Below, piece after piece: positions 1-64,000 of a stretch of DNA of 64,000 nucleotides. This DNA comes from Ylistrum balloti (lineage: Eukaryota). The number at the start of each line of letters is the position of its first letter. The first letter of the stretch is position 1. The position numbers and the translations under genes are program-made. The notes under the pieces were generated by a model, which saw only the letters and a program-made list of their open reading frames with translations, was not told where the DNA came from and ran no database searches. Where the stretch lies: NCBI RefSeq assembly GCF_031769215.1, contig NW_026782366.1, positions 1,364,001-1,428,000 on the forward strand, read 5' to 3'.

Positions 1-3000
1 AGGACCTGTACTGGTGAGTTCACCCTTGGCGTTGACTTTCAATTCTTCTGTGGTCATCATCCCAACACCCTTAAATAAAAGCAAGCGGAATTCATGTGTC
101 AAGGAATTATCGAATATGTTCCGCACTAACAAAAAAATTCCCTTTTAAAATGTCCGTGTTTTTGCAATCATTCCAAATCTTGAAATTTAATACGCACAAT
201 ATCTTGTAATTAATGTTGGACTGACTTCCTACCCAGCTCAAAATGAGGAACAGATATGTTTGGTGATGGACTATGAAGTATCCACACAAAGGAATGACTT
301 ACCTGGACGAAGCCTCCCTCAATTTGTCCGACGTCTATCGCTGGATTCAAACTCTTTCCTACATCCATTACGATATCGACCCTTACAACCTTAGAAATAA
401 ACAAAAGTGATATATGTTAGAATCACATACGTATTGTATGATTTACACTGTTCGAGTCAGAATTCCGATAAATTCTTACGTTTGTAATGAAGAAACTTAA
501 CGTATTCTTTATAATTACAATATCATTTATATAATCAAAAAGTTTCATGTCTTTATTTATTAATACCTGAGTTTTTCCTTATATAGAACAACAGACATTT
601 TACTGAAATTAATAAGGGGTGAAGTCAATTACATTTCTATGAGTTGATTAAATATTGAATTTACTCTTTATTCGTTGCCACTTTAAATAACGGTTAAAGA
701 CAAGCCTGTGAATAGTACTCAACCGAATATTAATTATGACAAATACGATAAATACATAAATGGTACTGAATGTACATATACATTTATCAGAGGTAACTGT
801 TTCAATATATAAGTCTTGATATCACCCGATAATCAGACACTACTACAGGAGATATTTCAGTTCATATTCATTCACAACGTACCTGGTGTTCTCCTGTAAG
901 AACATCGATCTCAACCTCAGTACAGGCACTTCCATAGGTGAAGTAGTGAGAGTGAGACCCACTATTCTTTTCATAGTCGTATCCCTCTTCACGAGGTCTA
1001 GACGTAATGATAAAAGGTTTGGCTTTGATATTTGTAAGGAAAGTTAATTTCCTGATAGTAGTGACTCAACTTTACTAGAGAATTGCATAGTTATACACAA
1101 CATGTAAATAATCAGAGGCATATGCATACCCATAGAATCCTGTTGCGGAAAGACTCACTCTTGAAAAGTAAGCAGCGGTCACCTGTTAAAATAAACTGAT
1201 TTCTATAGATAAAACTAACAACGGAATTTAGGTACTGACTTTTTCTCCCATGTAAGTCAGGCTAATTTCATGTGCATACACATTATACCGACATACCAAA
1301 CCAACAATTGTAAGCGAGTTCAAATCTTTGTGACTACTGACTTATCTTTGTACGTATTTAGGATAATAAATTCACATAGAACACTTATTTTATCCGTCTG
1401 CATCGTATATATGATACAATTACATCATCACAACCTCATTACAATACACATGTCATGAGAAACGGAAAGCTTACCCATGCGTTCCAGCCACCTTCAGGGT
1501 TTTTCTCTTTTATTGGAGCCAATCTATCCTTTATTTTCTTGCAGGCTTCCTTTAAACAGTATAAATTGAAAAGATTTTAATATTTGAGAGGAATTAAATT
1601 TCGTTGTATTCGAGGTCAATCAAGAAGTTAAATATCCAGCAAATATTTTCACGGGAAACGAAATCTGTTACACCTGTATACGTAAACACCAGTTCATATA
1701 CATGCGAACTTGCCCTGTGAACTTGTCCTAACCGCGACAATGTAGCTATGCCCATCTAGTTCCATTGTAGAGTGTATGGCTTCTAATTACTATTCAGTTT
1801 CAATGTTATTTCTATAGCGTTTAATGCCCATCTATTGCCAGTGTAGTGTTTATAGCGTCTAATTCCTATCTAGCTCAAGTATAGTGTTTATGGCATCTAA
1901 TGCCTATCTAGTTCCAATGTACTTTCTATAGAGTCTTATGCCCATCTAATGCCAGTATAGCTTTCTCAGCTCCAATGCCCATCTAGTGCCAGTGTAGCGT
2001 TTTTATGCCCGATGCCCATCTAATGCCTGTGTAGATTTTATACCGCCTAATGCCAATCTAGTGCCAGTGTAGTTTTTAACCACAACATGGTCATCTAGAG
2101 CCGGTGTAGTAGTTTTAGCGTCTGATGCCTATATAGTGCCAGTGTAGAGATTTTAGCGTCTGGCGCCTATATAGTGCCAGTGTAGTGTTTTTAGCGTCTG
2201 ATGCCTATATAGTGCCAGTGTAGAGATTTTAGCGTCTGGCGCCTATATAGTGTCAGTGTAGTGTTTTTAGCCTCTGATGCCTATATAGTGCCAGTGTAGT
2301 GATTTTAGCGTCTGATGCCTATATAGTGCCAGTGTAGTGTTTTTATCGTCTGATGCCTATATAGTGCAAGTGTACTTTCTATAGCGTCTAATGCCAATCT
2401 ATCGCCAGTGTAGTTTTTATAGCGTGTAAAACCAATACCTTCACACATTATTATTAATGACCGAAAATATCGGTTCAGCTTGACAAGTGCTATGTTTACC
2501 TGAAATACTACCTTTACGATAAGAGAGTTCCTATTAATGTTATAACGCGTGGTATAAAAAATTATATCATTATTGTCTATTTTATATTAGTGTACACCTG
2601 AACAAATAATTATTTGGACACACTACTCATACACATTTGTCTCAGAATACTAACCAACACCGCTCCTGCGTTCAAGTCGGCAGCATTACTCCCACCGGTT
2701 TCGGAAGTGTTTGGCGCCGTGGTTGTACTGGTCTCGCTGATGATAATCTTCTCGTGCGGAATTTCTAATGTTGATGCCGCTATCTGTGAATAATGTAAGA
2801 TTCGCTTCAATAATGATAACCAGGAACATCACTAACTAAAAAAAAAAAAAAAAAAAACTCAGCTTGCACGTCTTTATAAAATGAACAAAATATTATTCTG
2901 AGAAAAGCGAAATAGATCCCGCCCATCTAATTTCTCTTTTAAATACGTCAGTTTTCACGAGATATTCTCTTTTCTTAAAATCTATCGACAATGATCTGCA

Positions 3001-6000
3001 TAATAAGACATGGCATTACTTAATCGCAGTTGCAGAATCACATACTATTAATCATGGGTAAAGTATTTACCATCATAATAGCTTATCATATACCTGGATC
3101 ATTTTTGTGTGGAGTCCCTGTCCAAGTTCTACACCTGAATGGGCCAACAGCACTGATCCATCCTTGTAAACAAGAACCAAGGCTCCGGCCTGTGGCAACA
3201 AATATATTTACAGTTATAAATTGATTATGCCTTGCCCTGCTTTTCTGTTATTGGGCGACGCCTTCAACGTCCTTTATACATCACACTGTATTTCCAAATG
3301 CAGTTAAAATGAGGGTCTCACAGCGAAGGTTTTAATTCCAAATCAATATAAAAGTTACCCCCTGCGTAAAGAAAATGCACTACCATAGAAATGTTACATA
3401 AGATAGTGGATTGTAATGCGTATGTGTTTAGATCTTAATTGTCTTTGTACACATAATATTTTCCTTTATCAAGGAATTGCAATTGTACATTACCTAAAAC
3501 GAAGAAACAATTTGTAATGTATGTATAATAGTTGCTATGTTGGTATGTGTGATTGCAGCACTGGCAGAGTGAATGATGTTTGTAGAGAATGTGACCCTCC
3601 TCTGTGAGGTCATATTTTGTACTATAATGTTAATATCATTGTCAATAAAACGTTTGAAAAAAATATTAGCTTTTAAATTAGGTGTTATATTTTCAGATGA
3701 GTAGCAATTGATTTAAAACTCCGAGTAACGAAACCAACCCAATTCTTTTTCTTCGAGTTTTTACCTCGTTTCTTAACTAGTAAGGTATTGAATGAAAAGT
3801 GAACGGACAGACGCCGAGCCATAGTGTGAGGTTTGGACTGTCCGCCACAATGACTGATATATTATCTACTTCTCAGCCCGTACATTGTAGTTATCATTCC
3901 TCCCACTTGTAAACTTTGTTCACAAATATTTACATTATACAGTACTATATAAGATAATAGTGTTATTGTTATCAACATCAACTTCTTAATGTCAGTGAAA
4001 ATCAATATGAGAGACTGTCCCTGCATGAACTGACATTCACACTACCATCGCCAAAACACGATGACATAACATGTATCATAATCTATTTACAACTAATTTA
4101 CTGTAAAAGAAAGAAACCGAGTGACACTATTCGGAGATGAAATTACCTGATTAAGAAATAAAGGCGGATATCCGATCCCATACATACAGGGAACGATGGA
4201 AATTCCACGTTTCCTCCAACGATTAGCACTACAATTAAATATTTTTACCATTATACTATATAGATCTACAATAAGACTGTAATCTAATACATGAAAATTG
4301 ATCAATTTATTGTATTACATATACATTGTTTCTGTCCTATGTTTAAATGAAAGTTTTACTGAACAACTGTGCCAAAGTATTCAGTTTAACAATATATGAT
4401 AACTGAATTATTAAGTGACAATTCATACCCTGATATGTCAAACAACGAATAAAACTGCATTATTAAGCTATATCGTCACTTTCGAAAAACCAACATTAAT
4501 CCAATGAAGAAGTTTTGTCTTCTGATGAAGAATTCTAATCTACATACCTAACTGTTGGTGAAACGATGTGTATTATTGCAAAATACAGCATTAACACATA
4601 GTTGATTCATTAAATGCACAATACATTCTGAGGTAACCTGTTGTATGGCGCCAAGTATATAATTTGTTACTACTAGGAATTAACTTAATTGGGACTGTAT
4701 CCCGGGTCCCCGATTCAGCACATACCCAATCAGAAAAAAACAGACCTAATATCTATGTTATATCAAATATATATCATCCTAGTGCCATCGGGTAATGCGA
4801 TATAACATTTTGTGCTCATTCAAGTCTCTGACCTGTTGAATGCATGAATATTTTTGACACGTTTGTCGAATTCACTATCTTGTTTACACTCCTCCCAGCA
4901 GCGGTACAGGTTGTCGTCATTGATCGGCATGTTGAAAGGTGTCACATCACCTTTTCGTAGCATATTTGTGTCCCGTACCTAACAAAGATATCAGAATACA
5001 ACATATTATTGTACTTGGCTTCAAATTTAATATTGCATTGAGTGGAATAAATTCAAGGCCTGTTGAATGGGGTCAGTAGATGAACAACATATATGAGAGA
5101 CCCATTGCGTCTCATTAAGAGCAATTAGGGTATAGTGTTTTGCCTAAGCACAACACCGCGTAAGCACCGACCAGGTCATTTATCAGCTTCCTGAGACACA
5201 TAACCGCAAAGGGCACGGACATCAAAACTTAATTCTTACCTAAGGTTACGTAAAATGTAGGCAAACGTCCCACTATAGAGCCTTGGCGGCTCCAAATTAA
5301 AACAAAGTCACTACTGTGTGTAATGTAGGTCATACTGAACAATGTTTTGACACGCTCTCTAAGTAGTCTATTTGAATGGGAATCAATGTTGATAAGGTTG
5401 CATAATACGACAAAAAACTGAATATCAGTTTAGAAGCGGGGGAAATAGCACCACATAGACTTAATGATAAAACGTTTTGTGATGATACAATTACAAAATA
5501 GTGCATACTTGTTCAGCTTGTATGTTGAGATGGAAAGCCACTTTTTGTATCATCGCCTCGGCCACGAACATCACCTGCGGAGATCCAAATCCTCGGAAAG
5601 CAGTATTAGATGGCAAGTTGGTTCGGCAAAGCTTACCTTCAGCTTTCATATTGGTGAAAGTATAACATCCCTGTACCAGGAGCATACCGCATTTCATGAT
5701 CTATAAGCAGACAAATTTGTTATAACTTGTACAAGTTGGTGGGACTTTTTAGGAGCTTACTTCTAAAAGACAATAAACAATTCGCAAATGATCTTGAAAA
5801 GAACGGAATCAACACATACAAGCAAAATGATAATTCCATACAAGTGATATTATCCTAGATTGCAATTAGTACCATTCTCATTTGATAAATTCCCGACATT
5901 TGAAAGGACAGTGTTATTTGTTGAATTTTTTTAAAATGTATTGAAAGTTCGAATTTCAGAAAAATAGATTCAGTTGTCCACGACGTTACACGATGTACGA

Positions 6001-9000
6001 TGTGCACAGATGTCTGCACGCTGAGAAAAAATAGAAATATACACAAGTGTTGGATAGTGCAATTAATTATTTGAACATGAGTTTTATGATGACCGATCAA
6101 TTTTAATATGCCTGTAATCGCTATTGAGTCATAACTGCACGAGTCTTCCGATTAATTTTCAATATATACGCCAACAATAGGTACCAAACTACATAAAATG
6201 TGCGTCCATATCGCACAGTTGTGCGGTAGAAACTGTGTAGTGCTCGTGTGCGCACATCGTGCACGCATTGTAGCATGATTGGCACATGACTCACGCAAAA
6301 TGTGCACACAAAGGCTTTGATGCGTCGTGCTTTACCTCATCTATATATGTACATAGAGAACTTTATATTCATTTCCATGATTTATGAAATGACATCATTC
6401 TTTTCTTTTCTATAATCTGCAAATTAATCCTAAATTCCGTTAAAGCCGATGTAAAGAAATTTATTATGCTAGTTTTAAAATCCATGTTATTCATTTGTGA
6501 CCTCCCATGTTAATGAATTGTAAAGCTAGTTACGTCTACGTTAAGTACTTTAAGAATGTTTTAGCAATAGTGTTCGGACACTGATAGCACAAAAACTGAT
6601 AATAATACATTTTGACATTTTTAATCTTTGGAGGTCATCTTACCAACGGGCTAAGATCTGTTGAATACCCTGCATTGTAGTAGTACTTCACATCACACCC
6701 TACAATTCTTCCGTCTTTCTTAAAATACACCTGGAAATACAACATACCAATTAATCACACACACTAGTAAAGATAGATCAATATTACTCTTACTGTACTT
6801 ATATAGTAGACGTTTTTCATCATTCGTGGTATAATATACTATTATAGAGTGTATTATGTGTCAACCACTAAGGGGTTTGCTATAAAGATAAATAAATGGT
6901 ATCCAAAGCGCGATCCTTACATCTACAGCATCACTTACCTTGTACTTCGCTTCAATCGGATGTCTTTTGCCTGTTATTTTAAAATCAAGTTCTCGATCGT
7001 AGATGCATCTCACCGGCCGGTTTGTTCTTTAAAGTTTTAAAGTACAGTTTTACGTTCGCTGTATATGCACACGTATATCAAGTGAATTAACATTCATTCC
7101 AGTGTAGTTTTATGTATTTATTCACTAATTTAACACATTTTACTTCTTTCCCTGAACATTTCGAATTTTATATCAAATTGAGCATATTTATAAAATCTGA
7201 ATTGAAATATTAGCCAGAATGAACTTATTAGCGGGAAGAAAATCAATATTGTGTTTTCAATGAATGATTATTAATTCGACTTACTTCCATGCTCCGATAG
7301 CTGCTATACCCGAAGTTACTATTGAATCTGTAGCTTTTCCACCAAATCCACCACCTATAATGTCAAAATGTAAACTCATCGATGTTGTTGATGTTTCATT
7401 ATACCAGCATCCAACAAAATTGGTCAAATCCATTCATCAAGATGCATTTTAGCCATATCCTTATATATTTTTCTTGTTTAGATATGTAAAATATCATACG
7501 TATACGCAACAAGCAGATGGTCATTGAGTAGAAATGACATTACACTTACCTACACGCTTAACTCTGGATGAGATACGATTGCTATCTAATCCGAGAAATT
7601 TGGCGACATCTTCCTACACACCAAAAATATTTAAATGTACAGAAATAATGGTCTTAAGATTAAAGTACAATTTTAAGTCGGGCATTATTGTTCTTTTGCT
7701 GATTCAAGTTCTTCATGATTTCATTGTATACAACTAATGATAAGAAGAACTAGGCCATCATTCGGTTTCATGGTGCCCTCATGGTAAAAATAGTTGTTGG
7801 TATAGTGTCATAGTTCATGGTAACAAATTAAGCCCGGCTGCTATCACTGCTTTGTAATCCATCAAAGGAAAAAAAAATTCTTCAATTCGAAAGTTGGTCA
7901 TTGTCATTAAGTGGAAACAAAGTTCTCTTTCACAATATGCTACAGACCAAACACACGGGTTCTTTGTTCTTTTCCTAATAAATCTAAAACTTTCATTGCA
8001 ATGAAAAGTCGGAAGGAGTCATGATGGCAGTAAAAATTGAATCGAAATGTTGTACTTTGCATGCCTTTGAACTACCGAAGGATTAACAATAACTGGTAAA
8101 CATAATGCAGAACTATAAAGTTCTGAATCTGATTTAAATCTACGCTTGGATGTGAATACTAACCTATTTCTAGCTGAAATTGTCAACAAAAGTTGTGATG
8201 ACCATGTGTTTATATCAACGTTGGTAGTCACAGAATCTGTTACCTGTAATTGCGTGACACCTTGTGTGGAAGTGATAATGTCAAGTTCGTTCTGTTCCTT
8301 CCTAGGGATGACCAGGGAGGAATGGGGTTCCATATACAAATGTTCCTGGGCCCCTGTCTCACACACTCCTTCCAACACAAAATCTGCTTCCTTCTCTGCC
8401 TCCTCCATACATCCACGCTCCACTTTGTAAGCATGTCCAAAAAACTGTTCTTTCATGATGGCATCCTGTAAGATCAAAGATAAATACCGTGCTCGTTAAC
8501 CACTCTTTGGTTTTGTAATGTTTCGGTATCATAATCGATTAAGCAATTGATAAATAACATCAAGCTTACTTAAAAAGGGGGTGAAAACCATAATGGTATG
8601 AATTTACAAATAAGTGAAATATAATAATTAGTATGCTAATGTACACGCAATATCAACAGATATATCATTATTTTTGTGTTTTATCTTCAGTAAAATTGTA
8701 TCGTTTCTGTATGTAAAAAATATATTTCTATGTGTGTTATTTTGGCATGTTTGTTGAGCAGTTATTAAGTTTGTCGAATCCTACTTGGATTGATATTGTT
8801 GCTTCTAAGGGTTCGTATTTAACTTCCACCAGTTTGACAGCACGGTTCGCAATTTCTCTGGACTCTGCTAGAATGACACAAATCGCCTGGCCATGGTAAG
8901 ATACCTAGATTGATAACAAAATAGAACATAAGTATCATTTGTGATAATACAAAGACATACATAAATATACAAATGCCATACCGGTTTTCATTTCAACAGT

Positions 9001-12000
9001 GTAATTTCACTGAAATTTAACGTAGTACGCATATTCTCTTTACATTCTTCACCATTAATACCGACTCAGTGTTCCCTTCATGCATCATATGGCAAAGGAC
9101 TAATTACACAGATAACAAAACAGGATAAAATTCTTTGTTGAACATTACTAACATATTTCGTCCATTCAAAAATATGGGAACCAAACACATTGCAAAATTA
9201 CGTAGATTAAGACATAAAACGGATAGAAAAAAAAAAACAACAAGAAATAAACAAACGTGTACTCTTCATAACACTACACAAGACTTACAGTACATTTAGA
9301 TATTTTAGCACCTTTTACCATCGGCAGTATGGAATGAGTAGGTGAACATTCATCTCAATAATCACGGCAATGACACGATAGAAACTAACGGGAAAGTGTG
9401 AAAAATTATATCCGTAGCGTGTCCCTATCACGTCATAATTGTTGTCATATCAGCGGTCCGCCGTACAAATAGTTTTCTCATATAATTGATTACAATGTCA
9501 GTAGTAAAAATCTATTTTGTAGTTTAAATAACATCAAAACATACATAAATTTTAGAGAAGATATAAACAAGTAAATGGCTTGGTAAGTGATTTATGCCCA
9601 ATTTGAATGACATACTTTGCAGGCATACAAATATGTCATAAGTAAAAGGTTTAACTCTTCAATAACATTTCACATACCTCATCCTGACATAAAAGAACAT
9701 TGTCTGGCACTAGGAAACCGTAATTATTGTCGCAAGGAATATCCTTGTAGTCTATGTAGTCAATTACTCCTTCCATTTCCAATGCTGCCGACACGTCCAC
9801 CGATAGAATCTTTGCATGAGCATGTGTACTGGTAACAAGTCCAGCAAACAGTTCGTCTAAACATCACACAAAAACATTTTAGCATATATATATAAGCACT
9901 AGTCTCAAAATGTAATGTTCTAAAATCATAAAATGCTAGAAAGAAAAATTGAATATGATTTTAAATATCAAACCACTTATCAGTTTCACTATGGTATATA
10001 ATATATAATACTATATACTTGTAGCGCTTGGGATATCGTCAACGAACTGCGCTTCTCCAGCAGCAATGTATCCTGACGTCACATTAGGTATAGGTTTCCA
10101 TACGGCTTTGGTATCACTTTCGTCTGGAATATCGTATACTTGGATACCGGACGTGGGTATGTGCGACAACCCTGCAGGGAACTCGGAACAACCCGTCTGA
10201 AAATGGAATGTCCATGTTTTAAAAAAAAGTTCTTTTGATCTTTTCATGTTCAAACAGATTTAGATTGGAATTTAAATTAACTGAATAATAGTTACCTCTA
10301 GTTCCGCTTTTATCTTCATGAAGAATTTCAGGAAGAAGCTACAAGCTAGTGTAGTTCTGAAAGGTATATTGGTATATGCTGTGCTTTGCAGTTCAATCAT
10401 CAGGGCGTCGTTGACTTTCTCTAACATGTCTTCGTTCCAAGATCTCAAAAAAATAACACATGATTATAGCGAGCTTTAATCCTTAACCAAACGAAATATT
10501 GATTGTCGTATGAAATATTTTTACCTTTTGATAGCCACGTTTACTGCCCTCGTGGCTAGTACTGGTTTGTCGTCAGTGCCACCAAATGCCAACCTCATAT
10601 TCTGAACCACTGTAGTCCCTTTTTCGAACTGAACGTACAATCCTGTGGTTACGACTCCATAGTCAAATCCACGACGATTTGGTTGTTTTAATCCCGACAT
10701 ATGTTCGTCCTAAAAAAGGATGCAAGTGCCTCTACCATTTATTCACAACTTTCAAGATCTAACATTTTGACAGCATCAATTCCAACATTCGTCCGTAAGA
10801 TAAGATTGGCTACACATAAAATATAGCGATCATGATATCAATAACGAAAAAAAATTATGGAAACATTTTGTTCCCATCAAACAAATTGTTGAATGAAAGG
10901 GATAGGCAATGAAATTTGGAGTAAGTATTGAATAGTTATTAAATTGATTTGAAATATGAGTTAATCTCTCATCGATATAATTATGAACATTAACGCAAAT
11001 ACAGTTTGTGCCTACTTTTCATATGTTCCGTGAAATCATCAGGACCGCATATCATGAATATCGTTTTAATCGCTGATATATTCAACTGCATGGGCATTGA
11101 TGCCATAAGATATATGCGTACCACGGTTATTGATATACTCATGAGTTGTACGTACATCTGACAACAGAGGAACCCGAATAGAAACCAATATCTGGTCCTG
11201 ATAAACATTATTTTTGGCGCTGTGTACGAAATCATTGTCCATCGGTACCTCCTGTACACCTGCAACAGGCATCGCATTTGAAAATCACATGCTCGGATAT
11301 ATCTTAAGTGCAGAAAGCAAATAATTTGATTACAATGTCATCAAACATCAAAATCAAATGAGTTAATTTACACTTTTAAAACGCTATTTCGATATTGACA
11401 TAAATACCTCCATTCATTTTCCTGAATTCGAGAACTGCCCCGGCAGCCATGAAGAAAGTTTGCATGTCTAGGTTTGGGATCTTGCTCATCACATGACCGC
11501 CCAGTGTCTAGGAAATTAGAATAATATATTTCAAGAGGTAAACATGCAAAAATATATCATATAATATTCAAATACATCAACTGCCTTCACCGGAAACATA
11601 GAAAACCTGTCTGTGTACAGGGAGACTTACAGCTGTGTTTTTTATTTGATCCGCCGCAACCCATCGCAAAACGTCCAACATTGCAGAAATGGTCTTGTTT
11701 GCTGAAATACAATCGTGAAGATTTATACTCATGCATTTTTAGCTCGCTTTCACACGACACCATCCTGAATGATTAACATTTTTAGGTTTCTCATTATTAT
11801 AAACTTTCTCCTAATTTGAAAATATCATTTTCTTTAAGGTGGAAAATAACGCTGTATTGTGGCATTTGATTGATTGGAATTTAAAGAATGTTTGCTTTCT
11901 ATGAACTTAGTAGCTATGTAATGACACTGCAACAACACTTCCTAAAATGGTTTCTGGGTGAAAATATGATTAGTTGAAACTAATGAATATTACGTCTTTC

Positions 12001-15000
12001 TGATCACCCTCGGCTGATGAGAAAATAATTACATTTCACGGCTAAAAGCTCTGATTCTAGTTGTCCCATGGTAACTCCAGCACCAATCCTGATTTCAGAA
12101 GACGTGAATTGCACACATTGCAGTTCCGGTAGGTGGGTACAGCAGATAATCACATTAGAAGTCATTGCCCCCTTTCGTAGCAGGTAACCTAAGATAAGAC
12201 GGAAAGGGACAATGACATGCTCATATATGCTTTCATATACGTATTGCCTTTTACTGATTGTTTTATAGCCCTTTCCTGAATGCATTGTAATTTTTCCCGG
12301 AGGTCAATTTTGCGCGGATTTATTAAAAACTTGATGTCAAATGGATTTTAAAACCGGAAGTTATGAAACGGACAATTTACCTGTTTGAACCTTTATTATC
12401 GATCTCATTTTGATACAAGGCCTGAAAATATTAATATAAACAGCATTTGAAAGTAACAACTATCACTGTCTCTGTATGATTAATTCGCAATACACAGAAA
12501 AAGCATTCTTAACGCATTGTGCCACTTAATTCAATCACAATTCTGTGTTGTAATATTGCATTTCTGAACACTTTTCAGCTGTATTCAGAAAATATTGATC
12601 AATTAATAAGCTTCTCTTCTGCTTCGCGTAAGCATTTATCACTCACCAATTGTATTACAACCAAGGACAAACTGGGCTTTCGGGAAGTTTGTCAGGAGTC
12701 TGAGAGCCTCTTCAACTGTTGTTGGTCGATACCAAGTGTATTTGCTACTTTTAAACGTCATAAACTTAGTGTGGTAGGCCGAGTTTAACTGGAACACATT
12801 AGAAATAAACCTGACTTTACGGACAAAAACTCGGTTTTCCGATTCTGTTTCTTTCTGCCAATTAATTATCAGATCCATCATTTTCGTTCCAGTTTTGTTA
12901 TTTCTTTGATAAGAATTATATCAGATTAGACATAACCTTATAAGTTTGAGTCAGATTGAGAGGTTTTCAAAACTAAAGTATTTTTTCGATCAATTTATGA
13001 AATCAATAAATTCAAATATCATCGCTAGAGCTGCCTTGCCATGCGATAGTGACTATTCCAGCGAAGAGGATAATAAAAGACATTTGTTCTGGGTTTAATG
13101 TAACATAAATGCATTCCACACCAGTTTAAAAAAGTAGGTTGTATCAGCATTTTCAGTTAATCGGGAAGATTCGTCATTTCCCTCCTACAAAAATGGTTTT
13201 ACGTAAAATTCGCTATTTTACTCCATCACCGAAAAGTAAACAAATAGTATAATAATAAAGGCAAAATGCAAAGAACATAAACAAAATATCGGAGTTAATT
13301 TTCATTGTCTTCGCTGAATGTTCTGTTAATCAGGATTTAAGTGAAAACTAAAAAGTATAGCCCAATACAAATCATTTTAAAAGAAACAACTTCTAAAGGG
13401 GTGATATGTGATACCGGTCATCACTACCACGACTGTATTTGTCGATTATACAAGAAATATAGACACAACGGGATGTGCATTACAATTTGAAAAATTATAA
13501 GAATGAATAACCATGCAATATCAGCGTACATTAATTAGCTGTTTATATATATATATATATAGTAAAGTTCCACAGCCATGCGCATTTGTATCACTTTGTA
13601 TAGGAAGGAACATATATAATCATGCCATCAACAAATAAAAACAAAACACAAATACGTAGATAAGTGCTTACAGCTGTTTCAAATCATCCTTTTCATCTTC
13701 TTTTACATACATGCTTATTAATAGTGGTACTTTATCATCCTATACAAATCTGGAATCAGTTCAAACGAATACCTCAAACAATATGAAGGCGATGATATTT
13801 CAGTGGATAAAGCAAAGGGCAATTAAACCTCAAGTGATTATCCATGGATTGCACAAGGTTCGAGCTATCACTACCAGAGGCATATTTGTCGTCCTGGTGG
13901 CCATTTTAACCTACATACTTTGCATAGCTTACGACAGGCATCCAACATGTTGTTCGGTGAGAAAACAGTCAGCTACTCTACGGAATTCTCGCCTCAACCT
14001 ACAGATTATCATGGCGGTTGACAAGGAACTCTCATCAAAATGAAAATATTATAAGCAACTTAGTATCGGCCATATTTACGATATTTAAAATATTGACATC
14101 ATTATCTATAATTAATTATAAAATCAAAACACACAAAGATTGCTCCTAACATGAACTATCAATGATATGTAATTATTGAAATGAAATCCGTCAAACACAA
14201 TCCTGTGTTTTGTTTTACCTGTAATTCCGGTGGAAAGATGACATCTTGTGTCGTCGCGCTCTTCGGTTCATCATTTGATTTCTCATCCTGGTCTCTTGTT
14301 TCTGTCCTGTCCGATTCCTCAAGACAAAGCCCCAGTCCACAAGGACAATTCTACAATATTCATCGTTTTTGCCATCAAGTCAGTAATGTAAATAAACTGA
14401 AATCTTACACGAGTTTTTGAGGCCATCATGAAATCTTTGTGCTGTCTTGCTTTATATTGTTTAGATAACTCGTAATGAAACAGAAACATGTAGATTACAG
14501 TATGCAAATATTAGAGACAGCTACTTTAAAATGATAACCAAACTCCTATACATTAGATGGATAGAGAGACACTGATGCTACATCAATACGACAAAATCAT
14601 TTTGACCTCTATGAAAAGCGATTAAAACTAGCACTTCCTGTGAAATGTTGAAAGTGTAATAGAAAAATATATTGATAGTTACAGTACCATAGAGCTCGAA
14701 ATTCACTCCCACTCAATAGCAGACATAATTGTGTATACAATAAATAAACTGACCATCTTAATAGACCTGGAGGTGTTTACAATAGGTCTATTACCTCTTT
14801 GGAAGACCTAATGGTGTCTACATTATGTCTACATACCTCTTTAGCAGACCTAAAGGCATCTACAATAGGTCTATATCCTGTACATCGACAAAGATTTCCT
14901 GCAAATCGAAATGCGTAGTTACATAAGATCAATTATAAGATGCAACATTCTGTTGTTGTTCCTTGTGAAACACAACAAACTTTCTGTTCTAAAAGGATTC

Positions 15001-18000
15001 GCATTCACATATATCTTTCATTGGATCTTTATTTATTTCACACACCTTCAAGAGCTCTCTCCATTTGCTGTTGCGTAGGGTTCGGATTATTTCTGAACAA
15101 TGTATACATTGTCATCACCATCCCCGGGGTACAGAATCCGCACTGAAGGCCATGAGACTCGACGAGACTTTCCTAAACATTTAAATATAGATAATTTACT
15201 TCTGTGTTTAATATATCAATATAAACAATTCTTGTACATTTAGATGTATTTTGTAAAAGATATACATATTTTTAGTAAATTGTCGCACAATAAAATAATA
15301 GGACGAGATATGTTCTGAACGGATAGGTGTCACACGGCAATTTCATATTTGACATGACTACTTCGTCTTGAATAAATTAGTCACAAATTCGAAAAGTTGC
15401 TGCAGGAAGGCCTTCTAAAAGCTTCAAAAGATATACCTGCATGTATGGTTTTGACGCCGATAGTAAGTAACCTACTTATCATATAATATTGATTTACAAC
15501 GGACTTACCTGCACGGGATGGAGACCGTTGCGCGTACTGCCAACACCTTCCACAGTGGTGACTGCCATTCCGTGGAGGTAACATAATGGAATCAGACAGG
15601 CATTCACTGAAATGTTTCTGTAAGCGCAGAGTATATCAAATCGTTATATATCTTATTGTAATGAACGTAAATTTTTCTCCATATCAAAAGTAATTCCTTC
15701 GTAATAGAGATACGTGTCTCTTCAATTAATGATTTCTTTACCTGATTTTCTTTGTAGTGATGTTTAAGTAAGAGACCATGACGGTACATGCCCCGCATGC
15801 CCCCTGTCCACATGCCAGTTTGGTACCTGTTAGATATACTGGTTCCACCATAAAGGATAAACAAGATTCTTTAAATAATATATACGTAAATCATAATACA
15901 GCATTTTAAGTGTATGAACGACCAATATATAACGCACTCTATAATAATAGTGATCATCCAGGTGTTTTCCGTTAAAGCTGGCGAATAAGTATTGACCTTG
16001 AGTGACTTCAATTCATATTTCGTGTTAATCAGCTGTGACGAACATGAATAATTGAGAAGGATGTGTGAACAAATTTCAGGAAGAAAAAGGATACGTGATC
16101 TACGCAGGTACTGTAAAAGTGTCAATTCCGGATCCGGTTCCAAGATTCGAACCTTAATAGAAAGAAATGTCGGTTATCATTATCACCAATGGACTTGATA
16201 TAATTTATGTAGAATCGATTCATGTTATATGTTTCCACTGGAAAGTCATTTCCAACTAGCTACAATGAACAACTGTAAGCATATGTTAATAATTTCCCAA
16301 TTCAGAGCAGATCAATAGGTTTTTTTCTATTAGCAAACGTTTTGTGATTATCTATGTTTTATGCATCAAAGGTCATACCTAACGTGATAATGTGTATTTG
16401 TTATTATCAGAGCAATTTTTTTTTTGTTCATCCAACATTTTAACTTCCAAGTTACCTACATGATCGACTTGACTGACTTATCCGTAACTTATATTCTGTT
16501 AGCTATAGCCATCCTTGTGGAAATCTTCAATAAAATAAATTCATATGTGTGTGGTTTTTTGGTTTTGGGTTTTTTTCCCTCGGTAAAGTACCGATTTTTT
16601 CATCATTTACATCCAGAATGACGGTTAACTCATTCATGTGACCGCAAAGATGTGTTACTGCATTTAATTTATACTCGTGATTTGAAATAAAGCATGTAGT
16701 GTGAATATCTACTGTCATATACATCGCTATATTTATCAGAATGATACGTTATCAGTAGATAATTTAATCAGAGACGACCATACTATGAATTGTCTGGTAA
16801 TGTGAGTAGGTGACTCTGCCATACATGATTTTTATATGTAATATTCAACGTATAAAGAGTTATTGGTATATATACTTAAATATGATAACAAGAAGCTATT
16901 AGCCCTCAAGGATATATCGAGTGGCTGCGACTTTACACCCCAGTTAGATACGAATAGAACGTAGTAAGGTAGAATCATCAGAAAATGATTTTTTACTAAT
17001 CAAGATAAAGTTTTAGAGCTGGAAGTGTTCAATACAAAGTCAGTTTTCCTAACACTGTACCTCTAGTAAGCTGTTTTTATGTATTTGTTCTTATGCATTT
17101 CTTCCCCGTTTTTTTTGTTTTTTCTTTTGTTTGTTTTTATAGTAATTAGGTAATGTTCATCAAATCACCTCTACTGACATTATCCTATCTATACGGTCAC
17201 CGTAGATGCTTTTAATTGTCATTATTTCACAGTTGTGGTATTTAGTGTCTCGGTTAAGGGAAACAAAAACAAAAAACCAAGATGAAACAAAACTTTTTTT
17301 AACGCTGAAACGGAACTGAAATTAAAGATATATGGATGAGGTACGAAATACGATTTAAATTTGAATTAATGATATTTGTAATGCATATCTGATATTCAAA
17401 GTTCTTATTGACAGTGAAGATTTATTACATAAAACGTTATAGATCACGTATAATGCTTTTCCCGGATGCAACCTAGATATACGACATGGCTGTCATTCTT
17501 TACGTTCCTTTGTGAGAATGTAGAGTTAAATAGCACAAGACGAAAAGTTGTACTTGCTTATCATATGGTAAAACTTAATAAACACAATCGGTCATCTGAC
17601 AATCGATGGATGGAAGGACAAACTTGAGAATTTGTAGATGGTGGTCTGACAAATCTAATGAACCCCCAGAATAATAATTCTGACCACATTTGGTATAAAT
17701 CCATTCATGCATTATCATTGACTAACTTTCCAATTTAGGGCCCCATCCCCAGATTCCTAGGGGTTGAATCAATTTTCTGAATTTTTGGAAATGTTAAGCC
17801 ACCCACAAGGACGTTTCGGACTAAGTTGGGTTGAAATGCATTCAGTCATTCAGGAAGAGTAGCGCTTTGAAGCAAAATATTTAAGGCCCCGTTCCCAAGT
17901 CCTTACAGGTCGATTCAATTTTCCGAATCAATGAAATGATAACTCATTTGCAACAATATTTCAGATCAAATTTTGTTGAAATCTACACATGCATTAAGAA

Positions 18001-19347
18001 GAAGTGGCGTTTTCAAGCATTAAGGAAGAGTTCCCCTTTTAAAGTCCTGGCACTATTGAGTCCCTTGGGGTCAAATCAACGTCATGAATTCAAGAAATGA
18101 TTCCCTATCCACAATGATATTTCATACCATATTTGGTTTAAATCCATTCAAGCTTAAAGGAAGAATAGCGTTTTGAAGCAAAATATTGACTAACGTCCCC
18201 ATTTGGGGCCCCGCCTCCAGTTTCCTTTGGTAGAATCAACTTTCTGAATTTAGGAAATGATAACCCGCCTGTACCAACATTCCGGATCAAATTTGGTTGA
18301 AATATATCCAGGCATTAAGGAGAAGCAGCGTTTTTGAAGAAAAATATTGACTAACTTCTCCTTTGTGCCCCGTTCCCAAGTCCCTAGGAGCCGAATCATC
18401 ATTCTGAATTATAAAAAATGATTATCCATCCTCAATGATGACTAAGACCACATTTGGTTAAAATTTGCCCGGCGTTTAGAAGGAGTAGTGTTTAGGAATA
18501 GTTTACTGAAGGCGAACGGCTCATGTATTGTTATGCACTATAACTTAGCTTTCAAATTCCTTGTCCTGTTTAACATCAGTCTATGGCTAATAAGGTACAT
18601 ATAGGTATATATGATAATGCATAGTGTGACCGAGGTCACATTTTGGAGTGCTGATAGAAACATTAAAATGCTTGAAAAGTCCATGTTTATGCATCAAGTC
18701 TACCAAATAAGTATGTCCCTTTGACATGGACATGCCACGAGAGAGTGCTTGATTTAAGCCCTGTATTAACAACATTGATCCAAATGAACATGCTGTAAAA
18801 ATAGACTCTTGTGTTTTTTTTTACCATATCATCTACAATTCAAATCATTTAGGGTAGTTGCGTATGTACCTGACTACATGTATATATCCATAGGTATTGA
18901 TCTGGAACATGGCAATTGATATCAGAATTTTTGCATTGTAAGCTTTAAAATTGAATGTACCGTGTCCTCCATGATATTAAATGTGATATATTAGTGTTGT
19001 TATCTTTTATGACGTCGGGGACAAAACAACTGTGTACATGACTATTTTGTGGAATATAATGGTCTTGATATGAAGGCTAAAGTTTTTTGTGTTGATTTTC
19101 TTCCAGTCGATTAAGATGCAGATTTTGTTTCCAGTATATAACCAGATATATCAGAACGTTAATTTGCCCATATTGATAGACGATGAAATGAGCACGCTAA
19201 TATTATTAATTAATAGATTTTACACTCTGACATGTCAAGCAAACAATGAGAAACAATTGTATAAAAATCAAACTATGAAATAGTAAGAGCGTGTGTAAAT
19301 ACCTTTTTGCCGTTAACGAAGAACACAAGTAAATCTGTAGAATCCAT
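1..19347 (-). CDS. Xanthine dehydrogenase/aldehyde oxidase family molybdo-flavoenzyme (XDH-like gene, AOX-type residues); 3' end lies outside the window
   Basis: 32 exons with GT-AG borders and matching phases: 19347-19303, 16152-16095, 15838-15742, 15617-15509, 15172-15046, 14898-14837, 14350-14219, 12788-12647, 12188-12033, 11701-11631, 11507-11408, 11259-11156, 10709-10525, 10443-10296, 10196-10019, 9856-9678, 8904-8785, 8465-8244, 7613-7550, 7354-7285, 7026-6939, 6730-6644, 5700-5509, 4978-4833, 4228-4147, 3189-3094, 2783-2655, 1549-1475, 1182-1130, 997-883, 389-303, 69-<1 (1196 codons in window). Family motifs: [45 protein letters not shown] (two 2Fe-2S centres); IGAGVT and TLGGH (FAD domain); [58 protein letters not shown] (Moco domain). 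Confidence 0.96.
1741..2425. repeat. Minisatellite, ~38-bp unit, in XDH/AOX intron
   Basis: Tandem copies of atagtgccagtgtag(a/t)g(a/t)ttttagcgtctg(a/g)(t/c)gcctat. Core copies at 2100-2400 are nearly identical and the left copies are degenerate. Confidence 0.95.
3500..3665 (+). mobile_element. Probable 3' tail of a LINE/SINE
   Basis: Small stem-loop tgaccctcctctgtgaggtca, then aataaa and an A-rich tail (tcaataaaacgtttgaaaaaaa). Same layout as the 3' end of the LINE at 31179-31230. Confidence 0.4.
5060..5300 (-). mobile_element. SINE copy with a conserved central domain (Meta-like, from recall)
   Basis: Minus strand reads ...gttgtgcttaggcaaaacactataccctaattgctc..., resembling the gtgtccttgggcaagacactttaccctaattgctc SINE core. 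A related copy lies at 44772-45030. Confidence 0.5.
17600..18560. mobile_element. HINE-like non-autonomous element with ~6 degenerate ~140-165-bp internal repeats
   Basis: Recurring unit catttggtt(g/t)aaat...aaggaagaag(t/c)agcgttttgaag...ggcccc...gaatcaa at about 17690, 17825, 17970, 18130, 18293 and 18452. Lies in XDH/AOX intron 1. Confidence 0.7.
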
Positions 19348-22300
19348 GGTGGTTGACTTGTGTGATCTGAATCCAGTTGTTTTATCGGTAGCCTTTCTAT
19401 GTGGTTTAATGTCAACAACTATGCCACCAAAGTAAACACGCCTTGTAATCAGTGTACCATGTGACACTGAGTTTACTTAACAATAAAATGAGTGAGTCAA
19501 TTTTCTCTGATCTAAAAATTATATATATTGATATAGGTAAAAGTAGTTAATGCATCCGAAATTCAGAATATATTTACATACCGGCGTAGCTTTAAAATGT
19601 GACATTCAACCAGTCTAAACTTCGCTAGCTATCTTAGTGATACACATCAGGAAACATTAACATCCCTTTGTTAGATCGGATATCTACTACACATATTTCT
19701 GATAGCTGACACCTCAAAAACTGCATGCGACTATGTTACTAGTAATCCGAGGGAACATAGATTTTTCCTGTAGATTTACCTGTGGATAAGAATCGAATGT
19801 AAAATGATTCATGCTACTTTAGCTGTACAGTAATTATATTTTCACTCATCAGATTGCACACCTGAGTGAAGGGAACGCAAGCTTATAGAATTAGAGAGAA
19901 AAAAACGCAGCGACAACAATGAATGTTATTTTGTCATACAATATTGAAATACACACGATGATGCGACCATTGCGTCACTGTCTAAGATTAACAAAATGGC
20001 GACACACAGTTTGGCGGCAAATTACTAAGCATTATTCCCTTTTAACATATCCTATAATACCTTAAAACGAATGATATTGTGGATTGATATCATGATACGT
20101 TTGCTATCCGTTTACTAGCTGGATTGCTAAAATAAACTGTGCAGATGTCGCTTATCTCCGATCTCAGTTGTCTTTGATGTTTGATGAATGTCACGTTTAG
20201 GAATCTCCTAATTTATGTATATCATTATAGCAATTCTGTAAGCATCCACAATCACGGTGGCAATTAGCAAACTAAATGTTTTGTGTCGTACAATGTTCTC
20301 AACATTATTATATCTACTTCACATTGATCCTATTTTAGCAGGAAAATGTCTGTGTATAGTGGTTTTTAAAACAATGATCCCTGGATAACTAGCATCCGGA
20401 GACAGGATAACCAAATCAAAACATTCTTTTCCAACAAATAGCAAATCGCAATAAATATATTGGTTACTTTCTAAATTATTTCCTGATATGAAATCAATGC
20501 TCTATGTTATCAATTCCAAAGTATACAGAAATAAAATTAATATTCAGATTGCCGGTCTAAAACCATCATCAAGGAACAGCTTTTTGTTTCAGTACTTCTG
20601 ATATAATAGCAACAGGACCAACAGCTTGATTTTTATAGTACATGAATTTTTCATGCTTCATTTGTATATACAGATTTCACCGTTTATTCCGTTGTTATTC
20701 AGTCAAACAAACATTCAAAAGCTTGAAAAGATAGACATAACGATAATATACGTTGTGCGTATATCATCCGAACACATGCACGTTTCAGTACCTATCTAGG
20801 GCACAATTGTGCGATACGGTGCACATTTTGCACGGGCTTGATTATTATCGCTATTTCTGAACGAGAATTTTCAAACCTCACGCAATTAAGACAAAACAGA
20901 GAAAATAATAAAAAGAAGGCAAAGGCCCAACAAGAGCAAAAAAGACCGAACAATAGTGGGCGCCAAGATTCCTTTGGGATATCCTGTTCAGCAATACAAT
21001 GTATAAGACGACACACATACCGCGGTTCACTTCATAGTTAATAAAGTATCTTGACCCCGTTCTGTAACATTATACTTTACAATACATGTCCCACTGGTGT
21101 ATGTAAATGAAATGGGTATTCTGACAACCTAAGAGTATTTTGTTTCATGCTTTTATACATGTACCTAACTCGGGAACATTTTCTCACAATCATGTATTTA
21201 GGTCATTTGTGCCTTTATTCGTTTTGTCAGGTTTAAAAAGTACTTGTTGGCAAGATGACACAAAATATGTAAGTTGGCAAGGTGACACAATATATGTACG
21301 AATTTTTTGACATTGTCAGTCTGTTTTCGGCCATCGTGAAGAATAAACAACAGTACCTTATATTCAAAGGTAGACGGTTAGAAGTACAAATAAATCACTT
21401 TTCTATATATTTTCACAAGATTAGCTAAATATACATTAGGGAATATAGTGTTCTTGATTATATTTAGATAAACATGTCACATGATAGATAAGATACTTTA
21501 ATATTCCGGTTCGTTCTTGTCAAGAAGCAATTACTAAACTCGGTGTTACATAGCGGTTGAAATAACATTTGTCTAAACCTTCGAGTCATATCAAATCATT
21601 GAACTGATTTATACATTATTATGATACGCCCCTGATTAGATTCAATATTGTCGTAATTAAAGTGATGACGCGATGTACATAGCGCTGATCACAATGGCAT
21701 ATTTCATTGTGAAAATAACTTGCAATTAATATTACACAAAAAAGGTTGTTCGTCTCCGTTACACGTCCTTTTGTACTCGTTGCCTTACCGACGAATGGCA
21801 TTGTTCTGCTTGCGAGGATGCAGCATAAACTAGTACTAGTTGGTAGGCAGTTGACTAAGGGAATTCAGCATAATGTGTAATGCACGTTTCGTAGTATCAT
21901 TGTTTTAATCAATTTTCAGAACTGTTTTCAGAGTGGCGACGTATACTTTTAATGAATAAACAGCTCACATTCCTCTGTTCAGTTTAAATTGACGATGCTG
22001 AGGTGAATTTTTATATCATTATATGCTGATATTTATATCTCGTAGATTAATACTTGGCCAAACATTATCTATCCAATTTATCTTGTAAGATGTTCTATTG
22101 GTGAATTATGTGATGTTTGACAAATATCATAAGTAAAGCACGTGATAACCCGTTGTTACAACCCAAAGCTACCTGTGGTTTACCTGTACAGCTGTAGCTA
22201 CACCTTACCTGCCAGTACTATCTGGTTTTTTTTATTATTTATTCAAGCGAATACATAAAAGCAAAACAAAAAATATCGAGTTGGGTGAAATTTTTATTCA

Positions 22301-22400
22301 ACACGTTAAGCTGAATGTGTATTAATCTTGCTTCGGATGCGGATGATTTTGCGTCACTTTTGCTTTACCTTATTTATGCATAAGTTTTGCAGAAATCATT

Positions 22401-23573
22401 GTGGCAGATTATGAGCCCCATCTAAGACTTGTTCGGTAAATTTTAAATGATAAACTTTGAACTAAATAACAAATGTCGTTTACTATAATAAACGGCCAGA
22501 TTCAATTCACATCTTGTGTTCTAGTTGTTATTTCTATGACGGTCTTACTAGCTTGCCATAGTGGAGGTCCGGTATAAATGCAAATTAAAACAAGTTTTAA
22601 TGTTATTTATACAGGCTGATTGTGTTTATATGTAAGGATTCTATTATTAGCGGAAGGAGGTAATTTGGGGTTGGAGCAAGGTGGTCCAACTGTCGCCCGC
22701 GCGCTATTTTAAGACCGCTATAAATACAAATGACGCAGCATTTTCTATTCAGAAGCTGACAGCAGAATATGGCGGAACAAGGTTCGTACGGTCAAGGCCA
22801 GTTTATTTAATTTATATTAGTCTATTTATATCATTGGAAAACTAAAACATTTTCATACAACTTTAGCCCACCACCATCCCCTACTTTCCTCCGTTCCTTT
22901 TTTGAGTTTTTATCTCTTGTTTATTGTTCTTTCAAGGCCTGTTATATTTGTTCCAAACTTGGCTGATGAGATCTTTTCATTAGTTTCAATCTTACATCAA
23001 ATATGTATAGGAAGTATCCTTCATAAAATTGTTCCAAGCGTTTTATGCTTATGTACATGACTCGTCATATCCACTCTGTTAAGTTTGTGTAATTTCATAA
23101 AGTCATTACCTAAGTTGTTGATTAGGTTACTCAGAGATGTATATATATATATATACGTCTCTTGGTTACGGAACTTGTACCATCCAATAATTCACAATTG
23201 ATGGTAATTTTCTTACCCTGGAGTATTGCATCCAGGTATGTCATGTACTTGTTATATGCTGTAAAATTTTCCTTCTTTAAATTTCATATCTGATAAATTT
23301 GTACGATGTTTGTTTTTCTTAACTTGAGCTGTACTGTCTTATGTTTATGTATGATGTCAAATTTTCCTTCTATGATTGGGTATATTTATGTATGATGTGG
23401 TGGCAGATTATGAGCCCCATCTAAGACTTGTTCGGTAAATTTTAAATGATAACTTTGAACTAAATAACAAATGTCGTTTACTATAATAAACGGCCAGATT
23501 CAATTCACATCTTGTGTTATAGTTGTTATTTCTATGACGGTCTTACTAGCTTGCCATGGTGGAGGTCCGGTAT
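22401..23573 (+). repeat. Near-identical ~175-bp direct repeats (22401-22575 and 23400-23573) flanking 824 bp
   Basis: Both copies run gtggcagattatgagccccatctaagac...tggaggtccggtat and differ at only three positions I can see (one indel, two substitutions). Confidence 0.95.
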
Positions 23574-26150
23574 TATCTTATATTCCTTTTTCAAGTAAAA
23601 TGAATATATCATCTTTGTTTACGGTCAGAATTGAGTGTAAGCGTCTTCCATCATCTAGTTTTTTTATGTAAACTAGTAAAATATTTCGGTGATTACTTTT
23701 AAAAACGCTCATCCATATCCCTCACAAACTGCCTACTTCCCTTATTCTTATAAACTGGTACGTGTCCTAGATACAGTGACATATTCATTGACCCGGAATC
23801 TTTATCACAGCATATCTGTACGTATATCAAACATTTTGGACACTGAAAAGGTGGATATGGCAGTTGAAATATGTCTCATTGAAATCTTCTGTCTCACGAG
23901 ACATCAACAAAATACAATACCATGTTTAATAGTTTTGCTGCCTTTCAGTAAAGAGCACCAGTTATTGTATTGTGATAATCGGCATGCAGTTGATCAAATC
24001 AGGGTCCAGACGTTAAACAATCTCTTCATAAACACGAACAAAATACAATATAAGGCTATATTGTTTTAATTGTGAGACAAAATTACTTGTTATCTCATTA
24101 TATATTTTTATATACGTAATAGGTAACATTACAATAACTATATTGAACAATGACTTACCCCAGTACTATTCTTGTCCGCCCTTGTATCTGATCACAGACT
24201 TAGATCTCTCCGTCGCCTTATAATGAAAACAAATTAATATCAAAGCTACGTTGAATTCATCTAATGTGAGACATAAACGTGTAGTCCAACATATCCCCTA
24301 TGCTTCTGACGCCATTATGAAATGATACTCTGTAAAAAGTACATTTCTTTTTAATGTTATTGTTATATCAAATGGGAAGACTAAAGTACAAAAAGTTCAT
24401 CTTGTCTGTTGAGATATATTTGTTCAGTTTATTGTATGTGTTAAACACATCAATCAAGAATAAATTGTGATATATTATTCAAATATATATATTCAAAGTA
24501 CAAAAAGTTGTTTTCTTGAGATATATTTGTTCAGTTTATTGTATGTGTTAAACGGATCAATCAAGAATAAATTGTGATATATTATTCAAAGGGTTGTTTT
24601 CTTAACCTAAGCTAACTACACTTGACATGGTCTCTTATCCATGAAGTAGATTATTATATAACGCTACCCAAATATATTCTTTATTTTCAATTAACCTCAT
24701 TAACCATGTGCATTTAAGTACAAGTATAAATGTAGGCATATTAATAATCTTTAAGCCATTATTTATGTAATGATTGATTAGTATGGTACTTTTATTTTGA
24801 TACCTCTTGCCTCCACATTTTAACTTAAAGTTAGAGATTTTACCTATTCCGGGATTGGTAGGGCCATCAAACAATGGTTCAATAGAGTAACCTTCCTATA
24901 ACAGTTAGCATTTCACTGTCCCTAATATTTAATTAATTGACCAATGCTTGCTTCTGGTAGATTATTCTTTCTATTGTGTCAATATCGACACTAAGTCGAC
25001 ACCTGGCTACAAATCATGAACGCCATCTAACATGATGGTATACCTCAACACTGAGTGTTTTCATCCTATCCATACACTTTAGTTTTAGAGTCGCATACCA
25101 GAGTCGTTTATTCTCACCTCTGATAACTTACCACATCGCTCTAGGATGTTTAAAGCTGCATAAAAAGATCTACGTGAAACATCCAATATTAGAGCAGTAT
25201 TATCTACATATTGCGACACTACGAATTACTTAATCCTTATAATGCGTTTTACAGCTTTTGGTGTTTTTAACATTATAGCTACGACAGCCTCTATGTACAG
25301 GGAATTTTTCAGATACTATTTGGTTGAACTGTATAATATATTCGTTTTTACAAGATTCCACATTCTATTTGTACATAAATGACCATGTCACGCCTTCTCA
25401 AAGTCGATAAGCATCAGTATACCAGGAATATTTTCTATCTCAACATAGTATACGAGAACGTATATTAACTGAATATTTTCACCAATATACATACCATTTA
25501 TAAAACCTGTTTGCGCAGGAGATATCATCTCAGTCAAAGCAGACTTTATTCTTTGTGGTATAGACCAGGCTATCATTCTACATCTTATGGTTTATAGAGC
25601 AATGGAACGCCAGTTTTTCTGGTACAACCTAGACTTCTCATCCTTAGGCAGACATGGTATGATACCTGGCCGTTAACTGTTAGGCCGTTTTTCCTGCTCA
25701 TCCGCTCCTGGGGATTCATTATTCTTTATATTTTCCAACACAAAGAAGACCCGCTATTTAATTTATTTTCCTGTCTAGGGATTGTTTTAATCCTCGCTGA
25801 ATCTGTCAACGTTATAATGACATAGTAAGTGATCTACATTTACGTTTTCTTTATCGACCCCTTCACTATCACATAATCAACCTTTTTACTTTTTTATTGG
25901 CTAGCGTAGAACTCTTTTGTTTCTGCTAAAATTTACCATTACCAATACTATTCCAATACCATTTTACCACCCTCTGTTTTTGTATAATTGTATTTGTATA
26001 TTTACGAGATTCCAAATTGCAAAATAATTAGCAGTCCTTTCATCCCCATCTATCGATACTGCTTTTGATTTAATCATGTGTTCAACGATTGTTTTCTTTT
26101 TTATCGTTTTGCAAATATGTTTTCTTGCTTCCAAGAGCTATACATTACAT
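22900..26150 (-). mobile_element. Decayed Tx1/L1-clade non-LTR retrotransposon ORF2
   Basis: Colinear minus-strand peptides: IKSKAVSIDGDERTANYF, ILAETKEFY, NNESPGAD, GIIPCLPKDEKSRLYQKNWR, QTGFINGMYIGENIQLIYVLVYYVEIENIPGILMLIDFEKA, NGLKIINMPTFILVLKCTWLMRL, EKGI, IL*RILP. Many stops, frameshifts and deletions. Confidence 0.85.
24383..24590. repeat. ~100-bp tandem duplication
   Basis: aaagtacaaaaagtt...gagatatatttgttcagtttattgtatgtgttaaac...atcaatcaagaataaattgtgatatattattcaaa occurs twice in succession. Confidence 0.9.
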
Positions 26151-26834
26151 TAAAATTTGGTTGTCTAGAGTACTAGGCTACACGAACTTATTAAGAGGTA
26201 AAATAATATCATAATATCAATTACATACAGCAACTACTAAAGATGTACCACAGACTCAATCAACACATGCCCCTTTACCTGCGGTAACCTTAGTCGCCAC
26301 CAATTTATTTATTTCCAATAGGGTCCAGTGACGACACAAACATGTAAAAAGAAGGACATCACGGTTGAGGTTAAAAAGGGCATTTCATAAAAAAAATACC
26401 TTAAACAACTGACCATACTGTCACAGATCAATTACAGTATTTACATATAGAAATAAAGGGCGTGAAATGATTGAGATTATATCACAAAGGCAAAAGTCAT
26501 GTTTTCTAAGAGTTCAATACAGTCATAGCACCAAGGTCTGCTGACTCATGCCACCGCATCATTGAGTAAACAAAATATGTATTAATAAGCAATAGCAGAA
26601 AATGGATTTTCATTTTAAAAACCATATTTTGCCTTGGACAGAGAGTGAAGTTTACTTTCTTCTTTAAACAAAGATATGTTTTTTTTTAAACATTTAATTT
26701 GTCGAGCAGAGAATAGCCGAATTGCCAGTTCTCAATGCTATAAGCGGCATTCCTCAAGCGCCTAAGCGATGACCGGACAAGAAACGAAGTTGTCAGAAGC
26801 CCAGGTTATGAAAATTTAGAGTAGCCAACTCGTC

Positions 26835-28460
26835 ATGCCAGCAAAACACTGCTGGGACATGTAACAGTGATTCGAGGTATGTGGGCAAAAGGCCTGACGC
26901 ATTGAAAGATGTTTTTTTTTTCATTCCTTTTCAAAACCGAAAACACAGCTTTCAAAATGTGAACGATGGGTGAGAGTTGTGGTCGAAAATTTTTCACTGT
27001 AGACGACGTCCATAAAGAAACATACATATGTTTTTGGTAATGGGCCTACAGATTCGCATCCTGATACTTTACCAGCCGTATCCACGGAATTAGAGAGAAA
27101 TTTATTGTCAAATAAGAAGAGAAAGCCCCCTGTTAATAGATCTGTACAAAGGGAGAGAACCCCCAGCTTGCAAAGAAACGGAAACTGTTTGAAGACAACA
27201 ACGACGATGAATCGCAGTTCACATTCGTAAAAGATCACGCATACTGCCGTCCTCAAACTGGTCATATTGATGATGGAGACAGTGAAAACCAGGATGTTAA
27301 ATGCATGTAGCCGTCTAAATCGGTTAGATGCATTAAGTGAAACCTTCAGGGTTTTAAAAGGGATTACGCTTCGCTCCGCCCCTTTCAAAACCCTGAAGAT
27401 TTCACTTAATACAATCTCACCTTTACATAGGAATTTAAGACGTTGTTTAACTTTTTGAATAATACTGGTCGCAATTTGCTTACCAGAGAGAACTTTATCG
27501 ATCACGAAACCAAGCTATTGAACTGAATATTGGGGTCAAGTTTGGTGCCTGTGGCAATCTCAAGAAAAATGTTCCTCGTGGAATTGATCTATACTATTCG
27601 TTGGGCCAAAGAAAATGTTCCACATTTTTATCGAGATGTAAGGATAATATGTTGTCCTTCAGCCAATCGTGACAGGTTTCTTAAACTTCGGAGAGTTTTG
27701 TTGAAATAATATCCATATTTTGATGAAAAAAGATGATGACACTAGTCTGTTATCAACATATAATAAAGGTCTGTATGATAAGTCAATACTAATTTTCATA
27801 TAATTAACATATGAAGACGGGCAATAAATCTTTATTGAGGAACTCCACAACGTACGTTACCGATAGATGACTTAACGTCGTTAATGTTAACCCACTGAGT
27901 TCTGTTTTTAAGATATGGTTTTAAGCATATTATCGATTCAACACCATTAATACTTTTTCTTCTTCTTTTTAATTTCAGCATGTTTTCTTGTCATGATTTT
28001 ACTGACAGAAGGAATTTGGCAACAGACATCGCCTCTACAAATATACACATCGGTCAAATAACGAATGAATACAGTGATAAATACTAAATACTAATTAATT
28101 TTCCTGACTCCATTAACTTTTGAAAAACGACGTGCACTGGTGTTTGGTACTGGTTGTGTAACAGAAAAGATGAGTTTTACCATTCAGACATAATTTCTAG
28201 GGGAAATCTGGTAATATATATTTCAGTTCTTGTTAGTGGAACATTGAAAAGTCTATTACGACGAAGAGGATATTGGTCAGTATTATTATAAGAAAAAAAC
28301 AGTATTAAAATATTTTGATAAAAGTGACGATGTTTCAAAAGGGGAAGTAAACCAGATTCTTTGTATAAGAAATTGTGACTTGTTTTCTAGTCTCAGGCCG
28401 GTAATTAAGAGTATTGTCTCAAGTTGGATTGACTTCACGGTACGTTCGGTACTATATCTG
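26835..28460 (+). mobile_element. Decayed THAP-domain DNA transposon remnant (ISL2EU/Harbinger-like), interrupted by a CR1 fragment
   Basis: Frameshifted peptide MPAKHC(W)..CNSDSRY..VFFFIPF..KCERWVR.CGRK..TYIC..GNGPTDSHPD (THAP-type C-C-C pattern) at 26835-27310. Downstream VSQA..IKSIVSSWIDF (28385-28440) resembles the HTH preceding DDE_Tnp_4 transposases. Confidence 0.65.
27415..27870 (-). mobile_element. CR1-like LINE reverse transcriptase fragment
   Basis: Minus-strand peptides YVNYMKISIDLSYRPLLYVDN (degenerate YVND..LLYADD), ETCHDWLKDNILSLHLDK and DKVLSGKQIATSIIQKVKQRLKFL. Confidence 0.75.
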
Positions 28461-28949
28461 CACATTCTGACACTAGACGAATGAATGTAGTATAAATTCC
28501 AATACTACTTAATTTGTAATACAGAATTGAATAATACATCACTTTTACTTAATTTACTTCCTAAAGCTAGACTCTGAAAGTTATAATAATTATTTAACTT
28601 TCAGTCCTACCCTTTATACATTAAAAGATGGCCCCGCGGCAGAATTCCACATAGCCCATTGTTACGATGGTAATTAATGACTGGACACAGATTAAAGTGT
28701 AGCTGCGCACTGACAGCCATGATGTTTCATCGACAACGATGATTGGACGTCGTTTGATGTTCGCCGCCACCACTGCGGTAATAGCATATAGTGAGGTCTA
28801 ATTTACGGAATCATGAAAATATACGGATATATCTTGAACTCGTGATAGCCACTTTAATGATGCCGTTAATTATTTCTGTTAAAGTTGTTTTTGTTTCATA
28901 ACTGGAAAAAGAAAGGTTTTATTGATAAACATATTTCTTTGATTTTATT

Positions 28950-31170
28950 ATATGGATAAATTTTGTTGAAGTATTTGCCGTGTTTGTTCGGTTAAAAATA
29001 GTGTGTCATCATTTCTGGTCATGAATATGAAAATGTTTCGGAATACAACAATTGTGCCATCAGCATACATCAATAGAAAGAGCGAAATATCTCTTAGATC
29101 CTTTCAAGATCGTTTACATACCTAGAATAAAGGAAGGGAGGTAACACTTGTTTCTCATACATAATTTTAAACCATCATGAAGGAACTTCAAAATAACTTA
29201 ACACTTTTCTCTTACTCCACTTCGATACAATTGCAAAACAATATATCTCTCTTAACACTGTCAAAAGTCTTGCGATAATCTACAAAACAGTATTATCGCT
29301 AACGTCATTTTGCAATTATTGGGGGTTTTTTTTATGATACCATGTAGAGCGAATATTACCTCATGGTGCCGTGACCAGGCTTAAAGCAGAATTGGGCATT
29401 AGGGATTATAAAATTGCTCAGACCATTTAGTAACCTTTTGTTTAAAACCCTGATCAATAATTTGGATAAACAACTTACCAACGATACCTCTATGATTGTT
29501 AGTGTCGTCAGGATCACCTTTCTTTAATAATGGAAAAAATATACGCTTTGAACTGGATGGAAGCTTCCCTTTATCCAAAATAATATTAAATGATTTTAAA
29601 AAGTACCGGAATAAACACTTCTTTAAATTGTTCAATGTAGTAGTGATACCGGGTGACTTACAAAGTTTGTTACTTTTTAAAGCGTCATCTTGGCTAATGG
29701 AATTATCTAATTCGTCATTCACAGGTACATTATCCTCATTGTCATCGTCAAAAACACCACCACCACTTACAACTTTAAATTGTTCAAGAAAGTCCGAAAG
29801 ATTCAGGATACTGAGGCAAGAACTAAAATTTCTTTTGAAATATTGGTAAAATAATTTATGATTTCTTCTTCGTAACTTACTAATACGGTCACCCTCTGAT
29901 CTGAAGTACCTACCTATAACAAGTTTTTCGTAACGTTTCTGTTAACGTTTTGATTCGACACCAGATGTTACATGGAGATTTATCAGTATTAAAGAAGGTA
30001 ACATTAGGTCTATAGGAAGTACAGTCGACTGCACTAATCATCAAACTAGGGCTTATAAACTAGACGCTTCTTTTTACAGACAGAACGAGTAACAGCTGGG
30101 TCTTACAACAAGGACTGAATACTTCACTTTGTACGAATGAGAAAACTTCAATTCCATAATCTATTGTAACTGTAGTGGACTGAATATCGTTGACAATGTC
30201 ATTTAATATATCGATGGTGCTATCTTAATTATTACCCATTTTCTCTCTGTCATCATTCGATTAGCACACACGTGCCTTCATAAAACTATTATCAATATGA
30301 TTAGGAATATTATTATCATCACACTCAAGTGAAATTGGTTAAAACACAGGTAAAATCGATGGGCGAATGATCAGACTATTAAAATCTCGCACAGTAAACT
30401 CGGTAATCAAATCAAATGCATCCTTTTCTATAAGACCATAGTCTATTATACTTGAACCAAAATGATTAAAGAATGCAAATTTAGCGGTGTCATCGCTGGG
30501 CGTTATATTATAACAGACCCAGTGACATCAGCAGATATACGATTAGGCATTCATTACATCACCAGCCTCATACTCAAATGCTTCAGAGACAGAATCCATA
30601 GGATCTCAAGTGCATTACAAATTGTACTGATAAGGTCTCCAGTTATAATAACGGTACCTAACAGTGAATAATATGAAATACCATCAAATAAGGTATCAAC
30701 AATATCAGTTTCATACAGGGTAAAGTAAATATTGTTATTGAGCGAAATGTACGAAAAACAGATTGACCCAAAGAAACGTATCTACTACATAAGAAGCAAT
30801 GGATACATCAATATTGTTTTTATTAAACAACACAAGGCATTCGCCTTTGCCCTTTTGTCGAGGAAATGTTAAAGATTTGAATTCGTTATAAATAAAATTT
30901 ATGTCCAAATCACTCTCTCTACCCAGCACTCCGACAAAAATAGTGACGTCAGAGTCCGATAAAATGTCCACAAAACCTGGGTCGGTAATTTTAAATTTGA
31001 GACTCTGGTTAACATTCCATGAACTAACTTTAACAAAGTTCACCTCCTGACAACCTTAACTACTTGATGTTCCAGCTCTGTTGGTCATTCCGAGGGGTGT
31101 AGCAGGGAAACGCCGTCTCCGTTTCCACCCATCCCCTCGGCTACTTTTCTATCAAGTTTGGACGCGATTT
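28950..31170 (-). mobile_element. Old, heavily decayed APE-RT LINE (same family as 31179-34860)
   Basis: EN motifs VKVSSWNVNQSLKFKITDPGF, VIITGDL and GSSIIDYGL. RT motifs LDNSISQDD, KKGDPDDTNNHRGI, VDYRKTFDSV and SLFLLMYADG. No C-terminal part is visible. Confidence 0.85.
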
Positions 31171-31178
31171 TGGTGATA

Positions 31179-34100
31179 TCAAATTCAAATTTCAAATTCA
31201 TTTATTGACATTGAGCTTTACAGCTCATCAGTATGTACACAATACATATAAATACAGAGGCAGGCAATGCAATACCGCAGTGGAGAATGGACAGAAAATG
31301 CATGTAGTTACATATATTTTAACATTATATCATGCTATTCCTCAACTGGGTGGCATCATATATATATTTACTTAACATAGTTAATTCTTTAAAGTTCGTT
31401 GTACTCAATAATTGTATCAGCTTGAAAACTGATGGTTTTTTCCAGTAATACAATTTTATACGTCTCTCTCTTAAAGCTTGATAAAATGGACAAATAAACA
31501 AAAAATGATATTCGTCTTCAATATCTTCAGAATTACAAATTCTGCATATACGTTCCTTTCTAACAATGTTTCGGTATCTCCCGGTTTCACTATACAGCAT
31601 ATGCGCTGATAAACGTAATCTAGTTAGAGCAATTCTATTTCGCTTTGGTATATATTTACATAAATATTGTTGCAATGTTAAATTATCAACTAAATGTCTA
31701 TACAAAAAACATTTCGAGGAATTCTCTAATATTTCAAACAATTCTTGCCGTGCATTATCAAAGATTCTCTGTTTAACAATTGGCAGGGCAACAGACGGGT
31801 TCACATTGTGTTGATTCAACCACACTTCGCCAAGACCGAGTAAAAAAAGTTTGTCTTTCACAAAAGTTACCCAATTAAAAACAGTATTTCGCTGTGGCAT
31901 ATACATGAGTTCATCATAAGCAGTTTTAAGAACACAGTTCTTAGTATTTAAAAGCTTGAACCAGTATTTAATTAAATTATAATGTCTGGTATGTACAATT
32001 GGAAATCTACCCAGTTCAAAATAGATCATTACATTGCATGTTGACTTCTTAACACATAATATCCTTTTGCAAAATTTCAGGTGAACTTTCTCAATATCTA
32101 TGCCTTTGCACGAGCCCCATACCTCAGATGGGTAACACAGTATACTGTTAACATATGTATCAAAAAGTTTAATCAAGGTATGGCAGTTTAAATTCAAATT
32201 TTTACATTTTGTATATAAGGCAAATACTGACTTTCGACCTTGCCCGGATAATTGCTTTTGTACAACATTAAATTTATTGTTCCATTTAAAAACGATACCT
32301 AAATAAGTAAACTGTTCAACGACTTCTAATTTGTTTCCATCGAAGAACCATTCCTCGTTATTACGTAAGCGGCCTCCATTTCTAAAGACAACAATCTTTG
32401 TTTTTGCCATGTTAACGGTCAATTTCCATGAATTCGCATATATAGACAAACTAATTAACATATTCTGTAGCTCATTGGCTTATTCTGCAAGTAGCACCAA
32501 ATCATCCGCATACATTAATAAAAAGAGACTGAGTTCTCCAAAATCATACGGCCTAATACCGTTAGCAATAAAGTCATTTTCAAAATCATTTACATACATT
32601 GAAAACATAATTGGGGATAAAATTTCCCCTTGGGCGAGACCCATATTGTTTACAAAAAAATCGGAACATCTCCCCTTAGATGAGACACATGTCTTAACTT
32701 TTTTATACATAGCTTTCAAAATTAATAACAGCCTTCCTCGAACTCCTAATTTTGACAATTTATACCACAATTTACAACGATCGACAGAGTCGAACGCTTT
32801 CTTGTAGTCAACAAAACAGCAATACAAACGTTTACTATCATTTAGAGATTTTGTAATAATGGCATGAAGCGCGAAAATGGCGTCAACCGTACTTGTTCCA
32901 GGACGAAAGCCAAACTGTGCATCTGTGATAATGTCATTCGCCTCCGACCAGTCTACTAGTCTTTTGTTCAGTACAGATGTAAAAAGTTTCGCCATACAGC
33001 TCAGGAGACTTATTCCACGATAATTATTAGGATCGTTTTTATCACCATTTTTAAACAACGGGACCATCACCGCTTTAGACCATTCTTCAGGGAAACATCC
33101 AGAGTTAAATACATTATTAAAAATAGTGTGTAAGGCTTGTAGTAAAATGTCACCAGCTTCAATAAAATATTCGTTTAATAAACCGTCTAAACCATGCGCT
33201 TTTTCACGTTTTAGATGCCTTATAGCGCTTTTAATTTCGTCCCTAGATATACTACGGTCAAGCTCATCAAAGACGGTGTTCATATCAACATTATCCTTTA
33301 AACGTTCATTATCCGGGGGGGTCAAGATTCATGGCTAAATCCTTGAAGTGATTAAAAAAGTCATCCAACGACACATTTGAAACATTGGATTTTGTAGTTG
33401 AGAATTTTTTATAAAATTACCGTGGATTGGTTTTCCGTAAGTGTTCCATCATATCTCCCTCGAACTTCCTATATTGCCTTTTACATGCGGCTTCAGAACG
33501 TTTGTATTCCCGTTTCCTTCTTATTAAAAGTTCATGGGTTACATCACATTTATTTCTATTAAAATTATTCAATGCAGTCAGGTATTCTCTCCTCAAAGCA
33601 CGCAACTGCCTGTCGAGCCAGGGCTTATTATCTTGGTGAACTCGTGCACGTGGAATGAATTTGTCCGATGACCTTGTCGCGCTGTCACGTGATGACCCGC
33701 GTGACCTCGTAGTAAACGGTGATAGTATTTGTAATAGTTCATGCGTGAATTTGTAAACACTGGAATTTATGGCCTCTTGTGTTGTCTCCCCGTCAATGGT
33801 AGCAACCTGATTAATCTTGTCTATATTTTCCCTGATTGCAACTAAGCATTGTACTTTACATTGTTCATTCCATTTATATGTTGGTCTACTTACACCAATT
33901 GACTCGTCTGTGATGGGCGCGTCCCGCGATACCCTCACACGTAGTTCCACGTGCAGGGGGGCGTGGTCAGAATATTCATTGAAGTTACATACAATAAAAG
34001 TTTTAATATGTGGGAAAAGTACAGGGTTCGCTATAAGATAATCAATTGTGCTCATGCCATTTGTACCAATAAAAGTAAAATCATTTGATAACTTTTCTGG

Positions 34101-34860
34101 GTCTCTGCCATTCAGTATCCTCAGACCTGTAGCTTTACACAAATTCAATAATCTTGTACCATATTCATTGCGGACATTGTCTGGGTTAATACGTTTATCC
34201 ATAATAACATCATTTTCATAATTAAAAAAAGTTACGTACATTTTGTTTCAAATTTTTAACCAAATCATCGTTTTCAATAAAGTCATCATCGTTTCGAGTT
34301 CTGCTATTAAAATCTCCAATCAAAATGACCTCACCCAAGTTTGAGTACTCGGCTATACGGAGGTTTCAATTTCAAAAAATAAATCACAATTATATTTTGC
34401 ATAATAATTTTATCTACTGGGCGGGATATAAACTCCTGCCATAAAGACATCTTTACTGTGTTCAAACATTACTTTGTCTAATCTTAACCATACAACTGGA
34501 TCATACAAAATTTTATCAACTGAAATATACTCCTTGTATTTTTCTCGTATTAAAACAACGATACCACCCCCTTGTGTATGATTTGACAATGTTCTTGGTA
34601 TACACATAGAATAGAAACCATTAATATCTAAGTTATAATCATTCGGTATCCAACATAGTTTGTAAATACTGGATCAGTTATTTTTGTACATAGACCTCCA
34701 TTGACATTCCATGATATTATCCGTAATTTACCATTCTCTGCGTGATCCTATTTACTGTCATCTGTAGTACGTTTGCCCGGCCCTTTGGAAGGTACTGATG
34801 ATGGTGATCGTACGGGTTGGTATGTTTTTGAGAGTTTTCCATGATACCCATACCTCAAGA
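31179..34860 (-). mobile_element. Younger APE-RT non-LTR retrotransposon (CR1/L2/RTE-X group), ORF2 nearly complete but disabled
   Basis: EN: KLRIISWNVNGG, GGGIVVLI, MSTIDYLI, SDHAPL. RT: PNNYRGISLLS, QFGFR, FVDYKKAFDSV, AQGEILSP, LLMYADD, YLGI. C-terminal RICRICNSEDIEDEYHFLFICP zinc knuckle. Stops at 33417-33419 and 32480-32482, a frameshift at the G7 run 33315-33321. 3' end has a tgagct-gtaa-agctca hairpin, AATAAA and a (tgaatt)-like tail. Confidence 0.93.
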
Positions 34861-36044
34861 AACATTTAGAAAAAAAGTACTGAAATTCGGCACTGACACC
34901 ATTTAATCAAATACAACCTTGCCAATTTCAAATAGTACAAGGAATCTGATCAACAGTGTATTGTGTAACTGACGCTTAATGTGAGGCTTTAGCTTAAAGA
35001 AGTTTTAACTATCTGTGCAGTAGGCTGCCGAAATAGTAAGGCTGGTTTGTTCATCAATGAGGCTTCGGAGTTCTGAGCCCAATGAACATCATCCATTTCA
35101 TCATATGCGTCGGCGGCGTTATAAGGGAGACTACCTTAAGTACAGAAATAGAGAAGAGCTAGGTTTGCTTGGTAGTACCTTACTGAAATTCGTTTTAATC
35201 AAAATCATTCTATAAAAAACGCTTATTTCTTGTCCGCAACAATTCACAGAAAAAAATATCAGTTACAAGATATACTTTACATCTTAAAACAACAGACTTA
35301 TGTATTTTATAATCTTCCTGAATTCGCCCATGTAATATTTTCGCGTATATTTCACAAATGTAAATGGGCATTTTCAACTGACTGCTCCAGTCAGAAGTCG
35401 ATTATGATGTCATAATATTGAAAATGGATTGGAAACGGTGGCTGCCTACTTTAAAGATGTATGAAACCCAAACGCCAAAACTTTCAAAAATGTAACTTTT
35501 GTTCTGGTGAAGGTTTCATTAAATGTTATATGATAGCAAGTAATTTAAAAGAAAAAATATCGCTGCAGTTCTTTTGAAAACTCATTTAAAGTCCACATGT
35601 AAGCTTATATGTTATTTATATACGCATGCTTTTGAGACCGGACATGTATTTGTAAAGTAACAACGCACATGAACAAATATTTGCAACACCAGTCTTGAGA
35701 TGTTCCGTGTAAACAGGGACGACGGGGGCCACAAACTCTCACACATTTATGGTCAAGTGTTAACCAAAGCGTAGCCAAATCGGTTACATTACATTGTTAC
35801 CATCTAGTGTATTTTTTTCTTTAATATGCCTACCATCTCGGCACGCTGTTTTCGATCTTAACGTACATAGGATAATAGTGCAACCAAAAACGTTGGTCGA
35901 TTTCTTAACATCTCGTACACTATGTACATCAGTGCTAGTACGCTTCAAGCTGATCATTTGTCTAATGAATGTGGCCTTGTAGTAATTGAAACGTCGCTCT
36001 CAAATCTTCTACTGGTTATTAGATCTTTTCACCATTTGGTGAAA

Positions 36045-37860
36045 AGACCTATTGTTTTTGTTATGTTTCTTATTATTATTATTTTTCTTCCGAACTTTGT
36101 GGGTTCGTAATCTTTTAAACGGTAAAGACCACACCTAATATGTATTAACTATGTTATAGGTACATACTGGAAGGTGACGATGCAGATTTTTTAAGTAGGT
36201 CAAAAATCCAATATGGCCGCTATGACGTCATAAGTTAAAAACTTTAAAACGGCCGTAACTCGAAAACCGTTGCGTGTACAGAGTTTGTCCGATTATGTTA
36301 TTTGTAGACAATTTCCTTATCTAACTTTTCCCCGTGCCATTATAATACAAAATATGTCTAATAAAAAAGCTCGCTGCGGGGTCAATATTTGAAAATTTGA
36401 AAACAAAATTATTTTTCTTTCAATTTTGATTTTTCTTGAAAATTTCTTAAACACATCGATGCAGAATGTCCTTCCGATGAATTTAGTGATTTTAGTTTTT
36501 CTGTAACGTTTACCACTTCCGTTGTATGCCATTTTGAAAATTTCCTTTGATCTTTTAAAAATGCCGACAATTTGGAAAAACTCGATCTAGATCTTTACCA
36601 ACGGGCTTTCTTTGGAATAATTTATATCAGAAAGGTTTCCCCAGATGTCCTCTACCATTTAGTGTCATTTACAAAATTATTAGAAAAACAAAATGGCCGC
36701 TATGACGTCATATCCGATTTTACCTAAAATGCCGTAACTCAAGAACTCTTTCAGCTAGTGACCTCAGTTTTGACCATATTATGTAAAATAATAAGAAAAC
36801 ACTTTTCACAAGAAAAAAACTGGGATCAAAGGTCAACTTCCGGTCTTCGGTAAGGGTCAAAGTTCAAAAGTGTTATTTTAAGTTACAAACTTTGACAAAC
36901 TTCTTCTCAAGTTCTGAAAGGCCTAGAGGCTCTATATTTCACACATATGAAGCATATGTAACTGGCAACGAAGTTTGATAACATAAATGACCTTGACCCA
37001 TTTTCAAGGTCACAGATGTCAATTAACTAAAAATCGTTAAACGACAGTTTCTCACATTCTAGAAGGCACACAAAGATGAAAATTGATTATAAACCTTCTG
37101 TGGGCACTTCCAATTGATTGTCATAAGAAAAACTTCCCTAAAAGTTCAACTTCTGGTTTTCGGTAGGGCACAAATTCGGAAAGAGCTATTTACGGTACCA
37201 ATCTTTGAAAAACTTCTTCTCAAGTTCTGGAAGGCCTAGAGGCTTGATATTTCATATACAAGAAGGATATGTAACTGGCAACAAAGTTTGATAATATAAA
37301 TGACCTTGACCCATTTTCAAGGTCACAGATGTCAATTAATCGTTAAATGAAAGTTTCTCAATTTCTAGAAGGCATACAATGATGAAAATTGATTATAAAC
37401 CTTCTGTGGACACTTCCTAGTGATTGTCATTAGGAAAACCTCCAGCAAAATGTCAACTTCCGGTTTCCGATAGGGGTCAAAGTTCAAATATACAAAATAG
37501 GGTACCAGTGTTCAACAATCTTCTTGTCAAGTTTCACAAGGTCTAGAGAACTAATATTGGGGATGTAATGATCATCAGATGTTACATTATAAGGCTTGCA
37601 AATATGAATAACCTTGACAGACATTCAAGGTCACAGGGGTCAAATATGTTTGAACCTTTAGAAAGTGTATTTCCTCGTTATTATGTAGTTATATCTCATT
37701 AACGTTTCAAGATAAAAATTTCATCTTTGGATATGTTGTAGAGACTAATAAACAATGAATCTTTCTCATATATCGTTATCAGGATAAATGTCAACTTCCG
37801 GTCAACTTGTCGTCAAAGGAGTGCAAAGCCCGCCAAATTGTTAACAACAATTTCTAGTTT
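36045..37860 (+). mobile_element. HINE-like element with ~310-bp internal tandem repeats
   Basis: 5' gacctattgtttttg plus (tta)n microsatellite. About three ~310-bp units (36830-37800) containing tgaccttgacccattttcaaggtcacag. 3' hairpin aaattgtt-aac-aacaattt. Confidence 0.85.
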
Positions 37861-39525
37861 TAAAATAATGTTCATCCTACAGATATTACCAACCTGGAGA
37901 AAATGTTCCGAAATATCATCAGTACATAAATTCAACTTTTCATCTTAATTTTAGCCGAGCCCAAAGTGTTTCTTTTCTAGCTGTAGGATTACTCCTTATT
38001 TATTTCAATATGTTTCAGTGTACCAGTAGATTTGCAGTTCCTATTTGACAAGTATGTGATCACATATCAAACGAAAAAGAATTTAATATCTATTTTATCG
38101 CATTATCTGAACCTGACGTCACTTTTGTGATGATATAACCATTTAAGATTTTTAGAATTTGTCATTTACTTTTAGCTTGTTTGATGTCATTTCCATTTTG
38201 GATCACTGTGTGTTTCACCAGTTGATGACCCTAAGTGGCCTTTTATGAGATGACGGGCCGTTAAGATTGTATCAATAATAGTAACGTTATTATTACACGT
38301 TTGAACCAGGGAAGATATCACATGGGTATATTAACTAGATAATAAGGCGACCCCGCATGTTTTGATAGATAAAGGATATTACACGAGTCGGTCGATTTAA
38401 TATGGAATCATCAAATAATATGCTACGAACCTTAAGGCGAATAACATACTGTATATTTGTATATCAAATTATATCATGACTTTGATAAATTATATCTATT
38501 GTATCGGCATCAACTGCAAGATTCTATTTATCATACATGACTCGTAACTAAGTTTCGGAAAAATAAGCGAAAACTCTTAAATGATTTTCCTCTACAGTAA
38601 GACAAGCTTATTTCGACACGGACGATGCGTTTATTGACTATCGAAACAACCGTGTTATGTTATTAAGACGCGACTCAAACGTTATCTCAAGTACACTAGT
38701 GTCATTATACATGTCTCTAACAATATCTGTAACATATTCGTGTATGGCATGACTCAACAGGTCAGTCGTGTAATTAAGTATTGTATCACTTAACTGATTT
38801 AGACCCGTGCTGGTTATATATGATATGATATACATTTATAACTAACCAGTGACGTATATAGAGTAACATAATAATTCATTGGTATTAAACGTCCCTGTGT
38901 AAAAACAAATCACATCATATTACAATTTCGGGTTTAAAAAATAGTCCGAGTTACATAACATTAATTATCTACGTCCCTGAGTAAACAGGTAAGTTATTGA
39001 ATACAGATCAAGTGTGCTAAACGGAACGAATATATCTCCACGTAACGCATGAACCGAAAGTAGTTAAATTTACATGCATGGCTGATCTCAGTAGGTGGCG
39101 TTACACTGTTGCAGCTCTCTAGATTTGCCATCCATGTGATGATCGAATCCGCAGTGTTCCGAATGGTGTACAGAGAAGCACACAAAGCGCAATGGATAAA
39201 CCAGCTGGGAGCGTAAGTGATATTTTTTTCGGGAATCAAATGATTACATGATAATAATACTGTATTTATAACATAATCCTGGTGATTTTGGTATTCTTAA
39301 TCAGGATATTGAAGTAATTTTCAGAATCCGCACTGATTTCATGTTGTAAAACTGGATTTTCGAACTCGGTTTCAACTCAAGGGAAAATGCCGTTTGCTTG
39401 CGTACAAAAATAACGAACGAAGATGACAGTAATTTTATGTTTGTGTGTATTTAGAACTTCTACCTTGATTTCCATCTTTTGGTTGGCATTAATTTGCTAA
39501 AGTCTTGCTTCATCGAGTCGCCGCC

Positions 39526-42500
39526 ATGCAAGGGCAGGTGCTTTCACACGTATACCACCCAGTCAAAAAATATGTATGGGGCACAAATGGGGTTGTGCTT
39601 TTTATAGAAAGATGTATTAAGAGGAGAAAAGATTACTACGTTCTTACAACACAAGAAACATATTTTCAGTTGTTTTATGTTGAAATTGTTACAATACAAA
39701 TAATGTTTAAATACTTTCTATGACTTTTCACTTGTATTGTGTCTTGACTCCTGAATGTACCCCGTCAGGCCCCCTTTTGGTCCCTATCGATTTTTTTTCA
39801 AATCTTCGCTTTTTGGAATCTCAATTCAACAAAACAAAAACAAAAATGTTTTTCTTGTTTTGAAACAAAATACAAATGGGATAATGATAGTTTCATTGTT
39901 GTGTAATTTTATTCTTGATAAAGATGGATAAAAATATTGATTTTAAAACAGTGTTTGAATTAGTTGAAGTCTTTGCAACATTTATTGTGTGAAATAAAAA
40001 TTCAAAGATTGGTGATTGAATTATCAAGACGTTCCTTCCAAAATTTAGACAGATAGAAAGAGGATGTGTTTGAAAAATGTACCAAATGCATTTTTTATTT
40101 ATTGTTTAACATTAGAATCTGGTATCAAGATGACTTGATCAGTCCTCATTTAGAATACATCACAAAAACATTAAGGAGAATTTTATACACTCCTCTAAAC
40201 GGATATTTTATACCGACAAGTAATAAAGCTTTTATAATAAAAAGTAAATTGGAAAAAAATGGCATTCTTATATTCACAGACAGATATTTATTTTTAAAGC
40301 TTCAATTATCAACACAAAAATATTGTCTGTATGGTTATTAAAAGAAAGAAAAAAATATATAATTTATTGACATAACGATTAGTTCAGGGAAGCAAAATCC
40401 TTTGTAACAGAAATACATTTTGAAGTTCAAATGCATCCAGAATCCAAGGCTGTTCACATCATGTAAAAGCCCATTTGTTGGCCATCAAATGTCATTGCTT
40501 TCCAAAATATCATCCCTGTAAAATAATGGAGCATCTAATAAGTAGGCAATGTACCAACATGAAAAATTATGACCATTGCCATTGATGAAACCATCTATTA
40601 GAAATAATTTTCAGTATCTGTCAGTGTGTATAAATCTTTGCTCATTGTAATGCATGTGCAGTTTGTGCATGCATGTAAATTGCTTTTCCAATATAGATTT
40701 TTTGAAAAAAGTATACTATCATAAGCTTGTTACTCATCTATGTTTATTATTTGTACAAGTTTGGAAATATAGCCATATGATTCAGACAAATTAAGTCACT
40801 CGAGAACAGGTTATAGAACAATTGATATCTTTTTATTTGTTAAGTGATTCTAGTACAGTTATGGTAATGATTAAAAAATGAAATTTGGCATGCTATACAT
40901 ATGACATTTATTTACAGAGTCATAATCCTTCAAACGTATCTAAGACAAACAGACGGCAGGATTGGTGGGCTGTACATAAAAACAAGAGTCGTGAAGAGAA
41001 ACGAGAAGGTAATTACTATGCAATTTTATTATTCATGTATACATACATTCATAAAACCCGCAATAAAAATTGTAATAATTTTTCTGTACACCACGAAATA
41101 ATAACTTTTAGCTTGTTGGATTCAAAGAACTATTCTAGTATATCCTTTGGTCTTTTCCAAATGATACCGACATCTTCAGTTCAAATTCAGCAAAATATTG
41201 TTTATATAATTAACAGTAGTTTTTTTCTTTAATTCAATATTTAACAAAGTTTCTGGCTCTTTCAATGGGGAACTGTCACAACATTGTATTGGAACATTAA
41301 GCAAAAGAATGTTTTTTAATTTATTTCCCAAAATTCTTTATGAACAGATGAGGTACACTTCTGTTTGGAAAAATATGGTTAAAATTTCATTTTGACAAGA
41401 TATAATACAGCATTTGATTGGTCAATGAAAATTTGTGGCAGTATTCTAGGAAAATGCAGTCAACTGATTTCTCAATTGCATCTGATCTTGACTAACACAT
41501 CATAAAAATAGCATCGTGAACAATAGTGTGACCAAAGACGTCACTACTGGCTACACAAATCCTGGGAGTGAAGGTCAAGTGAAGATGAGAATTCTCAGAT
41601 CTAGGCTCGGAATGTCATTGTACAGTATTTTGATAGTATTTCTTCTCAAGCTTTGAAGAGAAATAAGAGTGTGTGTAAAACCTAAAGCATTTATATTTTA
41701 ACCAGCCTTATTAATTGAAACTAATCGTTGATCTGACATGTTCATCAGATGAAGCTCTAGCCAGAGATGTTGAACCCAATAAGTGAATGATAAATGAAGA
41801 GTATTTTGTTTTGCAATGACTTGTGTGTCTTTTGATCTATGAAGTTAAATTATATATCAAAAAGGAAGTGTGGCTCCCGTACTACTGATATTGAGAGACA
41901 TACCACAAATTTTCAATGTTAGGAAATTTCTAAAATATTCTGATTGGGACATGAAAATCATACTAAAGTAGAATATTTTCAAAATGTGTAAATACTAACA
42001 AGGTGCATTTCTTTCGCAGGTTTGAGAAAGTTGATGCCAGAAAATAAGTTTCAAGACAATGTTTCATCCTTAGTGGAACAGAATAACAAAGGTGGCTTCA
42101 AAGCTAGTGTAGCAACAAGGAACGCACTAGCACAGGCAGTAGTGCCAGGGAAGATGAAAGTAGAGATGAAATCACAAACCAAACTTAATTTCAAAACTGT
42201 GAAATCTAACTCAGAAAATTCTAAGAAAAAGAATAACAAGGTGAAGGTCAAAGAAGAGGTGAAAGATGTGTTACCAAATGTACATATAGCTGGTGAACAA
42301 ACATCATCCAAACACATGCCCAAGGCATATGTGCTCTGTGTCGGAAATCTTCCTTTCAACATTTCAAAGGAACAGTTAGAAGAACATTTCAGGAAAACAG
42401 GTAAGATGAGTGATGAAGGAAGTCTATAAAGGTTCTTCATTACAGTTGATAATAACTTCTACAAGTTATCATTCCACTCAGACTCAATGCCTTAATTATG

Positions 42501-44182
42501 TACTATTTTGAATAATGTCATGACAAAGTCTACCAGATTGGAAGATATTGGTTGAAAACAGAGGGAGAGAATCTACAGACAGGAAGAACTGAAAAGAAGA
42601 AAGGACAGTTAACTTAAAAAAAATCAGAATTAATAACACTTGGGAAATGGTGTGATATTATACATACCAAAGTTTTAATGAGATGGGTCAAAAATGAAAT
42701 TAAAGTCTAATTTCACATTAAACAAAAGAAAATTACGAAGTAAATTGGTGAAACTGGAGCTTGTAACAAAGATTAATATCAGTGTCAGTATGTGTGGAAT
42801 GTGTGAGATCAATAAAAAGCAGTGATAATACTGATTGTTTACTATTGTCTTTAAAATGTAGGTGGTGTAAAATTGATCCGGATTCCAAAGGAAAAGGGAA
42901 CAGACAGAGCCAGAGGATTTGCTTATATAGAATTCAAAGACAGAATCAGTCATGGGGTAGGTACATACTTTATGTGTAAGAAATTGGGAAAACGCTTTTG
43001 TGAACTATATGTCACAGAATTTTTCCTCTTTTGTTTCAGGGCTTTAGGGTCAAGGTAAAAGGTCACTGTTACTATTGCTACTATACTTTTTAGCACTTAC
43101 AGTTTCCTTTCTTGAGGGATTTCAAGAAAACTTCACACAATTGACAAATTCGAATTCAAGGTTTAAGGGTCAAGGTCACTGTTACTACTTTTAGAAAGTT
43201 CTTGACTCCGCTTGCGAGCAGCCTTATTTCTTGAGGAATTTTGATAAAAATTCAGGTATTTATGGATGACAGTGATATTCCAGACAAGTGTGAGTTTCAG
43301 GGTTGTTAGGTCAGGGTCAAGGTTACCATGCTATTTTCAGAAAAGCCCTGAAATTCTAGCCGGTGACATTATTTCTTTAGGAGTGTTCAATTAGTTATCA
43401 CTTGCTTTTTTAGAACCATTACATATTTTATATGTAAGATCAGTTAGAATTTCATAATTGTTACATCTAAGTCAAGTTTACTGTAATTATTTTAAACGTT
43501 CTTGTCAGCATTTTTCATTTCTTAAGAGATACTTTGATCAAACTTCATCTTCATATGAAGAACACAAATAACATACAAGTTTGTTTCAAGGTTGTAGTGA
43601 CAAGTTCATCATTACTGTTTAAGTTTTATCAGCACTGTAGTGGCTTCATTTCTGGAGGGAGTTCAGTGAAACTTCACATTCATGTAGAGGATTATCATAT
43701 TAGATGAATTCCTTTGGGTAGTAGGGTTAAGGTGATCATTACTATTTTAAGATAATCTTTGTCCTATAGTGGCTCATCATTCCTAGAGGATTTTAATCAA
43801 ACTTCAGTCAATTGGCTATCATTTTAATTGTATTCAAGTTAAGGTGGAACCATGGACATGAGGGCAGTTGTATTGTTTGTAATGCATTGTTTTAAATTTC
43901 TTACTTGAATTTTATATCCCTTTAAATACAAATGTAATAAATTATGTCAAATTTTTTAGTGTCTATTGAAACTATGATGAATATGGTCTTCAGCTGAATT
44001 TCAGACATTTAAATATGCATTTGCTTTTTCAGATTGCTCTTCGCCTTCATCAAACCACCTTAGCTGGACGTAAAATAAACGTAGAATTCACTTCCATTGG
44101 TGGGAAAAATAAAAAAAGGTTGGATAAGCTCAAGCTTAAAAATCTTTCTAAGGCCAAGTTTAAAATGCCTTTGGAACATTGA
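39526..44182 (+). CDS. Nop6-like single-RRM (putative nucleolar) RNA-binding protein, ~242 aa
   Basis: Exons 40918-41008, 42020-42400, 42862-42956 and 44033-44182 splice in frame. RNP2 LCVGNL, RNP1 RGFAYIEF, then IALRLHQTTLAGRKINVEFTSIGG..RLDKLKLKN. The first exon is uncertain: gccgccATGCAAGGGCAG|gt (39526-39537) or ATG 39192-39212|gtaagt, both phase 0. Confidence 0.85.
43020..43880. mobile_element. HINE-like element with ~150-bp internal repeats in last intron of RRM gene
   Basis: Recurring ttagggtcaaggtcactgttacta...cttgaggaattttgat.aaacttca units at about 43040, 43140, 43310, 43580 and 43720. Confidence 0.7.
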
Positions 44183-44771
44183 CCTTTGTTGTGATGTCAG
44201 CATTATATGTTTTGTGAATGAAAGAATGAACTGGTGTATTTCAAATACACTAAATGATGTTTATATATACATTGTTTAGTTTTTTTTTTTTTTTTTAGTG
44301 AAAATGTACAAGTTGTGAAAAAATAGTTCCCCTTTTAATGAGAGATTCAATTGATGATAAACAACAGGATATGTGTAAGCTGTTTCCTCTTGTTTTTTTT
44401 TTTTTTTTTTTGTCATTTGGTGTTTTTTCTTAATAAAAACGAAGCTGTCTAAGTGTGGTTTGCCAATATTTCAGTGTATGGTAATATTGATAGTCTGCAT
44501 TGTGGATGTTATTTGGGGATTTTTTTAAAAACAGATCTGTTGTTATCTGAGTACTGGACATGTATGTCAATATCTTCATAGTATTTTCAGGTGCCATTTC
44601 CTTAGTTGTAGCAGAAATAATGATATATAAGTAAGATGTTTGTATCATTGCATTCACATTGGAACTTAAACTTTCAAGTTGTTACCTACCAGGAGAATGT
44701 GCAATCTTGTTGCAAGTAAATAGACATAAAATTTAAAGCACATTGTACATACCAAAATTCTTTTATACATT

Positions 44772-45030
44772 TTTGTTTGTTTGCTGGGTTTTTACGCCCC
44801 ATCAACATCCAGAGTCATTTGCGATGGGGTCTCCTTGTAGTGGCTGGTGGATGACTTGCAGAACAACATACTGGAGGTTTGTTGTATGTCATCCAGAGCA
44901 ATTAGCGTAAAGTGTCAATTTCTTAACTGAGAAACACAAAATGTTACTGGTAGGGAGTGTTGAACACTTTCCCTCAGATCTTCACCACAGATTATGTAGA
45001 CCAAAGCTGTGTAATACATTGCCTCACAGG
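44772..45030 (-). mobile_element. SINE copy, same family as 5060-5300
   Basis: On the minus strand: gacactttacgctaattgctctgg core, then tgactctggatgttgatggggcgtaaaaaccc and an (aaac)n tail. Confidence 0.6.
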
Positions 45031-48000
45031 TAAATGTCATCTGGTGACAAAATAACACCTTTTCATCTATAACTGGTTTACATATACATATATGTTGCCT
45101 GATTAATAGGGAGAGTTAGATTGGTGTATACATGTAGGTGTGTAGTTTGTATGTTTTTTTTTATGTATTAATGATTTAATACATTATGTCAATATGTGCA
45201 TTTATCATTTCATACTGCTAAAGATTTAAAAATGTGAAAAATTTCATAGCTTTAAGTTATTTCAGGTTATTTGATATATGTATAAACCTCTTTTCATCCA
45301 TGAAATGGATGTGCAATTACCAAAGGTGATACAGCCTACTCTGACTGCAGCTTAGACAAAATATGGAAAGTTAGAATTTATAACAAAAAAAAAATTGAAA
45401 TCATATTTCACATAAAAATGTTACAGATATACTCTTGGTAGTCCTGGGTTTGGTTACGTTTAGATTCATTCACTGCCATCTGATATTTTTTTTGTTAGCA
45501 TACCCTGGTTTCTCGTATTTCTTGAAAACCTTGAAATATTTTGACAAACCCAATCAACTGGTTCAAATATATTGCTTGCCTTCTCAGATGTATTGTAAAA
45601 ATTGAACACAAATCCTTTTTTTCAGGGGGCAGGGTTTGAAGTTCAAGCTTGCTACAATTCGAATTTTTATATGTGTAATTGAAAGAGAACATTTGTAGTA
45701 CTTGTTTTTAGAGAAAAAAAACACTCACAACATTTGACTTCATTTTTATGCATATATTTGGGCTTATTCATTATCTTCATTAATGAAATGTTAAACATTC
45801 ATCTCTGTTCTTAAAGCTAATGTCATTCTTTGAATTCTTCTATTGAACGTTGCAAAGCAAGGTCGTATAATAGTATTTCTCCAAGTTTGAACAAGAATAT
45901 TGGAATTCACGTTAAATCCTTATAATACAAAATACCTCAACTCCATCTGTGATTTTACTTAAAATTTTAGTATTTATGAGCATAACAAGCTTTGTACATT
46001 AATTTATGTTTATTACATGTATGTATTAAATATAAATGTTTGTTTAGTTAACTGTGAAGATTTCACTTTTTTTTATCAAATCTTGTATCAAACTTTTAGT
46101 TATTATCCAGCTTAAGCTTTTCAAAAATTTGTCTTACTCTTCGAGAAAGTGTATAGTGTTCCTAATTTGGTTAATTCAAATAGTTATTGTAGTTGTTGAA
46201 GAAGTTATCAGAAAAACATTCAACAAACAGATATTAATTTTTGTTAAGTGTGTTAGTTTTATAAGCAGTTCCAGATAAGATGTTAACACAACAGGCATAC
46301 TTTATTTTTTCTTCTTTCATGCTGATGCTTTGTTTCATTTCACATGACTAAGTAATAAAAAGTTATTCAGTTTGTGATGTTGTATATGTTATGTATGTAT
46401 CAATGTCTTGCTTTATACAGAATGTGTTTGTTATCATATCACTTTTAATAAGTAATGTACTTATACATCAGTGGGACATAATTCTTTCATAGTTTAAATA
46501 TCATTTCATTAAGATGGTTTCAGTCTTTCATAATTGGACTGGCCTTTTTATGACCCTAAACAATTGTGAAAGTGCATATTAATATAATTCCTCCTGTCTC
46601 TGACAGTAGTCAGTTTATTTGTTATTTAGCTGTGATGTTACATTTCTTGCAGACCTCAAAAACTCTTATTTGATTTGGTAGAATCAAATTTTAGCAAATT
46701 TTCACCTTTTTGCCAAATTGGCAAAAGGATGAATTTGCACCTGCACAGTTATTGTATATGAAAGCAACTATAGAAACTGCAAGTGGTGCAATCAAAGTTT
46801 AGAGCAATATAATCAGAGCAAAAATTGCTTGATTATCACTAAAATATGTATATTTACAGTGTGCTATAAATCTGTCTAAAGGACTGTCACGATAAAGGCC
46901 ATGTCAACAGTGAACATTATGAAAATATTGTTGTTTGATTTGTCAGGTCTTCATTGACATGATAATCATTGTGACAATCATCAAGAGATTCCATTCTTAC
47001 TTAATTTTGCAATCAATACTAGCAATTCTAATTGATCTCTGCTTTATTATGTTGCTGTGTGATATTTCATCATGATGCTACCATTCTTCAAGGTAGGAAT
47101 TAAAGTTATTATATCACAGTCAATTCATGATCAGTCATTGTAATCACTGACGTTTTGAAACCTTTACTTAAATGATTTTCGGATAGTAGCTTGGCCTTGT
47201 TAAAAAGGTCGAGTTATGATCCAATGTTTACTCATGATCTGTCATATGGTGAAACAGTTGAGTACTGTGTGCAACTATATCAAGTTTTTAATCAATAATA
47301 CTGATACTATTGACGTAAGTCCTTTAGCACTCCTGGTACATTTTAACATTATACTCAATAGCCTTGGTAAAGCACATGAGGAGTGTGTGTTATTTGAAGT
47401 GGATTATAGATTTTAAATACAATACCATTTTCTTCAAATCATTTGCAGTTATTTAAGTTATTGTTTGCTTGGTCAACAATTTTTTTATGTATATGCCATC
47501 AAACTTTTTCAGTGAAATCATACTTGGATATCATCTTTTTGGTGTTAATACCTGTAAGTTTGATTAGACACAGGTGTGCATTAAGATTGGGAAGTCGTCA
47601 GATGGCTTTATTCATGATATTACAGCACAATTAACTGTAAATACATACGTTTGCTTAAGTGCTTTATATAATCTTGGTGCATTATTTATCAATTTTTTTG
47701 TGTGCATAAATTAGCATATGCATAATTCTGGGTAAGATGCTGTTCAAATTTTAGGACTACGAAAAAACATATTCACCTTTTTTCAGGCAAAACAAAAGTC
47801 AATGACTTGCCAATTGTATTAAAAACCCACTGATGTAGAACACATGCTGGGTTTCTTCTTACAACCATGATCTTCATTCTTGGTAGATTTGGGAATCTTG
47901 CACAGTTAGGAAAGTGATAAAGATCAATAGAATACAGCTGACATTTGAAACCACCGTGGAGTGGTAGAGGAATGTATGTATAGCTGTATATGAGACAGAT

Positions 48001-48402
48001 AGGATTGTTTAATCAAACATTCAGCTTTCTTGCCTAAAACATTCATGTTTTATGTCTGTTTTGAGGTCCTTTCTGCTCTGGTTTATCTTATTCATTCATT
48101 TTTTTTTCAAATTTAAGCAAGAATCGCAAGTTTAAATTTTGAACATTAAGCTAGGATCAGTTAATAGTCATTATATGATGTTTGATTACCAACAGATTGC
48201 CTTGGTAACATTTTAATCCACTAATTTCTCTTGCAATAATTTGAATAAAATTACCTGATATAGGACATATTATGTAGAGCTGTACAGATTACCAGTACAT
48301 CTATTTCTGTTTGTTCAAAATTTAAATGTTCTAATCATTTTGAGTTGATCTCTTCACATTGAAGAATAAAACTAAACATTGTATTACTGATGACTTCTGT
48401 GA

Positions 48403-49260
48403 TTTTTAGCCCACGGTCTTCAGATAGTGGGGTATTCAAATCGCCATACATCCGTAAATAATTCTTGCTACAGCCATTTCTTGAGAAAAACTAAAGGATA
48501 TTTATCAAAATTCATATGTAGGGTACCCTTGATCCTTAGTTCTACCCATTTATTTTTGAGACCGATCAAGAAAATGAAATGGCTGACAGGTGACAATCTT
48601 GGATTTAGACAGTTGAAGTTTGTTCAAGCTATTTCTTATGAAGTATATATGAAAAGTTATATTTCTGAAACTTGATGTGTAGGTTATTCCCTCAGATCCT
48701 AGTAATGCCTGGTCAATATGGAGTCAACTGGAAAATAAAATGGCAGACAGCTTAAGTTGTTAACACTACCATGTATTTCTTGAAAAGTTTTGATGGATCA
48801 TTCTCGAATTTCATATATGGTATTTTCTTGGTCCCTAGCTGTCCAGTCTTTTTTGGGACTGATCTAAAGATCGAGATGGCCAGTAGGCAGGTTGTAGGCA
48901 GTATTAGTTTGTTACTGTTATTTCCCACAAAGCAATAATCCCTATTTGAGCCCATTCAATTTTGAGACTGATCATAAAAACAGACAGTTGAAGTTAGCAT
49001 CATTTCTTGTGAATAATGGGAAGGATATTTCTCTAGCTTGTATAGATTCCCCTCAGTCCCTCATTGCATCAGGAAAACAAAATGACTGACATGCAGCACT
49101 CAAATTTTTGACCATCATAGTTTGTTATCACTATTTCTGGAGAAGTACTGGATGGAGCTTTCCCAAAACATGTAGGTTCTTAACAGTCCCTAGTTGTGCC
49201 CATGATATTTTGGAGCTGACCAAAACATTGCTCGACGAGGTCCATCTTGGATGGAGTCAA
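48403..49260 (+). mobile_element. HINE-like element, degenerate
   Basis: Starts tttttagcccac. Recurring ~150-bp unit (tttct..agaa..act..atgga..ttc.c.aaa.ttcatat.tagg..cc.tag..tt..tgagac.gatc..aaaatggc). Confidence 0.6.
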
Positions 49261-50171
49261 AAATTTGCAATTTAATAAAATGATGTAACTAGCCAAACAA
49301 TATACACTCTACTATCATGTGTTCCTAAACCATCACATCTGCAAATTAAATGGTTCCATGATGAATGAATGAGTAATTTGTACATACTTGTAGGGGTTTT
49401 GAGGAAAACAATAACAGCCTTTGATGTTTATGACAAATGCTTCACAGCACAGTGAAACCTCATAATTAAGACCACTTCGTTTCAGTCCCAATAAATTCAT
49501 CTAAATGTCTGTGTATGGTTATCACTATTACATGCAATGAGGATCAATTTTTAAAAGTCCCAAAAACCTGTTTTGCATTGAATTTAACCTCTAAAAACTT
49601 GCAGTGACCTGGTTTGTTTTCTACTGTGTACATCTGTCAAATGTCTGATCACTTGGCTGTAAAACTGGCTATTCAGATATTATTGCTGTGTTTCATGTAA
49701 TAATATTAATATCATAATTTAATGACTGTGAAAATATGGACAAAAAATATCGTAAGGGAAGACTGTCTGCTTGTTCCAGTGCCGAAGATGCTCTTAATAG
49801 AGATGTTTCACTGTATATCAATACATCAAAAATTGCTGCTTAAAGTTTTGATAATTACTAAAACAAATTTGCTAAAAAATTACATTGTGTGCTGGGCTAT
49901 CATGTGAATTCTGAATAGAATTTTGTCTGCTTAAACATAATGGTATAATTTAGTAAAATGTTTCACGCCTGTACAGTTCATCATGACAGTAGTTACCCTA
50001 CTACAAAAAGATCTTGTGCATGTTTAACAGCAAAAAATCAAAGCTGTACCTGTAACATTGTTGAGAACATTAAGCTAACAGCACTATTGGCATAATCAGT
50101 TATTGTCAGGACTTTAGGAACAAATAGAAAAACCAAAAACACACTACATAGTACAATATCAAAGCACATAA

Positions 50172-50685
50172 ATGAAGAAGAGGCCCAAGGTGCCTGCATC
50201 ACTCACCTGGTTATTGACAAATAATATCCTTGAATTGAAGGATTTTAAAGAACTTACACTTCCCCAATTTGGCCCCTTCTCTCCCATTAAAGGGGGCATG
50301 GATGCAATGTTGATACAGAACTGATTTCCCTTCACCCAAGAATAGTTGAGACTAAATTTGGCCAAAATCCAGTCATTCCTAAAGGAGTAGGATTTTAAAG
50401 AATTTGCTCTTTACCCCTTTCTGCCCCTATCCCTCTTGCCTCAGGGGGCTGAGACCCATTCTTTATACATAAATGATTCCCTTACCCTAAACAATGCTTC
50501 AGACCAAATTTGGGCAAAATCCAATCATTCCTATATCAAGAGTAGGATTCTAAATAAATTGCTCTATTTCTTCTATTAAGCTCGCCCTCCCACCCCATTG
50601 TTTATACAAAATTTTCCCCAAAATTGGACAGACGGATGATAGATGCCAGGGTATTCCAATAGCTCACCTGGCCCAAAGGTAGTGG
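50172..50685 (-). mobile_element. HINE-like element (reverse orientation) with two internal ~150-bp units
   Basis: Left end aagaggcccaaggtgcc..ctcacctgg, right end atagctcacctggccc. Internal aaatttgg(c/g)caaaatcca.tcattcct..aggagtaggatt occurs twice. Confidence 0.7.
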
Positions 50686-51286
50686 TATGAATACAAAGCA
50701 TAACACATATATATGTATGATCGTTTAGTCATATTTTAATGAAATGTATGACAATGATATTCCTATATCTCATTTTTTTTTCATAAAATGCAATCCAAAT
50801 GTACAACTTCAATCTTTAAATCATTGCAGAATATTTCAATATGAATTCTACTCTGAATACAATTTTATTTTTCACAACATTAGCACTATTTCTGTTGAAT
50901 TGTAATTGCAGCAACATTATGACAACTTAGAAAAGTCCTTGTTTATGTTTTAACTTGTCACTTGTCAAAAGGATACAATGACACACATTCTGCAAAACTG
51001 AAGACCATTAATAGATATGATATTTCAAATGATCTAGATCTATCACAAATTGTGTCGAGTCTGACCTTGATTTGTTAAGTCGATACATAGTTAGAAGTTA
51101 ACTCATTCCAAAATTTAGTATAGCATTTCAAATGTGGATGGAAAAATACATATTTTCTGATAAAAGTACAAATCTTTATACTTTACATGTAGAGTTTGTC
51201 AGTCAGCATATTCGTAAATACAACGAACAACATGTCAATAAGAAATAGCACAGTAGACGAAGTACCATCCTGAAAATTCAAGTCTA

Positions 51287-57120
<5,834 letters not shown>

Positions 57121-57249
57121 GTTGGATTCGCCGGTGATAGTGAATATGAAGTAACGACAAAAATGATTGGCCAATACAGCCCAGCTTAATGTAGACAACC
57201 AATTAACTATCGTGTAACATATCCTACATATCAGCGGAAACAAGATGGC
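57121..57249. promoter_or_regulatory. Compact bidirectional promoter between PSMA2 and MRPL32
   Basis: Only 124 bp separate the two ATGs. Palindromic ATTGGCCAAT at 57166-57175, a further CCAAT near 57199, and a YY1-type CAAGATGGC over the MRPL32 ATG (57241-57249). CpG is locally retained. Confidence 0.85.
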
Positions 57250-60200
57250 TACCAACACGAGTATTATGCAGCGGCTTCAGAGGGCTTGGAAGCAATTAGA
57301 CTCGTTATTTCTGAGACTGACAGGCGCACAAAATCGTGAGGCATATTTTCACTTATTTTCATGATAGTTTATATGGTTATCCAATTAGTGATTATAAATT
57401 AAATGCGCCAGTGTCTTTGAAAGATTTGTAGACGAAGTTCGATTCTCTACTTGGGTTGGGGAAAAGTAAGCTTACAGAATATTTCTTGTTTTGTTTGCAT
57501 GGTCATTTGCCCTCTTAACAGTCGTTTTCGTTTATAAAACAAGGGTATCGTTTTAGAAGCTAATGGGTACCACACTGAACAACATACGGGAGACTTACCA
57601 TACGTCATTCAGAGTCAATGGGGTAAAGTCACGGGGAGTTGGCACAAATTCCCGACCCACGGTCTATATGTACCTCGTATGTATTATAGTGACAAGAGGT
57701 GTAATTTCCGAGAAGGAAAAACCTAACCTTTTTTTTCGCTTATTAGTTTTATATATTCTAGGGGCCGCAGATTTTAGTAATATGTACGTTACCACGAAGA
57801 GAAAAGTTTTATCTTTTCATTGATTGTTTTGTGAATGAGATTGACCGGGTATAAACCAAGTTATAACCTGATGAATGAGGAAATATAGGTTGAAATACAC
57901 TCTTCTCTCTAATAGGTTCCTCAGTTACTATGTTGAAATCGCAAAATCTATGCTTGTGATAGTATAGATGACCATGACCTTGTCCATACGATGTGTCCTT
58001 TGATGTTGTCATGTCTTGTACATTGTAGAATTTCTACATTTACATCACAGCAATCATTTCCTAGGCGTAACTTCTGTGTTTTCTTTTATGCTGTCAATCA
58101 CAGGCATATGTCATACCCTGTCCCGGCCAGGATCCCAAAGCTCAATCTAGGATTATAATAAGTAATTCATTTCTCAAGAACAGAAAAAATCAACTAAATT
58201 TCAAATATTCTTAAAAACTCTTTTTCAATATTGTAAAGTATTACACTTTGAATGATTTCATTACAATGTGTCCTGTTATAGAAACGGGTACTAAACAATG
58301 TCACGCTCCTACTGATTCTGTATTAGCAACCATCCTCAACACTCCATGGTTTACAATCACTTTTGCTCTCCGCACCTCTGGAACATGTCATGGCAAATTG
58401 GAAAGTTCTATGTGCTAACCTTGTGGACAAGATGAAAAAACTAGTTTGATCCTTTGTTGTACATCAAAAAAATTTTGAAGTTGCATAACAGTATATTGTA
58501 ATAGCTTGTAAGTTAAGTGTCCATAGTTTGTAATCTTCAAAAGGAGGATATCAGTCTGTGATTGGTCAGGTTTTCCTCCTGGTACCAATAAACTTACTTT
58601 GTTTGTGCCTTCAATTTCACTATGACATGTTGTAAGGGTGTAGGGAGGGAAAGTGATTGTAACCCTGGAGTATCAAGGATGATGAGCAACTTTCTCTTCT
58701 CTATGGTTAACATCAATGTTCGTACCACTACTTCTAGGTAGAGACAAGTAAGGTAACGTTTACTTTCTGTTCTCTATTATGCCGGTATATCACTACTCCC
58801 ACCTGTACAAGGAAGCATCTTACTTTTTTTCATCCCTCTACCCTTGGAGTGTTCATTGGCACAAAATCTGTAGTAGGTACTAATAAAAAATCGCTGTCCA
58901 TGTTGCAGTCCCAGCCAGCAACCCCTTTGTTTTTTCAAAGTCACGCCATTGACTACAAGAAAACTTTGCAATAGCTAAGGTTGGTAAATAAAGTGACATG
59001 TACTTTTTACTTCTACACATTTACAGTTGGGACACACTAGAGGAGTAAAATCTCCTTATTACTAGAAAATCAAATATAGAGAAAGATTGGAGAGTATGCA
59101 ATTTTGAGCTACCTTGTATAGTCTCCATTATTAAAGAAGCTAAAATTACAAACATTTTGATACAGATGTTTCCAGGGAGGACTAGATATACATTTAGAAA
59201 GGTCTTAGTGTGTAACTATTAGAAATTCCTTTTTTGAAAGAATCAATTTTTTTTTTCCTTTAAATGTAACAATAACAGGTAAGATCATCTTTTTTTCCTA
59301 GGATTTTATGTACCTTTAAGTAGAGGATATGGATTAAAATCTTAAAGGAAGGGACCCTGAGGCAGTTTGTGTGCGAAATGGCAAGGTCAAAATGGTCTGG
59401 AGTGACCAATTCATTTTAAAAAGCTTAAATCACCTAACGGTGCTGTACTAATATTCCAAGGACTTGTCCTCCCATATGATTTTAATTAAATTTGATCTCA
59501 TTTACAGAATAGCAATGCAACTATTACAGTCTCATTTGGTGTCATCTGACTCCGTTTCACCTTTGTGATGAGCTATCAATGTTACTAGTACATGTTTAAG
59601 GATCTATAACTACTGTATGTGTAAGGTCAAGAATCATTTTCAGTCATTTGGTTTGAATGAATAAAAGTGTCATGGTGTATAAATACAACTATGTACATCT
59701 GTAGTAGCAAATTAATTGATAAAATGTACTCTGGTAATACAGCACTATTTATAATTGATAACAGATGCATATCTACACCAACCATATTTGGTGTTGGATC
59801 TCAATGAGAGAAATTTATGATACTTACAGGAAGTTGAAGAAATTGGTGTGTTATCAGTTGTCAAGTCAAAAGGTAACTGTTGTATTACATGTATTGTATA
59901 TTATTCTTTTTAAGTTGACAGGTTTTTTTAAGGTTAAGATAATGTTGAAGTAAACTTATATATGATGCAGTGCCATTTTTTGATATAATTTTTTCCCCTT
60001 TTATCAGAATTTTTGCCGGCTCTGGTTGGGAGTTCTGTTAATCCAGTGGAGACTGACATATTACCACCAGATAGTTCATCATGCCTCAGAGAATTACTTA
60101 ATGGAAGTGGAATAATGTGGAGTTCTCATCAAACTCAGAGGTCTCGCAGGTCAAGAGAAAGAAGACAAACTCGTCGATTTGGATTCACATATTTAAATAA

Positions 60201-61214
60201 GCGGCAAAATATCCAAACAGATATAGTATCTTGTTTACATTGTGGGGGTTTCCACAAAAGAAACACAATATGTGGTGAGAAATTTATTTTCTTTATTCAT
60301 ATGTAGGTATATAATTCTTATGCAAATGAAATTTTAATTTTGAATGCTGCCCCAGTTGATCAAAGCTTGGTTAGAATTACATTTGGATAGTGAAAAAGTG
60401 AAATTATTGCCTCTGAAAAATAAGGACATTCAAAGTAGGATTTGCACTCAAAAGATGTTAATCTGACTTGTCTCATCAAATCTATAGACGTGAAATTAAA
60501 GGATAAAGAAAGTTTCTAATTTTGTTCAATTCAGATTAAAATCTTTTCACTAGTTTAACTCAAAGCAATCTTGAAGCAAGTAGACACGTTCTTATTTCAG
60601 AAATCATTGACCCCAAAAATGTATATCAAGTTATCTTTATTCATTAACATCATGATCAAGATGAAAAATGCATAGAACCAAGGAAATTCAATCTGATGGA
60701 CACTAATATCTGTCTCTTTCTCTTTGATCAGCATACTAGTGGGTCTTTAATTTTTTTTAAGTCTAGTTTGAATTTTTTAAGTTTTCGCTGGAATCTATGA
60801 AGATTAAGTCTGAAAATTATACAGTTTACAAGTATGGGTAAATAAGTGTTACACACTGCTGTCCCTTTTGACTTTTTGTTACATTTGTTTTCTTTTGCAC
60901 TGTTATTATTTGCCAGTAGATTGTAACGAAGTGTCATCATTGTGGTGTATTAAATGATTTTCATTTGATATCTTATTATTGCAGGTACTTGCTACGACAT
61001 GGTACGAAAGGAGACCCAAGAAATGATGAAAAAAATCGGCGACCATCTTGAGTATGATTCACCACATTCAGAATTGGCGGTAATATATGAAGGGGAAGAA
61101 GAAGAACGGGAAAAATTACATGATAAATTTATTGTACAAATGGACAAACCTAGACCAAAATGGTTTTCAGATTTCATCGATGCTAAAAACAAAAGGAGTT
61201 GGTCAGATTCATGA
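57245..61214 (+). CDS. MRPL32: Mitochondrial ribosomal protein L32 (bL32m), 195 aa
   Basis: Exons 57245-57335, 60008-60274 and 60985-61214 splice in frame. Arg-rich segment, zinc motif CLHCGGFHKRNTICGTCY, then DMVRKET and C-terminal DKPRPKWF, matching human CPECG..HVLCAYCY..VCKET and RPSWF (from recall). Basic, acid-poor N-terminal presequence. Confidence 0.95.
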
Positions 61215-61730
61215 CATGAGTTTATTATCAATGGAATGACTTAACAGGATTTGTGTTGTAATGATGATATAAAGAAAACTGAATGAACAACTAATAAATG
61301 CAACAAATGCTGAAGGATTATTGTGATGGAACATCAGATCTTTCTGTCTGAACTGCTATTCTGGATGGCTAAATGACACTTTTTCTATGATCAACCTAAA
61401 AGCAGTATACTAGATGGATGTGACAGTCAGGAATACAATATGCATGTATGCATGCCATCAATTTATATTGTACAGGTAGTTCTGGACGTAACTTGTCAGT
61501 AATTAGCCTTATCATAAAAATAACAAGTTGGTGTCATTATTTGTAAAAATATGGATGATAACTCTGCACAAAATTGTACAGCATTATTTTTCATAAATGG
61601 AAAATAAAATCTTGACATTTTCACTAAAATGTGTAATTTGCTTATTATTAAAAACGACCTCGATATGAGGGCTGATTGAGAAGTTGTGAGCCTCATATCT
61701 AAGAGTTTGACGTTTGGTGGATATATCACA

Positions 61731-62294
61731 TTTTTGTGTCGCCTGCAGAGCTGGCGGACACTTAAGGATCACTTTGTCTGTCGTTATCTTCGGCGGAGGC
61801 ATCAGCGTCCGTACAAAAGTTTTCCAGGCTTTTTTCAGTAATGCTTTGAGTTATCAGAATGAAATTTGGCATATGGCTTCTTGTTGTAAGGGTACAGATT
61901 AAGTGTAATTCCTGGCTGTCTGAGACCCTTTTTGGCAGAGTTATGCCCCTTTCAACTTAGAAAATTTCAAGGGAATATTGTTTTGCAGACTTTTTTGGCT
62001 TATGCTTTGAGTAATCAAAATGAATTTTGGTATATGGCTTCTTGTTGCAAGAGTAGAAATTAAGTTTGATTCCTGGCTGTCTGTGGTCCTTCTTGGCTGA
62101 GTTATGCCCCTTTGAACTTAGAAAATTCTTTGGGAATATTGTTTTCTTGACTTTCTTTGGTTATGCTTCAAGTTATAGAAATGAAATTTTGTATTACAAC
62201 TTTATGGTTGATCGTTGCACATCCAGTTCGATTTCTGGGTGACCATGACACTTTGTGCAGGTGACACATACAGTTCCAAGGAACTCTTGTCTTT
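61731..62294 (+). mobile_element. HINE/DINE-like element with complete end structure
   Basis: 5' T-run plus tgtgtcgcctgc, inverted partner gcaggtgacaca (62257-62268), 3' hairpin agttcc-aa-ggaact, then cttgtcttt. About 2.7 internal ~155-bp tandem units. Confidence 0.88.
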
Positions 62295-62670
62295 AAACAT
62301 ACCGGTATTCCTTTTCAGTATCTATACACTTTTGCCAGCGACGTTTAGAGCCCCAATGCCACTTTTAAAGAAGTACTTTTCTTGATGTTCAGAAAGTCTT
62401 CCACAGCATGTATGATGTCATCAACTGACCAACAGTGGGTAACGGAAATAGCCTTTCTCTATTTTGGAAATAGATGAAAGTCAGACTTGTGAACAGCGGC
62501 ATTGTCCTTGTGGAAGAATACATGTATTCTTTTTTCCAGAATACTCCAGTTTAATATTTTCACTTACCTGCCTAAGGAGTGATGCATAATATGTGCCATT
62601 GATTGTTTGTCCTTTAGAATAAAACGAAATTTATCCTCAATATAATGTAATGGACAATAACCTATAAAGT

Positions 62671-63360
62671 AATGGGCAATAATTTGTATTATAGTAATAG
62701 ACAATGATTCATATTACACAAATGGGCAATAATTTGTTTTATAGTAATAGACAATGATTCATATTACACAAATGGGCAATAATTTGTATTATAGTAATAG
62801 ACAATGATTCATATTACACAAATGGGCAATAATTTGTATTATAGTAATAGACAATGATTCATATTACACAAATGGGCAATAATTTGTATTATAGTAATAG
62901 ACAATGATTCATATTACACAAATGGGCAATAATTTGTATTATAGTAATAGACAATGATTCATATTACACAAATGGGCAATAATTTGTATTATAGTAATAG
63001 ACAATGATTCATATTACACAAATGGGCAATAATTTGTATTATAGTAATAGACAATGATTCATATTACACAAATGGGCAATAATTTGTATTATAGTAATAG
63101 ACAATGATTCATATTACACAAATGGGCAATAATTTGTATTATAGTAATAGACAATGATTCATATTACACAAATGGGCAATAATTTGTATTATAGTAATAG
63201 ACAATGATTCCTATTACACAAATGGACAATAATTTGTATTATAGTAATAGACAATGATTCATATTACACAAATGGGCAATAATTTGTATTATAGTAATAG
63301 ACAATGATTCCTATTACACAAATGGACAATAATTTGTATTAAAATAATAGACAATGATTC
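62671..63360. repeat. Minisatellite, 50-bp unit, ~14 copies
   Basis: atgggcaataatttgtattatagtaatagacaatgattcatattacacaa repeated head-to-tail, nearly invariant, with no spacers. Confidence 0.98.
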
Positions 63361-63477
63361 GTGTGACAGTAATTGCCATAATGTTCTATTTCAGATAAAT
63401 GCAACAACATATAATAAACTGGTTACTCTTACTGTAAAAAATACTATAATACATCACAAGTTATTACCACACATAAT

Positions 63478-63707
63478 AACCCTATAATTGTACTGTAATA
63501 TGATATACTTATAGTGTTCTACATTATAATTACTGACTTATATATAATATATATATAACCCTACTAATTGTACTGTAATATGATATACTTATAGTGTTCT
63601 ACATTATAATTACTGACTTATATATAATATATATATAACCCTACAATTGTACTGTAATATGATATACTTATAGTGTTCTACATTATAATTACTGACTTAT
63701 ATATAAT
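63478..63707. repeat. Tandem repeat, 79-80-bp unit, ~3 copies
   Basis: cccta(t/c)aattgtactgtaatatgatatacttatagtgttctacattataattactgacttatatataatatatatataa starting at 63480, 63559 and 63639. Confidence 0.95.
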
Positions 63708-64000
63708 GGTTTGCATGATAATATTTTATCATTATTACCTTCATGCAATGTATTAGAGCAGCACATCGTATTGTATTGATGTACAGTGTAATCTAGCAAT
63801 AAGATATCACCTACATATACATTGGTACCTAGACATGATGGTAATGATAGAACCGATAGGATAATAGAAACAATATTGAGAAACATAGAAATATATACAT
63901 AAAAACATAATGGTATAAACTGTAGGATACATAGCTATATGGTTTCAGTGCGTTGTTTTGTTGCTAGATAAAGGGATTTCCCTAGTTTGCTCAATTCAGT

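What the first reader, a model, noticed from the sequence alone, without database searches (positions are those of the whole stretch)
1..12788. XDH-family gene with aldehyde-oxidase-type active site: candidate independent invertebrate AOX
Seen: [43 protein letters not shown] and [10 protein letters not shown]. Known (bovine numbering, from recall): XDH has GGGFGGKETRS (E802), SIMERALF (R880), SLGGNII, the NAD-related FF..YRK motif, GISFTV (F1009/T1010) and TAASVS. Vertebrate AOX has GGH and GGS and lacks E802/R880. Both purine-binding residues are therefore replaced (E to A, R to C) and the NAD motif is lost, while the Fe-S cysteines and AFRGFG are intact. Inference: an oxidase with non-purine substrates that converged on vertebrate AOX signatures, with an unusual Cys at position 880. 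The catalytic E1261 lies outside the window.
Basis: partly seen in the sequence, partly recalled or inferred. Interest (0 to 1): 0.7.

Follow-up and report, generated by a model that had tools for sequence, protein, structure and literature searches.

The report
Scallop aldehyde-oxidase-like XDH paralogue
This is an intact scallop gene of the xanthine dehydrogenase family that has lost the residues needed to bind purines and NAD+, so it most likely works as an aldehyde-oxidase-type enzyme; it belongs to a bivalve-wide group of such copies that arose separately from vertebrate aldehyde oxidases, and its substrate is unknown.

Summary
The window comes from the scallop Ylistrum balloti. Its minus strand carries a 34-exon gene, from window 19347 to 1.9 kb before the window start. 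Its spliced translation equals RefSeq XP_060077182.1, "xanthine dehydrogenase/oxidase-like", 1287 aa.

Against bovine XDH numbering:
- Kept: all eight Fe-S cysteines, Q767, F914 and the catalytic E1261 (E1261 lies 355 bp outside the window).
- Changed: E802 to Ala, R880 to Cys, H884 to Leu.
- The NAD+ site is degraded: E263T, Y393A, P501A.

A canonical XDH lies on another contig (C1085), with matching intron positions. The genome holds at least eight non-canonical copies. This gene falls in a well-supported clade of scallop, oyster, mussel, pearl-oyster, unionid and Solemya proteins. Vertebrate AOX branches with vertebrate XDH instead, and a joint clade is rejected (AU p = 0.003).

However, it is one member of a large, automatically annotated family. 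Cys880 is not conserved even in the orthologues. The Lys that vertebrate AOX enzymes share at this site is absent. Activity and expression in this species are untested. The relation to insect AOX could not be tested. I rate it a new member of a known kind, of moderate-to-low interest.

The parts
1..19347 (-). In-window part of the AOX-like gene. It covers coding exons 1-32 of 34. Exon 32 runs on to 98 bp before the window; exon 33 lies 355-522 bp before it and exon 34 lies 1897-1905 bp before it.
   Evidence: Exact threading of P0161 on window plus upstream DNA. All 33 introns are GT-AG, and the CDS is 3864 nt = 1287 aa plus stop.
14837..15838 (-). Exons 3-6: the two [2Fe-2S] domains with all eight cysteines (bovine C43, 48, 51, 73, 113, 116, 148, 150).
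   Evidence: Pfam Fer2 and Fer2_2.
15839..16094 (-). Intron 2, with a U12-type donor GTATCCTT.
   Evidence: The canonical XDH gene has the same intron position and the same donor type.
11408..11507 (-). Exon 11: FAD-domain segment TLGGHVM (bovine N351 to His).
11156..11259 (-). Exon 12: DFVHSAKNN, where bovine Y393 is Ala and R394 is Lys (lost NAD+ contact).
8244..8465 (-). Exon 18: start of the Moco-binding domain, with Q767 kept.
7285..7354 (-). Exon 20: [10 protein letters not shown], with Ala at bovine E802.
   Evidence: Unchanged in a second DNA data set.
5509..5700 (-). Exon 23: IMKCGML with Cys at bovine R880 and Leu at H884; AFRGFG with F914 kept.
   Evidence: Unchanged in a second DNA data set.
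4147..4228 (-). Exon 25: GIGYPPLF (bovine F1009 to Tyr, T1010 to Pro).
2655..2783 (-). Exon 27: [10 protein letters not shown] (bovine A1078-A1079 to Gly-Gly, as in mouse AOX1).

Best explanation
The gene encodes a functional molybdo-flavoenzyme of the XDH/AOX family that no longer oxidises purines and no longer uses NAD+.

Shown:
- An intact 34-exon open reading frame.
- The complete seven-domain architecture: two [2Fe-2S] domains, the FAD domain and the Moco domains.
- Conserved Q767, F914 and the catalytic base E1261.
- Replacement of the two purine-orienting residues (E802A, R880C).
- Degradation of the NAD+ site (E263T, Y393A, R394K, P501A, and E428-D429 changed to Gly-Phe).

Inferred mechanism: a substrate carbon (an aldehyde or an aza-heterocycle) is hydroxylated at Mo-OH, which the Glu activates. 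Electrons then pass through the two Fe-S clusters to FAD and on to O2, as in aldehyde oxidases.

Origin: the gene arose by DNA-level duplication of an XDH gene in the molluscan or bivalve lineage, separately from vertebrate AOX. It belongs to a clade that has multiplied in bivalves and whose pocket residues differ from copy to copy. That pattern suggests broad or shifting small-molecule (dietary or xenobiotic) substrates.
For: Gene model and identity:
- The gene model is exact and equals XP_060077182.1 of Ylistrum balloti.
- All seven Pfam domains are matched over nearly their full profile length.
- Key residues were read from a numbered alignment and from HMMER alignments to solved structures.
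- PMC3864932 states that E802 and R880 are the main substrate-binding residues of bovine XOR, that they are Ala/Val and Tyr/Met in AOX enzymes, and that introducing the XOR residues into mouse AOX3 was needed to obtain hypoxanthine turnover.

Paralogues and origin:
- A canonical XDH (E802, R880, H884, F1009, T1010, Y393, R394) is encoded on contig C1085.
- 30 of 33 intron positions coincide with that gene, including a U12-type intron.
- A site-heterogeneous tree gives a bivalve non-canonical clade of 23 rows (SH-aLRT 99), with this gene nested in a scallop subclade (100). Vertebrate AOX is sister to vertebrate XDH (99).
- The AU test rejects a joint clade of bivalve AOX-like and vertebrate AOX (p = 0.0027).
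- The slowest member of the clade (Solemya) has bivalve and chiton XDHs as its best full-length matches, apart from three over-long fused models.

Constraint and expression:
- The Pecten orthologue is 77% identical with the same length.
- The Argopecten-cluster orthologue occurs as six 4.2-4.4 kb Logan contigs, four encoding 1285 aa and two 1201 aa. Contigs that short must lack the introns.
- All 17 substitutions and 3 indel sites between the window and a second DNA data set are intronic, although exons make up 19% of the span. The chance of that is about 0.03 by my arithmetic.
Against: - No enzyme assay exists for this protein or for any member of its clade.
- No RNA data for this species were available.
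- The electron acceptor is inferred only from lost NAD+ contacts. The list of NAD+ contacts is from my recall of the bovine XDH-NADH structure.
- The R335-W336-R427 cluster that stabilises the dehydrogenase form of mammalian XDH is kept, so high O2 reactivity is not assured.
- The Lys that vertebrate AOX enzymes use at bovine position 884 is Leu here.
- Where the clade attaches to the XDH tree is unresolved. Under LG+G4, grouping with bivalve XDH alone is rejected (p = 0.009) and grouping with mollusc XDH is borderline (p = 0.05).
Confidence: 0.8

Rival explanations
1. It is still a xanthine dehydrogenase or oxidase acting on purines, as its database name suggests.
For: - Its best matches among solved structures are bovine, rat and human XDH (about 1183-1200 bits), above mouse AOX3 (1072), human AOX1 (about 1040) and Drosophila AOX1 (536).
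- RefSeq names it XDH/XO-like.
Against: - E802, R880, H884 and T1010 are all replaced. These residues bind and orient purines (PMC3864932).
- A fully canonical XDH exists on C1085.
- The NAD+ tyrosine is lost.
Confidence: 0.03
2. It is a decaying or non-functional duplicate (pseudogene in the making).
For: - The pocket residues differ even between close orthologues (A/C, S/S, A/A at positions 802/880).
- No RNA data exist for this species.
Against: - There are 34 exons without a stop or frameshift, and all splice sites are GT-AG.
- The catalytic and cofactor residues are kept.
- It is 77% identical to the Pecten orthologue, with the same length.
- Orthologue transcripts exist in Argopecten-cluster data.
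- Polymorphisms are confined to introns.
Confidence: 0.05
3. It is a Mo-hydroxylase that hands electrons to an acceptor other than O2, acting as a dehydrogenase with another partner, so 'oxidase' is the wrong label.
For: The R335, W336 and R427 cluster of the XDH form is kept, and the FAD loop differs from both XDH and vertebrate AOX ([12 protein letters not shown]).
Against: - Eukaryotic family members that lack the NAD+ site and have been characterised use O2 (my knowledge of vertebrate, insect and plant AOX).
- No partner gene is evident next to it in the window.
Confidence: 0.12
4. It shares a single ancient origin with an already described AOX family (vertebrate or insect) and is not an independent offshoot.
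For: - It shares Ala/Val-type 802, GGH and GGS signatures with vertebrate AOX.
- In fungus-rooted trees the clade falls outside all animal XDHs.
Against: - A joint clade with vertebrate AOX is rejected.
- It scores 1117 bits on the mammalian AOX model TIGR02969, against a cut-off of 1912. That is lower than the scallop's own XDH (1477).
- It scores only 536 bits against Drosophila AOX1, compared with 1199 against bovine XDH.
- No non-bivalve member was found in three large searches.
- Insect AOX sequences could not be put in the tree.
Confidence: 0.05

Closest known systems
Vertebrate aldehyde oxidases (AOX1-4; structures 4UHW human AOX1, 3ZYV mouse AOX3)
   Same: - Same seven-domain homologous architecture.
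- Q767, F914 and E1261 equivalents are kept.
- E802 is replaced by a small apolar residue and R880 by a non-basic one.
- N351 is His (GGH) and A1078-A1079 are Gly-rich (GGS).
- The NAD+ tyrosine is lost.
   Different: - Separate origin.
- Fails the TIGR02969 cut-off.
- Leu instead of the conserved Lys at bovine 884.
- Tyr-Pro-Pro instead of the vertebrate residues at 1009-1011.
- Keeps W336 and R427, which vertebrate AOX changed.
Canonical xanthine dehydrogenase (bovine XDH 1FO4; the scallop's own XDH on contig C1085)
   Same: - 45% identity to Bos XDH and 42% to the scallop XDH model.
- The same intron positions, including a U12-type intron.
- The same cofactor-binding residues.
   Different: The purine-binding residues E802, R880, H884 and T1010 and the NAD+ contacts E263, Y393 and P501 are replaced.
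Insect aldehyde oxidases (Drosophila AOX1-4; structure 7PX0)
   Same: Invertebrate XDH-derived paralogues in multi-copy families with differing substrate ranges and unclear in vivo substrates (PMC5817353).
   Different: - Only weak similarity (536 bits).
- The phylogenetic relation was not tested here because no insect AOX sequence could be fetched.
Fungal nicotinate hydroxylase HxnS
   Same: An XDH paralogue re-purposed to a non-purine heterocycle (PMC5746545).
   Different: The fungal duplication is proposed to be by retroposition with new introns. Here the intron positions are kept, as that paper says is the rule in Metazoa.

Membership tests
XDH/AOX molybdo-flavoenzyme family (eukaryotic single-chain type) | Domain order Fer2, Fer2_2, FAD_binding_5, CO_deh_flav_C, Ald_Xan_dh_C, MoCoBD_1, MoCoBD_2 | tested here: met
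   All seven Pfam families score above their cut-offs and are matched over nearly their full profile length.
XDH/AOX molybdo-flavoenzyme family (eukaryotic single-chain type) | Eight Fe-S cysteines, plus Gln767, Phe914 and the catalytic Glu1261 | tested here: met
   Glu1261 lies 355 bp before the window.
Canonical xanthine dehydrogenase | Purine-binding Glu802 and Arg880 (with His884 and Thr1010) | tested here: not met
   Ala, Cys, Leu and Pro respectively.
Canonical xanthine dehydrogenase | NAD+ site (Tyr393-Arg394, Glu263, Pro501) | tested here: not met
   Ala-Lys, Thr and Ala respectively. The list of contacts is from my recall of the bovine XDH-NADH structure.
Canonical xanthine dehydrogenase | Xanthine:NAD+ activity | not testable with these tools
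   Needs an enzyme assay.
Vertebrate aldehyde oxidase (TIGR02969 mam_aldehyde_ox) | Score at or above the curated cut-off of 1912.3 bits | tested here: not met
   P0161 scores 1116.8 bits. The scallop XDH scores 1477 and a caecilian AOX scores 2066.6.
Vertebrate aldehyde oxidase (TIGR02969 mam_aldehyde_ox) | Common descent with vertebrate AOX | tested here: not met
   Vertebrate AOX is sister to vertebrate XDH. A joint clade is rejected at AU p = 0.0027.
Vertebrate aldehyde oxidase (TIGR02969 mam_aldehyde_ox) | Conserved active-site Lys (mouse AOX3 K889) at bovine position 884 | tested here: not met
   Leu here; Lys in all four vertebrate AOX rows. Its role is described in PMC3864932.
Insect aldehyde oxidases | Common descent with the insect AOX clade | not tested
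   No insect AOX sequence was obtainable. The only evidence is a weak similarity to Drosophila AOX1.
Bivalve non-canonical XDH-like clade (defined here) | Placement inside the supported clade, with non-canonical residues at 880 and 393 | tested here: met
   SH-aLRT is 99 for the clade and 100 for the scallop subclade. Every listed member lacks Arg880 and Tyr393. Residue 802 is non-Glu in most members but is still Glu in the Solemya, P0171 and P0194-type rows.

The most novel reading that the evidence does not exclude
Bivalves evolved their own aldehyde-oxidase-like branch of molybdenum hydroxylases and multiplied it. This scallop has at least eight non-canonical copies, and the branch has members in scallops, oysters, mussels, pearl oysters, unionids and Solemya. 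It converged on several vertebrate AOX signatures (Ala/Ser/Gln/Gly at 802, GGH, GGS, lost NAD+ tyrosine) but has a pocket that varies from copy to copy. On this reading, filter feeders carry an undescribed phase-I system for dietary or algal aldehydes and N-heterocycles.
Probability: 0.45. Interest if true: 0.5.

Novelty: new member of a known kind. Interest (0 to 1): 0.3.

Why it matters
Independent births of aldehyde oxidases from XDH are known in vertebrates, insects and plants, so one more case is not surprising in kind. It gives a replicate of that transition in which some changes recur (residue 802, GGH, GGS, loss of Tyr393) and others do not (Lys884, the W336 cluster). That helps separate the changes needed for an AOX-type enzyme from lineage accidents. 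Six full-text searches aimed at the topic found no paper describing the bivalve clade. Databases label all its members "xanthine dehydrogenase/oxidase-like", which can mislead studies of purine metabolism, pigmentation or proteomics in shellfish. The size and pocket diversity of the family suggest a role in handling dietary or environmental small molecules, which matters for shellfish toxicology. That role is untested.

Tried and rejected
**Steps that failed or were closed**
- Expression in this species: the run search found no RNA run, only one DNA data set. Laying it showed a contig spanning introns and exons alike, so it says nothing on expression.
The transcript nature of the Logan contigs rests on their lengths alone.
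- The treekit AU test under the site-heterogeneous model did not finish in four runs. I replaced it with IQ-TREE LG+G4 on 37 rows. That model is more prone to long-branch effects.
- Pocket modelling was not done. The protein (1287 aa) exceeds the 1200-aa limit of structure prediction, and a sub-range of it has no reference.
- Insect AOX sequences could not be fetched. The two long insect hits (P0159, P0275) turned out to be fused tandem XDH-like models at 51-61% identity to Bos XDH.
- Reviews by Garattini and Terao and the Drosophila AOX paper were not held.

**How the spliced model was handled**
- It was never typed into a tool. Exons were searched by reference.
- Whole-protein searches used the database protein P0161, which a script showed to equal the spliced translation.

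**Ideas rejected**
- A canonical paralogue next door: there is no other family hit on contig C509.
- Cys880 as a special catalytic or metal ligand like the Cys of Mo-Cu CO dehydrogenase: by my recall that Cys sits in the loop equivalent to AFRGFG, not at position 880. Residue 880 is also not conserved among orthologues.
Full report
**Source and gene model**

The window is contig C509:1364001-1428000 of a 648-Mb assembly. A search with the closest full-length relative returned a protein named "xanthine dehydrogenase/oxidase-like [Ylistrum balloti]" (P0161, XP_060077182.1, 1287 aa). Its contig length, 2,186,502 bp, equals that of C509.

tblastn of P0161 against the window plus 20 kb upstream gave matches at or near 100% along the minus strand. 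Exact threading resolved 34 coding exons with GT-AG introns throughout:
- The start codon is at window 19347.
- Exon 32 crosses window base 1.
- Exon 33 lies 355-522 bp before the window.
- A 9-nt last coding exon lies about 1.9 kb before the window.

The region contains no N. The gene is therefore already annotated. The finding's range 1-12788 covers exons 8-32.

**Check of the observation**

Two of them, [11 protein letters not shown] and LIMKCGML, straddle splice junctions. HMMER alignments of single exons to solved structures put Ala opposite human residue 803 (bovine E802). They put Cys opposite human 881 (bovine R880).

I checked the numbering of a Bos XDH sequence: Q767, E802, R880, F914, F1009, T1010, E1261, Y393, C535 and C992 all fall at the expected places. 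In the alignment numbered on it, the scallop protein shows:
- Q767 kept
- A802, C880, L884
- F914 kept
- Y1009, P1010, P1011
- E1261 kept
- A393, K394
- all eight Fe-S cysteines kept

The Fe-S cysteines are at 14.8-15.8 kb, outside the stated range.

**What else changed**

In the FAD domain:
- The NTE of XDH (E263) reads CNT.
- GGN (N351) reads GGH.
- The loop QASRREDDIAKV reads [12 protein letters not shown].
- PGGM (P501) reads AYTN.

R335, W336 and R427, which I recall as stabilising the dehydrogenase form of mammalian XDH, are kept. At the Moco site TAAS reads TGGS.

The Lys that all four vertebrate AOX rows have at bovine position 884 is Leu here. PMC3864932 describes that Lys as substrate-binding in AOX.

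**Paralogues**

A Pfam MoCoBD_1 search of the whole genome found family exons on these contigs:
- C1085
- C47
- C162 (two genes)
- C509 (this gene only)
- C62
- C864
- C15
- C226
- C1327 (a 13-kb contig)

The protein on C1085 (P0252) has every canonical XDH residue. The others do not:
- C162: Q802 with Ile or Val at 880.
- C62 and C15: E802 with N880.
- C47: Lys at 880.
- C864: a similar exon, but the alignment starts after position 880.
- C226: a divergent copy without the AFRGFG motif.

There is no canonical copy "nearby", but there is one in the genome. Thirty of the 33 intron positions of this gene coincide with exon edges of the C1085 gene. The three misses fall where my C1085 model was incomplete, or in a variable stretch. 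Intron 2 has a U12-type donor GTATCCTT in both genes. The duplication was therefore at the DNA level. PMC5746545 says this is the rule for metazoan XDH-like duplications.

**Relatives and phylogeny**

Hits by identity to P0161:

| Relative | Identity |
|---|---|
| Pecten maximus | 77% |
| A cluster containing Argopecten irradians | 73% |
| Other scallop paralogues | 56-57% |
| Oyster, mussel and pearl-oyster proteins | 47-50% |
| Canonical XDHs of many phyla | 44-45% |

A PMSF LG+C20 tree of 63 rows gives these groupings:
- A clade of 23 bivalve non-canonical proteins (SH-aLRT 99). It includes Solemya and a unionid.
- This gene in a scallop subclade (SH-aLRT 100).
- All canonical XDHs, bivalve ones included, in the other part of the tree.
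- Vertebrate AOX as sister to vertebrate XDH (SH-aLRT 99).

An LG+G4 tree of 37 rows agrees. AU tests on that set gave:

| Constrained clade | AU p | Outcome |
|---|---|---|
| Bivalve clade + vertebrate AOX | 0.0027 | rejected |
| Bivalve clade + bivalve XDH only | 0.009 | rejected |
| Bivalve clade + mollusc XDH | 0.0525 | not rejected |

The rows I left out were fragments, fused models and near-duplicates; they are named in the scripts.

The fungal outgroup is a long branch, so the apparent position of the clade outside all animal XDHs is not trustworthy. The least diverged member (Solemya) has bivalve and chiton XDHs as its best matches, apart from three over-long fused models. It found no non-bivalve member of the clade. 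I conclude an origin in the molluscan or bivalve lineage, before the split of protobranch and autobranch bivalves, with fast early divergence. The exact node is open.

**Membership**

The protein meets the architecture and cofactor criteria of the XDH/AOX family. It fails the defining residues of XDH.

It also fails membership of the vertebrate AOX family:
- It scores 1117 bits against a 1912-bit cut-off on TIGR02969. That is lower than the scallop's own XDH (1477), while a caecilian AOX passes with 2067.
- The tree test excludes common descent.

Against solved structures it scores as follows:

| Structure | Bits |
|---|---|
| Bovine XDH | 1199 |
| Mouse AOX3 | 1072 |
| Human AOX1 | 1040 |
| Drosophila AOX1 | 536 |

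It therefore works like an AOX by inference, but it is not a member of a described AOX family.

**Is it functional?**

Evidence for function:
- The reading frame, splice sites and catalytic residues are intact.
- The Pecten orthologue has the same length at 77% identity.
- The Argopecten-cluster orthologue is present as six Logan contigs of 4.2-4.4 kb, four encoding 1285 aa and two 1201 aa. Contigs that short cannot hold the 33 introns, so they are transcripts by inference.
- A second DNA data set differs from the window at 17 substitutions and 3 indel sites between 3039 and 8600. All are in introns, although exons make up 1047 of 5562 bases. The chance of that is about 0.03 by my arithmetic.
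- The codons for A802 and C880 are unchanged in that data set.

Evidence lacking:
- No RNA run of this species was available.
- One proteomic paper lists an unrelated accession, "xanthine dehydrogenase-like" of 146 kDa, among proteins recovered in a CdS precipitation experiment on Mizuhopecten (PMC12357810). I could not tell which paralogue that is.

**Mechanism**

Shown: all parts of the electron path Mo, two [2Fe-2S] clusters and FAD are present, together with the base Glu.

From established knowledge of the family: the substrate carbon is attacked by Mo-OH, hydride goes to Mo=S, and electrons flow to FAD.

Inferred:
- Purines are not substrates, because Glu802 and Arg880 are gone (roles per PMC3864932).
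- NAD+ is not the acceptor, because Tyr393, Glu263 and Pro501 are gone.
- O2 is the likely acceptor.

The retained W336 and R427 cluster leaves room for a different acceptor, which I list as a rival. Residue 880 is Cys, Ser or Ala in the three orthologues and takes many other residues across the clade. The Cys is therefore not a special feature.

**Literature**

Six full-text searches aimed at the topic combined aldehyde oxidase or xanthine dehydrogenase with terms for bivalves, molluscs, invertebrates, insects and gene duplication. They found no description of this clade. The main reviews of AOX evolution are not in the library. I therefore cannot exclude that they list molluscan genes.

**Verdict**

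The finding is an already annotated member of a large, uncharacterised bivalve family. It is not a unique enzyme.

Noticed in passing
window 15839-16094 (minus strand); G000:C1085 about 28117-31300: Intron 2 of this gene has a U12-type donor GTATCCTTTT and a TCCTTTAT box about 17 nt before the AG. The intron at the same protein position of the canonical XDH gene also starts GTATCCTTAA, with TCCTTAC near its 3' end. A minor-spliceosome intron seems to have survived the duplication.
   Followed up: partly
G000:C1327 (13,326 bp); L033:3489-7799 minus strand: An intronless 1437-aa XDH-like ORF sits beside a PLD-like ORF and other long ORFs on a small contig of 36% GC. The XDH-like ORF matches all seven Pfam domains (the hammerhead domain just under its cut-off) and is about 30% identical to animal XDHs. 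The dense intronless coding suggests DNA of another organism, or a transferred or retroposed block.
   Followed up: partly
G000:C1085:37376-37702 (P0252 aa 213-321): The RefSeq model of the canonical XDH is 1458 aa because of an extra 109-aa exon. That exon matches more than 25 other contigs at 70-79% identity, so it is probably a repeat-derived exon or an annotation artefact.
   Followed up: partly
window 31325-34241 (minus strand): A LINE-like retroelement with three consecutive ORFs. One matches RVT_1 and one matches, weakly, an endonuclease-reverse transcriptase domain. Further RT-like ORF fragments lie at about 24.6-29.8 kb.
   Followed up: partly
window 42022-42429 (plus strand): An ORF whose end matches the first 25 positions of an RNA recognition motif, after a Lys-rich stretch. 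It is probably an exon of an RNA-binding protein gene.
   Followed up: no
G000:C226:2427283-2427474 and 2438516-2438623: The most divergent family copy reads NTAARSPGS where all the others have NTAFRGFG, so the conserved Phe914 is lost. It may be a decayed or strongly re-purposed paralogue.
   Followed up: no
window 3039-8600: A public DNA data set of the same species differs at 17 single bases and 3 indel sites, all of them intronic. It comes from another haplotype or individual.
   Followed up: yes
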